Below are positions 1 through 64,000 of a DNA stretch of 64,000 nucleotides, in pieces; position 1 is the stretch's first letter, and each line of letters starts with the position of its first letter. A program made the translations under genes and the position numbers. The notes beneath the pieces are model-generated. The model saw only the letters and a list, made by a program, of their open reading frames with translations. It ran no database searches and had not been told where the DNA came from. Source of the DNA: Candidatus Poseidoniaceae archaeon (lineage in GTDB: Archaea > Thermoplasmatota > Poseidoniia > Poseidoniales > Poseidoniaceae); the NCBI GenBank assembly GCA_938084675.1, contig CALKGM010000004.1, positions 3,339 to 67,338 on the forward strand, in the 5' to 3' direction.

Positions 1-331
<331 letters not shown>

Positions 332-357
332 TCATCCCTTTCAAGATTGACACGGAT

Positions 358-3300
358 TTATCCTTGACGCTGAAGCCATTGATGACCGTAATGCGTCCAT
401 TGTTCCATCGTCCAACCAGGCGGCAGGCCGTTTGGAGGCAGTGGTGGTCCTTGTGCAACAGGAAGTGTTGGCTGTGTAGGAGCGATGGGGTGTGTTGGGA
501 GCGGTAGCGGAGGCAAAGACTTCTCGGCCAACGGCAAGCCGGCTGGTGGCATTCCAGCCGGAGGCATCCCCGCAGGGGGTAATCTTGCCTGTGGCATACC
601 TGGTGGAAGGCCAGCGGGTACTGCTGCGGGAGCAGATGGCAGATCCATTGATTGCATGAGTGCTTTAGCAATCTCTTCCTGGCTGACTTCTCCACTTGTC
701 AAGTCATGAACTGCACTGCTGATGTCCAAAACTTCATCTCGCCTTGAACCCATGGTATCTGGATTGGTATGAGAATCGGGAGCCACAAGTTCCAATCCAT
801 CGTCTTGGAGCTCTCCTGATCGCTTCACTCGTCGAGCCACTACGGCCAAGACGAGGAACACCACAGCAAAGAGAGATACCGTAACACCTGTAGAAAGCCC
901 ACTAAGGAGGCCTTGGTTTCCAACTGCTGCCTTTGTGCTGGCATCAAGAGCATATGTGGTGATCACGTCATCCCCTGATGAAACCGTTATGCTAAGAGAA
1001 CCTGTTGCCCTTGAAACATCTTCCTTGGGCGCAAGCGTAACGGTGACAGTAACAGATTCACCAACTGCGAGTTCTGAAACCGATTCAGGAGAAACGGTGA
1101 TGGTCCAATCATTTCTTAGAGCACCATTCTTATCCAACATCTCTGCACCAATGGTACCGGTGAAAGGAATATTTCCATCATTCAAAAGAATAAAATTTTG
1201 GCTCGAGGATCCGTCCCGAGAGATATCCTCTAGAGGCCTGATCGTCTCATCTTCAACTGTTAGATTGGCATATGTAGATTCGAGAACACCAACCGTGACC
1301 ATCTGAGATGCCTCTGTGAAACGACCAGCATTGGTCCCATTGACCGAGACAAGGAGTTCAAAGGAACTTGGCGAAGCGGTCGCCTGAAGCGGTGGAATAA
1401 GACCGAGGCGGACCACTTTTTCTTCCCGAGGTTCAATGTAAATAACAGGATTAGCGAAACCTACCGACCAGCCGTCTGGAGTTAGGCCGTGTGTCCATTC
1501 CAAACCAAGGGCAGTATTTCCAGTATTTCTCAATGAAAATTCCCCGTAGGTAAATCGCTCGCTTATGGTGACGTCGATTTGGCCGTTTTCGGGACCCGAT
1601 AAACTGAGAGCCAATTCATCCCGGACAACTAGTTCAGTCACGTTTGAACGGAAATTTGATGATGAACGCTCCGTTCGGATAGTAAAGGTATTCGAATCAC
1701 CTTCTGCAGCTGTGATCGGTACTGTGAACACCAGCATAACAACGGTAGATTGGCCTGGCGGAATACTGAACCCTAGGGTGCGAGAATCGTTCTGGCCATC
1801 ATGGCTTACCCGAATCGCCCAGAGAGGATTAGACGGTTGAACTCGTACATCTAACGCAACAGCAAGGTTGCCTGTATTTTCTACTGTGAGATTCATGTAC
1901 AACTTTTGTCCACTATCGACTGCATTATCGCTGGACAAGTGGGAGGGGCCAACCCGTCCATCGTCGTCTGCGAGATGAACATCAAATGATTCCTGAGGCA
2001 ATACTTCAATGGATACAATTTCAGTGAAATTCATGGTCAGGTCAGTAAGTGACGTCACATAGCATGTTACTGTATCCGTGTCACCGGCAGCAGGAACGCC
2101 GCCCGCTACCAGAGGCACAATGATTCGAACCGCCATTGGTAAGTATTCCTGAATATTGAGAGGTTCAAAGTCCAGTTGTGATGAGTTGGAGCCGCCAAGC
2201 ATGACTTGCCATCGGTGCTCAGAAAAACATTCAACACTGTATTGTGCTGGTGCGTTCCCCGTGTTTTTGACGGAAATTGAGAAGAAACTTGACTCACCTG
2301 GCTCAGCCTCTAAGCCATTCGTCCCGGCAGCAACTACACTCACTTGGTCCAATTGTTCAACGACAATGTAAATCCGTTGACTATGGGCAACAGTTGGTTG
2401 GAATTCATAGCGTGCGGTAATATCAACAACATAGGTGCCAGCACGAACATAGCGTGGACTATCGGGGTTCGTTGTTAGGTCCGCATCGAGGTCTTCTAAG
2501 CGAAGATTGAGGGTGTTATTTGCATCCGCTGAGCCTTGGGCAGTAAGAATAAAATTAGTAGATTCGTCAAATGTTCGGCTCCACTGGTCTTGACTGGGAA
2601 GGAAAAAGTCTGCTCGTTCAGGAGAGGGGACTTGCACCATTGAGGAGGAAATGACGACTGATTGATTTCCTGTTCCTTCGTGAAGGACTGCCAGTGGAAT
2701 GTCAATTCCGGAGTCGTTGCGAACATCAAGAATCATGTTCGCATTTGATTCACGTTCTTCTGTGGTTTCAGGGAGGTCACCGTTATCGTCAGCAACAACA
2801 ACACGAACGCCTAACGCCATAACTTCGACATCAAGAGTGTAAACGTTGTTGTCCGTTCCTGTATTGGCATCGTTCATTTCAACGACTTGATCGGTTGTAT
2901 CAATTGAGATGCGAAGACTGTGAATGCCGGTTGTTGCGAATTGATGGTAAATTGTGATTGCGTCAAGTTGTCCAGGCTGCAAACCGTTTCGTGAGGCAGT
3001 GGTCAACGTTTGCTGGGTCGTCAGGTCCTCAAAGAGAACATCGAAACCTACTGATTGAGTGGTACCTTGGTTTACCCATGCAATACTGATGGCAATCAAA
3101 TCGTTGCGAAGTGGATTGACTGATGAAGGAACGATGCTTCCGTCAAAAACAGCGAGGTCTGCCTGTGGAGTCGGCGTAGCAACAGCCGACATAACCAGGC
3201 CAAAATCTTGAGTGGTTCCGCCACGATGAAGAACCTTTAGAATCCATTGACCTTGGCTGGCCGGAAGAGTGCCTGCAGGTATACGAACACGTTCGACGTT

Positions 3301-5334
3301 GTTGATATCATCAGCAGTTCCACCGGAAGTTGATTCACCCGATGAGAAGTGATTTCCAATCCACTCAACGCCGTTTGGGTCAACTAAAATCAAATCCATA
3401 TTATTGACCAAACGTGGTTGATTTTGAGGTGCGTTTGCACTACCGGCTTCATCACTCCATGCAAGCGTAATATCGATGCCGTGAGATGGGTCAAGTGTAA
3501 ACGAATAGAGAAGACCAAATCCTGGAGAGAGAGGCTTGTTGTCATCAAAGAAGGTGTTCAAAGGGGTTGTTCCATCCATCGGGAGAACAGTTCGTGACAG
3601 GTCTACCTGACCCCACCCCTCGTTTGCATTCGGGATATCTGGGGTTCCGAGGTCTTGAGCCCCGTTAATCATTGCAGCCTTGACAAGAGAACTGGAAGGG
3701 GAGCTAACACCTGCTTGCTCTCGAATGAATTCACGAGTCAATGCGGCAACACCTGATGCGACAGCAGTGGCTTGGGATGTTCCGGACAATTGCATGTAGT
3801 ACGAATTTCCTGTTGCATGAGAGCCTGTTAAACAGGATGGGCCCGCTGGGAATTTGGCTTCCTCGGCTAACCCAGAACAGACACCGACTCCAGGGGCAAC
3901 AAGGTCGGGCTTGATGCGCCCGTCAAGTGCAGGCCCATCTGAGGAAAAATTTGCGACTTCACCAGCTGCGACGGAACCATCAGCACCCGTAGTGGATGCA
4001 CCGATGGCGATAGTGTTTTTTGCCGTGGCGGGGGACGTGATCTTAGAAGCACCTTGTCCACCGTTATCTCCAATTGAGAAGATCGGAGTCATATCCGAGC
4101 GGTCGTTTACAAACTGGTCAACCGAACGTGCGTCGGCTGTATACTGACCGAAATTCCCGTTAAGTCCCCACGCATTTACGGTGATTCTTGCGGTCATTTG
4201 TTCTGCATCACGAAGAAGGTCGTAGATTGAGCCGATACGTCCGAACGCTCCAGTCGGGTCGTGTTCAAGGGCGTACATCACCAAATTTGCACTTGGGGCA
4301 ACCCCTCTTGCTGAAGAATCCCCAGAGCCGTTTCCAACAACGGTTACGGCAATGTGAGTACCATGACCTGAATTCGTGTCGTCAGGCGAGGGGTCAAGTC
4401 CAAACTGAGTGTATGTGGCCGCAACTCTTCCCGTTAAATCCGGGTGATTTTGGTCCAAGCCAGTGTCTGTAACCGCAATCATTTCACCTGAACCATCAAG
4501 CGTGAAGGTGGCGTTGTTGTTGACATCCTGAACCCCGGCGATTGACCAAGCAAGAGCGTTGTGAACACGAAGTTCAGCTGAGGGCTCGGTCCAAATGACT
4601 CGGCCATCATGAGCAATATTTCTGAGCAGCGTTAGGTCGTCCCCCTCAGAGATGACTGCTCGGCACAGCCACGCATCGCACCATGCCTCTTCTGCTCCGT
4701 AACGGACGAGGTCTGTTGCAAGCTCCGGATACCCGCCGAATCCCAAATCAGAGGCGGGAATCAATGTGATTGATGGGGTGGTTATTCCGTCATGAATCAA
4801 GTCGGGTGCTAGTCTCCATTGCGGTTGTTGGTGCCCTATCCATCGGATACGGTCGTCGTTTTCAAGCTGGACGTATGTGTCCATTGGAGGAGAAGGAAGA
4901 CGGACCAGCCATCCTTCATCATGGAAGAAGTCAAGCACTGTGAGGTCGTAATCTGTGTTCAGTGCTTGAAATGCGTCCCGGTTACCGTCGTGAAGTTGAA
5001 TCATAGCTAGGCCGGTAAGGCCTGCATCATTTTCTCGCGAAAATGAAGCAAGAACGTCTGGCCCTTCAGAAAATAAAGGGTCGAAACTTCCAGCAGCAAG
5101 GTGAATCATTCCTGTAGCAGGAGTCAACTCAACAGATACAAGGGATGCTTCAGGCATGGAACCCCACATCTCGGTTGCGAGCTCAAGACGTTCTTCTTCT
5201 GACATTTCTGGGGTCACAAAAGAAGGAATTTGATTGAAGTTGGTATCTGTCTCGATTGGTTGTTCAATCATGGTTGATAGAGGGGTCAGCACCATGAGCG
5301 CTAAGACAAAAACAAAGCCGAAATTGGAGCGCAT
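358..5334 (-). CDS. giant (1658 aa) membrane-anchored subtilisin-like (S8) serine protease with long beta-sandwich stalk
   Basis: N-terminal signal peptide (FGFVFVLALMVLTPLS). S8 catalytic triad motifs VTDTGLDQNHPDL (Asp), GHGTHIAVTVVGNG (His), LSGTSQATAVASGVAAL (Ser). About 1,000 aa of CARDB/NEW3-like repeats follow (e.g. FSLRNTGNTALGLEW..PDGWSV). C-terminal TM VTVSLFAVVFLVLAVV, then a 155-aa Pro-rich tail ending GWTMEQWTHYGHQWLQRQG. Confidence 0.85.
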   Translation of the reverse strand: MRSNFGFVFVLALMVLTPLSTMIEQPIETDTNFNQIPSFVTPEMSEEERLELATEMWGSMPEASLVSVELTPATGMIHLAAGSFDPLFSEGPDVLASFSRENDAGLTGLAMIQLHDGNRDAFQALNTDYDLTVLDFFHDEGWLVRLPSPPMDTYVQLENDDRIRWIGHQQPQWRLAPDLIHDGITTPSITLIPASDLGFGGYPELATDLVRYGAEEAWCDAWLCRAVISEGDDLTLLRNIAHDGRVIWTEPSAELRVHNALAWSIAGVQDVNNNATFTLDGSGEMIAVTDTGLDQNHPDLTGRVAATYTQFGLDPSPDDTNSGHGTHIAVTVVGNGSGDSSARGVAPSANLVMYALEHDPTGAFGRIGSIYDLLRDAEQMTARITVNAWGLNGNFGQYTADARSVDQFVNDRSDMTPIFSIGDNGGQGASKITSPATAKNTIAIGASTTGADGSVAAGEVANFSSDGPALDGRIKPDLVAPGVGVCSGLAEEAKFPAGPSCLTGSHATGNSYYMQLSGTSQATAVASGVAALTREFIREQAGVSSPSSSLVKAAMINGAQDLGTPDIPNANEGWGQVDLSRTVLPMDGTTPLNTFFDDNKPLSPGFGLLYSFTLDPSHGIDITLAWSDEAGSANAPQNQPRLVNNMDLILVDPNGVEWIGNHFSSGESTSGGTADDINNVERVRIPAGTLPASQGQWILKVLHRGGTTQDFGLVMSAVATPTPQADLAVFDGSIVPSSVNPLRNDLIAISIAWVNQGTTQSVGFDVLFEDLTTQQTLTTASRNGLQPGQLDAITIYHQFATTGIHSLRISIDTTDQVVEMNDANTGTDNNVYTLDVEVMALGVRVVVADDNGDLPETTEERESNANMILDVRNDSGIDIPLAVLHEGTGNQSVVISSSMVQVPSPERADFFLPSQDQWSRTFDESTNFILTAQGSADANNTLNLRLEDLDADLTTNPDSPRYVRAGTYVVDITARYEFQPTVAHSQRIYIVVEQLDQVSVVAAGTNGLEAEPGESSFFSISVKNTGNAPAQYSVECFSEHRWQVMLGGSNSSQLDFEPLNIQEYLPMAVRIIVPLVAGGVPAAGDTDTVTCYVTSLTDLTMNFTEIVSIEVLPQESFDVHLADDDGRVGPSHLSSDNAVDSGQKLYMNLTVENTGNLAVALDVRVQPSNPLWAIRVSHDGQNDSRTLGFSIPPGQSTVVMLVFTVPITAAEGDSNTFTIRTERSSSNFRSNVTELVVRDELALSLSGPENGQIDVTISERFTYGEFSLRNTGNTALGLEWTHGLTPDGWSVGFANPVIYIEPREEKVVRLGLIPPLQATASPSSFELLVSVNGTNAGRFTEASQMVTVGVLESTYANLTVEDETIRPLEDISRDGSSSQNFILLNDGNIPFTGTIGAEMLDKNGALRNDWTITVSPESVSELAVGESVTVTVTLAPKEDVSRATGSLSITVSSGDDVITTYALDASTKAAVGNQGLLSGLSTGVTVSLFAVVFLVLAVVARRVKRSGELQDDGLELVAPDSHTNPDTMGSRRDEVLDISSAVHDLTSGEVSQEEIAKALMQSMDLPSAPAAVPAGLPPGMPQARLPPAGMPPAGMPPAGLPLAEKSLPPLPLPTHPIAPTQPTLPVAQGPPLPPNGLPPGWTMEQWTHYGHQWLQRQG
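536..580 (-). repeat. imperfect 15-nt x3 tandem repeat encoding PPAGM-PPAGM-PPAGL
   Basis: The plus strand reads agccggctggtggcattccagccggaggcatccccgcagggggt, inside the cytoplasmic tail of the giant S8 protease. Confidence 0.7.
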
Positions 5335-5404
5335 GATTTTACGAACAGCACTCCACTTTTGAAGGATACTCTTCTGTGCGTGAACAAATCAGTATGAACG
5401 GGCC

Positions 5405-6442
5405 TTAAATCCCGTTGTAAATTGCGATTGCAGCATCGGTTTTAGCAACGGAAACTCTCCAATCATCCTCGGTGCCCATTAGAGCACGAATCGCATCTAC
5501 ATTTTCTGGAATAACATCGGATTCTTGGTGAATCGCTTGGAAATAATAAAGCGTATTTCCATCAAGTTTCACCCCGTCTTCCCATACAAAGATTTCATGC
5601 AAGTCACCCCACTTGCGACCGATGTCGCGAGCATATTCCATGACTTCGGCGGTTGTGGTGATGTTTGTTTCAGCGCCGTTCATGATGATGATTCGGGGGT
5701 TACTCTTCCACAATTCAAGTACAGATTGTGTAGTCAAGCCGTGTCCATCAGGCAGTGTGGCGACGATAGAATGGCAGTGCATGAGTGTGGTTGGGACTGC
5801 AACAGCCATTGAATTAATCGCAATTTCGGGTTTCACTGTCATGACGTCGGGGCCGTGATGGGATGGAACCTTCAGTACGGGTTTGATAGCGTTAATCGGT
5901 CCTTTGGCTGAATCACCCGGGTCTGCCGCTCGACGGATCATGGTGCATTCAACTGAGAGAGAGCCACAATGTTCGTAGAGTGGAACCAACGTTCGGGAAA
6001 GACCCGTTGTATTGCAGGATACGACACGAGTTCCTTGGACGTTTTTGTTCTCAAGGTGATTAGCTGAGGAGGTATAGGACATTCCGGTCATTGCGTGCTT
6101 TTCTCCACCTTGGAAAATGTACTTTACATCGGCTGCAAGATACTTCTCTTTGTTTGATGCGCCCACTTTACCAGGCGAGCAATCAACGACGACATCTGCA
6201 ATTTCAAGAAGGTCTGAGAGACCACCCTCGCACTGGTAACCACCGGCTGCAAACGCTGCGATTTTGGATTCATCGTCGTATGTACAATACAACGGATATC
6301 CTTTGCGAACCGCTAAGTCGCATCCAAAGGACGGTCGGGTCTTTGTAACGCCGATAATTTCCATGTCATCTTGGGCGTCAACGGCATCCGCTACACGCTT
6401 TCCGATTGTTCCGTATCCGTTGATGGCGACCTTGATGCTCAT
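5405..6442 (-). CDS. gap: glyceraldehyde-3-phosphate dehydrogenase, archaeal type II
   Basis: MSIKVAINGYGTIGKRVADAV Rossmann N-terminus and catalytic Cys context VVSCNTTGL; length typical for archaeal GAPDH. Start moved from the ORF-track 6502 to ATG 6442, which is preceded by GGAGAGG and a TTTATT box about 36 nt upstream. Confidence 0.9.
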   Translation of the reverse strand: MSIKVAINGYGTIGKRVADAVDAQDDMEIIGVTKTRPSFGCDLAVRKGYPLYCTYDDESKIAAFAAGGYQCEGGLSDLLEIADVVVDCSPGKVGASNKEKYLAADVKYIFQGGEKHAMTGMSYTSSANHLENKNVQGTRVVSCNTTGLSRTLVPLYEHCGSLSVECTMIRRAADPGDSAKGPINAIKPVLKVPSHHGPDVMTVKPEIAINSMAVAVPTTLMHCHSIVATLPDGHGLTTQSVLELWKSNPRIIIMNGAETNITTTAEVMEYARDIGRKWGDLHEIFVWEDGVKLDGNTLYYFQAIHQESDVIPENVDAIRALMGTEDDWRVSVAKTDAAIAIYNGI

Positions 6443-6475
6443 GACCCTCTCCATGCCTTGCTCAGTGAGGCCCTC

Positions 6476-6481
6476 AATAAA
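6476..6481 (-). promoter_or_regulatory. candidate TATA-like box (TTTATT) upstream of gap
   Basis: The minus strand reads GTGTTTATTGAGGGCCTCACTGAGCAAGGCATGGAGAGGGTC-ATG. The box is ~36 nt upstream of ATG 6442 and GGAGAGG is adjacent to the start. Confidence 0.2.
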
Positions 6482-6592
6482 CACTTCTTCACAAAAAGCC
6501 ATGAAATCCGTTACAAAAATTCACGACGAGAACGAAAATTTTGAAGGCCAAAGACGGGAGGATATTTGAGCAGGAACCACGAGCATAGCAAC

Positions 6593-8170
6593 ATGGCGGA
6601 TGTTTCTGATGTGGTTCTGCGGTCGATGAGCATCAACGAAAAGTTGGGTCCTCGCTTGCAAGCTGCTGCAGAACAAAATGCCATTCTTAGAATTGGATGG
6701 ACAAATGCCGGAGATCCAGTCCCAAAAAACGGAGAACTCGGACTCTGCCCAGCACTCCCGAAAGGGTCACGAATCCGTGCATTGGGTGTATTAGGCTCGT
6801 GGGTATCGGCTTTTGGAAAAGGTGGCTCATTCACTGTTCAAGGAGATGCAGGCTCATTTCTAGGAGCAGCAAACGATGGCACAACCATCGTTTGCGAGCG
6901 AATGGCTGGAAACTTTACCGGCTACAAAATGCGAAGTGGAATCATTACCGTGCTTGATGGATGTGGTAACGACACAGGTGCCTGCATGGAAGGAGGCATT
7001 CTTGTGGTTCGAGGTGCAGCCGGTCAGCGGATAGGCGGAGGCATGCAAGACGGACTTGTGGTTGTTCACGGCGACGTTGGACCCGACCCCGGAGCAGGAA
7101 TGCAAGGCGGTCGTATCATCATCAACGGACGATGCCCAACGCCGCCCCCGGGCGTGGTTCTACGACCACTTAGCGCTAAAGAGGTCAAAGAAATCAATAC
7201 CCTGTTGGACGATGAAACACTGCATGTTCCAGGAGATGCTGTTTGCTTGACGCATCAAGAAGGGCTCAATGTAGAATCCTTCGGTCATACGGTATCTGCT
7301 GGAGACCTCTCCCAAGTTGGGCTGCTCGGACACAAAAAACCACAACTAGCAACATATGCAACGGTTGACACGGTTGCATTAGTTGGAATTTCTGAAGAAG
7401 TTCAATCCCTTGCACTACCTCTTCCCATGCTTCCCTTTGTTGACACGGCATCAAGCATGGAAACTGATGCATCGGGAGATGATATTGCTATGGAGGTATT
7501 GAACCGTCATCCGGTAATGACCTCCTCTGAGCCACGACCTGTTGACGTCCTGTTGGTTGGTGAATCAAATCTTCTTGATGTGGGCGAAGAACTCCCGACT
7601 GCGGGCGGATTTGGTGTTGACTTTGATCACCTCCCCAACATGAATGCAGAGGAAATTGATGGTTTTCTCGTCGCTCTTCGGTCTCTTGCAAAAGAGAATG
7701 CCCCCGTGATTTTTGTCCAAGGAATCAGCCGGATTCAAGTCCTACATCAGCGCGCAGAATACCACTCAGCAGATGTAGCAATGGCCAGAATTGAAGACGG
7801 TTCTGGACTTTCCGAAGCCGCCTCGCTCCCAATGACTGGTCGGTCAAAGAAAGCTCATATTACCAATGCATCGGTCCAAACTGGAATCCTGCTTGGTTTT
7901 GCGGCGAACGGTCATGATTTAGCCGTCTTGGTAGCATCTGGCGCAAATATTGTATCGTGCGAAGCACCAATGGCGGACGGCATGGACATTGCATATTGGC
8001 TCCAGGGAACACAAGAAGAACTTGCGCAGCATCTTCGGCGGATTGGCGTTGATAGTATTGACCTGTTAGAACGTTCACACCTCCGTGCTCTTGACCACGA
8101 AACAGCAGCGGTAAGTGGATTGAGGCTATCCGGCTATGACCGACCGCTCCCTCACTGGTTTGCTCGTTAG
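6593..8170 (+). CDS. GXGXG-motif protein (glutamate synthase alpha-subunit C-terminal-domain-like beta-helix) fused to a divergent ~300-aa C-terminal domain
   Basis: Repeated G-rich turns VQGDAGSFLGAANDGTTIV..MAGNFTGYKMRSGIITVLDGCGNDTGACMEGGILVVRGAAGQRIGGGMQDGLVVVHGDVGPDPGAGMQGGRIIINGRC are typical of the GXGXG domain. The ORF track opens at TTG 6566; ATG 6593 (MADVSDVV) is the more conservative start. Confidence 0.5.
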   Translation: MADVSDVVLRSMSINEKLGPRLQAAAEQNAILRIGWTNAGDPVPKNGELGLCPALPKGSRIRALGVLGSWVSAFGKGGSFTVQGDAGSFLGAANDGTTIVCERMAGNFTGYKMRSGIITVLDGCGNDTGACMEGGILVVRGAAGQRIGGGMQDGLVVVHGDVGPDPGAGMQGGRIIINGRCPTPPPGVVLRPLSAKEVKEINTLLDDETLHVPGDAVCLTHQEGLNVESFGHTVSAGDLSQVGLLGHKKPQLATYATVDTVALVGISEEVQSLALPLPMLPFVDTASSMETDASGDDIAMEVLNRHPVMTSSEPRPVDVLLVGESNLLDVGEELPTAGGFGVDFDHLPNMNAEEIDGFLVALRSLAKENAPVIFVQGISRIQVLHQRAEYHSADVAMARIEDGSGLSEAASLPMTGRSKKAHITNASVQTGILLGFAANGHDLAVLVASGANIVSCEAPMADGMDIAYWLQGTQEELAQHLRRIGVDSIDLLERSHLRALDHETAAVSGLRLSGYDRPLPHWFAR

Positions 8171-8177
8171 GTGATTC

Positions 8178-9929
8178 ATGATGCCTACCATATCTGTGCC
8201 CCAATCGCTGCTCAAAGCCCTCCTCAGCAAACATGGGATTGTCCATGATGTTGAAGTGATGGGAGACCAACTTCCATTGATGGGAACCGATATTGATGGA
8301 TGTGATGACGAAACTCTTGACATCGAAATTTTCCCTGACCGACCCGACTTGCTCAGCGGAGAGACACTGGCATATGCCATTCGCCCATTTCTTCATGGCG
8401 CCCCAGCGGCACCTGAGATTCAGACCGTTTCGAGCGGAATAAAGATGCATGTTGAACCGAGTTTATCGGCCATTAGACCTGTCGTGATGGGTGCGGTCGT
8501 GAAAGGGGTTGTTCTCCCCGATGGTGCAGATGAACAAGAATCGTTCATCAAGGCCCTCATGGACCATCAAGAGAAGCTACACTTTGCACTCGGACGTGGT
8601 CGGAAACGAGCCTCAATCGGCGTCCATGACCTCGCAGCACTTCAACCCCCATTCAATGTCGTAGCCGCTCCAGGGACTCGGTCATTCATACCACTCGGAG
8701 AAGAAACTGCAATGGATATGACTACCATTCTAACAACGCACCCAAAGGGTGTTGATTACGCTCATTTGCTGGACGGCATGACGTCCTATCCACTCATTGT
8801 TGACGCCAACGACGATGTGCTTTCATTCCCTCCAATCATCAATGGAAACCATACTACTGTGACGACTAAAACCCGAGACTTCTTTGTGGATGTAACCGGT
8901 TGGGACCAACGTGCTTGCGAATCCTCACTCATGCTCATTTGCCTCCAACTCCAAGAACGTGGAGGGAAAATAGAGACTGTTGAAGTGACCACCTGTGAAG
9001 GTCAAATCATAACCACTCCAAATGGTGCAGGCAAATCTCACCTCGTCCCTGAAGAATTGGTCACTGGCTTACTTGGGCGGGAATTTTCAGATGATGAACT
9101 CAACCATGCAATCAACCGCATGGGTGGAACGTTTGTTGGCAGGAAAGATGCTCCAAAGGATTCACCAAAGCGTGCCTCTAAAATGTCCGAGGTAAGCGAA
9201 GGGGGAAACCTTCTCGAATTCAAAATGCCACGTTGGCGCTTTGACATCCTTCACCCCGTAGATTTAGTGGAAGACATCGCCATAGGCCATGGATACGAAG
9301 ACTTGGGCGAAGACCAACCTGTAGCCCAACTTACCGCTCAACCCCGCCCTGATCACAACATGAGACGCCGACTTCGTGAATCCATGCAGGGTCTTGGATT
9401 GATGCAAATCCAATCTCTTACTCTTTCAAATGAAACAGACCAATTCACCAACATGCGCTGGAGTCAAAATCACGCTGTTACGGTCATAACAAACCCCATT
9501 ACCGTCGACCATACCATGTTGCGACAGTTCCTTTTGCCGGGGTTACTCCGCTTACTTGCAACGAATCGTCATCACGACCTTCCGCAAGGTGTCTATGAAC
9601 TCGGAACCGTGGTTAGAGATCATAAAAATGAGGATAGAATGGCTTTCCTCATGGCAGAACGAAGTGGTGGATTTGCTGCTGTTCGAGGAAGAATTCAAGC
9701 GTTGTGTACCGACCTTGGCGTTTCAAACTGGCGTGCTGAACCCTTAGAGGATGGGGACGGTCCGTGGCTCGCTGGACGAGGCTCAAAACTCATTATCAAC
9801 GACACATGGGTAGGTTGTTTTGGTGAAATTGACCCTTCAGTGGCCATGAATTATGAACTTCGGGTGCCGATTAACGGTGCTGAGATTGATGTCACCGCCC
9901 TCGTAAATCTTCTTGAAGACCCCGTCTGA
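8178..9929 (+). CDS. pheT: phenylalanine--tRNA ligase beta subunit, archaeal type
   Basis: 583 aa. N-terminus MPTISVPQSLLKALL, B3/4-, B5- and catalytic-like-domain architecture, and length typical of archaeal PheT. AGGTGA Shine-Dalgarno lies immediately upstream; 7 nt after the preceding gene. Confidence 0.88.
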   Translation: MMPTISVPQSLLKALLSKHGIVHDVEVMGDQLPLMGTDIDGCDDETLDIEIFPDRPDLLSGETLAYAIRPFLHGAPAAPEIQTVSSGIKMHVEPSLSAIRPVVMGAVVKGVVLPDGADEQESFIKALMDHQEKLHFALGRGRKRASIGVHDLAALQPPFNVVAAPGTRSFIPLGEETAMDMTTILTTHPKGVDYAHLLDGMTSYPLIVDANDDVLSFPPIINGNHTTVTTKTRDFFVDVTGWDQRACESSLMLICLQLQERGGKIETVEVTTCEGQIITTPNGAGKSHLVPEELVTGLLGREFSDDELNHAINRMGGTFVGRKDAPKDSPKRASKMSEVSEGGNLLEFKMPRWRFDILHPVDLVEDIAIGHGYEDLGEDQPVAQLTAQPRPDHNMRRRLRESMQGLGLMQIQSLTLSNETDQFTNMRWSQNHAVTVITNPITVDHTMLRQFLLPGLLRLLATNRHHDLPQGVYELGTVVRDHKNEDRMAFLMAERSGGFAAVRGRIQALCTDLGVSNWRAEPLEDGDGPWLAGRGSKLIINDTWVGCFGEIDPSVAMNYELRVPINGAEIDVTALVNLLEDPV

Positions 9930-9938
9930 GGTATCGCC

Positions 9939-10610
9939 GTGTGCGGACGATTTGCATTAGGGCGGCCCATTGAAGAAATTGCTAAGGAAATTCTTTGTGA
10001 ACCTCTCTCCGAATTTACACCCTTTGCACCCTCGTGGAATATATCCCCACAAGAATGGGTGCCTGTCATTACCCAAACTGGAGTCCATAACGAACAAAAT
10101 GTCCCTCGACACATGCGTTTGATGCGCTGGGGGTTACGACCTTCTTGGGCAAAGGCGTCGCCAAGAGAGCCCATCAATGCCAGAAGTGAAACCGCTCATG
10201 AAAAACCAATGTTTCGCAATGCATGGAAGCAACGCCGAGGGGTGATACCGGCTGAGGGGTGGTACGAATGGATGAATACACCTCAGGGGAAAGTACCGTG
10301 GTACCATTACCACATGGATGAATCAATCTGTTACATGGCGGTCCTGTGGGAATCATGGAATCATGATGGCTCTTCGTTGGAATCATTCTCAATATTGACT
10401 ACCGAAGCCAACGAAGACTGTATGGAGATTCATCAACGGATGCCTGTTCTTATTGAGACGCACGAGATTCAAGCATGGCTTAGCGGGTCATTGGTTTTGA
10501 CTCCAACATCTGAAGGACGAGTGGACCGTCATCCGGTCTCACAAAAAGTCAATAACGCTAGAAATGAAGGTCGAGAACTGGTCGAACCAATTCCAAGATT
10601 GTTTGATTAA
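9939..10610 (+). CDS. SOS-response-associated peptidase (SRAP / YedK / HMCES family, abasic-site DNA-protein crosslink)
   Basis: N-terminus M-CGRFAL with the invariant Cys2 nucleophile; ...MRWGL.P.W...INARSET...F motifs; 223 aa. GTG start preceded by GAGGT at 7 nt spacing. Confidence 0.85.
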   Translation: MCGRFALGRPIEEIAKEILCEPLSEFTPFAPSWNISPQEWVPVITQTGVHNEQNVPRHMRLMRWGLRPSWAKASPREPINARSETAHEKPMFRNAWKQRRGVIPAEGWYEWMNTPQGKVPWYHYHMDESICYMAVLWESWNHDGSSLESFSILTTEANEDCMEIHQRMPVLIETHEIQAWLSGSLVLTPTSEGRVDRHPVSQKVNNARNEGRELVEPIPRLFD

Positions 10611-11002
10611 GAGTATGGAACATACGAGCCGTCACTGTTTTTGCTGTGAGGAGTTGGCTCAAAACTGCCGTCACCCTTCTTTTTGTAGTGATATCCATCG
10701 GTGTGGTGAACCCACGTAAACGATTCATCCTCGTTAGAGGATGCATCAAGTTGGGGTTGAACTGCGGCAGGTACTTGCTCCGCTATACCATCATAATTGA
10801 CTGATTGGTCAGTTGCTGCTTCAACTTTAGAAGAACCATCACCGAATAATGCGAGGGCGTCTTTGTACGCCGAAGCGTCAACTGTTGTCGAAGGAGCCCG
10901 AGCATTCGGGTCTTCTCCCTTCTTGTACGTAATTGCAGCAGGCGGTGCCTCATCCAATTCAAGGACCTCTTGCTTTTTCTTAAAGGGCCAAATCGGAGCC
11001 AT
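10607..11002 (-). CDS. small acidic low-complexity protein with C-terminal WW/DUF2510-like aromatic motif (hypothetical)
   Basis: The ORF runs 10607..11068. ATG at 11068 would leave only 9 nt to the divergent gene at 11078, so the internal ATG 11002 (MAPIWPFKKK) is preferred. C-terminus reads FTWVHHTDGYHYKKKGDGSFEPTPHSKNSDGSYVPYS. No TM or signal peptide. Confidence 0.4.
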   Translation of the reverse strand: MAPIWPFKKKQEVLELDEAPPAAITYKKGEDPNARAPSTTVDASAYKDALALFGDGSSKVEAATDQSVNYDGIAEQVPAAVQPQLDASSNEDESFTWVHHTDGYHYKKKGDGSFEPTPHSKNSDGSYVPYS

Positions 11003-11077
11003 GGTCTTGCGAGTCCAACCCTGTTCATGAAACCTACGAAAGCGCATTGAACAAATTATGCAAGTCATTGAAAGGGA

Positions 11078-13573
11078 ATGTCGTATCGGAGAACCATGCG
11101 ATGGATAGGACTAGCCCTTCTTGTCATATTGCATACAATTGCACCAATGGCTCATGCTGGTTCAGAATCCAGTGCAAGGGAAGGAGAAATTGTAGGGATC
11201 TCAGGGCCAAGTGAAGTCATCGTTCACCCCAACGAAACCGTTAGTACATACGTCACACTTCACAACCTCGCTACCGTCAATCAGGAATTTACACTATCTG
11301 TGGTCTCAATTCCATCCGTATTGAATACTCAGAACTTACCGCTTGCTGAAGTTCTCGTGCCCAATCATCTCAAGCAGATGGTATTCGGCATTTCTGCCGA
11401 TGAGAACGCACCGTATGCACAGCATGAAGTTGAATTTCGTGTTACGTCGGATTATGATGAAACCTATTCACAATCTGTTTGGATGAACATCACTGTAGCA
11501 CCCTACTCCAATCTCAAATTTGGCTCTGAGGATCTAACGACATTGACCGTTGATGAATTGGTCAGAACAGGAGTTGCAGTCAACATAACCAACAATGCAT
11601 CGCTACCGGACAATGTTACCTTTGACCTCTACAGCCCTTCGGGTTGGAATTGGGGTTGGACCATAGATTCTAACGAGGAAGGGAATGCCTACATCAACCT
11701 CGACCCTGACAGTCTTGCTTACGTGTATTTTTGGGTGGACATACCAGCCGTTGAGAACGGGATGCCTCTAGCAGGAACTGGCCCACGATTCACATTAACT
11801 GCAATTTCAGGCCTGGATAAAGCGATGACTTCGTGGTCTTTTGACCTTCATATGAATGAAAAACGCAACGTGACCATTGATGAGGTTGAAGAGAATATTG
11901 AACTCGCTCCGGGTGAAGATGGCCGTATGTTGGTCTCAGTTCGAAACGTAGGAAATACTCCGAATCGATTGAATATTACCCTCCAAGGATTGAACGGAGA
12001 AGGAGAGAACTTGCCGGAGTACGCTAATTCTGACCGATTTAATTACAGTGGATGGACCGTAGCCCTCTTTGGAGGTCTTGAAGATGTGCTGCTTCAGCCT
12101 AACGAATCCAGAACCGTTGAGGTTGGTGTGCAGTCTCCAAATATATTCACCGGGGAATTAAATGTTGAATTGCAAGTTTTTGCAAATGGTGCTCAACAAC
12201 TAACCAAGACGACACGCCTCAAGGCAACCATCAATCGTAGCGTTGATGCAACCCTTTCATTCACCCAGGAAGGGTGTAACATGCTGTTCGTTGGAGAGCC
12301 ATGCCGCAGTACCTTGACGGTTGAAAATGGCGGAAATTCATACAACACATTCAGCCTTAGACTCAATGATGTATCTGACGAATTCAATGCATCCCTAGCC
12401 CAAGAATCCTTACTTGTCCAAGTCGGACAGGAAAAATCATTCTCTGACGTGTTCATCAATGTCACTCAAGGCACTCTTGCATTCACTTCAGGTGAAGTCA
12501 TTGTGGAACTCTTGGGTGATGACCTAACCGTTTTGGATAGTGTTAACATGCCCGTCAAAGCAGCTCCAATCGTAAAGTGGTCACTTAGCAATGTTGTCGA
12601 GGACGTCAATACGAAAAATAGGCTTTCAATATCGTTTGAAGTTCGTAATGATGGTAACGCGATAGATGGTTTTGTGGTCCAACTTCAGTCAACCCACTCA
12701 CTTCCAATGGGATTAATTCCTCCGCAAGGGGCAGTTTACGAAGACGATACGGAATACCCTCGCTCTTACCAACTAAATGGAGTTCCGTTGAACTCAAACC
12801 TTACCATCCGAGCATGGGTTGACCTTCCAACCGACCAAAAAACAAATGGAACGGTGTTCATCAATACTACCATCACCTCCATTTTCGCTCCCGAAGGGCA
12901 AATGTTCGTCCATACCTCCCAAGGGGACTATCTCGGAACGCCGTGGCGAGCTCTGGAAGAATCAGAGGAAGGAACAGATTGGGCCGAACTTGCTGCCACT
13001 TCATGGGCCTACACCAAGGCGTGGTCAGGCGTAATTTTCGCCATCATATTCTCGGGTTTGATCATTTACAAGGCCCTCACCGACCGACAACGCAGACTTG
13101 AAAATGATGCTATACTACCGTATCAGCAAGTTGAATCTGATGCTTCGGATTGGATGAATAAATTTGATCCTGCTCCTGCGTCACCCACTGAGCCCGTCAG
13201 GGTTGAAAAGGCACCTCAAGTCACAAGGGAATCATTTGAAGCAGTCTTCCGCCAACAAGCAGGAACATCAACACCTGCTGCTGAACCTGTTGACGAACGA
13301 CTCAGAGAAGCCGCAACACTGGTTCTTGATGCAAGAACAACGCAAGCGCGTTTGGAAAAAGCAGATCAATTGCTTGGAGAGATTCAAACAGAAGGTACGG
13401 CCATACCTCATCCACTCAACCAAAAATTGGAACCTCAAAGCCACTCAGCCAGCATTACGGTTCGCCAAGACCCACACAATGTCATGCCGACCACACCAGT
13501 GAAGCCAGCAGAGGTTGCACATGTTCCGCTGCCTGACGTAAATCAAGCGCATGATGACGATTTGGAATTCTAA
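11078..13573 (+). CDS. type-I membrane surface protein (831 aa) with CARDB/NEW3-like beta-sandwich repeats
   Basis: Signal peptide MRWIGLALLVILHTIAPMAHA. Repeats such as LVSVRNVGNTPNRLNITLQG...GWTVALFGG...LQPNESRTVEVGVQSP. TM WSGVIFAIIFSGLIIY, then a ~170-aa cytoplasmic tail ending DDDLEF. Many N-x-S/T sequons. Confidence 0.7.
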   Translation: MSYRRTMRWIGLALLVILHTIAPMAHAGSESSAREGEIVGISGPSEVIVHPNETVSTYVTLHNLATVNQEFTLSVVSIPSVLNTQNLPLAEVLVPNHLKQMVFGISADENAPYAQHEVEFRVTSDYDETYSQSVWMNITVAPYSNLKFGSEDLTTLTVDELVRTGVAVNITNNASLPDNVTFDLYSPSGWNWGWTIDSNEEGNAYINLDPDSLAYVYFWVDIPAVENGMPLAGTGPRFTLTAISGLDKAMTSWSFDLHMNEKRNVTIDEVEENIELAPGEDGRMLVSVRNVGNTPNRLNITLQGLNGEGENLPEYANSDRFNYSGWTVALFGGLEDVLLQPNESRTVEVGVQSPNIFTGELNVELQVFANGAQQLTKTTRLKATINRSVDATLSFTQEGCNMLFVGEPCRSTLTVENGGNSYNTFSLRLNDVSDEFNASLAQESLLVQVGQEKSFSDVFINVTQGTLAFTSGEVIVELLGDDLTVLDSVNMPVKAAPIVKWSLSNVVEDVNTKNRLSISFEVRNDGNAIDGFVVQLQSTHSLPMGLIPPQGAVYEDDTEYPRSYQLNGVPLNSNLTIRAWVDLPTDQKTNGTVFINTTITSIFAPEGQMFVHTSQGDYLGTPWRALEESEEGTDWAELAATSWAYTKAWSGVIFAIIFSGLIIYKALTDRQRRLENDAILPYQQVESDASDWMNKFDPAPASPTEPVRVEKAPQVTRESFEAVFRQQAGTSTPAAEPVDERLREAATLVLDARTTQARLEKADQLLGEIQTEGTAIPHPLNQKLEPQSHSASITVRQDPHNVMPTTPVKPAEVAHVPLPDVNQAHDDDLEF

Positions 13574-13583
13574 GGTGGTTGGC

Positions 13584-14324
13584 ATGTGGGAAATTGGTGT
13601 TGATGAAGCCGGTAGAGGTCCTGTACTTGGACCTCTTATCGTTGCTTCTTGTGCAATCCCTAGGGAAGACATACCGCTCCTCAAAGAAATTGGAGTTAAA
13701 GATTCAAAGTACCTTAGTTCAAAACGCAGAAAAGAAATCGAAGAGTGGTTCAACGAACAATCTCAAACAAGAGGATGGAAGAAATTTCTTGTAAACTGCA
13801 CTCCAAAGCGAATTGACATGGCACTTATGGCAGACGGCCTCAATTGGCTTGAAGTACGAGCGTTTGGGGAGGCATTGACCGGTTTAGAATTGCGAGAACA
13901 GGTCAACATCACCAACGATGCCTGTGATGTGAATGAAATGCGTTTTACTCAGCGTATATCTGAACAACTTCAATCGTGGCCTTGGCGGGATTCACAGATG
14001 CAGAGTTTTCACAAAGCAGATGAGCACTACCCAATAGTGAGCATGGCGAGCATATTAGCGAAGGAAGAGCGAGACCGATGTATTGCAGAACTCGCATCAA
14101 GCATAGGTCAACCGGTAGGCTCTGGTTATCCCAGCGACCCGAATACCAAGAGAGCCCTTCATCTCTTAATCTCTGATGAAGGTATTCATGATGATGTTCG
14201 CTGGGGATGGGCCACTACAACCCGATTTTGGAGTGAAAATTGCAAAGGGGATGTCCCAGTACGAGGGACGCCACGGACGGTTCAACACGTTTTGTTTGAC
14301 CAAGACGATGCAAGCATTTCATGA
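13584..14324 (+). CDS. rnhB: ribonuclease HII
   Basis: MWEIGVDEAGRGPVLGPLIVA matches the RNase HII active-site motif (GxDEAGRGxxxGP). AGGTGG lies 5 nt upstream of ATG 13584; the ORF-track start 13551 overlaps the upstream gene. Confidence 0.9.
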   Translation: MWEIGVDEAGRGPVLGPLIVASCAIPREDIPLLKEIGVKDSKYLSSKRRKEIEEWFNEQSQTRGWKKFLVNCTPKRIDMALMADGLNWLEVRAFGEALTGLELREQVNITNDACDVNEMRFTQRISEQLQSWPWRDSQMQSFHKADEHYPIVSMASILAKEERDRCIAELASSIGQPVGSGYPSDPNTKRALHLLISDEGIHDDVRWGWATTTRFWSENCKGDVPVRGTPRTVQHVLFDQDDASIS

Positions 14325-16087
14325 AGGGATGCGACCAGGGCGGTTTGAGCCCCATGGATTGGACACCTGATGAGGATACGCTAGATTTGATCCGTCATGT
14401 CGCCATCCAAAATGCAATTGAATACGAGGGGAAGGGAGCCATTGGTTCTGTCATCGGTAGAATCATGGGTATGCGAGCAGACCTGCGACAACATGGAAAA
14501 ATTGTAACGGGATTGGTTGCTCAAGAAGTCAACAAAGCCAATGCATCTGCCGCTAGTGATGGTCTCGAATCACTCCGTAGCGTCCTATCACAAGAAGCAC
14601 CTCATCTTCTTGAAAAGCGAGAGGTGAAAGAACGTAGAACTGGCCTCCCCGACCTCAAAGATGCTCAAAAGGGTAAGGTCGTGCTCCGTTTTGCACCTAA
14701 TCCTAACGGCCCCCTTTCATTTGGACATGCACGGGGTCTTGTCATTAACAGCACATACAGGGAAATGTATGACGGTGAGTTCATCCTTAGATTTGATGAC
14801 ACAGATACCAAAGTCAAGCCCCCAATGTTGGAAGCATATGATCGAATACAAGAAGAAACAGCCTGGCTTACTGGCCGTAAACCAGACCGTGTGGTCATAG
14901 CATCTGACCGAATGGAAGCGTACTATGAACATGCATCTTTGATGCTTGAGAAGGGCTACGGATATGTTTGCCGTTGTTCAGCTGAAGCGTTCAAGGAGCA
15001 CCGCGTCGGGAAGACCAACTGTCCGTGCAGGGACCAAACTTCTTTGGAAAACCTAGAGTTGTGGCAGCAGATGCTGGACCGGAAATTTAGTCCTGGAGAC
15101 GTAGTAGTCCGTGTAAAAACCGATATGACCTTGAAAAATCCAGCACTCCGCGATTGGCCAGCACTACGCTTACAAGATACTGAAGCACACCCCCATCCTC
15201 GGAAATCTATCGGCTCGAAGTACGTAGTTTGGCCACTGCTTGATTTCCAAAGTGCGGTTGAAGACCACCTCCAAGGCGTGACTCATATTGTTCGGGGAAA
15301 GGACCTCATGGATTCTACACGAAAGCAAACGCTTCTGTACGAACACTTCGGCTGGAATTATCCTGAAACGATGTATTGGGGAAGAGTAAAGGTCCACGAA
15401 TGGGGTGGTTTTTCCACATCTCAGATGCGATTAGACATTGAAGAAGGTAGATATCCCGGTTGGGGAGACCCTCGTCTTCCAACGCTTGAAGGATTGAAGG
15501 GGAGAGGGATTTCTGATGAAGCATTAAGAGCGTTCTGGCTTGAACTTGGAATCACACAAAAAGACATCTCAGTACCGCTTTCTACTCTCTATGCACATAA
15601 TACGAAAGTGGTAGATTCAACCGCTCCGAGACTCTCGTTCATTCGTGAACCGGTGTTGTGCTCCCTTGAGGGATCAGAACTTCCAAAGACAGTATCCCAT
15701 CCCGTAAACCCAAATGACGAGAAAATGGGTTCGCGAACGTGGAACATGGACAAAGGAGCCGTTTACCTTGAACAAGACGACGTTGAACGAGGGGCACTTC
15801 GACTGAAGGAGTTCGCAGATGTTAACCTCGCGGGGTCCAAAGCAATAATTCATTCTTTTGAGCGTAGCGACAAGCGTTCAATTGTTCACTGGATTACAGA
15901 AGAAAACAGTACTGAAGGAACGTTGCTATCCACCTCTAACAATGAGATCATCACGCAAAATGGACGTTTGGAAAAGCATTCGCTCAAACCAGGGACCATT
16001 GTCCAGCTTGAACGAATTGGGTATGCCCGACTTCAAGAAGATGGTTCATTTATTCTCTGCCACGAAGTCTCAATTGAAGAGAAGTGA
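14321..16087 (+). CDS. gltX: glutamate--tRNA ligase, archaeal/eukaryal type
   Basis: VVLRFAPNPNGPLSFGHARG (class I HIGH region), FILRFDDTD, VTHIVRGKDL; 588 aa. ATGA start/stop overlap with rnhB. Confidence 0.9.
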   Translation: MKGCDQGGLSPMDWTPDEDTLDLIRHVAIQNAIEYEGKGAIGSVIGRIMGMRADLRQHGKIVTGLVAQEVNKANASAASDGLESLRSVLSQEAPHLLEKREVKERRTGLPDLKDAQKGKVVLRFAPNPNGPLSFGHARGLVINSTYREMYDGEFILRFDDTDTKVKPPMLEAYDRIQEETAWLTGRKPDRVVIASDRMEAYYEHASLMLEKGYGYVCRCSAEAFKEHRVGKTNCPCRDQTSLENLELWQQMLDRKFSPGDVVVRVKTDMTLKNPALRDWPALRLQDTEAHPHPRKSIGSKYVVWPLLDFQSAVEDHLQGVTHIVRGKDLMDSTRKQTLLYEHFGWNYPETMYWGRVKVHEWGGFSTSQMRLDIEEGRYPGWGDPRLPTLEGLKGRGISDEALRAFWLELGITQKDISVPLSTLYAHNTKVVDSTAPRLSFIREPVLCSLEGSELPKTVSHPVNPNDEKMGSRTWNMDKGAVYLEQDDVERGALRLKEFADVNLAGSKAIIHSFERSDKRSIVHWITEENSTEGTLLSTSNNEIITQNGRLEKHSLKPGTIVQLERIGYARLQEDGSFILCHEVSIEEK

Positions 16088-16125
16088 AAGCAAGTTAGAT
16101 AGAATACTTACCCCGTAGGTCATAT

Positions 16126-16536
16126 ATGGGCAAGACCGTTTCCAGTTTGCAACTTGATGATGAACACAGTACAATTGGGTCTCAAGACACTCTTCAAGAG
16201 GGTGCAAAACGTCTGTTGAGTATTTCAGGTGGGATTCTGGTCGTCCTCAATGATGACAATCATGTCCAAGGAGTAATCGGGCAACGTCAAATGATCAAGG
16301 CGCTGAGTGAAGGTGTTAACGCATCAAGTGCAGCCTGTCATGAACACATGGAAATGGACTTCATGCTCGTTCACCTTGATGACAAACTCAAAGCAGTCTT
16401 GGAGAACATCAAACTGCGTAGCCCACAAGCGGTTGTCGCAGTTGATGCGAATGAGGAGTTCATCGGATACTTTTCACCTGGTGATTACCAGGATGCTGTA
16501 AACTTGGTTTCAAACCTTCAAGACCTCAAGTTGTAA
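16126..16536 (+). CDS. CBS-domain pair protein
   Basis: 136 aa with two CBS-like halves (ILVVLNDDNHVQGVIGQRQMIKAL and AVVAVDANEEFIGYFSPGDY). TAGGT lies 6 nt upstream of the ATG. Confidence 0.55.
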   Translation: MGKTVSSLQLDDEHSTIGSQDTLQEGAKRLLSISGGILVVLNDDNHVQGVIGQRQMIKALSEGVNASSAACHEHMEMDFMLVHLDDKLKAVLENIKLRSPQAVVAVDANEEFIGYFSPGDYQDAVNLVSNLQDLKL

Positions 16537-18603
16537 TCAAGCTTCAAGACGAATCACACGTTGACAACCTGCGCAAGCAAATCGGTGCGGGCGCTCTGTT
16601 GAAGTGACTGGGTTTGGAACCTGACATGCTGGACATGGAATCGTAGGATAGTTGTTTTGAGTTCTTCGTTTATTCCGTGGGCTCAGTCGAGGACTGGCTA
16701 TTGCAGTAACCCACCAAATCAAAGTGCTCGCAATCACAGCACCTCCAACAAAAATAGCCGGATAGCCAAGGATCAAGACAAGCCCAACTACCGGGATGAG
16801 AACGAGTTCAGCGTACAGTACGGTTCGCTTTCGTTGGCGGGTGATGCGCATGCCCACGATGAATGCACCAAGTAAACCAAATAGAGAAAGGAGAGTGAGT
16901 GGCATTGGAGTGAAGGACACTGCTGTTGTCGGCACAGAATTCAAGCGGAATGCTTCATCTTGCATGATACCTTCACCCTCTAGGGTAATCTGGTCCCCCC
17001 ATGGCATTCGAAGAACCGAGAGTTCAAATTGAGTTGATTCTCTCAAGACACTGTTACTGAGGGATGTAAATGCTGATGTTTTAGCGGTTAGTGATAGTGA
17101 AAAGGAACTCCAGAGCGGTGCTGGCTGTACCACGATGAATTGATTGACCAATTCCAATTGCGTCCCCTCTGCAACAACTTCCGTTGTAGAAAAGCGAAGG
17201 GTGACTGGATGGTTTACGACTGCAGTTTCACCGTTGAGGTCCAGGTCTATTTTCAACGAAGAAAATTCACGAAACGTTCCGAGCAAATCTTCAGATTGTA
17301 TTCCAAGACCGCCGGCAAGGTATTGTGGACCGAGGTTTATCATTTGCCGCTCAAACTCTCCAATCTCTGATTCCTCAATGGAGCGGCTCACTCTGTCTTC
17401 TTCAGAGACAGATCCCTCGGAAAAAGCCCTGAGCGTTACGGAAAGAGCAGGATTTTCATCACCAATATGGTCAAGACCCCACCGCATCCAAAACGCCATT
17501 TCATCATCAATTGTTAGAGTGGTAACTTTTCTTAGAAGCAGCGTATTTCCATCCTTTGAAAGGTCCATTTGGATGTTTACATCTAGGGAACTACCGTCAC
17601 CGTTTGTGCGTAGTGGTTCATCGGGAGGGTAGTAAGTTCCGGTCCCTGAGTCTGTGTCAAATGTTTCAATTTCAAACGTGGTGGAGCCAGTTAACGAAGG
17701 TTGGTCGGGTTGAAACTTCAGTTCCACCTCCACGGAGATGGTTTCGATACCACCAGCGGCTTTATCCCAGGTCCATGTGACACGGACGGTGTCACTTGAT
17801 GCTGTTTCAATTGGGTCTCCAGTAACCTCTTGGCCGTTAACATTGAGGGAAATTGAATCTGCAAGTGCTAACGTGGAAAGCCCCCATGGTGAATCAAGTT
17901 TTACAGCAAGGTAAACATCCGAACCTTCAATTTCTGGCGTCGGCATCATAATATCAAGAATTGGAAGTATTCCCTCAATCGATGAAGGATTATCTTCACC
18001 GCCCCAAAGGAATTTCAGTTCAGCATCGGTTCCTTCGGGGAACGAAAAGAGAAGTGTATCTGCTTTCAACTCAAGGGTAATGGATGAAGAGTCCACGATT
18101 TCAAATGAATCTTCAACCTCTATTGAGAAATCAAGACTACCTTTTCCTTGACCGAGAAACGACCCACCAGGATCGGTTTGGGCACTGTAGCTCTTTGAAC
18201 CAATTGCGATGGAAGCAGTGGCATTAATTTGGGCTCCCACTGCTCCACTGACTTCATATTCCATGGAGAAGGTCCAGGTTGAGGAAGGTACATCCCCGCC
18301 CCATGTATTCGAAAGAGTCCACTTACCCACGGTTTCTTGAGAATTGATTGAGTTCTTCATTGAGACCGCTTGTGAATCAGTGCTTAACTCAGCAAAAAAT
18401 GGAGTCAATTGCTTGTTGCTATCGCTGCCAAGGAGGTATAATTTGACTTCGGAAGCATCGCAACAAACAATGACGTCGTCCGATTCATCTGCGGCTTGCA
18501 CCGTTGGTGAAACAAATGGCAGAACCAGTGTTCCAACAAGAATGAAGATGATGAATGATGCAGTACGCATAAGACCGACATGACGGCGAAAGTTCTCCGG
18601 CAC
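16537..18603 (-). CDS. membrane protein with large extracytoplasmic domain, C-terminal TM helices and terminal zinc ribbon (hypothetical)
   Basis: Signal/anchor FIIFILVGTLVLPFVSPTVQA. About 540-aa Ser/Thr/Glu-rich ectodomain. TM helices (PLTLLSLFGLLGAFIVGM; LVLIPVVGLVLILGYPAIFVGGAVIASTLIWWV). C-terminal CPACQ...x17...CAGCQ zinc-ribbon. Confidence 0.6.
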   Translation of the reverse strand: MPENFRRHVGLMRTASFIIFILVGTLVLPFVSPTVQAADESDDVIVCCDASEVKLYLLGSDSNKQLTPFFAELSTDSQAVSMKNSINSQETVGKWTLSNTWGGDVPSSTWTFSMEYEVSGAVGAQINATASIAIGSKSYSAQTDPGGSFLGQGKGSLDFSIEVEDSFEIVDSSSITLELKADTLLFSFPEGTDAELKFLWGGEDNPSSIEGILPILDIMMPTPEIEGSDVYLAVKLDSPWGLSTLALADSISLNVNGQEVTGDPIETASSDTVRVTWTWDKAAGGIETISVEVELKFQPDQPSLTGSTTFEIETFDTDSGTGTYYPPDEPLRTNGDGSSLDVNIQMDLSKDGNTLLLRKVTTLTIDDEMAFWMRWGLDHIGDENPALSVTLRAFSEGSVSEEDRVSRSIEESEIGEFERQMINLGPQYLAGGLGIQSEDLLGTFREFSSLKIDLDLNGETAVVNHPVTLRFSTTEVVAEGTQLELVNQFIVVQPAPLWSSFSLSLTAKTSAFTSLSNSVLRESTQFELSVLRMPWGDQITLEGEGIMQDEAFRLNSVPTTAVSFTPMPLTLLSLFGLLGAFIVGMRITRQRKRTVLYAELVLIPVVGLVLILGYPAIFVGGAVIASTLIWWVTAIASPRLSPRNKRRTQNNYPTIPCPACQVPNPVTSTERPHRFACAGCQRVIRLEA

Positions 18604-18636
18604 ATAACTTGAACTCTTCTTTGGGCCAAAATATGT

Positions 18637-18987
18637 CTAAAGTGCCTTCTCAAGAAGGGCGCCAAGTTCTTTTTCAAACAAGGTCACCAAAGCCTCTCCA
18701 ACCTCACCTTGCAACTCATCGGGTAGCAAACGAAGTCCGAGCCGTGTTGCAGCGCGTGTCGCTTTGAGTTCAGCGTAAATATTTCGGGCTTTTGAATGGA
18801 AGTAATAGGCGACTGCTTCCTTGATTTCTGCTTTCAAATCTGGGTCTTCGTCAACCTTTGCCCTGATGTGGGCTTTGAGTTCATCTTTGACAAGATCTCG
18901 GAACGCCTCGATAACAAGGTCCTCTGTAGACATCAGTTCTTGGATTTGATTTTGGATACTTCCAGTCAACAATCGCTCAATGGCCAT
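18637..18987 (-). CDS. small helical cytoplasmic protein (hypothetical)
   Basis: 116-aa ORF, charged and helical-looking (DLVKDELKAHIRAKVDEDPDLKAEIKEAV...), co-oriented 25 to 33 nt from its neighbours. No motif recognised. Confidence 0.45.
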   Translation of the reverse strand: MAIERLLTGSIQNQIQELMSTEDLVIEAFRDLVKDELKAHIRAKVDEDPDLKAEIKEAVAYYFHSKARNIYAELKATRAATRLGLRLLPDELQGEVGEALVTLFEKELGALLEKAL

Positions 18988-19012
18988 GGTTAGCGCATGG
19001 GGGGATTATGTT

Positions 19013-19936
19013 TCAACCCGTCGCTTCAAGTTCGATCTGCAAATGTCCCGTTTGGAGCCATTTATCAATCAACTTTGAAGCATGTAACCGTTCTTCGTTG
19101 AGCCCATTCGGCCACATTTGTTGTGCTGCGAAGGCTTGGCTTGCCAAATCCACTTCAACATCACCGACAAGCATTCTATGCCACAATAATTCCTCAAGCC
19201 GGGGTGTAGAAAGCGTCATGTCTGCGAGGCATGGAAGAGCAAGTTCGCTCAACGCTTGTGTTCGTTGTTCTACATCCATTTTAGGCCACGCAGTTTGAAG
19301 TTTTTTGAGGCGTCGTTCAGCAAGTCCAGGAATCATGTTAGGGTTGGACTTTTGGACTTCGGGAAGGGAGGCCAATCGGATACTTCCTTCCTCCTTGAGG
19401 TGCATGTTTACCGCTGTGTAAATCGGGTCAATGGTGGTATCAAGCGAACCTCGCAACCACAAACCGAGAGATGAAAACGGTCGCATTTGACGAACCCGTC
19501 TACCGTTTGGAGCCAAACATGAAGCAAGAACTGATGCCTGAATCACACAATCCAATGCACCATGATGAATTCTATTTTGGTCACCAAGTTGTACTTGAGT
19601 TGCTAATGGGATAAGGCGTACAAACTCGTCTTCTTTGACATCCGCCAGATTCCAGGTTTCTTCCTCTGGGAGAATGACCACGCCTAATCCCGTTGAAGGA
19701 GGTTCTATTGTGAGCACTTCATCTCGGGGGCGGTGATGTCCAGCAGCATAAAAACGGCGTCTATATTTGAGCCCTGCATCCAAACAAGCCGCTTCAAGTT
19801 GACCGAGTGCAAGCACTCCCGCCAAAGATGATGGAGCATGGAGGTGAATCATCGGGGCTTGTTGAATCCGAGCCACCTGGTTCAAGAGACGTTCTTTCGA
19901 TTCTACGAAAAATGACGTTTCTAAGAGGCTTCGCAT
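19013..19936 (-). CDS. degenerate DHH-domain protein, possible inactivated RecJ/Cdc45-like (GAN-like) factor
   Basis: N-terminal pattern PMIHLHAPSSLAGVLALGQLEAACLDAGLKY is colinear with the RecJ/GAN motif I region (..I.H.DaDGi.sa.il...l...G), but DxD is replaced by PSS. A later NRIHHGALD is DHH-like. The gene sits directly downstream of the uS15 gene. CDS reality ~0.75; functional call is tentative. Confidence 0.4.
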   Translation of the reverse strand: MRSLLETSFFVESKERLLNQVARIQQAPMIHLHAPSSLAGVLALGQLEAACLDAGLKYRRRFYAAGHHRPRDEVLTIEPPSTGLGVVILPEEETWNLADVKEDEFVRLIPLATQVQLGDQNRIHHGALDCVIQASVLASCLAPNGRRVRQMRPFSSLGLWLRGSLDTTIDPIYTAVNMHLKEEGSIRLASLPEVQKSNPNMIPGLAERRLKKLQTAWPKMDVEQRTQALSELALPCLADMTLSTPRLEELLWHRMLVGDVEVDLASQAFAAQQMWPNGLNEERLHASKLIDKWLQTGHLQIELEATG

Positions 19937-20005
19937 GGTGCTCCCGTAACGCTTAGGTCGCTACCCCTCATCAAGTTGACCTTGGGGGGTTGTTCAAAGA
20001 TTGCT

Positions 20006-20464
20006 TCACTCAACCATTAGGCGGAGTTCGTCTCGCTTGTATCGCCAGTCACTTGGGAGGCGGCTTTCGCTCTTGTAGTAGTTAGCCAAACGACGAATCT
20101 TGGATTCTGTAATTTCCAAGGCTCGCTTGTTGTGAATATCCTTGTGGTTTCCAGAACCAAGATGGTTGATGATAGCGACTGCTTGTCGCATGAGGTTCAT
20201 CATATCTTCAGGGTAACTGCTGGTCATGTCGTTTTCTTTGAGGACTTGGCCAATACGCATTCCGAGGACCAAACGGACGTCAGGAACAGCGTGCTTGTCA
20301 CGGAGAATTGTACCGATTTCTGCGGTTGACTTACCGGACTTGGCAAGATCAAGAATGAGGGTTGTAACGGCGGATTTATCCTTGTTGGACCAATCAGGAG
20401 CATCACTTACATGAGGTCGAGAGGAGCCACTTTGACCTTTGCGGGACTTGAACATACGTGCCAT
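20006..20464 (-). CDS. rps15: 30S ribosomal protein uS15 (archaeal S15P / eukaryal S13e type)
   Basis: MARMFKSRKGQSGSSRP N-terminus and C-terminal S15 fold motif HLGSGNHKDIHNKRALEITESKIRRLANYY. The ORF-track start 20470 is TTG. ATG 20464 has AGGTGA (20471..20476) at 6 nt spacing. Confidence 0.93.
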   Translation of the reverse strand: MARMFKSRKGQSGSSRPHVSDAPDWSNKDKSAVTTLILDLAKSGKSTAEIGTILRDKHAVPDVRLVLGMRIGQVLKENDMTSSYPEDMMNLMRQAVAIINHLGSGNHKDIHNKRALEITESKIRRLANYYKSESRLPSDWRYKRDELRLMVE

Positions 20465-20470
20465 TTGCAA

Positions 20471-20476
20471 TCACCT
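20471..20476 (-). promoter_or_regulatory. Shine-Dalgarno site AGGTGA for rps15
   Basis: The minus strand reads TAGGTGATTGCAA-ATGGCACGT, 6 nt spacing to ATG 20464. The same GGTGA-type motif precedes pheT, rnhB, the TSP3 giant and pilin-like gene 2. Confidence 0.6.
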
Positions 20477-20548
20477 AGCGGCCTTCCGACTAATCTCCCC
20501 TTCTTAACCACTCCGCAACACCATGGCGCAGAACCTTGTGCAGTGGCC

Positions 20549-22321
20549 TTACTTCTTGCGTTGATGAGACTTTGCAAGAGTGCCAGGAGTGCCCTTCCAC
20601 TCCCATCCTGCAGCAACCGCCCGAGCGAGCCCGAGAACCTTTTCATCCTGAACGACTAAGAGGTCATCTCCTTGACGAATACTTGGATCATATGCTTCAA
20701 TCATGTGAGAAAATACATCACCTTTCCAGGTCAAACCACTTTTGATACTGATTACAGGTAGTGCATCGTGTTCAAAAAGAAGGTCAATTGAAGATTTTGA
20801 GAATGAAAAACCATTTCGGTCAATAGACCACACGGCAACTTGGACCCCATCTCGCTCCAAGCGCCAACGGGGAACCTTCCCCCGCACAGATACTCCCTTG
20901 AGCCATTCATCGCTTCGCATGTTTTTCCGGGCGACGCTCATGTAATTTGCACGGAGGCGCAGAGCGTTCTTCTGGTTGCGCAACTCATAGGTTTGAACTG
21001 CATCCTTCACAGCCAATTTCAAATCGTTCAAGGCATCATGTGACCCTGCGCCACGACCTTGTCGCGTCTCAACAACTTCACATTCAAGGAATGAGAGGTC
21101 CATGTCAGTATGATTGATGACTCGCTTGTAACCCGTTCGTTCCACGAGATTGCGAAGCATTCGTTCAACTCTGGCCAGTTCGTCACGATTCCAATCCCCA
21201 GTGACAGGAACGTCATATTGTGAGGCAGGCCACACGTCTTCTAAGTCCCGGGGCACTAATCCCAACGGGGAGGTCATCATGACTTCATGGCAGGCTGTCG
21301 ACTGTATGGCCTGTATGAACCTACTATGAGAGCGCGAGAGGCGGTAGGGCTTACGTGCTGAACAAGGGAGTAAAATCATCACCTCACGGACTTCGGAAGG
21401 TGTTTCATACCGTGTGGTCATGAAACGTTCCCAGTCGGTCACCAACGGTTCTTCAAGCATGGTCGTTGAATAGCAAGGAAAACGGGTATCTCGAGAAACG
21501 TGCGATGAGAGAAGTCCTTTCACGCTAGCGGCTGCTTGGTCGTGATACCTCAAGTGCTCTACAAGTCGGGGACTGGAGAGTGACTGTCGCTCAACAAGAG
21601 TACGAAGCGTTCCAGATTGAAGTGCAGAGCGTACCTCATCGAGTGATTGAATCCAGTGCTGGCTCTGAGCCTCGATGTCGGTGGATTCATGAGCCAGAGG
21701 ATATCGTGGCCCTTGCAAAGTCAAGAGAACTCCTGAAGAAGCTGCTTCGTGACTCCGACCCATGTCAAACAAATCTACGCCCATCCAGGTCAATACTGCC
21801 GCATTGTCGGGACCGCCCAAACCGGGTGTCCAAATTAGAGCCCCTGGGAATTGTTGTTTGAGAACCATCAGTGCGTCGACCAGTTTCCCAGGCTGAGCGG
21901 CCAGTTGAACCGCATCTGTAAGAACTACAATTTCAGGGTTCAAATCATCATCCATGAGGGACGAATCATGGTTCATCCGCTGCCATGATACGGGGAGTAA
22001 AGGGGAAGTACCTTGCTCTTCTCCGGCGTTTGCCTCTTCAAGAGAAGGAGGAAGAACATGCCCAATGTTCACGTCATATATCGGAGAATTAACATCAAAT
22101 TCTGGAGGGGATAACGGACAACGGGCTGAAAGTTGTAGACGCGCGGGGAGTTCATTCGTTTTTTGAGTTTCAAACGACGCATATGCAATGTCAAGGGCAG
22201 GGTCACCCTCCATCAATACAAGGCATGGTGTGGTGCTTGCAGGGGCCTTTCGGTCACCTAAGCCCCATATTCGGGCAAACCGGAGCCTGTGCAAGACTGT
22301 GCGTGCAAGAGGCCCCGTCAT
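20549..22321 (-). CDS. arcS: archaeosine synthase ArcS (TGT-like N-domain, DUF5591 core, C-terminal PUA)
   Basis: TGT-like LIWTPGLGGPDNAAVLTWMGVDLFD; DUF5591 signature LLPCSARKPY...MMTSPLGLVPRDLEDVWPASQYDVPVTGDW; PUA-like C-terminus GDDLLVVQDEKVLGLARAV; 590 aa. Confidence 0.75.
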   Translation of the reverse strand: MTGPLARTVLHRLRFARIWGLGDRKAPASTTPCLVLMEGDPALDIAYASFETQKTNELPARLQLSARCPLSPPEFDVNSPIYDVNIGHVLPPSLEEANAGEEQGTSPLLPVSWQRMNHDSSLMDDDLNPEIVVLTDAVQLAAQPGKLVDALMVLKQQFPGALIWTPGLGGPDNAAVLTWMGVDLFDMGRSHEAASSGVLLTLQGPRYPLAHESTDIEAQSQHWIQSLDEVRSALQSGTLRTLVERQSLSSPRLVEHLRYHDQAAASVKGLLSSHVSRDTRFPCYSTTMLEEPLVTDWERFMTTRYETPSEVREVMILLPCSARKPYRLSRSHSRFIQAIQSTACHEVMMTSPLGLVPRDLEDVWPASQYDVPVTGDWNRDELARVERMLRNLVERTGYKRVINHTDMDLSFLECEVVETRQGRGAGSHDALNDLKLAVKDAVQTYELRNQKNALRLRANYMSVARKNMRSDEWLKGVSVRGKVPRWRLERDGVQVAVWSIDRNGFSFSKSSIDLLFEHDALPVISIKSGLTWKGDVFSHMIEAYDPSIRQGDDLLVVQDEKVLGLARAVAAGWEWKGTPGTLAKSHQRKK

Positions 22322-22406
22322 GGTACGGCGTGCCGCCTTTGCTTCTTCAAGGGTTTGAACAACAATGAGCAGTGAATTTGAAAGACTTCGCCGCTGCCCC
22401 TAAGTC

Positions 22407-24623
22407 ATGGGAAGTATAAGGACGCCATCATTGGCCTTCTTTTTGGTGCTTCTTATGGCCACATCCGCACTGCCACTAGTCGGCGCATCTGAATCGGAAC
22501 TGATGATTCTTGAAGGACGAATTTTTACTGTGTCATTGGACGAAAACACCTCATATGAAACTTCAATTGATGTTGAAGAAAACAGTTTCATTCAACTTAC
22601 ACTCAAGTGCGAAGCATGCACTGGAAGTCTGATTGGAGATAACACCAATACATCGGGAACAGATCGAATGGAATTGTACCCTACCAGCGCCACATCAGTT
22701 ACAATGAGCATTTCAACCACGGTATCAGAAACCATCCGATTCACCCTCTACCATGGAGAAGTTGATTCCTTCCCTCATGTCCGACCCGGCCCTCTAGAGG
22801 CTTCACCGCATCACCCAATCGGGATATGCACGGACGCAGCGGTTTGCATGGACACGCTGCGGGGCACATTAGCATCGGTTGTTAATGACAGCACTGACCT
22901 GGATGTCTTGCAGTCAGGTGTAATCAACACGTCAGCTGATGAATACATGACGATTGATGTAAGCAAGGGAGATACTCTTGAATGGCAGTGGCTAGATACG
23001 ACCGAGGAAACAACCGCTACGGTGTACTTTCAAAATCAGACCGATGAACTCATGTTTGAAACAACATTATCCAGTTCCACAGGCCATACTGAACTCAACG
23101 GCTTACCAGTCCCAGTTGAATGGTGGATTGCTCCTGATTACGGACGCTTTATTGTGCGATTGTCGAGCCCAGTTTCGCCTGCTCTTTGGACAGCTCACGC
23201 CATGATCCACACCGATACTCCGACCACTCCGCTGATTGGTCAAGACCTCATCTATGGAGCAGAACTGCTTGGACACGGCTCTACAGTGTCCGTCTTTGAT
23301 TGGAATGATACTCAGTCGCTTCAACTTCACAGCCGTTTAGGCGAAATCCATCTTCGTGTTGACCAGTTGCTTAACGGGGCGTGGGTGACAGGTTTATCCG
23401 ACACCATTGCGAAAGGAGATTCTCGGAACATTTACCCCTACCCGGGGATTGTTGGAGGCCGAATTGTCATCAACGACACCTCAGTGTTCTCACTCGAATT
23501 ACAAACTCGCGAATACTCAGATAACAACGCTTGGCTTGAAGCACCGTCGTATATTCCCGCCACATTAGAGGTTGACAACTCCACCTGGCCAACAGTTGAC
23601 CTTACCGATTCAGGTTCCGGGGAACTAACCCTAGCCGTCCATGACACCACCGACACCTATCGATTTGTCGTTGATGGCTGGGAAGATTCAGTTCACTTCA
23701 TACAGTTCACCATCACGGGAAATATTTCAGAAATTGAGGCTCAAATGTGGGATGTTGACCAACTTACATCCCAAGTTCTTGATACGGCCCCGTCTGTAAT
23801 CGCCGGAGATTCCCTACGGGTCAGTATGCAGGTGGGAAGAGGAACACACTATCTCCAAATCAGAGCCATCAATTCAAGCGACGTCACACAGCATGATTGG
23901 GGTTCTGATGTACCATCTATTGACTACACCCTCACACCCAGCTATTCATTGATTGATGAAGGGGAAGAGCCCTGGTTCCCCCCAAGCGAAGATGCTGTGT
24001 TTTGGGGTGGAGTTGCTCGTTGGGTACTCGGGACTGCATTCCTCATTCCGGTGGCGTATCTTCTCATTCACCTGCAGCGAAGCCGCACCTATGGCAGAGA
24101 GATTTTTTCAAAGAAAGAGCGACTTGAATGGTATAGAACGAGATTGGATTCCGGAGAATCAAATGTCGTTGCATCACAGAAGGATTTGGTTCGAGCCCTC
24201 CATGCAGTTGCTCAACTTGAATGGGAAGACGGTTTGGACACATGGGGACAGCCGTCACTTCACCACCGAACCGAAGGTTTGGACCTCGCTGTTTGGAGAA
24301 TAGACAAACGGATGGCTAAGACACATGGTTCTTGGCCTCTTGTCATCGGTGTGCATGTCCTTGATGGAGAATGGGACCTCGCAGCCATCCGATTTGATTC
24401 ACCCGGTGGAGCGGCCTACACGGTTCGTAATGTTGAACCGAGATTTTTGTTCCAGGGAGAAGAAGTCTTCCTTGATACCCTGAAACAGGGACACCGTATG
24501 TTCCTCATGGTTGAACTGGAGGGAGATGCACCATCGGTAGACATTGAACTCAACGGCAGAATGAACACTGTACCGTTTGCATCACGAATACCCACAACCT
24601 TCGTCCGAGACGAAGAAGAATGA
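22407..24623 (+). CDS. type-I membrane protein, ~530-aa ectodomain plus ~190-aa cytoplasmic domain (hypothetical)
   Basis: Signal peptide SLAFFLVLLMATSALPLVGA; single TM WVLGTAFLIPVAYLLIHL; C-terminal soluble domain ending FVRDEEE. No catalytic motif recognised. Confidence 0.6.
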   Translation: MGSIRTPSLAFFLVLLMATSALPLVGASESELMILEGRIFTVSLDENTSYETSIDVEENSFIQLTLKCEACTGSLIGDNTNTSGTDRMELYPTSATSVTMSISTTVSETIRFTLYHGEVDSFPHVRPGPLEASPHHPIGICTDAAVCMDTLRGTLASVVNDSTDLDVLQSGVINTSADEYMTIDVSKGDTLEWQWLDTTEETTATVYFQNQTDELMFETTLSSSTGHTELNGLPVPVEWWIAPDYGRFIVRLSSPVSPALWTAHAMIHTDTPTTPLIGQDLIYGAELLGHGSTVSVFDWNDTQSLQLHSRLGEIHLRVDQLLNGAWVTGLSDTIAKGDSRNIYPYPGIVGGRIVINDTSVFSLELQTREYSDNNAWLEAPSYIPATLEVDNSTWPTVDLTDSGSGELTLAVHDTTDTYRFVVDGWEDSVHFIQFTITGNISEIEAQMWDVDQLTSQVLDTAPSVIAGDSLRVSMQVGRGTHYLQIRAINSSDVTQHDWGSDVPSIDYTLTPSYSLIDEGEEPWFPPSEDAVFWGGVARWVLGTAFLIPVAYLLIHLQRSRTYGREIFSKKERLEWYRTRLDSGESNVVASQKDLVRALHAVAQLEWEDGLDTWGQPSLHHRTEGLDLAVWRIDKRMAKTHGSWPLVIGVHVLDGEWDLAAIRFDSPGGAAYTVRNVEPRFLFQGEEVFLDTLKQGHRMFLMVELEGDAPSVDIELNGRMNTVPFASRIPTTFVRDEEE

Positions 24624-24624
24624 A

Positions 24625-25755
24625 TCAAGGACGTTTCCTACGGTCAATTGCATCATCAAGGATACTCTGAGTCACATTCTTTGGAGAAAGACTTTCCTTG
24701 AGAGCAGCAAGTGCTTTTTTCGTTGCCTTGGGTAATTTCTTTGGCATGTGGAGTTTAAGCAAAACGATCACGTCACCACGGCCAGAACCACGCTGGCGGG
24801 GTAGTCCGCGTTTACTCACGGTGATGGTTTCTCCTGAGTTTGACATTGCAGGGATTTTGATATCCAATGTCTTTCCGTCCATGTGATCAATGGAAATCGT
24901 AGTCCCCGAAACCATGTCCGTATATCCGAGAGGAAGGGACATGATGAGATCGGAGCCGCTCCGCTCAAACCACGGATGCTGTTCAATCTCAAGTTCAATG
25001 AACAGGTCTCCAGGCTGACCTTGACCGTGAGGAGCGGGTTCTCCGTTCCCCCGCATTCGAAGGCGAGTGCCGTCTTCTGCACCAAGTGGAACACTAAACC
25101 GTAGGGTTTTACTTTTCATCTCTTGACCTGAACCATTGCAATCCTCACATGGATTATCGCTTACATTTCCACGTCCTGAACATTCATCACAAGGCTGAAC
25201 GGATTGTTGAATGAAGGGACCTACTTGCTGGCGCACACGAACCTGTCCTTGTCCACCGCATCGCTGACAAGAACTCATTTCCCCATCTTGGGCACCGGTT
25301 CCCTCACAAGAGGAGCAAGCTTCAGGCAGATCGATAATAACCTCTTTCTCAGATTCCTCAAGTACATCCTTGAGTTCAATTGAATGTCGGATGAGAATGT
25401 CGCTTCCTCTTCGCTCTCGGCGTCTACCTCTGCCGCCTCCTCCAAACATGTTGGAGAAGAAATCTCCTCCGAGCAAGTCTTCAAGATTGATGTTAAATCC
25501 TCCACCGCCAAATCCACCAAATGGATTCCCTTGTGGACTGTCGTGGCCAAATCGGTCGTAGTGAGCACGCTTTTGCTGATCTGACAGCACAGCATAGGCT
25601 TCCTGAAGTTCTTTGAAACGGTCTTCAGCGTCCTCTTCGGTACTGCGGTCAGGATGGTATTTCCTGGCCAGTCGCCTAAAGGCATTTTTAAGGTCGCCAT
25701 CTGTTGCAGAGCGTTCAACACCCAAGACATCGTAATAGTCTCGTTTGTCTGCCAT
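24625..25755 (-). CDS. dnaJ: molecular chaperone DnaJ (type I, J-domain, G/F region, 4x CxxCxGxG zinc finger)
   Basis: MADKRDYYDVLGVERSATDGDLKNAFRRLARKYHPD with the HPD motif; GGFGGGGF G/F region; CSSCEGTG, CQRCGGQG, CDECSGRG, CEDCNGSG. The ORF-track start 25773 is TTG; ATG 25755 gives the canonical N-terminus. Confidence 0.92.
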   Translation of the reverse strand: MADKRDYYDVLGVERSATDGDLKNAFRRLARKYHPDRSTEEDAEDRFKELQEAYAVLSDQQKRAHYDRFGHDSPQGNPFGGFGGGGFNINLEDLLGGDFFSNMFGGGGRGRRRERRGSDILIRHSIELKDVLEESEKEVIIDLPEACSSCEGTGAQDGEMSSCQRCGGQGQVRVRQQVGPFIQQSVQPCDECSGRGNVSDNPCEDCNGSGQEMKSKTLRFSVPLGAEDGTRLRMRGNGEPAPHGQGQPGDLFIELEIEQHPWFERSGSDLIMSLPLGYTDMVSGTTISIDHMDGKTLDIKIPAMSNSGETITVSKRGLPRQRGSGRGDVIVLLKLHMPKKLPKATKKALAALKESLSPKNVTQSILDDAIDRRKRP

Positions 25756-25812
25756 AGCCTCGCCCCAACTCAAGACGAGAACAGGACACCTTTGAATCTC
25801 ACGGAACAGGTT

Positions 25813-26745
25813 TCAAAGATCAAGACCACAATTCGGACAAAATCGTTCGCCAAATGTGACCGATGAGTTGCACCCTCTACAAACAAGGCCGGAGGAGGGA
25901 GTATGTTGAGGCTGAGATACCGTGGTACCGAGCATGGCCATGGACTCGTAAGACTCTGATGGATTTGTCTGGGAGGGGCTTCCTGGAATACTTGCAGTTT
26001 TCAGTTCTTTTCCAGATGAAGTGATGACGGTTTTGACGCCTCCTGAATCGCTGTAACTTGTCATGTTAACTTCGACATCGTCCCGCTGGCCTTCAATTCG
26101 GAGGGGTGCAACCGGACGTTGTGCGGTCACTGGAGAGGAGGCAGCAGCCGCTGCAAGGCGATTCCTACGTTGCTCTTCTCGTTCCGCTCTCGCATCTCTG
26201 CCAAACAGTGAAGAAATCGCATCAAAGAACCGGTCCATCGGAGTTGGCTTTCGGACTGCTCCAATGGTTCCATGGATTTGCTCATCATCAAATGAGGCTT
26301 GTCCGCTTACGCGGGCGTTGGCCTTGACGACATGTCTTGCCTCATTGAGCATGCTGACTTCAATTTCATTATCTTCAGAGACTTGCATTTCTGGTGCTTC
26401 TTTAGAAAGATTGGAAATCGGTTGTGAAAGACCTGCTTTCGTAACATTATCCATTGTCGGGTCGAGTTCGACTTGAGTATTCCAAACACCACGTTCCTCA
26501 GCCGCATAGACGTGTTTAATCTTCTTCATAGCCTTTACACGATTGTATTCAAAATCCTTGACAACACGAGTTTTTCTGAATACAATGAATCCGAGAATGA
26601 GTGATAGGCCGTACCAAGCATACATAATTCGGGGTTCAAGTTCAAACATTGCCCTAAGAGGAGGGATGGAAAAATGGCAAGCCCCCATAATCAAGAGAGG
26701 CAACAATGCCAGACCTCGCGATGTGAAACTACGTGGACGTTCCAT
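25813..26745 (-). CDS. membrane protein with two N-terminal TM helices, low-complexity linker and C-terminal zinc ribbon (hypothetical)
   Basis: TM helices LALLPLLIMGACHFSI and MYAWYGLSLILGFIVF; C-terminal CRGCNSSVTFGERFCPNCG. The ORF-track start 26856 would overlap the upstream GT2 gene by 56 nt, so ATG 26745 (MERPRSF) is preferred. Confidence 0.55.
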   Translation of the reverse strand: MERPRSFTSRGLALLPLLIMGACHFSIPPLRAMFELEPRIMYAWYGLSLILGFIVFRKTRVVKDFEYNRVKAMKKIKHVYAAEERGVWNTQVELDPTMDNVTKAGLSQPISNLSKEAPEMQVSEDNEIEVSMLNEARHVVKANARVSGQASFDDEQIHGTIGAVRKPTPMDRFFDAISSLFGRDARAEREEQRRNRLAAAAASSPVTAQRPVAPLRIEGQRDDVEVNMTSYSDSGGVKTVITSSGKELKTASIPGSPSQTNPSESYESMAMLGTTVSQPQHTPSSGLVCRGCNSSVTFGERFCPNCGLDL

Positions 26746-26800
26746 ATGATTCAGTTTCCTGTTAGCAACTCTACTCAAGTATGTATGGGCTTGTTGTGCC

Positions 26801-27838
26801 TCATTTTCGGTCCTTGGGCGGCCTTCCTTTGCGCACCAACCCATCAGCAAGACCAAGCGTGAAACTCGTGTGCAACATCACCAAACATAACGGAACACCA
26901 AAACAAGAACTCATTGAACCAGTTCGAAAGGCATACCGGATTCCTTCAACGAACATTACAACGCCATAGACAGGAATTGGCAACCACCACATCCCCTGTC
27001 CTCCAATGAACAATGCAAGGAGGAGGAGTAATCCAAAGAACGGCAGAAACTCAACCATGTTGGTTCGCTTTGGATGCTTCAAGAGTACCTTTGTCCTCCA
27101 AAAACCGTACCGGTGTCCCATTCTCCACCATTGCATTAATGAGGTTCGTTTGACCATACTAACCGTCGGTTCAGCGTCCCTATACAATGAATACCCAGCA
27201 TCAAGAAGACGCATAGATAGTTCACTGTCTTGGCTGGTGATGAATCGCTCATCCCATCCATCGACCTCTTCAAGGCATTTACGACGATGCATGACAAAGG
27301 CTGGAATTCGGGTTGGTTCGTTTTCGGTAAATTGGCTAAACTGACCGTTGCTGTGTCCAAAAGGGGAAGAAATACACCCTTCAATCCATCGCTCTGAACC
27401 ATGCATCTCCCCTTTGCGTTGAACGACTCTGCACCCAACTCCTGCAAGCGATTTGCCTGCTTTACGCTCGCTTGCGTTCCATGCTTCAAGGCGCTGTTGA
27501 ATGTGGGTGGGTTCAATCGTGGCGTGTCCGATCATCTCAATGAGGAAATCAATCGAATCGGGGAGGAGTGAAAGTGCTAAGTTGCGGGCGTGAGCGACAG
27601 TTTGACCTGGGTTGTGATGCAGTTCAATGCGGGGCATTGAAGCGGCCTTGGCTTGTCCAATAAGAGATTCGACAAGGGGTATTGTGCCGTCGGTTGAGCC
27701 CCCATCCATTACTAAAATCATGTGAGACGATTTGGGGACCGTCTGGTTGAGAAGACCGTTTAGACATGCCTCAATGTGGAACGCTTCGTTGAGAACTGGG
27801 ATTACCGTGGCGATTGTGGGGCCATCGGATGTGTCCAT
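26801..27838 (-). CDS. family 2 glycosyltransferase with C-terminal TM helices
   Basis: IATVIPVLNEAFHIEACLNGLLNQT...ILVMDGGSTDGT (GT2 nucleotide-sugar binding / DxD region); C-terminal helices FLPFFGLLLLLALFIGG and VPLCLVMLHTSFTLGLA. Start set at ATG 27838 (MDTSDGPTIATVIPV). Confidence 0.8.
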   Translation of the reverse strand: MDTSDGPTIATVIPVLNEAFHIEACLNGLLNQTVPKSSHMILVMDGGSTDGTIPLVESLIGQAKAASMPRIELHHNPGQTVAHARNLALSLLPDSIDFLIEMIGHATIEPTHIQQRLEAWNASERKAGKSLAGVGCRVVQRKGEMHGSERWIEGCISSPFGHSNGQFSQFTENEPTRIPAFVMHRRKCLEEVDGWDERFITSQDSELSMRLLDAGYSLYRDAEPTVSMVKRTSLMQWWRMGHRYGFWRTKVLLKHPKRTNMVEFLPFFGLLLLLALFIGGQGMWWLPIPVYGVVMFVEGIRYAFRTGSMSSCFGVPLCLVMLHTSFTLGLADGLVRKGRPPKDRK

Positions 27839-27927
27839 GTGCTTTGGAATCCATCTTAGATTTTCACACTTCGCCTTTGAATGAACCATCACAGCATCTT
27901 CTTGAAGGCTGAACTACTCGCTCGCAC

Positions 27928-28443
27928 ATGGATGGGCCAAGACTCCGACTCACGGGTATCGGAGAGGGTCTTAGCACCACGGTGGTTACTGTATTATCCG
28001 GAGCGGATTCGCCCCGAAGAGTATTGCAAGCCGTCCATTCATTTTTTCCAGAGGCGAATGTTGATTCCATGCCCGAAGAGCCTTCATTTGGCTCTGCCGT
28101 TGATGAATTGTGGTCGTTTGAGGGACTTTCAATGCAGACCTTCCTGGCTGCATTGCACGAGCAACGAATTCTTGACACCGCCCTTGATTTCATGAGCCGT
28201 GACATCGTTGAAGACTCTACGGAATTTACAATCTCGCGCCAGGCGGCAATTGTAGAAAAAATTTCATTCCCAATTCCGGGAAAGGAACCAGTTGGAGGCG
28301 TCATTACCGTCCGCCTACAAGGGTCCGGCTTGAAAGAATGGCTTGAGGCGGCAACATGGCATAACGGTCGTTCTCAAGTACCGAGGACAATACATGATGA
28401 ACGCTCCATGCTCGACGACGGAGAAGCATCAACGTGGCATTGA
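27928..28443 (+). CDS. UPF0201 / COG1931-like putative RNA-binding protein
   Basis: The pattern LHEQRILDTALDFM...TEFTISRQAAIVEKISF...VGGVITVRL...EWL resembles the conserved ..qrIlDtaR...f.lnKQAA..g.v.F...lG.I.v core of archaeal UPF0201 proteins, recalled from memory and not searched. Confidence 0.45.
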   Translation: MDGPRLRLTGIGEGLSTTVVTVLSGADSPRRVLQAVHSFFPEANVDSMPEEPSFGSAVDELWSFEGLSMQTFLAALHEQRILDTALDFMSRDIVEDSTEFTISRQAAIVEKISFPIPGKEPVGGVITVRLQGSGLKEWLEAATWHNGRSQVPRTIHDERSMLDDGEASTWH

Positions 28444-29442
28444 CTCATAACGAGCAACGTATTCCATCATCTCTCCATCACGGCCAGTCCAGTTCAACGA
28501 TTGCGGTTGCAAAGGGTTGTACCACTTCACATCGGCATGAACCAACGGGTCAAGTTTGATAGGACCTTTATCCATTGTACAATGAACCAAATGGATGCGC
28601 AGGAGAACATCGTTTCTGAGATGCTCCCATGTCCCAACAATTCGCTCTGCTTTTGCTTGAACCGATAATTCTTCACCCAGTTCTCTGACGATGGAATCAT
28701 CCCATCGCTCTTCGGGTTCACATTTCCCGCCGGGGAATTCCCATGTCGCATCGTCACTGCGTTGGGCAAGAAGTACCCGCCCGTTTTCATCACGGATGAG
28801 GGCAGCAACAACATCAACCACCGAAGGACCAGACGACGGCAGCATGTGTTCCAAACACTGCACTGCCAGGCGGGAACTTGAATCTATATCGAGGATATCT
28901 TCGGAAGGAATGTGAAGGAAAAGACAAGGTGGAGGGAGATGACCTTCATGGAACGATTGCAATGCAACTAGGGTGTGATAATAGGTTTCATTGCACACAA
29001 ATGTACCTGCATCAAGGGAGATTTCAAAATGAGTGGAGAACGACTCAGGCGTCCAATTCCCCAGATCCATCCATGAACCAAGGTGACCACGACCGTTAAT
29101 CTCGGATGATATTTCCATTCTTCCACTGTTGTCTTGAATGCGCATGTCAAGAACATCTTGAGCTCGCTGCTCAAGCCGAGGGTGTTCACAGGAAGCGCAC
29201 AAACCAATGTGAAGGATGGCGTCCCATTTCTCCCCGGAATGGACAGCATTTGATGTTTCAGTAGCACCAAGATGGTCCACCGAGAGTATTCGTGTCGTAA
29301 TTTCAAATTCTTGAACCACACGACCTGATGAATCTGAAACCTGATGCGTTCCTTGAAGTTGAAGGGCCACATCTTGACTCGGATTGGTAGCATGGGTACC
29401 AAACGGTTCGAATCCGGTAACAAGAATACGTTGAGGGCCCAT
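28429..29442 (-). CDS. fusion protein: pyroglutamyl peptidase I (C15) N-domain plus Nudix (MutT-like) hydrolase C-domain
   Basis: Pcp motifs RILVTGFEPFGTHATNPS, LEQRA (Glu), DAGTFVCNETYYH (Cys), LFLHIPSE (His). Then VVAALIRDENGRVLLAQR...WEFPGGKCEPEERWDDSIVRELGEELSV, a Nudix box GX5EX7REUXEEXGU with the final G replaced by S. Start could be ATG 29442 (MGPQRILVTG) or 29475; the ORF-track 29637 is unlikely. Confidence 0.8.
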   Translation of the reverse strand: MGPQRILVTGFEPFGTHATNPSQDVALQLQGTHQVSDSSGRVVQEFEITTRILSVDHLGATETSNAVHSGEKWDAILHIGLCASCEHPRLEQRAQDVLDMRIQDNSGRMEISSEINGRGHLGSWMDLGNWTPESFSTHFEISLDAGTFVCNETYYHTLVALQSFHEGHLPPPCLFLHIPSEDILDIDSSSRLAVQCLEHMLPSSGPSVVDVVAALIRDENGRVLLAQRSDDATWEFPGGKCEPEERWDDSIVRELGEELSVQAKAERIVGTWEHLRNDVLLRIHLVHCTMDKGPIKLDPLVHADVKWYNPLQPQSLNWTGRDGEMMEYVARYESMPR

Positions 29443-29536
29443 GTATTTCTCACGAGGGTTCAGTTTTTCATCCATCCGGCTCAAAAGAGGGGTTAGATTG
29501 ACAAGGAACAGTGACCACCCAAAAGCAGTGGGACAT

Positions 29537-29884
29537 ATGGAAGAAGAATTGGTCGTCCAATTTTCCCCTGAAGCCCAAGAACAACGAACCGGCTTCATGC
29601 CGTTTCGACTCGTAAAAGAAATCTGGCGTGAAATCACCTTCGGAGTGGGGACATGGGGGGCGTTTCGTCCACTGTTTGCCGCTCTTCTGGCCGTCGTCCC
29701 AGGATTGTTTTTAGGTCAGCATTTTAATCGCAAGCACCGAAGAGGATTTGATTGGCTTCTGCTTCAAATCCCACTCGCACTCACAATCGTATTGTGGATC
29801 GCCCTTTGGCTGTGGTCTATTTTTGATGCGTGGCGTGACGCCCTTGCGTTTGACCCTAACTCCACAGTTGATCCGTCACTTTGA
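29537..29884 (+). CDS. small two-TM membrane protein (hypothetical)
   Basis: Helices FRPLFAALLAVVPGLFLG and LLLQIPLALTIVLWIALWLWSIF. Start uncertain (ATG 29537 or 29597; the ORF-track 29441 overlaps the divergent gene). The 3' end overlaps the convergent protease gene by 29 nt. Confidence 0.45.
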   Translation: MEEELVVQFSPEAQEQRTGFMPFRLVKEIWREITFGVGTWGAFRPLFAALLAVVPGLFLGQHFNRKHRRGFDWLLLQIPLALTIVLWIALWLWSIFDAWRDALAFDPNSTVDPSL

Positions 29885-30641
29885 TTGAGCCATCAGCCAT
29901 TCCCGAAAGGTCGGCCAAGTCGTCTTCATCAAATTCATTTGGAAGTGTTCCGAAAATAAAGTTTGCAAGGTCTGCGGATTCAATCGCCCAATACATCACT
30001 GAATCGTCATTGTTTGAATGCCCTTCGTTATTTTCATCCTCATGGTCTACTGGAGATTGATAGACCAAATTAACGAGACCCAGAAGGTGTCCAACTTCAT
30101 GAACGGTGACGCTGTTTTCTACATCTTCAACAGACGGACGATTGAAGGGTCCATTTGCGGTTTGAATGGTATCACCGAAGAGAGCAATTGAAGATGCATC
30201 AACGGCTACTCCGAGAACCGAACTATCAACATAGGAGCCGGAAGGAAAGAGAATCTGCCAGGTCAAGGTCGACCCGTCAAGAGGCGAAGCATCTTTGTGC
30301 TCCCAAGCCTGTTCTCTGACGTCATTTGCAGACCAATCACCATTGTGGTCAAAAACAACCTCCGTGAATTCAAAGCTTATTCCATCCGGTTTATCACAAA
30401 CACTCTCGAGGCGGTCAAGTAGCATATCTGTGCTGCTCGTCATAGGCTTATAGCCCGCTTCATAATCAATCTCAATAACCATGGAGGTATATGCATCATC
30501 TTGGAGACAAGCAAGGGTCAAGCCACCAGGAATACCCTTTCGTTCTGGTAAAATATCCAAAGAATCCCCAAAACAGCCTGATAGACTGGCTGAAAGGAGT
30601 GCGAGGACAAATAGCGAAGCCTTCGCACGTTCGTTGCCCAT
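29856..30641 (-). CDS. zinc metalloprotease lipoprotein (zincin HEXXH, metzincin-like Met-turn)
   Basis: MGNERAKASLFVLALLSASLSGC carries a signal peptide and lipobox (LSGC). VTVHEVGHLLGLVN zinc site with downstream DHEDENNEGHSNNDDSVMYW (possible third ligand and Met-turn). The ORF-track N-terminal 66 aa overlap the upstream gene and are rejected. Confidence 0.7.
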   Translation of the reverse strand: MGNERAKASLFVLALLSASLSGCFGDSLDILPERKGIPGGLTLACLQDDAYTSMVIEIDYEAGYKPMTSSTDMLLDRLESVCDKPDGISFEFTEVVFDHNGDWSANDVREQAWEHKDASPLDGSTLTWQILFPSGSYVDSSVLGVAVDASSIALFGDTIQTANGPFNRPSVEDVENSVTVHEVGHLLGLVNLVYQSPVDHEDENNEGHSNNDDSVMYWAIESADLANFIFGTLPNEFDEDDLADLSGMADGSIKVTDQLWS

Positions 30642-30678
30642 GCCTGCCCCTCGGCACGGTTGTTTTTGAATCTCATCC

Positions 30679-31125
30679 CTACCAGTTTTCGGGAATTTCA
30701 AGCGGAGAAAACAATTGACCTGGCCCAGAAGCGAGGGAGAGTTGAGTTCGAGCCAGTTGCTCCCATGCACGCAAAGCAAGAATTCCGTCAATAAGTGATA
30801 CTTCAATTTCAATGAGCGTGACTCGGATGAGAGTTTCAAGAATGTCCATACGTTGATGGTCTACGATACTCAAAATCTTTTCCAAAGGAAAATTCGACGG
30901 TGTCGCAGATGGCTCTACAGTGACGGGCCAGGGTTGAGAAACACGTTCAGGAACAGTATCTCCACTTTTCACCAAATACTCATCAAGAGATTGACCCAGA
31001 CCCTTGATGTGCTTCTGAAGTACCAACGATACCTCTACCAATGGCATATTCAGTTGATTGATGAGGTTCACCATTCGTTCTTGCAAGGTCACAAGACCGT
31101 CAACACCGCCTGTAGATGAATCCAT
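30679..31125 (-). CDS. 148-aa cytoplasmic protein (hypothetical), tightly coupled to the upstream giant gene
   Basis: ATG lies 9 nt after the TGA of the 1800-aa gene. No signal peptide or TM. No motif recognised. Confidence 0.5.
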   Translation of the reverse strand: MDSSTGGVDGLVTLQERMVNLINQLNMPLVEVSLVLQKHIKGLGQSLDEYLVKSGDTVPERVSQPWPVTVEPSATPSNFPLEKILSIVDHQRMDILETLIRVTLIEIEVSLIDGILALRAWEQLARTQLSLASGPGQLFSPLEIPENW

Positions 31126-31134
31126 TGAATCATC

Positions 31135-34100
31135 TCACTTTGTTAGAGCGTCAATGTACTGCCATCCGTAAGAATTCCATTGGTCTGGCGTCCACCCGTC
31201 TGGCAGACCAGTTGGTGGAATTGGAGGTGGAACAGTACGGTCAAGTCCGGGCATTGCAGACATATTCGGTGCTGGAGGAGCGGGAGCGGGAGCGGGCGTG
31301 GCTGTCAAATCAGGAACACGCTTACTGGTTTCTTGCATCTCAGCAGCCACAACATCTGTTTGGTCCACTTCATCGTCTTCCTCGGGATTGAGCATTCTTC
31401 GTTGCATGACCATAGCCCAAAGCCCAAAGGAGACAGAAATCAATGCGATCACAAACAGGGTGATGCTAAAGAGATCATCAGATACTTGTTGAGACAATGC
31501 ATCGCCATCACGTGCAGTTTCTTCCTTCACCATGAGAGAGTCAACCGTATGGCGGTCCATTTCCACACCATCAACAAGAACAAGAACTCGGTATTGGACA
31601 GATTGACCTGAGGAAACATCAGCAATTGCCGGCAAATTTGCTCGCAATGGTTGACCGGTTTTAGCTTCCAAACTTACTTCTGCGGTTGTCGACCAAAAGC
31701 CTCCATCAACAAGTCGTTGGAGTGCAAAGGTCACATCACCATCACCTGCGAGATTATCTGCGGCGACGAACATCAATGTGGATTCGCCCTCATATGGACT
31801 TGGATTATTCCATTGCAAAGTCGTGTTTTCGTGTTGAAGGTCCACCCGAGGACCGAGCAGAGCGAGCGGCCATGAGGCAAACGGGTCTGTCATTGCATTC
31901 CCAAATGTATCAAACGGATTACCCGCTTCGTCCGAACCAGAAACCCACACATCAACCGTGTAGGAAGGTAACAACGTAGTCGCCCCTGAATCAGTCAAAT
32001 CCAGTTCACCGCTCCAGAAGAACTGAGAACCAAACGGAGCGATATCTGGAAGAAGAACGCTACCTCGGGAAATCTCGGCTTCACCGGCCTTAACTCTGTA
32101 GTGGAGAAGGGCTGGCTCGCTGTAATCAAACCCATTTTCGTCATTGGTTTCAAGCATGACCTTCAAATTCGAGGCGTCTCCGATTGAAATTGGCTCCCCA
32201 GGAAGAACGGTATTGAGGGCGATTCCTTCAATGGTTGGTCTAATGCTGTCAACAGCCAGACGAACGCGAGGTTGAACTGGTGTCTCATCAAAGGCAAGCC
32301 CGGGAAGGTCGTCCATTGTCAATCTGAGGTCAAGATGGCCTGAGCGAACCGAAGGAACGAGCAAGTCAAGACTGAATTCACCGTCTGCACGTGTTGAGGT
32401 TCGCCAGTTGTTAACAAAGTCTCCAAAGACAACGTCAAAGGCGCCAGCAGGAGCTGGTGTCTCGTCTTCTGAAAACAATACTCGGCCGTTGACACGAAGT
32501 GCTTGTCCTGCCCCGATAATGGTCTCAATGTTTTCCGAATTGTAGTGATTTTCACTGTTGCGAAGTTCAACTGCACGAATGTGACCGTCTTCAGTATCAA
32601 AACGGAAATCATTGTCCAAACTCCACCAGTCATCACCCATTCCAAACTTCGTTTCAAAGCACGGCTCTACTTCTCCCTCGTTACAAGGTAGGTCGGTCAC
32701 AAGGACCTTCGGTACGAAGTGAGTCACCCCGTTTGTATCAAACGATTCCGGGAACTGCCAAGTAAGTTGGAAGCGTGCTTGAATCACGACGACACTCTCA
32801 TTTTCAGCATCAAGTTCCACGGTTGAGTATAGATTTGATACAGCGATGAAATCCGAACCTGTCTCCATTACAGCGATAGGGTCTCCGTTTTCGTCGGGTG
32901 CGAGACTGATGAACATTGAGGCTTCATCGTCATCCAAATCACCACCAAGAGCGACTTGAACGAATTGAATATCATCCCATCCGTTTTGGTCACTGATGAG
33001 GATGCGGGCTGTATATGGAATACCCGGATGGAGTGGTTCGTAATCATCATGGCCAAGAATGGACGAATTCCCCAGGTCAACCATGGGTTCAAATTCTTGA
33101 CGGATGATGTATGTTGATAGGTCGGCAGACCAATCAGGGACTACTTCGCCTGGCCGGTATCCACAGACTATGTTCGTAACGGGGCAAACCGGACCTCCTC
33201 CCATAGCAATTTGGTTATCCTGCTGATCTTTTCCAGTGATGAAGTATGACACTCGCTGTTCGTGGAGCAACATAGAATCATCAATGAGTCCTTCAAAGAT
33301 GTTGAGTCCACCAACCCTTGTCTCTGGTGAGGAGAGGGTCTTTCGTTGGTACTCATCTTCGTTAGGCAATCCATCAAAGTTGTAATCGTTGCATCCAATC
33401 GCATCGCTGGCTCGGCAACCGACCCAATAATTCAGCGTAATTTGCTGCGGTGGGTCAACTGAATCTTGGATAACCAATGAAACGGCTTGCCCCACACCTG
33501 CAGAACCTGCATGGCGCTCTTCTCCATCAGAAGGAGTTGCAGTTAGAACCAAAGGTGAATTACCGTCAAGAATCAAACGAATAGAATTGTAACCAGGATT
33601 CGAATAGGTTGAACCGTTTTCCAAATCAACCGCTTGGACATAGAATATCATTCCACCTGGTGCTGATTCAATAGGGGATACAAAGGTCAAATTATATTCT
33701 CCAAATGCAGGGTTAACTTCCTCATGAAGCAAGACTGAAGCCCCGAGGGGGTCTCCGTCATACGTAACGTTTTGACCCATAACACGCAAACTAAAGCTCC
33801 CTGCTGGAGGCATGAGTTGAGAATCTTGGAAATGAAGGCCTCCTGCGAAACTGAGGTTGAATCCACCCCTCACCCAATCCATTGGGTACAATTGGCGGCC
33901 TGTTTCTTCCCAAACTTGAAGCCCGTCGAGTTGAATGTCGTTTTCAATAACAAGATCCATACTGCTGGTATCCCATCGATTCACTGCCACACCAAGGTCG
34001 TCCTTCACCGTGATAATGGCTTCAAGGTCGGTTTCATCGTTCCAGCTCCAATTGAACTTTGTAGGGACCCATATGGAAACAACGCCGAGGGCATCAACCG

Positions 34101-36522
34101 TTGAAGTACAGTTACCTGTATCGAACATAACAATTCCTCCCGCATCACTATTTGTGGTACAGGAATCCCCTCTCTCCCAAGTGAATGAAGGGTTTGAACC
34201 GTGTGTGTGGTTTAGTTCGATTATGGCTTCCGTGACTCGGTCGACGTCGTCACCTGGGGCAACCCGAGTGATGAGGTTGCGGTAGGCGCCATCGGGTGAA
34301 GCCAATCCACCTTCAAAAGAGGCGTCAATAGCACGTGTTTGCATGGCGTAAGTTACATCGATATTCGAAACACGGATACGCCCGGAGCTAGCAGCCTTGA
34401 TTGCAATTGGAATCTCAAGCATGCCTTCTCCATTTTCAGGAATGTAGTCGTTGAAGGCATCAATCATCGTTGGTGCCTTCTTCACAATTACACCCACTTG
34501 AGAGTCATCGGTTGCAACGACTGCAGATTCATTAAGGAAAATCATGGCTTCCCAATCGTATACACCATCACCGCCAATGTCAAGCATCGGCCGGTCGGGG
34601 TATCCCTCTTCGTACCAGAGGATGAAACTTTCAATGGTTGGAGTGACAGAGGTGTCGTTGGTGGTCATGAAGATTGCATAGCGCAATGTGTTACCTGCAG
34701 CATCTGTTGAGAAACTTGTTTCAACATTGTTTTGTGCATCAAGCCAAGTGCTTCCATTATCGTTAGAAACTACAACCTGAACTGTAGTTCCAGCAGGAAC
34801 ATCTGCAACCCATGCTGGTCGTACTTTACCGACCTTTGTGCCAGTGTTGTAGTGCGGTGAGGTCCAATCTCCGGAAGTAGCATAAGCCGTTGCTGCGTCG
34901 ATATCAATCCACCAAGATACTGCAGTTGAGCCAATCAATTGTGCCTTCCATACCAGTTCTTTCCCTGGGTAATCAAAGTGAATCGTAGAGTTGGAGACGA
35001 CTGGTTCCCAGTGGGTCCCGTTGTCGGCTGAGATCCAATAATCAACACGGTCTCCGATCGACGCTGCAGACCAGTACGTCTGAACGTTAGCAGATAATAC
35101 ATCATCCGTGTATTCAGTCACGGGGCCGTACCAGGTCGTGGTTCCAGGGGCAGGAGTTGTTTCGTACATCCAACCGGTACCAAATTCGCGATAGTACAAG
35201 GAAGCACCAGACCATGTGGAGTATCCAGAATCAACCGTGATAAACCGGTCACCATCAAACTGCAAACCGTAGCCTAATCGGGAGATTTGCCGCGTATTGG
35301 TCTGTGGGATGAGTGCTTGAGCAGAGCCAGATATGTCCCAAGCTTCCAGTTGATCCTTGTCGTTGTAATATGAATCCTTCTGGCAGCGCATGAAGAATGT
35401 CGTTGAGTTCACCTCTAATCCACGAACCATCTGATTGCTTTGACCGCACTCACGGGTACTCGAGGAAGAGGATGTGAAAGTATAGTACTTCTCATCTCGG
35501 TCCCAAGTTGAAGTCCCATCACCGCTGAAGTCATACGAGACAATTTTACCCCCTTGATTGTGAACAACCCAGACTTTTTCTGTATCTCGGTCGTATGCAA
35601 TTCCGGTGTAATCTCCAGCACCTGCTGAGATGTCATAGGAGTCAATACATGTCCACACACTGTCTCTTGAGATGTCCATCTCCAAGACTCGATGATAATT
35701 CACCGGTGCATTTGAGCCGTATGTATATCGGTATCCAGATAAAATTCCAAACAATCGCTCATCATCCGTAACGGTCCAATCTCTAAACCCATAATATCCA
35801 TAATATGAGGATGAGTGTTTTTGTGGAAGATTGCACTGAGCTTGGTCAAGAGTAATGATAGATTCACGACTTGCGTTGTTAGGGTAGAGTCGGTGGACAA
35901 CATTGCTGAAGGTGGATGAGGACCATGTTGAAAGGAAAAGCCAGTCATGGTGCTTGAGGATTGATCCTTGGCTTTGGGCCATGAAGCTGGATGAGGTTTT
36001 GGTAATTTGCTGAGAGAACAATCCTTCTGTAGCGTTTGAGGTGTGAGGTTGACGAAGTGCGTAAGAACCGTTGTCCAACCATGCGTCTGAATTTTGGTCT
36101 GCTTCTTCATCAAACCCGTGCGGGTAGAACGATTCGCTGATTGAGTCCATTGCGAGTGTTAAGTCTCCGCTACGGTCGTCCACGTTAGATTCTGAACCTG
36201 CAACCCACTGTGCTCGTGTATCAGAGACCACTTGTGACCACCCGGTTGCGGACGCACCGGATAACGTCATGCTAACATCGGTAACCAAAGCTCCACGTGG
36301 AATACTGACCTTAGCCCCCATATCCGGGTTAGCGCCCTGGTAGAGGGCGACATATTCCGTTGAACCATCGTGGAACTCATACACGTGACGAGTGCCTGCT
36401 GCCGCCGTTGTGTCCTCTGAAATGAAGGATGTTAGCGGACTCAGGGGGGTCGTTACCATCAAAATAACGAGAAGCCAAAAAGCGCCGCGTGAGAAAAGTG
36501 TATGCGTATCGCTACCCTGCAT
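31135..36522 (-). CDS. giant (~1795 aa) type-I membrane surface protein with Asp-box (BNR) motifs and Pro-rich cytoplasmic tail
   Basis: Signal peptide AFWLLVILMVTTPLSPL. Two S-x-D-x-G-x-x-W Asp-boxes (SADNGTHW, SNDNGSTW). TM ITLFVIALISVSFGLWAMVM. 89-aa tail with APAPAPAPPAP and terminal LPDGWTPDQWNSYGWQYIDALTK. The ORF-track start 36537 is GTG. ATG 36522 sits ~26 nt downstream of the centre of a TTAAAATT box, which suggests a leaderless start. Confidence 0.8.
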   Translation of the reverse strand: MQGSDTHTLFSRGAFWLLVILMVTTPLSPLTSFISEDTTAAAGTRHVYEFHDGSTEYVALYQGANPDMGAKVSIPRGALVTDVSMTLSGASATGWSQVVSDTRAQWVAGSESNVDDRSGDLTLAMDSISESFYPHGFDEEADQNSDAWLDNGSYALRQPHTSNATEGLFSQQITKTSSSFMAQSQGSILKHHDWLFLSTWSSSTFSNVVHRLYPNNASRESIITLDQAQCNLPQKHSSSYYGYYGFRDWTVTDDERLFGILSGYRYTYGSNAPVNYHRVLEMDISRDSVWTCIDSYDISAGAGDYTGIAYDRDTEKVWVVHNQGGKIVSYDFSGDGTSTWDRDEKYYTFTSSSSSTRECGQSNQMVRGLEVNSTTFFMRCQKDSYYNDKDQLEAWDISGSAQALIPQTNTRQISRLGYGLQFDGDRFITVDSGYSTWSGASLYYREFGTGWMYETTPAPGTTTWYGPVTEYTDDVLSANVQTYWSAASIGDRVDYWISADNGTHWEPVVSNSTIHFDYPGKELVWKAQLIGSTAVSWWIDIDAATAYATSGDWTSPHYNTGTKVGKVRPAWVADVPAGTTVQVVVSNDNGSTWLDAQNNVETSFSTDAAGNTLRYAIFMTTNDTSVTPTIESFILWYEEGYPDRPMLDIGGDGVYDWEAMIFLNESAVVATDDSQVGVIVKKAPTMIDAFNDYIPENGEGMLEIPIAIKAASSGRIRVSNIDVTYAMQTRAIDASFEGGLASPDGAYRNLITRVAPGDDVDRVTEAIIELNHTHGSNPSFTWERGDSCTTNSDAGGIVMFDTGNCTSTVDALGVVSIWVPTKFNWSWNDETDLEAIITVKDDLGVAVNRWDTSSMDLVIENDIQLDGLQVWEETGRQLYPMDWVRGGFNLSFAGGLHFQDSQLMPPAGSFSLRVMGQNVTYDGDPLGASVLLHEEVNPAFGEYNLTFVSPIESAPGGMIFYVQAVDLENGSTYSNPGYNSIRLILDGNSPLVLTATPSDGEERHAGSAGVGQAVSLVIQDSVDPPQQITLNYWVGCRASDAIGCNDYNFDGLPNEDEYQRKTLSSPETRVGGLNIFEGLIDDSMLLHEQRVSYFITGKDQQDNQIAMGGGPVCPVTNIVCGYRPGEVVPDWSADLSTYIIRQEFEPMVDLGNSSILGHDDYEPLHPGIPYTARILISDQNGWDDIQFVQVALGGDLDDDEASMFISLAPDENGDPIAVMETGSDFIAVSNLYSTVELDAENESVVVIQARFQLTWQFPESFDTNGVTHFVPKVLVTDLPCNEGEVEPCFETKFGMGDDWWSLDNDFRFDTEDGHIRAVELRNSENHYNSENIETIIGAGQALRVNGRVLFSEDETPAPAGAFDVVFGDFVNNWRTSTRADGEFSLDLLVPSVRSGHLDLRLTMDDLPGLAFDETPVQPRVRLAVDSIRPTIEGIALNTVLPGEPISIGDASNLKVMLETNDENGFDYSEPALLHYRVKAGEAEISRGSVLLPDIAPFGSQFFWSGELDLTDSGATTLLPSYTVDVWVSGSDEAGNPFDTFGNAMTDPFASWPLALLGPRVDLQHENTTLQWNNPSPYEGESTLMFVAADNLAGDGDVTFALQRLVDGGFWSTTAEVSLEAKTGQPLRANLPAIADVSSGQSVQYRVLVLVDGVEMDRHTVDSLMVKEETARDGDALSQQVSDDLFSITLFVIALISVSFGLWAMVMQRRMLNPEEDDEVDQTDVVAAEMQETSKRVPDLTATPAPAPAPPAPNMSAMPGLDRTVPPPIPPTGLPDGWTPDQWNSYGWQYIDALTK
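31278..31295 (-). repeat. (GAGCGG)x3 hexanucleotide repeat encoding APAPAP
   Basis: gagcgggagcgggagcgg read directly; lies in the tail of the 1800-aa protein. The unit length is a multiple of 3. Confidence 0.8.
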
Positions 36523-36544
36523 ACTGCGTAGACACACGACTTAG

Positions 36545-36552
36545 AATTTTAA
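36545..36552 (-). promoter_or_regulatory. candidate archaeal TATA box (TTAAAATT) for the 1800-aa gene, geometry suggests a leaderless mRNA
   Basis: The minus strand reads GGTTAAAATTCTAAGTCGTGTGTCTACGCAGT-ATG. The box centre is ~26 nt upstream of ATG 36522 and there is no Shine-Dalgarno in between. Confidence 0.35.
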
Positions 36553-36571
36553 CCATGCGGTTTGGAGTCAC

Positions 36572-36583
36572 ATCAAAAGAAAG
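36572..36583 (-). terminator. T-rich tract (GCTTTCTTTTG) within a weak 6-bp hairpin just after the 1917-aa gene stop
   Basis: The minus strand reads TAG-TCCGTTTGGGCTTTCTTTTGATGTGACTCCAAACCG. Arms GTTTGG/CCAAAC (36560..36565 / 36585..36590). Oligo-T tracts are the usual archaeal termination signal. Confidence 0.3.
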
Positions 36584-36593
36584 CCCAAACGGA

Positions 36594-39500
36594 CTATTCC
36601 GTTGTTCTTGAATCGTAGCGAATCGGTGAAGAATCTCCCCGAACTCCGTCTTCTTCATCGTCTCGAACCTCAAACCAATCGTTCATCCAATCACCATCAG
36701 TATCCCAATTTGTGGGGTCACTTCCTTCGGCGAGATGGTCATCATCAAAGTCAAGCATATACCAGCCATATTCGTGTTCACCGACATTTCTGACAGGAGG
36801 AGTATTTGGAGACCCTTGGTAGTATATATCCCAGGAATCAGTTAGGTTTCCAGCCATGAGAATAACGTCATCACTGGGATCAACGGTGAGGAAGTTTGTG
36901 TCATAATCGTTGACGATGTATCCATATTGACGGTCAATACCCGAGTATTGGTCCAGTTTGAGATAATTTTGAATGAGCTCATCCGGTTGACCCAAACCAA
37001 GTATTGCTGCCCTAAACTGCCATCCCTCTGTAACTGGACTTCCTCCAAAGGTTAGACCACTCAGGCGGACCGCATTTGGAGATGAATACTCTGAAAGTGT
37101 AATAGCGTAAAATTCTTGGAAATTCGTATATGGTTCGTAGGTGCATCCTGCTCCACTACAGTCCCAATTACCATCTTGATCGGGGTCTTGGTTCGCATCA
37201 TTCGGATCGCTGGGGTCCATGGTAAACCATGTGAATTCAAGATCTGGTCGTCCAAGAGTACCGCCAGACCCGTCTTGGGAAAGGGGCAAACAGGAGTTTG
37301 TATTCGTGTCGCATGCTCCACCTGTGGCAACATCAATCCAAACAACACGGATGTCAAGATAGGAACTAAAATTGTCATTGGATTCATTCCACGCACGCTT
37401 GTATTCGTACCAATCCGGAATCATATCGCCATCAGAGTCGTTGTCGCTTGGATTAGAACCGTACTTGAACACCTCACGCCCGTCTGAATAATTGTAATCC
37501 TGTACGTGCGAGATTACTTCACCGTTCTCTGTCGTCGTGATGTAGGAAATGCTATCACTATCGCTGTCATTGCTGTCCGGACGAGTTTCATTTTCAAATT
37601 CCATAAGATTCGTGAACGGCAATGACCCAATTCCATTTTGAATGACTTGACCTGAAGGGACAAGGGTTCGTTCATTCCAAACACCTTGGGTAGCTGGCAC
37701 ATCAAAACTGCTCCTGTCGTACCATCCATCATGGTCACCATCATAGTTGACATCCCAAGGATTGAGTGGATTAGCCGCCCAGTGGTTGATGGTTGTTGGA
37801 TCATCCATCGCAAAAATCGCGTAGCAATATTCCCAGCCATCGGGGATGCCGTCACTGTCGGAATCGGAATGCGTTGGATCTGTAACACCACGAAGACTGC
37901 GGTTGAAATTACCTGCATCGTAGGTGTTGATCTCATCCATACGGTCTTGGGAATCTGTGCCCTTCTTTACGAAATCGATGTAGAGCGCTTCTTGTGCCTG
38001 AATTTCAGTAAATCCGAGTTCTTCTGTATACGCCAACATCGCATCCACTCCGAAATCTACGATACCTAAATTTGCGGGAACTGTCCCTCTATTGAGGTAG
38101 TTACCGTAGGTTCTGGATTCCCATTCACGAAGGTTGCTAAAGGTTTCATTGAGGTCAATAGTACCGTCCCCATTACAGTCGAAACTATCGCCATCAGTGT
38201 CAAGATTGACGTCACCATCAATCAATGGATTCATACTCCATCGATTCTCATCAAGGTCCCAGTTGGTGAACCAATACTCGAATCCATCATACATACCGTC
38301 TCCGTCTGTATCCGCAATAGTTGGGTCGGTCATACCCAAGATAACTTCAATGAACGCTGTCGGGGGCTCTCCTTGCTGCCAGGAGTTGAAATCATTGAGT
38401 AGCCGCTTACCACGCGTGTCTTTGGTAAAGAGGATGTTGAATACACGTTGAGCCTTTTCTGTTGGTTGCTGGAAGTCTCCGTCAACATGCATTAACGGGG
38501 CATCGCTTGGATGAGCAATTCCATTATCTGGTTGTGCTTCAGCAAGATTGAATTCTTGAAGGTCTATGAGGCCATCTTCGTCACCATCGAAAAGCCCATC
38601 GCCAGCAACAAGAGGATTAAGTGTCCATGTCTGAGCAGTAGTATTCCAAGCAGTGAAGAGGAGTTCAATACCGTCGAGCATCCCATCACCATCAGTATCA
38701 ACGTTATTCGGGTCGGATGTTCGCCCGCTCATGTTAATTTGGTCTTGAGTCATGAAACTGCCAAAGGATTTCTCAGTGGTAATCCCAGGCCATTGTTGGA
38801 ACGCATATGCTTGGCCAATGGTCGTAACAAACCATTGAGGAGAAGAGCGTTCGCTATTCGTTTCAGACAACTCTGGAGCGATAACGTTGTACTCTTCCCA
38901 GTTTGTCATTCCGTCTTCATCCGTATCATCCCAGCGGTCCGAAGAATCGAGTGGATTCAAGGTCCACTCATCATCAAGAAGATCCCAACGTGCGAACCAA
39001 ATCTCCCAACCATCGGGCATTCCATCATCATCAGAGTCCGAGCTCAGTGGGTCGGAAGCACCCACATTGTAGGTTGATTGGCCAGAGGTTACCGAACCGG
39101 AGGCACGCTCTGCGAAGGTGGCTTCAGGGACGCCATAGTCACTCACGTGGTCAAAGAGGTTGGTTGAAAATTCGTTGGGCAGCGATTGACCGTCAAATGT
39201 TTGATTGCCCAAAAAGAGGTCGCTGCGAAGATGGTATTCAAGATAATTGACGAAGGCTTCGTTCTGGTCCAAAACACCATCATGGTTGATATCATAGCCA
39301 TCTCCGTCAGGATTCTCGAACGCATCGGAACCGTTGAGAGGGTTGATACCAAGCCGACTTGGATCCCAAGAACAGAGACCCTTTGACTCCCAACCATCAG
39401 GCAGTGTATCCCCGTCGGAGTCGATAGCATTAGGGTCCGCAACGGCCCATTGTTCAACACTCTCTGGGGATTCACCATAGAGTTCCAAAAGTTCACCTGC

Positions 39501-42347
39501 AAGGCCCATATTTCTTACAATTGACCATTCATATTCACAGAGGTTAGGTAGCCCATCGCCATCTGCATCCCAGTTTGCATCATCAGCACGCAATGGGTCA
39601 AGGCTCCAGTTATTCCCCCCAGTAAATGTCATGCCAACCCAGCGGCGATGTTCAATTTCCCATCCATCGGGCATACCGTCACCATCGGAATCTGGGTTTG
39701 TAGGGTCCGTCCCCGAATCAACATTGGCTATGTTGAGGTAGGTTGCATTGGCGGCCTGCCCTGCCGCATCATCACAGACATAAACGAGTTGGACTGTATA
39801 GTGGCACCACAAGTTGCTGCTTTCATAAAAGAAGCCGAAGTATTCTGCACCGTCTTTGACCCCATCCCCATCAGTGTCGCCTAGAGAGGGTGTTGTTGAG
39901 TTGTAGCCATCGGGGGTCGTCTTGACATATCGGAATTCGTCAAGGTTGGTCCACAAACGGTCAAGAGAAAAGTCTCCAGATTGGTCCAAATCAATCCCAT
40001 CACCGTCTGTGTCATAGTAAGCATCCCACGGGTCAGTAGGGTCCAATCCATTGACGACTTCCCATCCATCGGGCATGCCGTCAGCATCGGAATCGTTCGC
40101 TCCGGGGTCAATCAATTGCAAGTTAGCAAATTGCCCAGGCGAAGCCCCACCGTATACGGTTGTGTTCCCGTCGACATCAAGGCTGGCTAAGGTTGTAATT
40201 TGACCTGGGAGTCGTGTTTGATCTTGTTGTCCATAGACGGCCAAGTAATCACCAGCAATTGCCCACAGGCCCCAGTTTGATCCAACGAGAATCTCATCTC
40301 CAGTAGGCAAAATTGCATAGATGTCATTGGTCTCTTGAGACAGTTTCCCGTCGATTCCCGGATGGACCAAGAGACCACCATGGTCGATTGTACCTGTGAC
40401 CAAATCCATCTTGTGGACTCCGGAGGGGGTTCCAAACCAAAGGGCTTGGGCATTTTCATCCGATGGTCCATCAAGGGCCATATCCCGAACTTCGGCTGGA
40501 TTGTCCGTCACTCCGATTGGAAGGCCGTGAAGTTGACTGTAGGACGAGGTGATTGGTGTGCTCTCTGTCGTGAAGAAGAACTGCCATTCTGCAACCGCTT
40601 CATCACGAGCAGACGCTGTTTCAACCGTCATCAACCCTCGGTCTGTTCCAACGAAAAGCGTGTAAGTAGAACCGCCGGCAGCACCGTGTTGAATCACGGT
40701 AACAGATGCGTTTGAAATTTCAAGAGCATCTCGCAAACCAGCGCCAAGGTCGTATGTCGTTACAATTGATGCATCAGAACCAATTTCCAAAACTGCACCT
40801 GCCCCTGCATGACCAAGGGCAATTATGTACTGATTTCCATCCATCCCAGAGAGTTGAGATATTGCACTCGTCTCGCCAATCATGCTCCAATCCCAAGATG
40901 ATAACGGCCCGAGTGAACCATCGGCGAGCAAGGGGCTAACAGCCACTCCAACACTTGTTGAAAGTGAGAGTGCAAACGGTTCGTCGTCGTTGAAAATCAG
41001 CGTTCCATCATGCACCTCAACGCCTTGGGGTAACCATTGATGCAGACTTGTTTGTTGATCGGTGTTGAGAACGGACACACCGTACTTTGTCATGACGTAG
41101 AGGTTTTCACCGTCTTCGTCAAGGGAACGTACATCGTAGTGGTTGATAGCCATGGCATCCTCTTCAGCGTCGTAAACGAGAGGGTGAACGATGAATTCGT
41201 CATCACTGTTCATGACTCCAGTAGATTTCAATCCAGGATAGACGGTATTTCCGTCGTCGTAATGAACAAGATACTCTTCTAGCGTCGACAATGCCTCACC
41301 CAATTCAAGGGCAGTAAACGTGCGGGCAAGGTCGGGAGTAACAGCTCCGTCACGATTGGAGTCCCAACCGTCCAAGTCCGGATCGTCAAGTGCGTTGGTC
41401 CGATTTAGTGGGCTCAAGCCAAAATGTGCTTCCCAGCCATCTGGGATTCCATCGCCGAATGAAGGATACAAATTACGAACAGAGAATCCATCCCAGTGGT
41501 ATCGGTCGGAATCATCCAAAAGTGGGTCCGTCCCTAGCCAAAGGTCCTCTCCAATTGGAGAAGTTGAGTTTGTAGTACATGCTGGGAGGATGTTGTGAAA
41601 CGTAGCGTTAGCACCCGAGGGAAGGAACGGCCAGTTCTTCAGTGGAGAACCGCCGGGAAGTGTTGCATGACACCACAAACCATCAAGTTCGGTCGTGAAA
41701 CCAGACGGAGTTCCAAACGCGTATTCCTCTGGAGCTGTGAATCGCTCTGCAAGGCTTAGCGTCCCGTCCCGGTCAACATCGAAGCCATCGTTATCCCCGT
41801 CTGAAGTCAAATCACTCCCGTTAAGCGGATTGTAAGAGCCGCAATCGTAACGAAGTGTAGTTTCATCAAATCCACCTATTCTCTGACACATGTATGCCTC
41901 AAAACCGTCAGGCATTCCATCTCCGTCTGTATCCGACATACGGGGGTCAAGGTAGGTTCGTTCGTTGTTTTCATCCAAAATCCCCGTCAACCCCCTCGGG
42001 AATCCAGACTCGGTACAATTCGCAGGATAAGGCCAACAGAATTCTTCTGTGGCGTTCAACCCGTCTCGGTCAAAATCCATGGAGGCATCCGATGCGTTGT
42101 CTTTGTCCATGCCTTGCATGATGACACTTCGCCCGTCCACTGCAGTCCAGTTCATCCATTCTTCAAACAAGGTCTCATGGACATCTGGAATCAGATCACC
42201 GTCGGTATCGGTGTTGGGAGGGGGTGTCTGTGTCGTGTCATCCGGGTGAACGTTTGCAACGCTGGAGATGGATGGGAATTGAGACATGAAAAGAAGGCTC
42301 GAAATCACCGCCAAGGTCGTGAGAAGGGTTGTTTGACTTCTTCGCAT
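36594..42347 (-). CDS. giant (1917 aa) secreted protein with ~28 thrombospondin-type-3-like Ca-binding modules and a central beta-propeller-like region; no membrane anchor
   Basis: Signal peptide TLLTTLAVISSLLFMSQFPS. Recurrent DxDxDG(M/I)PDGWE modules (SDTDGDGMPDGFE, NDSDADGMPDGWE, NPDSDGDGMPDGWE, SDSDDDGMPDGWE, ADTDGDGMYDGFE, SDSDSDGIPDGWE and others), paired with W..NPL...D.D.DG...E modules. Residues ~380-760 carry Reg_prop-like strands (LWFGTPSGVHKMDL, ILVGSNWGLWAIAGD). Ends ...DSSPIRYDSRTTE without a TM. GGTGA Shine-Dalgarno lies 4-5 nt upstream of the ATG. Confidence 0.85.
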   Translation of the reverse strand: MRRSQTTLLTTLAVISSLLFMSQFPSISSVANVHPDDTTQTPPPNTDTDGDLIPDVHETLFEEWMNWTAVDGRSVIMQGMDKDNASDASMDFDRDGLNATEEFCWPYPANCTESGFPRGLTGILDENNERTYLDPRMSDTDGDGMPDGFEAYMCQRIGGFDETTLRYDCGSYNPLNGSDLTSDGDNDGFDVDRDGTLSLAERFTAPEEYAFGTPSGFTTELDGLWCHATLPGGSPLKNWPFLPSGANATFHNILPACTTNSTSPIGEDLWLGTDPLLDDSDRYHWDGFSVRNLYPSFGDGIPDGWEAHFGLSPLNRTNALDDPDLDGWDSNRDGAVTPDLARTFTALELGEALSTLEEYLVHYDDGNTVYPGLKSTGVMNSDDEFIVHPLVYDAEEDAMAINHYDVRSLDEDGENLYVMTKYGVSVLNTDQQTSLHQWLPQGVEVHDGTLIFNDDEPFALSLSTSVGVAVSPLLADGSLGPLSSWDWSMIGETSAISQLSGMDGNQYIIALGHAGAGAVLEIGSDASIVTTYDLGAGLRDALEISNASVTVIQHGAAGGSTYTLFVGTDRGLMTVETASARDEAVAEWQFFFTTESTPITSSYSQLHGLPIGVTDNPAEVRDMALDGPSDENAQALWFGTPSGVHKMDLVTGTIDHGGLLVHPGIDGKLSQETNDIYAILPTGDEILVGSNWGLWAIAGDYLAVYGQQDQTRLPGQITTLASLDVDGNTTVYGGASPGQFANLQLIDPGANDSDADGMPDGWEVVNGLDPTDPWDAYYDTDGDGIDLDQSGDFSLDRLWTNLDEFRYVKTTPDGYNSTTPSLGDTDGDGVKDGAEYFGFFYESSNLWCHYTVQLVYVCDDAAGQAANATYLNIANVDSGTDPTNPDSDGDGMPDGWEIEHRRWVGMTFTGGNNWSLDPLRADDANWDADGDGLPNLCEYEWSIVRNMGLAGELLELYGESPESVEQWAVADPNAIDSDGDTLPDGWESKGLCSWDPSRLGINPLNGSDAFENPDGDGYDINHDGVLDQNEAFVNYLEYHLRSDLFLGNQTFDGQSLPNEFSTNLFDHVSDYGVPEATFAERASGSVTSGQSTYNVGASDPLSSDSDDDGMPDGWEIWFARWDLLDDEWTLNPLDSSDRWDDTDEDGMTNWEEYNVIAPELSETNSERSSPQWFVTTIGQAYAFQQWPGITTEKSFGSFMTQDQINMSGRTSDPNNVDTDGDGMLDGIELLFTAWNTTAQTWTLNPLVAGDGLFDGDEDGLIDLQEFNLAEAQPDNGIAHPSDAPLMHVDGDFQQPTEKAQRVFNILFTKDTRGKRLLNDFNSWQQGEPPTAFIEVILGMTDPTIADTDGDGMYDGFEYWFTNWDLDENRWSMNPLIDGDVNLDTDGDSFDCNGDGTIDLNETFSNLREWESRTYGNYLNRGTVPANLGIVDFGVDAMLAYTEELGFTEIQAQEALYIDFVKKGTDSQDRMDEINTYDAGNFNRSLRGVTDPTHSDSDSDGIPDGWEYCYAIFAMDDPTTINHWAANPLNPWDVNYDGDHDGWYDRSSFDVPATQGVWNERTLVPSGQVIQNGIGSLPFTNLMEFENETRPDSNDSDSDSISYITTTENGEVISHVQDYNYSDGREVFKYGSNPSDNDSDGDMIPDWYEYKRAWNESNDNFSSYLDIRVVWIDVATGGACDTNTNSCLPLSQDGSGGTLGRPDLEFTWFTMDPSDPNDANQDPDQDGNWDCSGAGCTYEPYTNFQEFYAITLSEYSSPNAVRLSGLTFGGSPVTEGWQFRAAILGLGQPDELIQNYLKLDQYSGIDRQYGYIVNDYDTNFLTVDPSDDVILMAGNLTDSWDIYYQGSPNTPPVRNVGEHEYGWYMLDFDDDHLAEGSDPTNWDTDGDWMNDWFEVRDDEEDGVRGDSSPIRYDSRTTE
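36650..40110 (-). repeat. in-frame array of degenerate ~30-nt modules encoding DxDxDG(M/I)PDGWE (TSP3-like Ca-binding repeats)
   Basis: Plus-strand copies include ccatccatcgggcataccgtcaccatcgga (~39661), ccatccatcgggcatgccgtcagcatcgga (~40062), ccaaccatcgggcattccatcatcatcaga (~39007) and ccagccatcggggatgccgtcactgtcgga (~37831). They differ mainly at third codon positions, so these are old protein-level repeats rather than recent DNA duplications. Confidence 0.8.
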
Positions 42348-42536
42348 TGAATCACCCGATGCAAAGCATACGCTTCGCTACAAGTTCACCTTGGAAAGAT
42401 TGCTTATGAGGATGATGGAACAATGTTCATACAAATCTCATTTACCGCCACCTCCGAATCATATGAAAACTGTACATTCTCAAGGTGAATAATCGGTGTA
42501 TTCAAGTTCCTTCCGCGCAGGGTCCATTGCGTTCAC

Positions 42537-43358
42537 ATGCCGATGACCATCACTCACCTTGGTACTGGAAGCAGGGGTAACGCCACGCTTCTTGAAACTC
42601 CAAAGGTGAAAGTGCTTGTTGACCAAGGGTTCAGCGGCACGCAGTTAGCCAAACGCCTTGCACGGCTCAATCTCGAACCAACCGATATTGATTGTTTACT
42701 CATTTCACACCATCATGGAGACCATGGAGGTGGCGCTGTCGTTTGTCAAAACAAGTGGGAGTTGCGTGTATTGGCAAATGAACGAACCGCACTTGAACTC
42801 GGACTCAAACCCGAACTAACCACGTTTTTTTCATCACTTGACATCGTACACATCGGCGATGACCTCGCTGTACTCCCCGTACCAGTCCCACACGACGGGT
42901 CAGATAACGTCGCCTTCGTCGCAAGTCATGCTGGAGAGCGAGCGGCTATCATTACCGACCTCGGTTCTTGGACCGATGAACTCATCGCTCATGTACGAGG
43001 CTGTGAACACATTTCTATTGAAGCGAATTACGACCATAACCGGTTGGTTTCTGGACCCTACCCTTACTCGCTAAAGGATAGAATAACCGGTCGCGGAGGT
43101 CACTTGTCAAACGATCAAACTGGCCAATTTTTGGCGGAAGTCTGCACGGAGTCAACCCGTAGTATTACGCTGACACATTTGAGCGAAAAGAACAACCAGC
43201 CCCACATTGCTGAATCAACGGTCCTGTACTACATCGATGAGGTATTCAATGGAGACCTCACGATATCCCTTCAATCAGGTCCGGATTTTTCCCACTATGT
43301 TGGAAAAGACATAGAATCCGATGCACCAGTGAATGCCGAAAAACAAGTCACCAACTGA
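42537..43358 (+). CDS. metallo-beta-lactamase-fold hydrolase (COG1235 PhnP/YycJ-like)
   Basis: ITHLGTGSRGNATLLE...VLVDQGFSG...IDCLLISHHHGDHGGG (HxHxDH) and a later ...TLTHLS; 273 aa. Confidence 0.8.
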   Translation: MPMTITHLGTGSRGNATLLETPKVKVLVDQGFSGTQLAKRLARLNLEPTDIDCLLISHHHGDHGGGAVVCQNKWELRVLANERTALELGLKPELTTFFSSLDIVHIGDDLAVLPVPVPHDGSDNVAFVASHAGERAAIITDLGSWTDELIAHVRGCEHISIEANYDHNRLVSGPYPYSLKDRITGRGGHLSNDQTGQFLAEVCTESTRSITLTHLSEKNNQPHIAESTVLYYIDEVFNGDLTISLQSGPDFSHYVGKDIESDAPVNAEKQVTN

Positions 43359-43403
43359 CGGTTTGGTATGAAAAGAAGGTCAATGGCTAAATGATACCAC
43401 ATC

Positions 43404-44477
43404 GTGTCAGCATTCGTGAACCGCCAAGCCGACGCTTTACGCTCTCCTCGCCTACGTCGCGAAGAGCAAGCCGTAAGCGAGGTTTTGGGAGTCGTCATGC
43501 TCCTTGCCATGGTCATTACCATCATGGGCGGTGTCTGGATATTCCTCAACCCATACCTCTCCGATTTTGAGGACAATACCAATTGGAAATCGGCGACAGG
43601 CATCGCCGACCGAATTGAGGACAGGGTCGAAGTAGCCGGAAATGCGCCCGAAGGGACCGGATTTAGGAATACATTAGCAATGCAGTCCACCTCCATCCTC
43701 ACCGTCCAAAACATAGAACATTGGACTATTTCTGCTGATTTTACTTCTCAGGAGAGCATCGAAATTCGCAAGGTTAACGACACAGTCATCTCAATTACCG
43801 CTGAAAATGAGTCTGCGAGAAGTATGACCATACAATCTCCGACGACAATCGTCGAACGAACCGTACCGACAACCTCCCAGGAAGTGTTCATCAATCACAA
43901 CGCATCTCACTCTCATTGGATGATTATCACCGTTTATGACGAAGAAGGCACAACCCTGCATCGCACGGTATATGTCTCGTTATCAGGAATTCAAGTAACA
44001 ACTTCGCTCGGTCAGGGCACGCATGAAATAGTAATGATGAACAATGCTCGTGCGGAGCGATTCCCGAACGGTGCATGGGATGTTACGGCCATGCCATTGG
44101 TTGAATTTGACCGTATGGCAAATGATGAACTGCGTTTGTCAATCCTGCTAACAGATGTCACTGGAAAGGGCTCAATTGGTAGTGGAACGAACATCGGGAT
44201 GGAGTTCGTATCGCTTGGCCCGTTAACCTTGTTTACAGGAGAGGCATTCAATGTCCGCTTCACCGCAATCAATGCCTTGCATGACGTAATTACACCTCAA
44301 TACCACGAAACATGGCTTTCAGACTACACGATTCAACGCTCAGCAGGAACCCTAGATTCATTCATCGGCTTTTCCCCGTATCAACGTGCGAGTGGCTCAG
44401 ATGGATTTACGATTTCCTCACAAGGTTCACCTTTATTCTTTGAAGTGGACTACCAGCGGGTTGAGGTGAGCAGATGA
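43404..44477 (+). CDS. archaeal type-IV-pilin-like protein (class III signal peptide, Pilin_N/DUF1628-like N-terminus), 357 aa
   Basis: The N-terminus ...RSPRLRREEQAVSEVLGVVMLLAMVITIMGGVWIFL matches the charged-leader / AVSxV(I/L)G / hydrophobic-helix pattern of archaeal prepilins. GTG start (43404; 43416 also possible). Stop overlaps the next ATG (ATGA). Confidence 0.65.
   Translation: MSAFVNRQADALRSPRLRREEQAVSEVLGVVMLLAMVITIMGGVWIFLNPYLSDFEDNTNWKSATGIADRIEDRVEVAGNAPEGTGFRNTLAMQSTSILTVQNIEHWTISADFTSQESIEIRKVNDTVISITAENESARSMTIQSPTTIVERTVPTTSQEVFINHNASHSHWMIITVYDEEGTTLHRTVYVSLSGIQVTTSLGQGTHEIVMMNNARAERFPNGAWDVTAMPLVEFDRMANDELRLSILLTDVTGKGSIGSGTNIGMEFVSLGPLTLFTGEAFNVRFTAINALHDVITPQYHETWLSDYTIQRSAGTLDSFIGFSPYQRASGSDGFTISSQGSPLFFEVDYQRVEVSR
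44463..44469 (+). promoter_or_regulatory. Shine-Dalgarno site GAGGTGA for the second pilin-like gene (translational coupling)
   Basis: ttGAGGTGAgcagATGA: the Shine-Dalgarno lies inside the 3' end of the first pilin-like gene, and the ATG overlaps its TGA. Confidence 0.6.
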
Positions 44478-46708
44478 AGCATAATCTTCAGCGAGATGAA
44501 GAAGCTGTTTCAGCCGCAGTAGCCACTGTACTACTCTTTGGGGGCGTATTGTCCATTATCGGTTTGATGATGGTATCCTTAATGCCCGTTATCGAGGAAC
44601 TTGAGGGTTCAGTTGAACGACACGATATGTCTGCACAAATGACACTCCTCGCACATGAAACCTCAGAACTAAGCGAACGAGGTATGCCCGGAGACTCTAC
44701 TCAATCAACTCTCGTCCCGGTAGATGGAAACCTCGTTTGGGACTCACTGCGTGGAGGCATGTGGTATTCAGCAACATGGCAGGAAGACATGAGCCTAAGA
44801 GCAAGAGGCGCTTTAGATTTCGATGACACTCTTGAAATCCGACATCCTGAAACTTTCATTTCATCGGTATGCATTTCCGACCTGCGCCAAGGACCTGACC
44901 GTCATTATTTCTACACCGTTGACGCCCAAGTAGACCGAGCTCTTGTCTCCGTTGCCCCTGGGCTCGCCATGCCACTGGGCCCAGTAGATGTCACACTGAC
45001 CTCATTGGGAACTGACATCACAACCGTAGACCTTCGTGTTGATGATTTGAAATCCTTTGATCTCTCGCAACTCGGAACTGTTACCGTCTCATCCAGTCAT
45101 GAATTGGTTGTCCTCGCAGAAATGGGAACTGGCGGTACAACATACATCGAACCTACAGATAGTGAGCCATCCGATAAACGAGGCCACTCTTGGGCTATTC
45201 CGATGGAATCGGGCTTGTCGAAGGTTCACCTTTTGAGCGATAAAGCGAATCAAATACAGATCACAACATCAAACGGCACAGAATTATTCTATGCCCAACC
45301 AAGCGAAATGTCCCGAACGGCTGTATCATTCACCCATGAGTTCAACCTTACTTCAAACCAGGTCGTTCAAATCACAACAAGTGCAGCATCTCGAATGTTG
45401 TATCAATCAGAACCATCCAATACAACCGGAATCACATCATGGCCGGCAACTACTGGAGCATATTTGGGACATTCCTTTACGCCTCCGAATCTTGAAGGTA
45501 CACTTAGATTTACGAATCCAGGTGATGCAATCGTAACCATCACATGGAGAGGCGGAGGGATATCCGTCCAACCCAACGCCATTGAACATGTTTCTTGGCC
45601 TCCAGAGCAAATTCTCGGAGCACCTACACTTGATGCAGACGGAGATTTCTTCGTCACCTGGGCAGCATCAGGTAGTACGAACATCACCGATGCAGTATCT
45701 GGAATCACAATGATTCCTGCTGACGACACAGGTTCAATTTCAGGGGCAGCCTTTTCCTATTACAACACGGATAATTCGGTCAGCGAACATCTCAACATTG
45801 TTCTCGCAGGTTATACCTCTACATGGAATGCAAGTGGAGTTGCAAACCAAACTGGCATGTTTTTGGACGACAATGACCGATACAACTTGACCCTTAACCA
45901 AGGAACTACCAATGTTGAGGTCGAAAAAGACCATCCCGTACGCATCACTCGCTTCAGCGGTGAAAACGGACTGTACCATCTCCCACACGATGGTGAACAA
46001 CGTTGCACACAAATAGCAACGCAGGCAAGTGGGTGGATCACTACTGAACTACCTTGGGAACGAATGGGAGGGCGGGGAGAAATTGATATTCAACAAGCGT
46101 GGAGAGAAGGACGCCATCCATCAAGCGTAGCCATTGAAGTCTTGGGAAGTGACGGAACCTCAACCCACGCCACCATTGGTACTGTATGGGCCTTTCATCT
46201 CTCACGACTCGCCTATCAATTCCAATCCTCTATCCCCGGGATGGAAGTCGCATTTAGCGGAGGGGCAGTCGTCACCAACCACCCGGAATTCCAACCGTAT
46301 GTCGTCGTTCCCCCATCAGACCGAGGTGGACCCGGCCCTCGCTTTGCAGCAACCATACCTTCTCTTCACCCTACAGCAGATAGCGCTTCAGGAGCGGGAG
46401 TACTCGAACTTGATATCGAACTTGTCCATCGCATATCCCTCGCATCAACACCTGCATATGAAGTAAGAAGAGGCTGGTCGGAGCCCTATGGCACTGCGAT
46501 TGCAGACAGTGCAGGCATCGGCCTTGAAGCAAGCGAAGATTGGACAGTATACCCTGGACAGTTGGACCTCTTGACAGATTATGTTGGATGGGTTCCCGAT
46601 CCGAGTTACGGTACATCGGAGGCAGTCTGGCATACCAATGGACAAGCCATTGAATTTACACTCCAACTTTCATCACTTGACGTCACCACTCGGGAGGCAC
46701 TGACATGA
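44474..46708 (+). CDS. archaeal type-IV-pilin-like protein, large (744 aa)
   Basis: MKHNLQRDEEAVSAAVATVLLFGGVLSIIGLMMVSLM class-III-like N-terminus. GAGGTGA Shine-Dalgarno (44463..44469) lies 4 nt upstream of the ATG. ATGA overlaps at both ends of the gene. Confidence 0.65.
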   Translation: MKHNLQRDEEAVSAAVATVLLFGGVLSIIGLMMVSLMPVIEELEGSVERHDMSAQMTLLAHETSELSERGMPGDSTQSTLVPVDGNLVWDSLRGGMWYSATWQEDMSLRARGALDFDDTLEIRHPETFISSVCISDLRQGPDRHYFYTVDAQVDRALVSVAPGLAMPLGPVDVTLTSLGTDITTVDLRVDDLKSFDLSQLGTVTVSSSHELVVLAEMGTGGTTYIEPTDSEPSDKRGHSWAIPMESGLSKVHLLSDKANQIQITTSNGTELFYAQPSEMSRTAVSFTHEFNLTSNQVVQITTSAASRMLYQSEPSNTTGITSWPATTGAYLGHSFTPPNLEGTLRFTNPGDAIVTITWRGGGISVQPNAIEHVSWPPEQILGAPTLDADGDFFVTWAASGSTNITDAVSGITMIPADDTGSISGAAFSYYNTDNSVSEHLNIVLAGYTSTWNASGVANQTGMFLDDNDRYNLTLNQGTTNVEVEKDHPVRITRFSGENGLYHLPHDGEQRCTQIATQASGWITTELPWERMGGRGEIDIQQAWREGRHPSSVAIEVLGSDGTSTHATIGTVWAFHLSRLAYQFQSSIPGMEVAFSGGAVVTNHPEFQPYVVVPPSDRGGPGPRFAATIPSLHPTADSASGAGVLELDIELVHRISLASTPAYEVRRGWSEPYGTAIADSAGIGLEASEDWTVYPGQLDLLTDYVGWVPDPSYGTSEAVWHTNGQAIEFTLQLSSLDVTTREALT

Positions 46709-47181
46709 AACACGTACGGTTGTCACGAAATACCGATGCTGCTGCCACTGAACTAGGGTATGTGTTTACCTTTCTTCTCGGAGTACTTTTGATGACCATC
46801 TTCAGCGTTTGGGCTTGGGACATTGAAACAAATACAAGGCTACGGTGGAACGAAGAAGCAGTTGAAGCCAACTTGAACGACCTTGCTGCAGCGGTTGAGA
46901 GAGCAGATGAAGCAAGCCGTATTGGAAATGTGAGTTATGCTGAGTCTGTTTCATGGCGGCCATCTGAAGCTGACGAATCTATGTTTTGGCTTCGATTGAG
47001 CGATACATCAGTGAAATTAATTGACAAAGGAGGCCCTCTCGACATGACCGTGGCTTTGTCAGGAACTGGTAGCGGAGAACACAGTGGTGAAATCCCACTT
47101 GCTGGTGCTCAACAAATATGGGTCGTCTATGAAAACGGAACGACCACGATTATGCTGGATAGACCCCAAGCAGTTCAATGA
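46705..47181 (+). CDS. archaeal type-IV-pilin-like protein, small (158 aa)
   Basis: The MKHVRLSRNTDAAATELGYVFTFLLGVLLMTIFSVWAW N-terminus resembles the ..(A/V)(S/T)..LGYVLT.. class of haloarchaeal pilin-like proteins. GGGAGG lies 7 nt upstream of the ATG, and ATGA overlaps the upstream gene. Confidence 0.55.
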   Translation: MKHVRLSRNTDAAATELGYVFTFLLGVLLMTIFSVWAWDIETNTRLRWNEEAVEANLNDLAAAVERADEASRIGNVSYAESVSWRPSEADESMFWLRLSDTSVKLIDKGGPLDMTVALSGTGSGEHSGEIPLAGAQQIWVVYENGTTTIMLDRPQAVQ

Positions 47182-49716
47182 TCAGCGACCCATAACTGCA
47201 CGATGAACCATCGTTTGAACTTCCTTCATGCGAGAGCGTGCACCCAATTCACGGAATACCGAAAGGGCTCGCTGAAGGTACTCCATCCGTCCTTGTCGGT
47301 CTGGAGCAACGCCACCGAGACGAGTGAGGAGTTCGCCAATTTGCATGCGCAAATCATTGGCTTCAGCGATTACGAGAGCCTCACGATAATGTTCCATAGC
47401 ATCTTCAGTTCGCCCTGCATCATGGAGTACTTCGCCAAGAAGAATCGTAATTTCAACCAGTGACTGAAGGTCTCCAGCTTCATTCATCGCCTCTAATGCA
47501 GCAGTGTAATGGAACATTGCGAGTTCTGATTGTTCAACTCTGGAATAGTACCTGCCCAAAACTGCCTGAGCACGTGCATGAAGAGCAGCGTCGCCCATGG
47601 CTTCTGTTGCCTCATGGGCATCCATGGCGTGTTCTCGTGCTCTTTCGACCTCACCGAGGTCAATAAGAGCCCGTGCAAGAGTAATTTGACTGCTCAACAA
47701 TTCATTGCCTTTGGACTGACTCAAAATGGTTTCAACTTCCCCGTATGCTTCCAATGCCTTGTTGCGATCATTTTTCCTTCGAAGAAGGTAACCGATATTG
47801 TTGTACGTTCGGGCTGCCCACACTGCGTTGCTTTGGCCAATGTAGTGTTTGAGGGCTTCTTTATGCCGCGAGAGTGCAACATCACTGTTACCTTGTTTAC
47901 GACTTACATCCGCAAGTGATGAAAGAATTTCTGCCTCAATGGAAGGATTGTTAGCGGCCTTTGCTCCTTCAAGCGCTTTGTTGAGAACTTCTTCCGCAGT
48001 AGCCAACCGTCCCAATAGGGCCAAGATATCCCCCTGCAATTGCCCGAGTAGCACCACGGTTTTAGATTCCAAATCAGAGGTGTCAATTCGTTCCAAAAGG
48101 CCGAGTAATTCCATGTGTCCTTGAGAGACCAGGTGCCGCCCCTTGTCCATGATAATTCCCGAAGCAGTTTCAAATTGGTTGGATTGAATCGCATGATAAA
48201 TGAGTTCAATGGCTACTTCATTGGATTGGGATTGTTTCTCATACCACTCCATGCATTTAGCATGGAATTCTTCTTTCAATGCTGGAGATAGGCTGCGCAA
48301 TAAGAATTCACGAATTAAATCGTGAACGTCATAGGTTGTTGAATCTGCTTGGCGGGCCAAACCGGACTCAACCAAATTATCAAGTTCATCCGTATCCAAT
48401 TGCTGGAGTGCAAGCGCCTCAAGAACCATCGGTTCCCGATAGATCGAAAGGGCTGAAAGGACACGCTTCTGTTCCGCACTTAGTTTAGAGAAAATCTCTA
48501 CGGTCACGTAATGCTCCAAGGTTTCGTGGAATGCCCCTGCCGAAGCGCCACGATTGATGAGTTCGAGTACCAAGGGGTGGCCTCGTGAGAGCCCATGGAT
48601 GTGGAGCCATTGTTCATCCTCAAGGTTCGAGAAACTGCTGAGGAGTTTCCTACCAGAATCCGGGTCAAGCCCGTCAAGTGGAAGGACCAAACTAGCAATA
48701 CGTCCCTCTGCATCCTTCGTTGGTACAACCGGTTTAAACGAACGAGAAAATATGACAAGGCCAATTTTCTCTTCGCTGCCGAGTAAGGCCAGCGACATGG
48801 CTTGAAAGGTCTGATGAAGAACAAGGTCTGAAACTTTGTGGAAATCATCAATGACAATGAGCGAAGGTGAACCTTCGAGGGCCTCAATGAGTAAACGGGC
48901 GGCGTCTGCTGGTTGTGGAATGGGGGTGGCTGCAAGGTAACTGGCAAATTCTGAATTCCCCATACTGGACAACCAGTCAGCAATGGACTCAAAAAACGAA
49001 CGAGAACCTTCCCCATCCTGGCACCTGTGATAGAGAAGATTACGACGATGCATAAATCTCTCAATCAATTTGGAAGCGACGGTTGTCTTTCCAATACCTG
49101 CGATTCCTGGAACAAGGAGCGTTGTAGCTCGTGCTTCAATCAAGTTCCCCATGTTATCCAGTTCTGTTGTTCTCCCGTAGAAGTGGCGGAGCCGGGGTAA
49201 ATCAGCAAGAGAAGTTACCAACTGCTTTTCTACATGTTTTGAAAGGTCCCGTTCAATCAAATCTTGGGACAATGAACGAGCATCAAGATAACCGTTCTCA
49301 TCCATGTACCGAATTACGTCAACAGGACGCATCTCAAAGGGTAAGACCGATTTTACGCCACCAAGCGTTGTATCAACGGGTTGTCCTTCGTCAAGGATAC
49401 AACGCAATGGAAATTCGGACAGTCGTGACCATGTTTCAGAAGCCATAACAATACCGCTATCGGTAAGGAAATACGCTTTCCTCTTCCGAGAAACACCCTT
49501 TACGTGTGCCTGACGCTCAACTAAGATTCCTTGGTCTTTCAAACCCGAGATTGCTCGGGGTACATTTGACCTAGCAATCGCGACGGCGTTAGCGATTCCC
49601 ATTTGCGATAGTGCAAATGGGACTTCAATGCTGCTTTTGAAATCAGAATAGTCAAGAAGGTGCAGGAGAATTCTCTCTTGCACGCCTGGCTTTGGTTGCG
49701 ATGCCATTGAATCCAT
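47182..49716 (-). CDS. STAND ATPase: N-terminal winged-HTH, NB-ARC-like P-loop NTPase, C-terminal TPR array
   Basis: wHTH: SQMGIANAVAIARSNVPRAISGLKDQGILVERQAHVKGVSRKRKAYFLTDSG. Walker A LLVPGIAGIGKTTV (49081..49107). Walker B SLIVIDDFH. NB-ARC GxP-type motif LSRGHPLVLELI. About 350 aa of TPR-like repeats (..ALKHYIGQSNAVWAARTYNNIGYLL.., ..AMEHYREALVIAE..). The start lies 13 nt after the stop of the upstream giant gene. Confidence 0.8.
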   Translation of the reverse strand: MDSMASQPKPGVQERILLHLLDYSDFKSSIEVPFALSQMGIANAVAIARSNVPRAISGLKDQGILVERQAHVKGVSRKRKAYFLTDSGIVMASETWSRLSEFPLRCILDEGQPVDTTLGGVKSVLPFEMRPVDVIRYMDENGYLDARSLSQDLIERDLSKHVEKQLVTSLADLPRLRHFYGRTTELDNMGNLIEARATTLLVPGIAGIGKTTVASKLIERFMHRRNLLYHRCQDGEGSRSFFESIADWLSSMGNSEFASYLAATPIPQPADAARLLIEALEGSPSLIVIDDFHKVSDLVLHQTFQAMSLALLGSEEKIGLVIFSRSFKPVVPTKDAEGRIASLVLPLDGLDPDSGRKLLSSFSNLEDEQWLHIHGLSRGHPLVLELINRGASAGAFHETLEHYVTVEIFSKLSAEQKRVLSALSIYREPMVLEALALQQLDTDELDNLVESGLARQADSTTYDVHDLIREFLLRSLSPALKEEFHAKCMEWYEKQSQSNEVAIELIYHAIQSNQFETASGIIMDKGRHLVSQGHMELLGLLERIDTSDLESKTVVLLGQLQGDILALLGRLATAEEVLNKALEGAKAANNPSIEAEILSSLADVSRKQGNSDVALSRHKEALKHYIGQSNAVWAARTYNNIGYLLRRKNDRNKALEAYGEVETILSQSKGNELLSSQITLARALIDLGEVERAREHAMDAHEATEAMGDAALHARAQAVLGRYYSRVEQSELAMFHYTAALEAMNEAGDLQSLVEITILLGEVLHDAGRTEDAMEHYREALVIAEANDLRMQIGELLTRLGGVAPDRQGRMEYLQRALSVFRELGARSRMKEVQTMVHRAVMGR

Positions 49717-49729
49717 CTCGTTTCAATGA

Positions 49730-52700
49730 TTACTGTTCAGGGGAGTAATTCGGGTCAGGAGCCCACTGGTTCGTTGCTTGATCCCAAATCCATCCAGGAT
49801 GTTGCGAGGTCTCTGCAGGTGCAGCAGCCGCTTCCGGCACCGCTACTGATTGAGGCGATTCCTGTGGAGGAAGTTCAACCGCCTGCTTTGCCTTTGCCCA
49901 TGCATACGGGTCTTCTGCAGCAGCAAGGTTTTCATCATCTTCTTCTGACACATCTGGGATTTCTTCGAATTCAACAAAGAAGAACGCTCCAACTCCGAGA
50001 AGAACGATGATCGCTCCGACAATCAGAATGATGGTTAAGAGCGATGAATCATCATCGTTACCACTTGAGACAACAATGCTGAATTCTCCGTTTTCAGTCT
50101 GTCCAGCAAATTTGAAAACTTGCCCGTCCATCTCGAAAATTACTTCCTCATTCCCTTCCATGCTGAGTTGGCTGTTTGTCAAATCCATTGTCCATGTTCC
50201 ATCAGAAAGAACTCGTGTAGAGTTGAGTTTCGCATTTCCATTTGCAAACCGGATGTTTACGGTGCTTCCTGGCAGCCCTTCACCTTGGAAGGTAGCGGGG
50301 TCATCTGGGGTAATTGGCCCGCTATCAACACGTTCAACACTGAATGCAACCGCTCGCACGAGGAAATTAACCTTGAGTGAGTAAACCTTGGATTCCTGGT
50401 CATCTTCTGCATAAAACATCACACCGTTGAGTGACCATTCAGGAATCTCACTGGTCGTCTGTGCAATAGAATCCATTGGGTCATAAATTGCTTTTCCATC
50501 TGCTGTGATTCGGACATATGCTGAGTAGTCGTCATCCTCAAGGGTGCTCGCATCGTCATAGATAAAGAAATCAAGCGAGTCAGTTACACCACCAACGCCA
50601 TCAGGGTCACTGAAGAATTGAGTGAGGTCAATTGACGCCCCACCACCACAGCGGTCAAAGGAGTTTGACTTTGAATCACAGAAGATTGTCAGGCTTCCAA
50701 TCCAGCCGGTTTCATTGAAGACAGGGTCAATATTGTCGGCATCAATTGGATTGTTGATGGTCATTCTCCATACGCTGTCTTGAGAGTAATCCTCCCCGTC
50801 ATATGCACGAACAGTAACTTCGTAGACACCGTCATGGTCAAGTTTGGAAGTATCCCAAATAGTGACCCAGGAACCATCAGCGTTGAATGATGTAACTGGC
50901 AGAGGACCGTTGTTGAGCGTGATACCCGTTCCGAGGTCAACGATATCAATTTCAACCCGTGTGACCTGACCTCCGATGTCACGAGCGACTCCAACGATTG
51001 TTGTTGCATCGGATGCACGAACGGTTCCACCGTCAACTCCACCAGTCAGTTGGTCCGCAGAACCAATCCAAGTCAGTTGCAGTTGAGGAGGTGTGTTTTC
51101 GTTAATGATCGTCAAAACACGAGTCTCAACAAGACAGACCCCTCCGTCTGCAGGGGTTACAGCGATATCGATACAAAAGTCGCTGTCTGATGCCCACACT
51201 TCAAACGTGTACTCGCCAGAAGGAAGTTCGCTGAAGTCCCACTCATGGGACCAGCTGGTTGATCCTTCTTCGTAGTAATGTGAAATGTAGTCGTTTTCAG
51301 GACTGGTGATGTGGAACCAAATCTTCTGAACGTCACTTCCGTAGGTTCCTGAGTAAGGATCTGCTGCTGTTCCTTGGAACAACACCTTACCGTTCGTGTG
51401 AGTACTTCCGCTATTAGGGACGTCTACGACGATGGTTGGAGGGACGAGATTCAATTTGTACTGACGAACAGATACAGGTGAATAATCAAGTCCGTCAAAA
51501 GAACGAACACGGAAGGTTACATCCCCCTCTCCGCCTGGGTGAGCAGACATGTCCCATACGAACGACCAATCCTTGAACGGGTGATTTTCCATGGTGATCA
51601 CACCATTTGCACCAGAGGTGTCAACTGCTGAGTACCAATCATTGGTGCCCGGTGGTTGAACTTCAACAGCCGTAATCATTCCAAACTGCTTTTGATTTGC
51701 CGTGTTATCGTTTGCATAGGGCCACTTCACTCCGTCCCATGCTTGTCCAGTCAGGTCGACTGATTTTGCAAATGAGACACCATCTTGCTGGGTTACGCTA
51801 ACACCTGGACGAAGGTTGTCAAGGTTGATGACATCATCAATCGGTCCAGAGAGAACATATGAGAAATCCTTGGTACCGCTTCCAAATTTGAAGGCTTCAA
51901 CGGTGTAAAACGGCATTTCTCGACCGTTAATACAATCTGCATCATCGCCGTCAATGAGTGTGTCTCCATCGTTATCAATTCCATCCGCACATGAGTCTTC
52001 GTCAATTGTGACGGGCGGGTTACCTGATCCTGGAATCACTGCGTTTTTGTCACCAACTTTGTGATTCCAGTTGCGGTCCAACAAGAAATCAGACGGGAGG
52101 GATACTTGTTGCGTGAATCCAAATGCGTCGGTGGTCAATTCGTACAAAGGCAGGCCGGTTGCATCTTTGATGATGACCGTTGCATCAGCAACGTTGCTGT
52201 TCTTGGCCTTTACTTGGTAGCGGACCAATTCACCCTCTCGAACTTGAGAGCCCCATGCTGAGTTTTGATTTTGGACGTGAATCATAGAAGAATCAAAGTT
52301 CTGTAGGTCAGCAAAGGAGAATACAGTTGCATTTTCAATCAACTCAATTGCAAGAGGCATTTGTGCCGGAGGCATTGTTGATGCATCAGGTAAAGACAAG
52401 CATTCAGATTGAACATAAGGGCATTCTGCGCTCATCCAACTGATGGAGATTGGATAGAGTTCTCCATTACCTGGGGACGGAATTTGTTCACTTTGAACGG
52501 TTAATCTGGATTCAGTAACGTTGTAAACTTGAGATACCCCCGTCCATGTGTTATCAGAAAAGTAAGCAACTGAGCCGTACTTCATGTTCATAGCGGGATC
52601 GTCATGAACCGAGATGTTACCAGCATAACCGAATGCAGAATCTCCAGTGTTCCCTTGAACGTTCACTAGACCACCAGTTGCTCGGATGATATCACCAGAA

Positions 52701-54136
52701 TTTCCTGTGATCGTATTATCGATGATAGTTGCTGAAGCCATGAACACGTGGATTGCAGGACAAGCAAACTCTCCTCCGTAAATCACGGATTCACATGTTC
52801 CGGAGTTGTTTTGGATAATGTTGTTAGCGAAATAAAGACGCTTTGGCCCGTAATCCTTGCTCTGACCGTAGTCTTCGTGATGGTACTCACCAATGTTTAC
52901 GGCTTCCTTCGTCGTTTCTTTGATGGTGTTGTTTTCTGCAATAACATCGGAATTCATTCCGTAAATCCACAATCCATTGTAACCGCCAATCGGCCCGATT
53001 GTGTTGCCGTGCAATTCAATGGTAGAGCCACTGACACCAACTCCAGAGGCTTCGCTTGCACCCGAGATGGTATTTCCTTCAGCGTAAACATTAGCGCCTT
53101 CATATGCAGTAAGTCCAGCACCTTCAGTAGTGGTTAGAATGTTGTTGTTAACTTTGAGTTGATGATTGATCGCACCTGTTGTTTTCAACGAATTTGTGTC
53201 AACTGCGTTGCACTTTGTAGTGATTTCAGAATTGGTCAATGAGCCTGAACTGCGTTCCATAAGGACGCCGTAGGATGAATCTTTGATTTCGAGGTCGTCC
53301 ATGTCAACATAGCTGTCTTCGATAACAAGGACTGACAAACCGCCACCTTGCTGACCACAATCTGCATCATCGCCGGTGAACACTGAACTTTCCAGTGTGA
53401 AGGTTGACAGAATTCCTGCGCCTGCACCGTAGGCTCGAACGGCGGACGCCTTGAACGTCTGTTCGTCAATACCGTTCGTGAATTCGGATTCAGAAATCAT
53501 TGGAGCAGCGAAATCAACCGCCAGTACATTGGAGGTGTTGGTGTCTTTGAATGAAAGGCCACGAGCGTTTGTGCTGGAGCCATCAAAAACCAGAACACCA
53601 TATTTCACGGATTGGCTTTGGGATCCCGCACCGACGAAGGTTGGGTATCCATATCCGTTCTCAAAGTGAGCATAGTTGATTGAAGTCAATGATTGGTCAA
53701 TGGTGTCACGGATGATCATTCCTGAACCACATGCTGGATCAGGGTTGTTGAGAAGTTGAGATTGGTTGCTCAAGCAGCGACCGGTTTGAGTGTAATCTGT
53801 TGGTTTTGTCCAAATAAAACGGGCCTGACTGGAGGAGGATCCCGCACTTGCACCACATGCCGAATCGCCGATGCAAATTGCTCCCCTGACATCAATGAAG
53901 TTACCGTATGGGATATTGACCGTGGTGCCGGCATTGACAATGAGCTTTGCACCCTCTGCGACTTCAACATCGCCTTGTAAGGTCATGGTACCGGACCATG
54001 TCTCAACACCGGTTACGGTCCCTTTGGTTGTTTCATTGACAGCGGATGCTGCTGGCAGGGCTACAAGACCAAGTAGAGAAGCCAGCAAGAACAGTGTTAC
54101 GATTGAGAAACTTTTTGCTTTCAATTTTTGCGACAT
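49730..54136 (-). CDS. giant (~1468 aa) type-I membrane surface protein with right-handed parallel beta-helix region, Ig-like domains and cytoplasmic tail
   Basis: Signal peptide MSQKLKAKSFSIVTLFLLASLLGLVALPAASA. PbH1-like repeats (NNILTTTEGAG, AEGNTISGASE, ENNTIKET, ANNIIQNNSG, IIDNTITGNSGDIIRATGG). Cys-flanked acidic motif CADGIDNDGDTLIDGDDADC. TM LLTIILIVGAIIVLLGVGAFFFV. 80-aa tail ending HPGWIWDQATNQWAPDPNYSPEQ. ATG 54136 (AGGTG about 10 nt upstream) is preferred over the ORF-track 54160. Confidence 0.8.
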   Translation of the reverse strand: MSQKLKAKSFSIVTLFLLASLLGLVALPAASAVNETTKGTVTGVETWSGTMTLQGDVEVAEGAKLIVNAGTTVNIPYGNFIDVRGAICIGDSACGASAGSSSSQARFIWTKPTDYTQTGRCLSNQSQLLNNPDPACGSGMIIRDTIDQSLTSINYAHFENGYGYPTFVGAGSQSQSVKYGVLVFDGSSTNARGLSFKDTNTSNVLAVDFAAPMISESEFTNGIDEQTFKASAVRAYGAGAGILSTFTLESSVFTGDDADCGQQGGGLSVLVIEDSYVDMDDLEIKDSSYGVLMERSSGSLTNSEITTKCNAVDTNSLKTTGAINHQLKVNNNILTTTEGAGLTAYEGANVYAEGNTISGASEASGVGVSGSTIELHGNTIGPIGGYNGLWIYGMNSDVIAENNTIKETTKEAVNIGEYHHEDYGQSKDYGPKRLYFANNIIQNNSGTCESVIYGGEFACPAIHVFMASATIIDNTITGNSGDIIRATGGLVNVQGNTGDSAFGYAGNISVHDDPAMNMKYGSVAYFSDNTWTGVSQVYNVTESRLTVQSEQIPSPGNGELYPISISWMSAECPYVQSECLSLPDASTMPPAQMPLAIELIENATVFSFADLQNFDSSMIHVQNQNSAWGSQVREGELVRYQVKAKNSNVADATVIIKDATGLPLYELTTDAFGFTQQVSLPSDFLLDRNWNHKVGDKNAVIPGSGNPPVTIDEDSCADGIDNDGDTLIDGDDADCINGREMPFYTVEAFKFGSGTKDFSYVLSGPIDDVINLDNLRPGVSVTQQDGVSFAKSVDLTGQAWDGVKWPYANDNTANQKQFGMITAVEVQPPGTNDWYSAVDTSGANGVITMENHPFKDWSFVWDMSAHPGGEGDVTFRVRSFDGLDYSPVSVRQYKLNLVPPTIVVDVPNSGSTHTNGKVLFQGTAADPYSGTYGSDVQKIWFHITSPENDYISHYYEEGSTSWSHEWDFSELPSGEYTFEVWASDSDFCIDIAVTPADGGVCLVETRVLTIINENTPPQLQLTWIGSADQLTGGVDGGTVRASDATTIVGVARDIGGQVTRVEIDIVDLGTGITLNNGPLPVTSFNADGSWVTIWDTSKLDHDGVYEVTVRAYDGEDYSQDSVWRMTINNPIDADNIDPVFNETGWIGSLTIFCDSKSNSFDRCGGGASIDLTQFFSDPDGVGGVTDSLDFFIYDDASTLEDDDYSAYVRITADGKAIYDPMDSIAQTTSEIPEWSLNGVMFYAEDDQESKVYSLKVNFLVRAVAFSVERVDSGPITPDDPATFQGEGLPGSTVNIRFANGNAKLNSTRVLSDGTWTMDLTNSQLSMEGNEEVIFEMDGQVFKFAGQTENGEFSIVVSSGNDDDSSLLTIILIVGAIIVLLGVGAFFFVEFEEIPDVSEEDDENLAAAEDPYAWAKAKQAVELPPQESPQSVAVPEAAAAPAETSQHPGWIWDQATNQWAPDPNYSPEQ

Positions 54137-54170
54137 GGCGGATGCACCTATTCTCCCCATGAACGGGCCG

Positions 54171-54180
54171 AATATAATAC
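54171..54180 (-). promoter_or_regulatory. candidate TATA box (GTATTATATT) for the beta-helix giant gene
   Basis: Lies 35 to 44 nt upstream of ATG 54136, with AGGTG between them. A second A/T box, TTTAAGTAAAAA, lies at ~54213..54224. Confidence 0.25.
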
Positions 54181-54263
54181 TGCTCCATGATTGTCACCCT
54201 AGAAATATCATTTTTACTTAAATGTATCAACCTTATTCCCCGAAAGAGGTAATGATTGTCCAG

Positions 54264-54332
54264 AAAAAGGACATAAAACGACGGAATTCAGCACCTCTGC
54301 AACGGAAATAACCCGTATTGAATTCGCAAAAA
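54264..54332 (-). terminator. three oligo-T tracts downstream of the 404-aa S8 protease gene
   Basis: The minus strand reads TAG-TGTGGGATTTTTGCG...CGTCGTTTTATGTCCTTTTTCTGG (T5 at 54328..54332, T4 at 54275..54278, T5 at 54264..54268), in one of only two intergenic gaps near 180 nt (the other is 42348..42536). Confidence 0.3.
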
Positions 54333-54339
54333 TCCCACA

Positions 54340-55554
54340 CTAGCAGGTGACGGAGGGGTCTATCTCCTCAATCCATGCCTCGGCATCAATCAGGCCGTAG
54401 CCAGCATAGGGGTGATGATCATCGCCCTGCCCAATGGATTGAGCCGAATCCATGAGTGCCTCTTTTACGAGGTCGACACAAGAACCATCGCTTTGACCGT
54501 TGGGCCGAAGTTGTGGATGTGCTTCCAACAAAAGAGCAAGGGCACCGGCAACAAATACTGTTGAATCCGAAGTCCCACTGCTTGTGTACCAGAGATTATC
54601 CTCGCCAGTACTTATTATTCGGTGCCCAGGAGCAACGATTTCTGGTTTCATGTGAGGGTGTTCTCGACTGGGACCTTCTCCATTACCACTGCCGATAGAC
54701 GAATTCGCCCACACATCACCCTCGCGTGTCGTGGCACCTACAGAGATGGCTCTCGGGACATTTCCTGGTGCCGCCACATCTCCATCGTCATCAGGACCTC
54801 CGTCATTACCTGCCGCAGCGACAACAAAAATTCCGCTATCTGTGGCTTGACGTGTTGCTGAGGCTGAATCCCCTTCACGCACACCTTCTAAGCTTGGAGT
54901 ACCTCCGAGTGATAGTGAAATGATGTCGGCTTCAAATTGAAACTGACACCAGCGAATGGCATCCCCGACATCGGACTCCAGTCCACTATTTTGACCAGAA
55001 CCGTCATCCTGAAGTGCTGCAACCATGGCAAATGTCACATTTTGTGCGATGCCAATTTGATGGCTACCAGAGATTAAAATCCCGGCCATTAATGTTCCAT
55101 GAGCGACTGCTCCGTATTCACGAGGTGCTGTGGAATCCCCAATAAGGTCGTGGAATAGAATATCTTTCCCAGCAAAGGCCTCATGCTGACTATCAATACC
55201 TGTATCGACCATACAAAGTCGAATCCCCTGACCGCTCAGCCCATCCTCATTGAGTACTCTAACACCTGTCGTTTCAAATGCCCATTCAGAATCTGGCAGT
55301 GGTAATTCAACGATAAGAAGGTCATTCTGCCAAAGCAACATGCTAATTGAAACAAAAACTGCGAAACCGAGAATGTTTGTCGCTGTTAGCCTCCTCCTTC
55401 TCGTTCTAACGACAGGTGCTGCTACCATCGGAGCCCAACCCATGACTTCGGAACGCCAACCATCTTGATGGCCGACGACTGCCGGATCTATCGCAGACAC
55501 AATACTCCGGTCATGGGGCTCAGGAAGGTATTCAACATGGTCAAGACCTTCCAT
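54340..55554 (-). CDS. membrane-anchored subtilisin-like (S8) serine protease, 404 aa
   Basis: MVDTGIDSQHEAF (Asp), VAHGTLMAGILISG (His), SSGTSDSTVFVAGALALL (Ser). N-terminal VVRTRRRRLTATNILGFAVFVSISMLL looks like a twin-arginine-type signal/anchor, so the true start may be an internal Met (55443 or 55428). Confidence 0.85.
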   Translation of the reverse strand: MEGLDHVEYLPEPHDRSIVSAIDPAVVGHQDGWRSEVMGWAPMVAAPVVRTRRRRLTATNILGFAVFVSISMLLWQNDLLIVELPLPDSEWAFETTGVRVLNEDGLSGQGIRLCMVDTGIDSQHEAFAGKDILFHDLIGDSTAPREYGAVAHGTLMAGILISGSHQIGIAQNVTFAMVAALQDDGSGQNSGLESDVGDAIRWCQFQFEADIISLSLGGTPSLEGVREGDSASATRQATDSGIFVVAAAGNDGGPDDDGDVAAPGNVPRAISVGATTREGDVWANSSIGSGNGEGPSREHPHMKPEIVAPGHRIISTGEDNLWYTSSGTSDSTVFVAGALALLLEAHPQLRPNGQSDGSCVDLVKEALMDSAQSIGQGDDHHPYAGYGLIDAEAWIEEIDPSVTC

Positions 55555-55620
55555 AGTGGTGACTATCTCATCGTTTGCTTCAAGAACCCTTGTTTGACAA
55601 AGGTCGTAATTGCTCTATAA

Positions 55621-58600
55621 TCAGAACTTGGAACCTGAGCGACCGCTACGTGCTGTCTTGACACCACCGTAGATGACAAGCAGTCCTAGGGCAACGATTG
55701 CAAGCGTAAGCACCCACGAACTGGAACCAGATGATGGCGCTGGGTCGTACCGAAGTTGGAAGTCAAACGCACCGTCTTCAGCGACCTCACTATCGTGCAT
55801 AATCGATTCTACATTGTTTGCTTCTTCTCCAGCAACCTCAATTCGCACATCGAACCGGTGGTCACCTTGTGGTTTGGTAATGTTGTCAAACGTTGCATCG
55901 ACGGTTTCACCGGCAGGAACAGTAATCGTTTGTTGACGTTCTACAGAGTCTTCACTCGATTTGAAGTAAACGATGACAGATGTTGCATCCAGTAGCCCAA
56001 GATTTTCAACAGGAACAACAACATCACCAGCTTCACCAGCAACGTCGTCAGACTCTGTAGAAATCTCACCAGAGTTTACGTTTAATTTGATCTGTGCATA
56101 TTGGATGGACACATCAACTTCCTTAGATTCTAGGCCGAGGTTCTCTATGTATACTTTGAGGTCAAAGTCACCGCCTTCACTGAAGTCCGATGGCGCAAAG
56201 ACCGTGAACGGTTGAACACGAGTTTCTCCCTTGGCAAGCGTAAGAGTTGATTGCATAGGCGTAACAGACCATCCCTCAGGAATTCCACTTTCAAGAAGTT
56301 CAATGGTAAATGTATCTCGTCCATTTCCATCATTGGTTACATCAAAACTAAACTGACGTGAGACCAATGGAGAAATACCAAGGGTTTCAGTTGCTCCACT
56401 GATCTCATAGGAATAAGCTGTTGGAACAACTGCTTTCACAGTAATTTGACTGGCTTCTCCCAATTCTGTTTCAAGTCGCAATGAGACTCTGTGCCCGTCA
56501 TCAAGATGCCATGCATCTTCAACAGAAGGTAGCGTTACACGAACACTAACGTTAGCGGTCAGGATCGCATCTGCTCCGGTTGCATTTCCAATTCCAAGCG
56601 ACAAGAGCATTGATGTTTCCCATTCTTCACTGGATTCATTATACAGTTCCACTGTCCAGAGGTCGGAATCTTGGGCCAAGCCCATTTCAGCCGTTACTGT
56701 GAACACATCAAGCGTTTCAGTTCCGTTGTACGTCACGTCAACATTGAAGGTAAACTGGTCGTAGATGGTAGTGTTCGTTGATGAGACTACCGCTCCAATC
56801 TCAACATCAGTTGCATCGATAAGAGTAGCGCCTTCAACACTGTTGAACACAAGGTCCAGGTTAGAGTTGACACGGCGGTTGTATTCCAGAGTTGCACTGA
56901 TTGTAGAATCTGACGCAATGGTCATGCTTTGACCACCGAAGTATTCCATTTCCAGATTGCTTGTGTGTTGAGTTGTCATAAATGAACTGTCAAAGACAAC
57001 ATTACCTTCCGGCATCAGGAGATTGAGTGTGCCGCCCGCAGGTAGGGCAACCATCCAAGACATTCCATCAAATGTAACTTCAAGTTCAGTACCTTGTTCC
57101 ATCACGTTTGCTTCCGCATTGTCCGGACCAGCATGCAAAGGCTGCGTAGCACCAACCGGGTACCATTCGCTGTCAAGGACGAGGTTTCCTCCAAGAGCCA
57201 TTTCCATCGTGAGGTTTCCACCGTTGGAAACACTTGCATCAAGCATACCGATTGCGATTCCACCGCCATTAGGCGTTGGGTTAGCGTCAGTTACTACAAC
57301 AATCCATTCACCTGGTTGCACTGACGCAGACCATTCAAGAGTGTCATTAACAATAGTGCCAGTGACTGCAACAGAGTCTCGCTCAACGCCTGAAGTAGGA
57401 TACAACACAATGGATGCATCAATCAAACGAGTAGCGTCAACTTGGTCTGTAACCGAACCTGAAACTTCAACCATTCCGGCAACAACCTCGATGTCTGTAG
57501 ATTGTGTACTGTTGTAAACAGGGAATCCGGATTCGTTGCCGTCCATGTAGTAGACTGTCTCAAATCCGTCCTTCTCAACAGAGACGTTGTAAACATCTTG
57601 AATTGGAACGAAGAGAGTCCATACACCATTTTCGTCGGTCGTAACATTGGTATTGACATCAGTATTGTTTGTACCAATGATGGTTATGTTGAATCCAGCA
57701 AGGCCTTCACCCGAAGATGGAGCACTGTTGTTATCAAGGTCCCAGTAGACCTTACCACCAATTTCCACCTCAAGTTCGGCAAAGACTGGATCAAGGGTTA
57801 ACGAACCGTTTTCAGCGTTGGTCATGTCAAACGGAGTTGCGGATGTGTCGAGGTACCATGTCTGCTGACCGGAGGACTTGTTGAGGTAGAAACTCCAACT
57901 GCCCGGCATGAGCATTTCCGAAGTATTACCATCTACATTGGTCTTCTCAAAGGTCACGTTACCCAATCCCTCCTCGCTCACGGCGATGAGATTCATGTCT
58001 CCAAGGTTGTTGAGCGTTAATTGCTCCTTGAGTTGAATCAAAACATTAACTGCAGGGACAGACGTGTAGGTCTGGTTAAGCCGAGTTGTTGAGAGGTCTC
58101 CGACGCTTAGAGTAGCACGCAGGGTTTCTGTCACTTCGCCGTTTACAAACGGTGCGACGATCATCAACCACTCACCTGCTGGTACATATGCCGCAAAGGA
58201 ACCATTTTCATCAGAACTGATATCTGAGAACCAACGGTCTTCTGCTTCGTTGTAAAGTAGGAACGCGTTCATCAGACCTTCACCTGTAGAGTTCAACAGT
58301 GTTCCAGTAACAAGGTAGGTCTCTTTGAGTGGGACCGGCAATGCTTCTTCAGGGCCATCAAGGCCAATGTATATCTCTTCAAAGAAAATTTCACCGATAA
58401 GGTCGTAATCCGTTGCGTTTTCAGAATCTGCTGTTGTTCGGTTGAATGTTAGCGTATAGGTTCCAGGTGTGAGTGAAACATTAACGATACCGTTGCTGGT
58501 GTAATTGTCTGCTGTGATGTAAATATCATCTCTTGATTCATCAAGTGGGACAAGACGGAATTCGGGGGAAACTTTTGTCCCGTTCTCGAAGGAACCGTCA

Positions 58601-61600
58601 TCTGCCGAATTGAGGAAGAGTTCCATCGACACTTCAACAGCCGCAGGTTGTGCAAAGAATTCCATAATTGACATTGGTTCTGCAGTTTCAGAACCGTTTC
58701 GTGTTCCGTTAATGATAAGTCCGGTAATAGGGTCAATGTTGAGAAGCTCTTCATCAACACTTAGCGTCCAAGTTCCATCAATTAAATCAATATTGAAATC
58801 ACCGAATTCATTTGCTGTGGTCGTCCACTGGAGTCCATCTTCATTGGTTGCAGTAATTTCAGGGGCAACCCAGCGTGGGATTGCGTTCGTCCACCTGGTA
58901 CCGTTGTCGTAGAGGAAGATGATTCCATTCACCTCAGTCGTTGGTTGAAGATACATAACTCCCATGTCCAAATCATCAGCGGTTACAACATCGATGAGTT
59001 GCCCTCCGCCCAGGCTGGTGAAGGAAGAACTGGTCGTCATGTGGTATTCAAATCCAGCAGGCACACGAACGGAATAATTTCCAGAAGTGTCTGTCACAAC
59101 TGGGAATGATAGTACTCCGCTCTCAAAGAGGACTGAAACTCCAGATGCTTCATCAGATAGGTCGGACTTATCCTGTTCAGGCAGGTCAACCCATATTCCG
59201 TAATCTGTCCCAGGGTAATACCGTAGGCTACCGTTGATGTATACTGATTCAGCGTAGGTGATGTTTCGTTCGATGTCATCCGAGCCAGGTTGAATATCAA
59301 CTTGGTCAAAGAGGACGTAATCAACGTTCACATCATCCCGAATGTCGTAGGTTCCAAACAAGAGTTCGGCGTATACACGACCGTTTTCATCAGAAGTTAC
59401 GTTTACCGGGTCAAGAATGCCTGCAGTATTGTCAAACGTAATTACACGGTTTGAAACATCAAACAGAGGCTCCTGTGTTGTTGGGTTAATAGGAGATACG
59501 AGATGAAGAGTAATGTCTACAGTTTCGGGTACTCCGAATGTGATCGTAATGTTGGTAGTTTCATCTCCAACAATTGCTGTCTCATTTAGGTCGTACCATC
59601 CATCATTGTCCACATCTACACGGTAGTAATAATCACCCTTGGGGATAGGACCGTGGCTGAAACTTGCGTTTTCATCGGTGCTGATTTCTGTCATGAACTC
59701 TTCACCAAGGTCAAGATCAACAAACTCAATGGTTTGATTGGTTAGGAGTTCTCCTGTCATGTCTTCAAGGGTACCTTCAAAGATTGCTCCAGGCATGGTC
59801 ATCTCCAAATCATAACTTGGTACGACACCCACGATAACAGGGTCCGGCAGAAGTACAGATTTATTGTTATCAAGCATTGCAATCATGTTGTACGTACCTG
59901 GCAAGAGACCTGTTCGGTAAAATGAACCTGGTTCGACCATTGGGCCGGAGAAGGAGCCTGCTCCAATGAACAGTCCAGTACCGTTGAGTGTACCAATTCC
60001 TTCAAAGAACCCAGCGCCTTCAAAGGTATCACCGCTACCAGAGTCAAAATCACCGTAGGTACGGGTGAGGGTTGTAACTCCATCCGAGGTGAAAGTACCA
60101 GAGGCGTTGACTGATCCTTCAAGACGATAGTTCGTAAGTCCGTCCTCAATGCCAATTACACAAACGGTGTAATTATCAGGCATGATTGGAACGGAATCAC
60201 TGTCAAACTCACAATCTGTTGAGTTCACCGACTCTATCCAAGAGGCCTTAATTGTACCAGCACCATCCCATGTACCGTTTGCAAAGAACATACGATTGTC
60301 GCCGAGTTCACGGGTAAACGTACCAATGAAGTTCTTAGCAACAGCCATCCCAGTGCTTTGGAAGGTTCCATTTTCCGTAAACGTTGCTTCTCCAGTTCCT
60401 TGGAGAATACGGCTTTCTTCGCTTGTGATTGAGCCGCTTGTGGTTGTTACAGTGTAATTATCAGTCATTGACCAAATGTTACGTAGAACAAAGGTGGTGT
60501 CGGAGACTGCATCTCCACTGAATGCTTCGTCACCAGTCCAAGTGACCGTTCCAGAAACACCGCTGCTCTTGATAGCAACGTTAAGAGGAGTGTCGGAAAT
60601 AACTTCTCGGTTAGCCATTTCGGCAGTGACGTTCATCACTGAGTCGCCCAACCAGGTCATGTTTGCAACTTGACCGAGGAGCGCTGTGATAGCGTAGACT
60701 TCACGTTGGCCGTTGGTTTCAGAGGCAATGTCCAAGTTGTTGTTGTTGACTTGTGCATAAGAGCCGTCTCGGATTGAATCACGTGCTGCGACTGGGTCGT
60801 ATTCCCCTGCAAATGCAGATACACGGATACGGCCAGCAGGAAGTGTGTACTCATAGTGTCCATTTTCATCTGCGTCAACAAATCCAATAGGTACCCAGTA
60901 TGTGTCGCTGTCTAAATCTTCAGGCCCTTCTCCAGAGAATGCGTCACGCTCAATGAGCAATCGAACTCCGGGGATTCCCTCGCCTGTATCGCTCATGGTC
61001 ACTTGACCGGTGATTTCGCTTCCAGGATAGTATTTGAGAATCTTAACCCGAGTGTTGGAATCGGTGATACCAGCTTCGGTTTCATCATCATACCAGTTCG
61101 CAATGACATAGTGATTCATCATTGCACCAGGAAGAGGTAATCCTGAGGAAAGAATGCTGCCCGGTGTTCCTGAAATCGAGAAGTGTTGAGATGGTTGAGG
61201 ATTTGAAGAAGCAGTGTCAACACCCAATGTTGAGGCGCCGTAACCAACGTAGGTTCGTGCGAGCATGGTGTCAAAGAAAGCAGGCAAGTGATCGACACGG
61301 ACATCTTCAATTTGCAAGGGGTCAATATCTGCGCCAGACTGTTGATTCAAGAAATCTTTTTGCATGGCAAGGTCCACTTCTTCACGGGTCATTTCGTCGC
61401 TGAAATCTCCGCGAATGGTTTCGTAAACTTCATTCATGTAGGTACCAGTGTCTTGACCTGAAAGAATGGTAGGTGCTCCAAAGATACCCATTGGTTGGCC
61501 GCCGTTGTAGTTGTAGTCAGCCGTATAACGGCCTGCTCGGGGATAGAGGCGGTTGTCAATTGCAAAGTAACGAATTTCGTGGTCTCGGCTAATTGTTTCG

Positions 61601-64000
61601 CCGGGAACCCCGTTGTAATCCTGTACCTTGTAGTATCCTTCATCGCCACCAAGGTCAATGATGTCAGCGTACATATCATGGATGGTTGCATCTTCGTTTG
61701 CTGCGAAAGCCGCAGATAGAAGTTGTGTCACCATTGCAATTCGAGCGTTCTGTCGGTGGATGTTCGTTGATACACTTTCATATTCATCAATCAAATCGGC
61801 TGTGTACCAATATTCACCAAAGATCGTATGGGTTGAGTCAACAACGGTATCTTCGCTGCTTCGAATGTTGTTTTGGAATTCACTTTCAGCAGCACTCATA
61901 TGGTTCTCTTTATCCCAGTCGTCACCGATACATACACCAGCAATGGTAGATTCACATGGAATTTGAACTCCATCGCTGTACATACGAATAACGGGAGTTG
62001 ATGTGTCAAAGATTCCAGCGCTGTGGTGGTATCCTTCAGCCATCACAATGTCTCGGTTGGTCTTGATGACGCTAAAGGAATGGTCTTGGATGAAGTCAAT
62101 AGAAGCCCCAGAACCTGTTTGAATCGTTGCAAAATCAGACAATTGTTCTTCCGTCAGGTAATCATCCAATACACTTTGGAATCCAGCAGTGAACGGTCCA
62201 GGTATGCTTGGGTTGGCGGCAGCATAGGTTCGGTCTCCTTCTGAGAGTTGCCAGATGAACATTGCAGTCAAGTCGTCTTGATTACGGGCAAGCAACATGT
62301 TACCTGTTGCAGTGATACCGGACTGGAAGTTGTCAGAAACAGTTGGGTGTTCGCCAGATGTAAGCGCTTGGAACCCGTAGTCCCACCATGAAACAAATGC
62401 TGGACGTTCGGAATAGCTTACATCCGTATCCTGTTCAGCGAGCCACTCATATGCTCGATTCCAACCGTCATCGTTGAAACTGGAACCGAAGTTACCGAGG
62501 TACCAACGACCATCGTGACTTGAACTGTCAAGGATAGAGAAACCGAGACCGTCAAATCGGAGGATATCAGGAACGATATCGTAAATTCGTTCGTCAAGGT
62601 CACCCTCAGCATCCGATGCAGAACCAGGGATGGCAGAGTCTATTCCGTAGGTTGCCTGCTGACTGAAGAGCATCAACATCACGAGGAAGATGGCTGAGAA
62701 TTGGGGTGTTCGCCAAACTGCCTTGCGAGCTCCTGCGATACGGTCTGCAGGTGTTCGGATTCCAAATTTCTTCCAAGAGCGGACGAGTCCACTCCAATTG
62801 GCCCACTTCCAGAGTGATGCGATACCGCAGGCTCCAAGAATGGCCATAATGGGTGTAGCGTTGAACATGAAACGGGCTGCGTTCCAAGCCATGAACGTTG
62901 CTGCAAAGACCCAAACTCCGAAGACGAGGTCAGTTGAGCGTCGGTGGCGGAGTCCCCGCCATAGGAATGTTCCACCCATAACGAGAGCAAGCAGGAAGGT
63001 GATCGGGCCAAAGGAGGCAAAGAGTTGCGCTCGATTCGGGGCGTTCGCTTCTGCAACGGTTCCGAAAATCTTGGTCTTTGCAAAGTATCCGCTTCCCGTG
63101 AAGAGAACATCCCATGCGTCTGAAACCCCTAACGTCTTGAGAACAAACAGCAAGGCGAAGAACACTGTAGCCAAACCAGCGAGGGTACCAAGGACGAGCA
63201 ACCAAGGCTTATCTCGGTAACCAGTTGTAACAAATGCAATGGCGAGGGTAAACCCGAAGATGAACAAGAAGGGTTGTAGACCAGTTGAATCAAGCACAAG
63301 CGAAAATTGAGGGTTTCCATAGAACGGCAGAGCCATGAGGAAAATCACCGAAAGCATGGTTAGGAACATGACGCTCATAGCGGTTGAATCTCGGCGGCGG
63401 AACATGTTCAAAGCAACTTGTAGGGCATATGCAAGGAAGAGAATCGAAGGTCCTACGACGAATCCTTTCCATGCAAGTGATGCAATACCAAATGCAACAC
63501 CGGCTAGAATAGCGCTCGACATTGCAGCTTGGCGATGAGTGAAAACATCTCGGAACGCACGGAGGAAGGACATTGGACTTGCTGATGTTTCCTTTGTGAT
63601 TCGGGCTGTACCTGCGTACTTGACCGCTCGAAGCCAATACATGAAACCAATGCTGATGAACAGCATGACGAAGGCGTCGTGGTCTGCTAGGGCCCAAGTT
63701 GAGTGAGTGACGTGGGCAGGCATGAAAGCAACGAGCCATGCCGCAATAACCGCAGCACCTTTACCGAAGTGGTCTCGGGCTGTTGCTGCGATTGGTAGGA
63801 TGGTAAGGGCTCCGTAAACGGCAGGAAGTCCGAGCATGCTCCACCAGATTGCATCTTCAGGATTTTCGAGGAAGGGTTCCAGCAGCATTGCTCCAATGGC
63901 CATTGACCAGGAGAAAAGTGGTGGACGAGGATTGATTCCGCCTACCGGGTAGTATCGGTCGGCATCGAAAACTAGATGAGCATTATTCGCAAGAATATAA
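55621..64000 (-). CDS. aglB: giant oligosaccharyltransferase AglB/STT3 fused to a ~1,900-aa extracytoplasmic beta-sandwich extension and terminal TM helix (5' end beyond the window)
   Basis: Multi-TM N-terminal half with TVAE (TIXE-type motif) and WWDYG at 62374..62388 (VSWWDYGFQ). The reading frame stays open upstream of the ORF-track Met to position 64000 (...YILANNAHLVFDADRYYPVGGINPRPPLFSWS-MAIG...), which includes the acidic first-loop motif. C-terminal ~1,900 aa are CarboxypepD_reg/CARDB/NEW3-like repeats (ITGQVTMSDTGEGIPGVRLLIE; FSFDVTNDGNGRDTFTIELLESGIPEGWSV). Ends SSSWVLTLAIVALGLLVIYGGVKTARSGRSGSKF. Confidence 0.85.
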   Translation of the reverse strand, partial: YILANNAHLVFDADRYYPVGGINPRPPLFSWSMAIGAMLLEPFLENPEDAIWWSMLGLPAVYGALTILPIAATARDHFGKGAAVIAAWLVAFMPAHVTHSTWALADHDAFVMLFISIGFMYWLRAVKYAGTARITKETSASPMSFLRAFRDVFTHRQAAMSSAILAGVAFGIASLAWKGFVVGPSILFLAYALQVALNMFRRRDSTAMSVMFLTMLSVIFLMALPFYGNPQFSLVLDSTGLQPFLFIFGFTLAIAFVTTGYRDKPWLLVLGTLAGLATVFFALLFVLKTLGVSDAWDVLFTGSGYFAKTKIFGTVAEANAPNRAQLFASFGPITFLLALVMGGTFLWRGLRHRRSTDLVFGVWVFAATFMAWNAARFMFNATPIMAILGACGIASLWKWANWSGLVRSWKKFGIRTPADRIAGARKAVWRTPQFSAIFLVMLMLFSQQATYGIDSAIPGSASDAEGDLDERIYDIVPDILRFDGLGFSILDSSSHDGRWYLGNFGSSFNDDGWNRAYEWLAEQDTDVSYSERPAFVSWWDYGFQALTSGEHPTVSDNFQSGITATGNMLLARNQDDLTAMFIWQLSEGDRTYAAANPSIPGPFTAGFQSVLDDYLTEEQLSDFATIQTGSGASIDFIQDHSFSVIKTNRDIVMAEGYHHSAGIFDTSTPVIRMYSDGVQIPCESTIAGVCIGDDWDKENHMSAAESEFQNNIRSSEDTVVDSTHTIFGEYWYTADLIDEYESVSTNIHRQNARIAMVTQLLSAAFAANEDATIHDMYADIIDLGGDEGYYKVQDYNGVPGETISRDHEIRYFAIDNRLYPRAGRYTADYNYNGGQPMGIFGAPTILSGQDTGTYMNEVYETIRGDFSDEMTREEVDLAMQKDFLNQQSGADIDPLQIEDVRVDHLPAFFDTMLARTYVGYGASTLGVDTASSNPQPSQHFSISGTPGSILSSGLPLPGAMMNHYVIANWYDDETEAGITDSNTRVKILKYYPGSEITGQVTMSDTGEGIPGVRLLIERDAFSGEGPEDLDSDTYWVPIGFVDADENGHYEYTLPAGRIRVSAFAGEYDPVAARDSIRDGSYAQVNNNNLDIASETNGQREVYAITALLGQVANMTWLGDSVMNVTAEMANREVISDTPLNVAIKSSGVSGTVTWTGDEAFSGDAVSDTTFVLRNIWSMTDNYTVTTTSGSITSEESRILQGTGEATFTENGTFQSTGMAVAKNFIGTFTRELGDNRMFFANGTWDGAGTIKASWIESVNSTDCEFDSDSVPIMPDNYTVCVIGIEDGLTNYRLEGSVNASGTFTSDGVTTLTRTYGDFDSGSGDTFEGAGFFEGIGTLNGTGLFIGAGSFSGPMVEPGSFYRTGLLPGTYNMIAMLDNNKSVLLPDPVIVGVVPSYDLEMTMPGAIFEGTLEDMTGELLTNQTIEFVDLDLGEEFMTEISTDENASFSHGPIPKGDYYYRVDVDNDGWYDLNETAIVGDETTNITITFGVPETVDITLHLVSPINPTTQEPLFDVSNRVITFDNTAGILDPVNVTSDENGRVYAELLFGTYDIRDDVNVDYVLFDQVDIQPGSDDIERNITYAESVYINGSLRYYPGTDYGIWVDLPEQDKSDLSDEASGVSVLFESGVLSFPVVTDTSGNYSVRVPAGFEYHMTTSSSFTSLGGGQLIDVVTADDLDMGVMYLQPTTEVNGIIFLYDNGTRWTNAIPRWVAPEITATNEDGLQWTTTANEFGDFNIDLIDGTWTLSVDEELLNIDPITGLIINGTRNGSETAEPMSIMEFFAQPAAVEVSMELFLNSADDGSFENGTKVSPEFRLVPLDESRDDIYITADNYTSNGIVNVSLTPGTYTLTFNRTTADSENATDYDLIGEIFFEEIYIGLDGPEEALPVPLKETYLVTGTLLNSTGEGLMNAFLLYNEAEDRWFSDISSDENGSFAAYVPAGEWLMIVAPFVNGEVTETLRATLSVGDLSTTRLNQTYTSVPAVNVLIQLKEQLTLNNLGDMNLIAVSEEGLGNVTFEKTNVDGNTSEMLMPGSWSFYLNKSSGQQTWYLDTSATPFDMTNAENGSLTLDPVFAELEVEIGGKVYWDLDNNSAPSSGEGLAGFNITIIGTNNTDVNTNVTTDENGVWTLFVPIQDVYNVSVEKDGFETVYYMDGNESGFPVYNSTQSTDIEVVAGMVEVSGSVTDQVDATRLIDASIVLYPTSGVERDSVAVTGTIVNDTLEWSASVQPGEWIVVVTDANPTPNGGGIAIGMLDASVSNGGNLTMEMALGGNLVLDSEWYPVGATQPLHAGPDNAEANVMEQGTELEVTFDGMSWMVALPAGGTLNLLMPEGNVVFDSSFMTTQHTSNLEMEYFGGQSMTIASDSTISATLEYNRRVNSNLDLVFNSVEGATLIDATDVEIGAVVSSTNTTIYDQFTFNVDVTYNGTETLDVFTVTAEMGLAQDSDLWTVELYNESSEEWETSMLLSLGIGNATGADAILTANVSVRVTLPSVEDAWHLDDGHRVSLRLETELGEASQITVKAVVPTAYSYEISGATETLGISPLVSRQFSFDVTNDGNGRDTFTIELLESGIPEGWSVTPMQSTLTLAKGETRVQPFTVFAPSDFSEGGDFDLKVYIENLGLESKEVDVSIQYAQIKLNVNSGEISTESDDVAGEAGDVVVPVENLGLLDATSVIVYFKSSEDSVERQQTITVPAGETVDATFDNITKPQGDHRFDVRIEVAGEEANNVESIMHDSEVAEDGAFDFQLRYDPAPSSGSSSWVLTLAIVALGLLVIYGGVKTARSGRSGSKF

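What the first reader, a model, noticed from the sequence alone, without database searches (positions are those of the whole stretch)
358..825. Three giant surface proteins at separate loci share one cytoplasmic tail design: TM helix, acidic patch, Pro/Ala-rich linker, terminal PxGW..W aromatic motif
Read directly from the three C-termini. (1) 358..825: ...VTVSLFAVVFLVLAVVARRV-KRSGELQDDGLE...RLPPAGMPPAGMPPAGLP...LPPLPLP...GPPLPPNGLPPGWTMEQWTHYGHQWLQRQG*. (2) 31135..31404: ...FVIALISVSFGLWAMVM-QRRMLNPEEDDEVDQTD...TPAPAPAPPAPN...VPPPIPPTGLPDGWTPDQWNSYGWQYIDALTK*. (3) 49730..49972: ...IVGAIIVLLGVGAFFFV-EFEEIPDVSEEDDEN...ELPPQESPQSVAVPEAAAAPAETSQHPGWIWDQATNQWAPDPNYSPEQ*. The ectodomains are unrelated (S8 protease on a CARDB-like stalk; Asp-box protein; parallel beta-helix), yet the tails are colinear, so the tail looks like a portable module. 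With N-terminal signal peptides the tails should be cytoplasmic (type I topology). The terminal (L/H)P(P/D)GW-x3-4-QW...(Y)G.Q(W/Y) resembles the short aromatic hairpins of WW or DUF2510-type (GWYPDP...YWDG..W) modules. It sits directly after poly-Pro stretches (PPLP, PPxG) of the kind such folds bind. Possible roles are a sorting or retention signal, a self-clustering device, or a docking site that ties envelope proteins to a cytoplasmic partner. It is not PGF-CTERM/archaeosortase-like, because the tails are 80 to 155 aa rather than a short basic stub. I do not recognise it as a named archaeal signal.
Basis: partly seen in the sequence, partly recalled or inferred. Interest (0 to 1): 0.7.

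Follow-up and report, generated by a model that had tools for sequence, protein, structure and literature searches.

The report
Shared cytoplasmic tail tag, marine archaea
Many unrelated cell-surface proteins of the abundant ocean archaea Poseidoniales (Marine Group II) end, on the inner side of the membrane, in the same undescribed 30-residue proline-plus-tryptophan mini-domain, which suggests that an unknown intracellular system holds or sorts much of the cell's surface proteome.

Summary
The three quoted C-termini are exact; all lie on the minus strand. Tails 1 (358..5334) and 2 (31135..36537) end in one homologous module, (G/A)PP[LIV]PxxGLPxGW[T]M[E/D]QWx[H/Y/W]YGxx[W/Y]Lxxxx*. A degenerate DNA pattern for its core matched at least 120 genome loci, nearly all Poseidoniales MAGs. 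120 of 122 matches are in frame and most lie 20-23 residues before the stop codon. 113 of 121 have a TM helix 35-140 aa upstream. An exhaustive HMM search found 639 protein clusters. The module sits on at least 10 unrelated ectodomain families. It has no match in Pfam, NCBIfam or PDB, and I found no paper describing it. AlphaFold and i,i+4 covariation indicate a polyproline segment followed by an aromatic alpha-helix, not a WW/DUF2510 hairpin. Tail 3 (49730..54160) has the same layout but a different terminal element, [H/Y]PGWxWDxxxNxW[V/I]PD. This is a predicted Trp-zipper-like beta-hairpin, conserved in its own orthologues. Its gene is always followed by an HTH-STAND-TPR regulator gene. Most likely function of the module, by inference: a cytoplasmic protein-protein docking or clustering knob. 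No partner was identified.

The parts
358..5334 (-). Protein 1, 1658 aa: signal peptide, subtilase (Peptidase_S8) plus CARDB/Ig-like stalk, TM helix, cytoplasmic tail ending in the GWT module
   Evidence: ORF list, translation, Pfam S8 E=2e-45 and CARDB
835..888 (-). Protein 1 TM helix GVTVSLFAVVFLVLAVVA
817..834 (-). Protein 1 basic stop-transfer stretch RRVKRS (positive-inside)
   Evidence: this is the general pattern, with a mean of 2.3 K/R in the 10 aa after the TM helix in 113 relatives
451..816 (-). Protein 1 acidic, Pro/Ala-rich, presumably disordered linker (122 aa)
   Evidence: linkers of relatives are 13% P, 12% A and 17% D+E, with mean net charge -9; pLDDT of about 60 in the part that was modelled
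361..450 (-). Protein 1 GWT module GPPLPPNGLPPGWTMEQWTHYGHQWLQRQG: PPII-type segment, turn, then an N-capped aromatic helix
   Evidence: pattern hit at 386-423; profile E=6e-17; AlphaFold pLDDT 84-89 with helix MEQWTHYGHQWLQRQ
31135..36537 (-). Protein 2, about 1795 aa with no Pfam domain: signal peptide, large ectodomain, TM helix, tail ending in the GWT module
   Evidence: orthologues L045, L118 and L111 keep the module
31405..31473 (-). Protein 2 TM helix LFSITLFVIALISVSFGLWAMVM
31234..31404 (-). Protein 2 basic stretch QRRM followed by an acidic Pro/Ala-rich linker
31138..31233 (-). Protein 2 GWT module VPPPIPPTGLPDGWTPDQWNSYGWQYIDALTK
   Evidence: pattern hit at 31166-31203; profile E=1e-13
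49730..54160 (-). Protein 3, about 1468 aa: signal peptide (ASA/VNE), beta-helix-like and Ig-like ectodomain, TM helix, and a tail with its own conserved motifs. It is not a GWT-module carrier.
49973..50041 (-). Protein 3 TM helix LLTIILIVGAIIVLLGVGAFFFV
49886..49972 (-). Protein 3 acidic patch with the conserved EFEE...EDPYAWAK motif
   Evidence: conserved in 56 orthologous loci
49733..49801 (-). Protein 3 terminal motif HPGWIWDQATNQWAPDPNYSPEQ, a predicted Trp-zipper-like beta-hairpin (WIWD / QWAP)
   Evidence: consensus [HY]PGWxWDxxxNxW[VI]PD in orthologues; single-sequence AlphaFold gives strands at residues 41-44 and 49-52, with pLDDT 87 and 79 for the last two 10-residue blocks
47182..49716 (-). 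HTH-STAND(AAA)-TPR protein, 844 aa, 14 bp downstream of protein 3 on the same strand; candidate reader of tail 3 (inferred)
   Evidence: Pfam; the adjacency is kept in 55 of 56 orthologous loci across both families

Best explanation
Tails 1 and 2 end in a previously undescribed C-terminal mini-domain of about 30 residues that occurs across the Poseidoniales. I call it the GWT module here: (G/A)PP[LIV]PxxGLPxGW-T-M-[E/D]-Q-W-x-[H/Y/W]-Y-G-x-x-[W/Y]-L-x(4-7)-stop.

Shown:
- It occurs only at the end of the cytoplasmic tail of single-pass type I membrane proteins.
- It lies 35-140 residues beyond the TM helix. A short basic stop-transfer stretch follows the helix, then an acidic, Pro/Ala/Glu-rich linker.
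- The ectodomains are unrelated to one another: subtilases, CARDB/Ig stalks, RCC1 propellers, TSP3 repeats and domains with no annotation.
- It is found in both families of the order, so it predates their split.
- It evolves vertically within each protein family and stays under strong constraint.

Predicted: a polyproline-II-type segment folds back through the GxGW turn onto, or lies beside, a threonine-capped amphipathic helix that carries a Trp/Tyr/Trp-Leu stripe. This would be a PP-fold- or Trp-cage-like knob.

Inferred mechanism: the knob is a protein-protein docking unit at the end of a flexible tether. Through it many different surface proteins are held by one shared cytoplasmic or inner-leaflet partner, for retention, positioning or organisation of the envelope in an archaeon whose surface seems to be built of giant membrane-anchored proteins. 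The partner is unknown.

Tail 3 is a parallel case with a different terminal element, a Trp-zipper-like hairpin. Its likely reader is the HTH-STAND-TPR protein encoded immediately downstream.
For: Real and non-random:
- The pattern occurs 2 times in the window and 0 times in shuffles.
- It matches at least 120 genome loci, and 117 of the 120 are labelled Poseidoniales, Thermoplasmatota or Euryarchaeota MAGs.
- 120 of 122 matches are in frame, and 105 of 121 proteins end 20-23 aa after the motif proline.
- Positions that the search pattern did not fix are still conserved: P-8 111/121, P-7 110, [LIV]-6 117, P-5 119, G-2 119, [LI]-1 119, M+5 96, [WY]+15 116, L+16 101.
- The module profile finds 307 proteins at E<=0.01, best 2.6e-15, in 5.8e9 sequences. 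It finds 639 clusters at E<=1e-3 in an exhaustive search of 1.84e9 representatives, almost always ending at the C-terminus.

Topology: 113 of 121 carriers have a TM helix 35-140 aa upstream, median 76; the other 8 are cut by the locus edge. The stretch after the TM is basic and the linker is acidic, with mean net charge -9. Full-length representatives have a signal peptide and one TM helix.

Portability: there are at least 10 BLAST-unrelated ectodomain clusters with different Pfam content. Identity at unconstrained module positions is 45% between families and 57% within them.

Structure: AlphaFold with 110 sequences gives pLDDT 84-89 over the module and a helix at MEQW...RQ. The top APC-corrected covarying pairs in 329 unique modules are i,i+4: 13-17, 10-14, 15-19, 14-18 and 6-10.

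Binding surface: conserved residues (M5, E6, Q7, W8, [H/Y/W]10, Y11, G12, [W/Y]15, L16) cover more of the helix circumference than one PPII strand can bury. This leaves a conserved exposed face (my inference).

Not described: no match in Pfam, NCBIfam, PDB sequences or Foldseek, and no paper found.
Against: - No partner was identified. No neighbouring gene is shared between loci of different carrier families.
- No multimer prediction was available, and the organism is uncultured.
- I did not inspect the 3D coordinates of the model. Packing of the PPII segment on the helix is inferred from the high pLDDT of a non-regular segment and from weak couplings of -10/-9 with +18.
- The covariation is confounded by family structure.
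- Residues P0, G2, W3, T4, Q7, W8, Y11 and G12 are invariant partly because the DNA pattern required them. The profile hits relax this only slightly (T/S at +4).
- The number of carriers per genome is unknown.
Confidence: 0.45

Rival explanations
1. Homotypic zipper. The Trp-striped helices of several tails wrap around the polyproline segment of another tail, as the cholinesterase C-terminal tetramerisation helices do around a polyproline peptide. The surface proteins would then cross-link each other into clusters or a sub-membrane mesh without a separate partner.
For: - Each tail carries both elements: a PP[LIV]PxxGLP strand and a helix with W+8 and W/Y+15 one heptad apart, plus Y+11.
- Linkers are 13% proline.
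- A precedent exists: the C-terminal 40 residues of butyrylcholinesterase form a tetramerisation domain glued by a polyproline-rich peptide, with Kd about 1e-12 M (PMC6157292). The Trp-heptad geometry of that complex is from my own knowledge (Dvir et al. 2004).
- No conserved partner gene lies nearby.
Against: - There is no sequence match to the cholinesterase domain in Pfam or PDB.
- The helix is only about 15 residues, against about 35 in the cholinesterase domain.
- The monomer AlphaFold model already places the module's own PPII segment with pLDDT 84. That fits a closed intramolecular fold.
- Some tails have almost no proline outside the module, for example L003.
Confidence: 0.2
2. Biogenesis, sorting or turnover signal. 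The module is read once, by a chaperone, a membrane protease (LonB or a rhomboid-type enzyme), the proteasome-activating ATPases or a vesicle-loading machinery. It would control insertion, quality control, shedding or export of giant surface proteins rather than anchoring them.
For: - The position is strictly C-terminal, as in other proteome-wide prokaryotic tags.
- Carriers are exclusively secreted type I proteins.
- Other Poseidoniales membrane proteins also end in short recurrent terminal elements (EEE*, DDLDL*, zinc ribbons), which hints at a C-terminal 'code'.
Against: - A subfamily tolerates about 30 extra residues after the module, so a free C-terminus at a fixed distance is not needed.
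- The long acidic tether and a folded knob are not typical of degrons.
- No processing enzyme gene is linked.
Confidence: 0.15
3. Membrane-interface anchor. The Trp/Tyr-rich amphipathic helix lies in the inner-leaflet interface and pins the tail back to the membrane.
For: The helix has interfacial aromatic residues (W, Y, W/Y, L) on one face, with mean hydrophobic moment 0.33.
Against: - The helix plus the protein end has a mean net charge of -1.4, is flanked by Q/N/D/E and has no basic collar.
- Mean hydrophobicity is -0.08.
- The conserved PPII strand, Gly turn and N-cap are not explained.
Confidence: 0.05
4. One reading: the terminal motif of tails 1 and 2 is a WW- or DUF2510-type aromatic beta-hairpin that binds the adjacent poly-Pro stretches.
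For: 'GLPxGW' equals the canonical start of WW domains. The best PDB profile hits, which are not significant, are SAV1 WW domains at E=0.3-2. Tail 3 is indeed predicted as a hairpin.
Against: - There is no Pfam hit to WW, DUF2510 or GYF at E<=10.
- Only 17-20 residues follow the Trp, too few for a three-stranded WW sheet. There is no second Trp at +20-22 and no terminal Pro.
- AlphaFold predicts a helix, and the covariation is i,i+4, not i,i+2.
Confidence: 0.03
5. Chance resemblance of low-complexity Pro-rich tails.
For: The linkers themselves are low-complexity and cannot be aligned between families.
Against: There are hundreds of in-frame C-terminal occurrences restricted to one archaeal order, with E-values down to 1e-18 in 1.8e9 proteins.
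Confidence: 0.01

Closest known systems
Proteome-wide C-terminal sorting tags of prokaryotes (PGF-CTERM/archaeosortase, PEP-CTERM/exosortase, LPXTG/sortase, GlyGly-CTERM/rhombosortase)
   Same: It is a short, lineage-specific C-terminal element shared by many otherwise unrelated secreted or surface proteins, and it can be used to define a 'surfaceome'.
   Different: Those tags have the order motif, TM helix, short basic stub. The motif lies on the outer side and is cleaved. Here the order is TM helix, basic stretch, 35-140 aa cytoplasmic linker, then a folded 30-residue module on the inner side. No processing enzyme is linked and there is no evidence of cleavage.
Cholinesterase C-terminal tetramerisation (WAT) helix with a polyproline (PRAD) peptide
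   Same: A C-terminal amphipathic helix with Trp residues one heptad apart works together with a polyproline-II strand as an assembly device (PMC6157292; structural detail from my own knowledge).
   Different: There is no sequence relationship. The helix is half as long. Here the helix and the PPII strand are adjacent in one chain and cytoplasmic. Oligomerisation is untested.
PP-fold (pancreatic polypeptide/NPY) and Trp-cage miniproteins
   Same: They have a PPII segment, a tight turn and an aromatic amphipathic helix of similar lengths that can fold autonomously in about 30 residues. This is inferred from the AlphaFold secondary structure and confidence.
   Different: There is no homology: no Pfam Hormone_3 hit and no Foldseek match. 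Those are secreted hormones or designed peptides. The fold here is predicted, not solved.
Composite Pro-rich strand plus C-terminal helix motifs (MIM2+MIM1) of ESCRT-III/IST1 that bind MIT domains
   Same: A flexible linker, then a proline-rich strand, then an amphipathic helix at the extreme C-terminus together act as a docking unit for a helical-bundle domain (my own knowledge).
   Different: The consensus differs: there is no (D/E)xxLxxRLxxL(K/R) and no [LV]Px[VL]P...[LV]P. The carriers are surface proteins, not ESCRT-III. Whether Poseidoniales have MIT-domain proteins was not examined.
Mycoplasma terminal-organelle proteins with acidic proline-rich (APR) domains and EAGR boxes
   Same: An acidic Pro-rich region is followed by an aromatic/Gly-rich box on adhesin-associated proteins of a cell without a rigid wall, and links surface adhesins to an internal cytoskeleton (my own knowledge).
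   Different: There is no Pfam EAGR_box hit. Those are bacterial, and many of the proteins are cytosolic rather than type I.
WW domain / tryptophan-zipper hairpins (relevant to tail 3)
   Same: Tail 3 ends in W-x-W, a four-residue turn containing Asn, then W-x-P, predicted as a two-stranded hairpin. Tails 1 and 2 share only 'LPxGW' with WW strand 1.
   Different: There is no WW HMM hit. There are two strands, not three. The tail 3 motif is family-specific and not portable in the sample examined.

Membership tests
WW domain (PF00397) | Match to the family profile | tested here: not met
   hmmscan of the three tails and of the terminal peptides at E<=10 found 0 families. A PDB profile search gives only the LPxGW stub of SAV1 WW domains at E=0.3-2.
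WW domain (PF00397) | Two Trp about 20-22 residues apart, a C-terminal Pro and a three-stranded antiparallel sheet | tested here: not met
   Only 17-20 residues follow the first Trp. AlphaFold predicts a helix. Covariation is i,i+4.
DUF2510 / GYF / GYF_2 | Match to the family profile | tested here: not met
   0 families at E<=10
PGF-CTERM and other archaeosortase/exosortase/sortase tags | Signature motif directly followed by a TM helix and a short basic stub at the extreme C-terminus | tested here: not met
   Here the TM helix comes first and is followed by a tail of 35-140 aa plus 30 aa. NCBIfam, which holds those models, gives no hit.
PGF-CTERM and other sortase-type tags | Dedicated processing enzyme co-occurring in the genome or neighbourhood | tested here: inconclusive
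   No neighbour is shared between carrier families in 120 loci. Whole genomes could not be read.
Cholinesterase tetramerisation domain (AChE_tetra, WAT) | Match to the family profile | tested here: not met
   No Pfam or PDB-sequence hit
Cholinesterase tetramerisation domain (AChE_tetra, WAT) | Four helices assembled around one PPII peptide | not testable with these tools
   No multimer prediction was available.
PP-fold (Hormone_3) | Match to the family profile | tested here: not met
   No Pfam hit and no Foldseek PDB match
PP-fold (Hormone_3) | PPII segment packed antiparallel on an amphipathic helix | tested here: inconclusive
   A helix is predicted and the non-regular PPII segment has pLDDT 84. 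Couplings of -10/-9 with +18 are weak. I did not inspect the model coordinates.
GWT module (family defined here) | PP[LIV]PxxGLPxGW[TS]x[ED]QWx[HYW]YGxx[WY]L within about 25 aa of the stop codon, 35-140 aa after a single C-terminal TM helix | tested here: met
   Proteins 1 and 2 of the window meet it. Protein 3 does not.

The most novel reading that the evidence does not exclude
The GWT module is the address tag of an undiscovered archaeal system that couples the surface proteome to the cell interior. Dozens of giant, unrelated envelope proteins would be tied through flexible acidic tethers either to one sub-membrane scaffold or to each other through PPII/Trp-helix zippers. That would give a planktonic archaeon with no known wall a cortex-like, receptor-tail-based envelope organisation otherwise associated with eukaryotes. 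Tail 3 together with its conserved HTH-STAND-TPR neighbour would be a second, signalling-type use of the same tail design.
Probability: 0.3. Interest if true: 0.85.

Novelty: new variant of a known kind. Interest (0 to 1): 0.68.

Why it matters
Poseidoniales (Marine Group II) are among the most abundant archaea in the surface ocean and have no cultured representative, so their cell envelope is essentially unknown.

A conserved cytoplasmic tag shared by proteases, adhesin-like proteins and unannotated giant proteins offers three things:
- It is a sequence handle for listing the surface proteome of these organisms directly from metagenomes.
- It is close to a lineage-diagnostic marker.
- It yields a concrete, testable prediction that a shared intracellular partner or self-assembly organises the envelope.

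Proteome-wide C-terminal tags known in prokaryotes work on the outer face and are cleaved. A folded tag on the inner face, at the end of a long tether, would be a different logic for archaea. A 30-residue autonomously folding PPII-helix unit would also interest miniprotein design.

Tried and rejected
1. Reading the given coordinates on the plus strand gave only stop-ridden frames. The genes are on the minus strand.
2. Pfam and NCBIfam on the tails and terminal peptides at permissive E found nothing.
I repeated it with a longer alignment. That search returned mostly short gene fragments and was of little use for domain architecture.
4. Foldseek of the 50-residue model against the PDB gave no match at E<=10. 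This is expected for a miniprotein.
5. A PDB sequence profile search gave only non-significant LPxGW stubs of WW and MBD domains.
6. A neighbourhood analysis of 120 loci looked for a partner gene shared between carrier families. It found none; every neighbour cluster is family-specific synteny.
7. A viral contig scan for the module gave 0 hits.
8. BLAST tested whether the window's other tailed proteins (11078, 16537, 22407, 25813, 36594, 55621) are relatives of carrier families. None are.
9. Four literature searches, for the motif strings and for Poseidoniales/MGII tail motifs, found nothing relevant.
10. I considered and set aside these ideas:
 - Myb/SANT-like 'GWTxEE...YG...W': the spacing is wrong.
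 - LPXTG-like sortase site: wrong side of the membrane and wrong order of elements.
 - Ribosome-stalling poly-Pro: does not explain the conserved helix.
Full report
OBSERVATION. The window has 48% G+C. Its closest relatives are Poseidonia (Marine Group II-a) MAGs, with up to 96-99% amino-acid identity for the two genes compared. The three features lie on the minus strand: ORFs 358..5334 (1658 aa), 31135..36537 (1800 codons from a GTG; the likely start is the Met at codon 6) and 49730..54160 (1476 aa). The quoted C-termini are exact. Protein 1 is a subtilase (Peptidase_S8, E=2e-45) on a CARDB/Ig-like stalk. Protein 2 has no Pfam domain. Protein 3 has only weak Ig-like hits. Each protein has a signal-like N-terminus, one TM helix near the C-terminus and a tail of 158, 89 or 80 residues.

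IS IT MORE THAN CHANCE? I back-translated PxGWTx(D/E)QWxxYG into a degenerate DNA pattern.
- It matches twice in the window, in tails 1 and 2, and never in 100 shuffles.
- It never matches in 2.9 million viral contigs.
- 117 of the 120 loci are labelled Poseidoniales, Poseidoniaceae, Thalassarchaeaceae or generic Euryarchaeota/Thermoplasmatota MAGs. The other three carry bacterial labels. At least one of them, L041, has a tail almost identical to that of a Poseidonia locus (L043) and a neighbouring ORF like those of Poseidoniales loci L011 and L080. I infer these are mis-binned contigs.
- 120 of 122 matches are in frame inside a long ORF, and in 105 of 121 the protein ends 20-23 residues after the motif proline.
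- Positions that the pattern left free are nevertheless conserved: P-8, P-7, [LIV]-6, P-5, G-2, [LI]-1, M+5, [WY]+15 and L+16, each in 80-98% of sequences.

The consensus is (G/A)PP[LIV]PxxGLPxGW[T]M[E/D]QWx[H/Y/W]YGxx[W/Y]L followed by 4-7 polar residues and the stop codon. A profile of the module finds 307 proteins at E<=0.01 (best 2.6e-15) in 5.8e9 sequences. In an exhaustive HMMER pass over 1.84e9 cluster representatives it finds 639 clusters at E<=1e-3 and 452 at E<=1e-10, and the match nearly always ends at the C-terminus.

ANATOMY OF THE CARRIERS.
- In 113 of 121 carriers a TM helix lies 35-140 residues (median 76) upstream of the module. The other eight ORFs are cut by the edge of the fetched block.
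- The ten residues after the helix hold on average 2.3 Lys/Arg.
- The linker that follows is 13% Pro, 12% Ala and 17% Asp+Glu, with mean net charge -9. It is negative in 96% of cases.
- Full-length representatives show a signal peptide and exactly this single C-terminal anchor. No soluble or multi-pass carrier was seen.

The ectodomains include secreted-type domains: S8, CARDB, TSP3, RCC1 propellers and ephrin-receptor-like repeats. With those outside, the tail must be cytoplasmic. This topology is inferred from sequence, not measured.

Ectodomains fall into at least 10 BLAST-unrelated clusters. Several clusters, for example the subtilase cluster that holds protein 1, contain members from both Poseidoniaceae and Thalassarchaeaceae. 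The tag therefore predates the split of the two families. Module sequences carry family-specific signatures such as ...KWYGHEYLAKYG or ...VAYGHLWWEQN. They are 57% identical within families and 45% between families at unconstrained positions. This indicates vertical inheritance under strong purifying selection rather than recent shuffling or gene conversion. About nine carriers have roughly 30 extra residues after the module, ending in LLDDLD[LF]. The module therefore does not need to be at a fixed distance from a free C-terminus.

STRUCTURE.
- AlphaFold2 with a 110-sequence alignment gives pLDDT of about 60 for the linker and 84-89 for the module. It predicts an alpha-helix over MEQWTHYGHQWLQRQ, preceded by a non-regular but confidently placed GPPLPPNGLPPGWT.
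- Independently, in 329 unique modules the five strongest APC-corrected covarying pairs are all i,i+4 within +6..+19: 13-17, 10-14, 15-19, 14-18 and 6-10. They include an E14-K18 pair. That is a helix signature, although family structure confounds it.
- Thr+4 with Glu+6 and Gln+7 fits a helix N-cap. Gly+2 and Gly-2 fit tight turns (inference).
- The lengths of the PPII strand (9 residues) and the helix (15 residues) match a closed PP-fold- or Trp-cage-like hairpin. Weak couplings of -10/-9 with +18 point the same way. I did not inspect the model coordinates, so this packing is inferred.
- Foldseek against the PDB and a PDB sequence profile search give nothing significant. The best hits (E 0.3-2) are just the 'LPxGW' start of SAV1 WW domains and 'LPEGWT' of the MeCP2 MBD.
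- Pfam (including WW, DUF2510, GYF, AChE_tetra, Hormone_3 and EAGR_box) and NCBIfam give no hit.

TAIL 3 IS A DIFFERENT ELEMENT. The module profile does not list protein 3 among the window's 762 six-frame ORFs even at E<=1000. Orthologues of protein 3 in 56 Poseidoniales genomes (30-96% identity over the last 366 aa) keep their own tail: FFFVEFEE, then EDPYAW[AG]K, a Pro/Ala/Gln linker, and [H/Y]PGWxWDxxxN[Q/K]W[V/I]PD at the end. Single-sequence AlphaFold predicts a two-stranded hairpin, WIWD-QATN-QWAP, with pLDDT 87 and 79 in the last two 10-residue blocks. In about 0.9 Mb of other Poseidoniales DNA no other ORF ended in this motif, so it is not evidently portable.

The gene directly downstream on the same strand is 47182..49716. 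It encodes an HTH + STAND AAA + TPR protein and follows the protein 3 gene in 55 of 56 loci across both families. It is better conserved (54-98% identity) than the end of protein 3. A TPR sensor reading this tail is an attractive hypothesis but is untested. Conserved regional synteny is the alternative.

MECHANISM. A real, ancient, strongly constrained, cytoplasmic and portable module is shown. The helix is supported by two independent predictions. The function is inferred.

I favour a protein-protein docking knob on a flexible acidic tether that connects many surface proteins to a shared intracellular partner (confidence about 0.45). Conserved residues cover more of the helix than its own PPII strand can bury. 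The module is nearly as conserved between unrelated carriers as within families. It occurs only on type I surface proteins.

The main rival (0.2) is homotypic assembly. Its precedent is the cholinesterase C-terminal tetramerisation domain, which is glued by a polyproline peptide (PMC6157292). Here both elements sit in one chain.

A biogenesis, sorting or turnover signal (0.15) cannot be excluded.

A membrane-interface helix is unlikely: net charge is -1.4, there is no basic collar, and mean hydrophobicity is -0.08.

No partner gene is linked to carriers of different families.

KNOWN OR NEW? Nothing in Pfam (2025 copy), NCBIfam (2026), PDB sequences or structures, or the full-text library matches. 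The closest kind is the proteome-wide C-terminal tag of prokaryotic surface proteins (PGF-CTERM and similar). The architecture is inverted, however: TM helix first, then a long cytoplasmic linker, then a folded tag on the inner face. There is no sign of a processing enzyme. I file it as a new variant of that kind. If a dedicated cytoplasmic scaffold exists, the system could turn out to be categorically new.

LIMITS. Invariance of eight core residues is partly imposed by the search pattern. The per-genome count is unknown. Taxonomic labels of MAGs are coarse, so presence in MGIII or other Thermoplasmatota was not resolved. Topology, fold and function are predictions only.

Noticed in passing
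window 47182..49716 (-) next to 49730..54160 (-); loci L121-L175: The gene for the tail 3 protein is followed 14 bp downstream (about 80-100 bp in MGIIb) by an 844-aa HTH-STAND(AAA_16/22)-TPR protein. This holds in 55 of 56 orthologous loci across both Poseidoniales families. The regulator is more conserved (54-98% identity) than the end of the surface protein. It may be a transmembrane sensing pair (TPR reads the tail) or plain synteny.
   Followed up: partly
loci L001-L120; window 22407..24623 (+): 'EEE' is the commonest C-terminal tripeptide among 683 non-overlapping Poseidoniales ORFs: 20 ORFs against about 0.2 expected by chance. 28 ORFs end in EE, in 12 of 240 clusters. Many are 8-11-TM transporters. 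Window ORF 22407..24623 ends ...VRDEEE*.
   Followed up: partly
window 11078..13573 (+); L031, L049, L063, L067, L073, L085, L090, L110, L120: There is an acidic-hydrophobic C-terminal tip. A subfamily of module carriers has about 30 extra residues ending LLDDLDL*/DDLDF*. An unrelated 831-aa type I protein of the window, with a cytoplasmic tail of about 170 aa, ends ...HDDDLEF*. This is reminiscent of SSB and FtsZ C-terminal hub peptides (from memory, not tested).
   Followed up: partly
window 16537..18603 (-) and 25813..26856 (-): Two further signal-peptide/TM proteins end in cytoplasmic zinc-ribbon-like CxxC...CxxC motifs (weak Pfam DZR/Zn_ribbon hits for the second). All seven long-tailed membrane proteins of the window (six of them with a single C-terminal anchor) end in some recognisable terminal element: 2 GWT modules, 1 hairpin, 2 zinc ribbons, 1 acidic tip and 1 EEE.
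   Followed up: partly
window 55621..63903 (-): This is a 2760-aa protein. An N-terminal STT3/AglB-like oligosaccharyltransferase membrane domain is fused to a giant CarboxypepD_reg/CARDB ectodomain. It ends in a TM helix plus a short basic stub (…KTARSGRSGSKF*), a classical short-stub anchor unlike the long tails.
   Followed up: no
window 10607..11068 (-): A small, mostly disordered ORF (about 130-153 aa) ends FTWVHHTDGYHYKKKGDGSFEPTPHSKNSDGSYVPYS. It looks like a WW-type aromatic hairpin but has no Pfam or NCBIfam hit. I considered it as a soluble hairpin protein and did not pursue it.
   Followed up: no
L038, L065 (same ectodomain cluster as L003, L032, L064, L066): A divergent version of the module (…DDPRRP[QP]GWTDEQWxHYGP…GGG*) lacks the PPLP..GL strand. 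It occurs within a family of about 300-430-aa proteins whose other members carry the canonical module. This is natural variation that could be used to map which half of the module is essential.
   Followed up: no
window 43404..47181 (+): A cluster of archaeal type IV pilin-like/DUF7289 genes lies beside the STAND-TPR gene. The last of them (46705..47181) is also syntenic in 50 of 56 orthologous loci.
   Followed up: partly
L038 (Flammeovirgaceae MAG), L041 (Verrucomicrobiales MAG), L053 (Yoonia MAG), L159 (Deltaproteobacteria SAG): These contigs carry typical Poseidoniales genes (module carriers or the protein 3 / TPR pair) but sit in bins labelled as bacteria. They are probably mis-binned or contaminating contigs. 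The module could serve as a lineage marker to flag them.
   Followed up: partly
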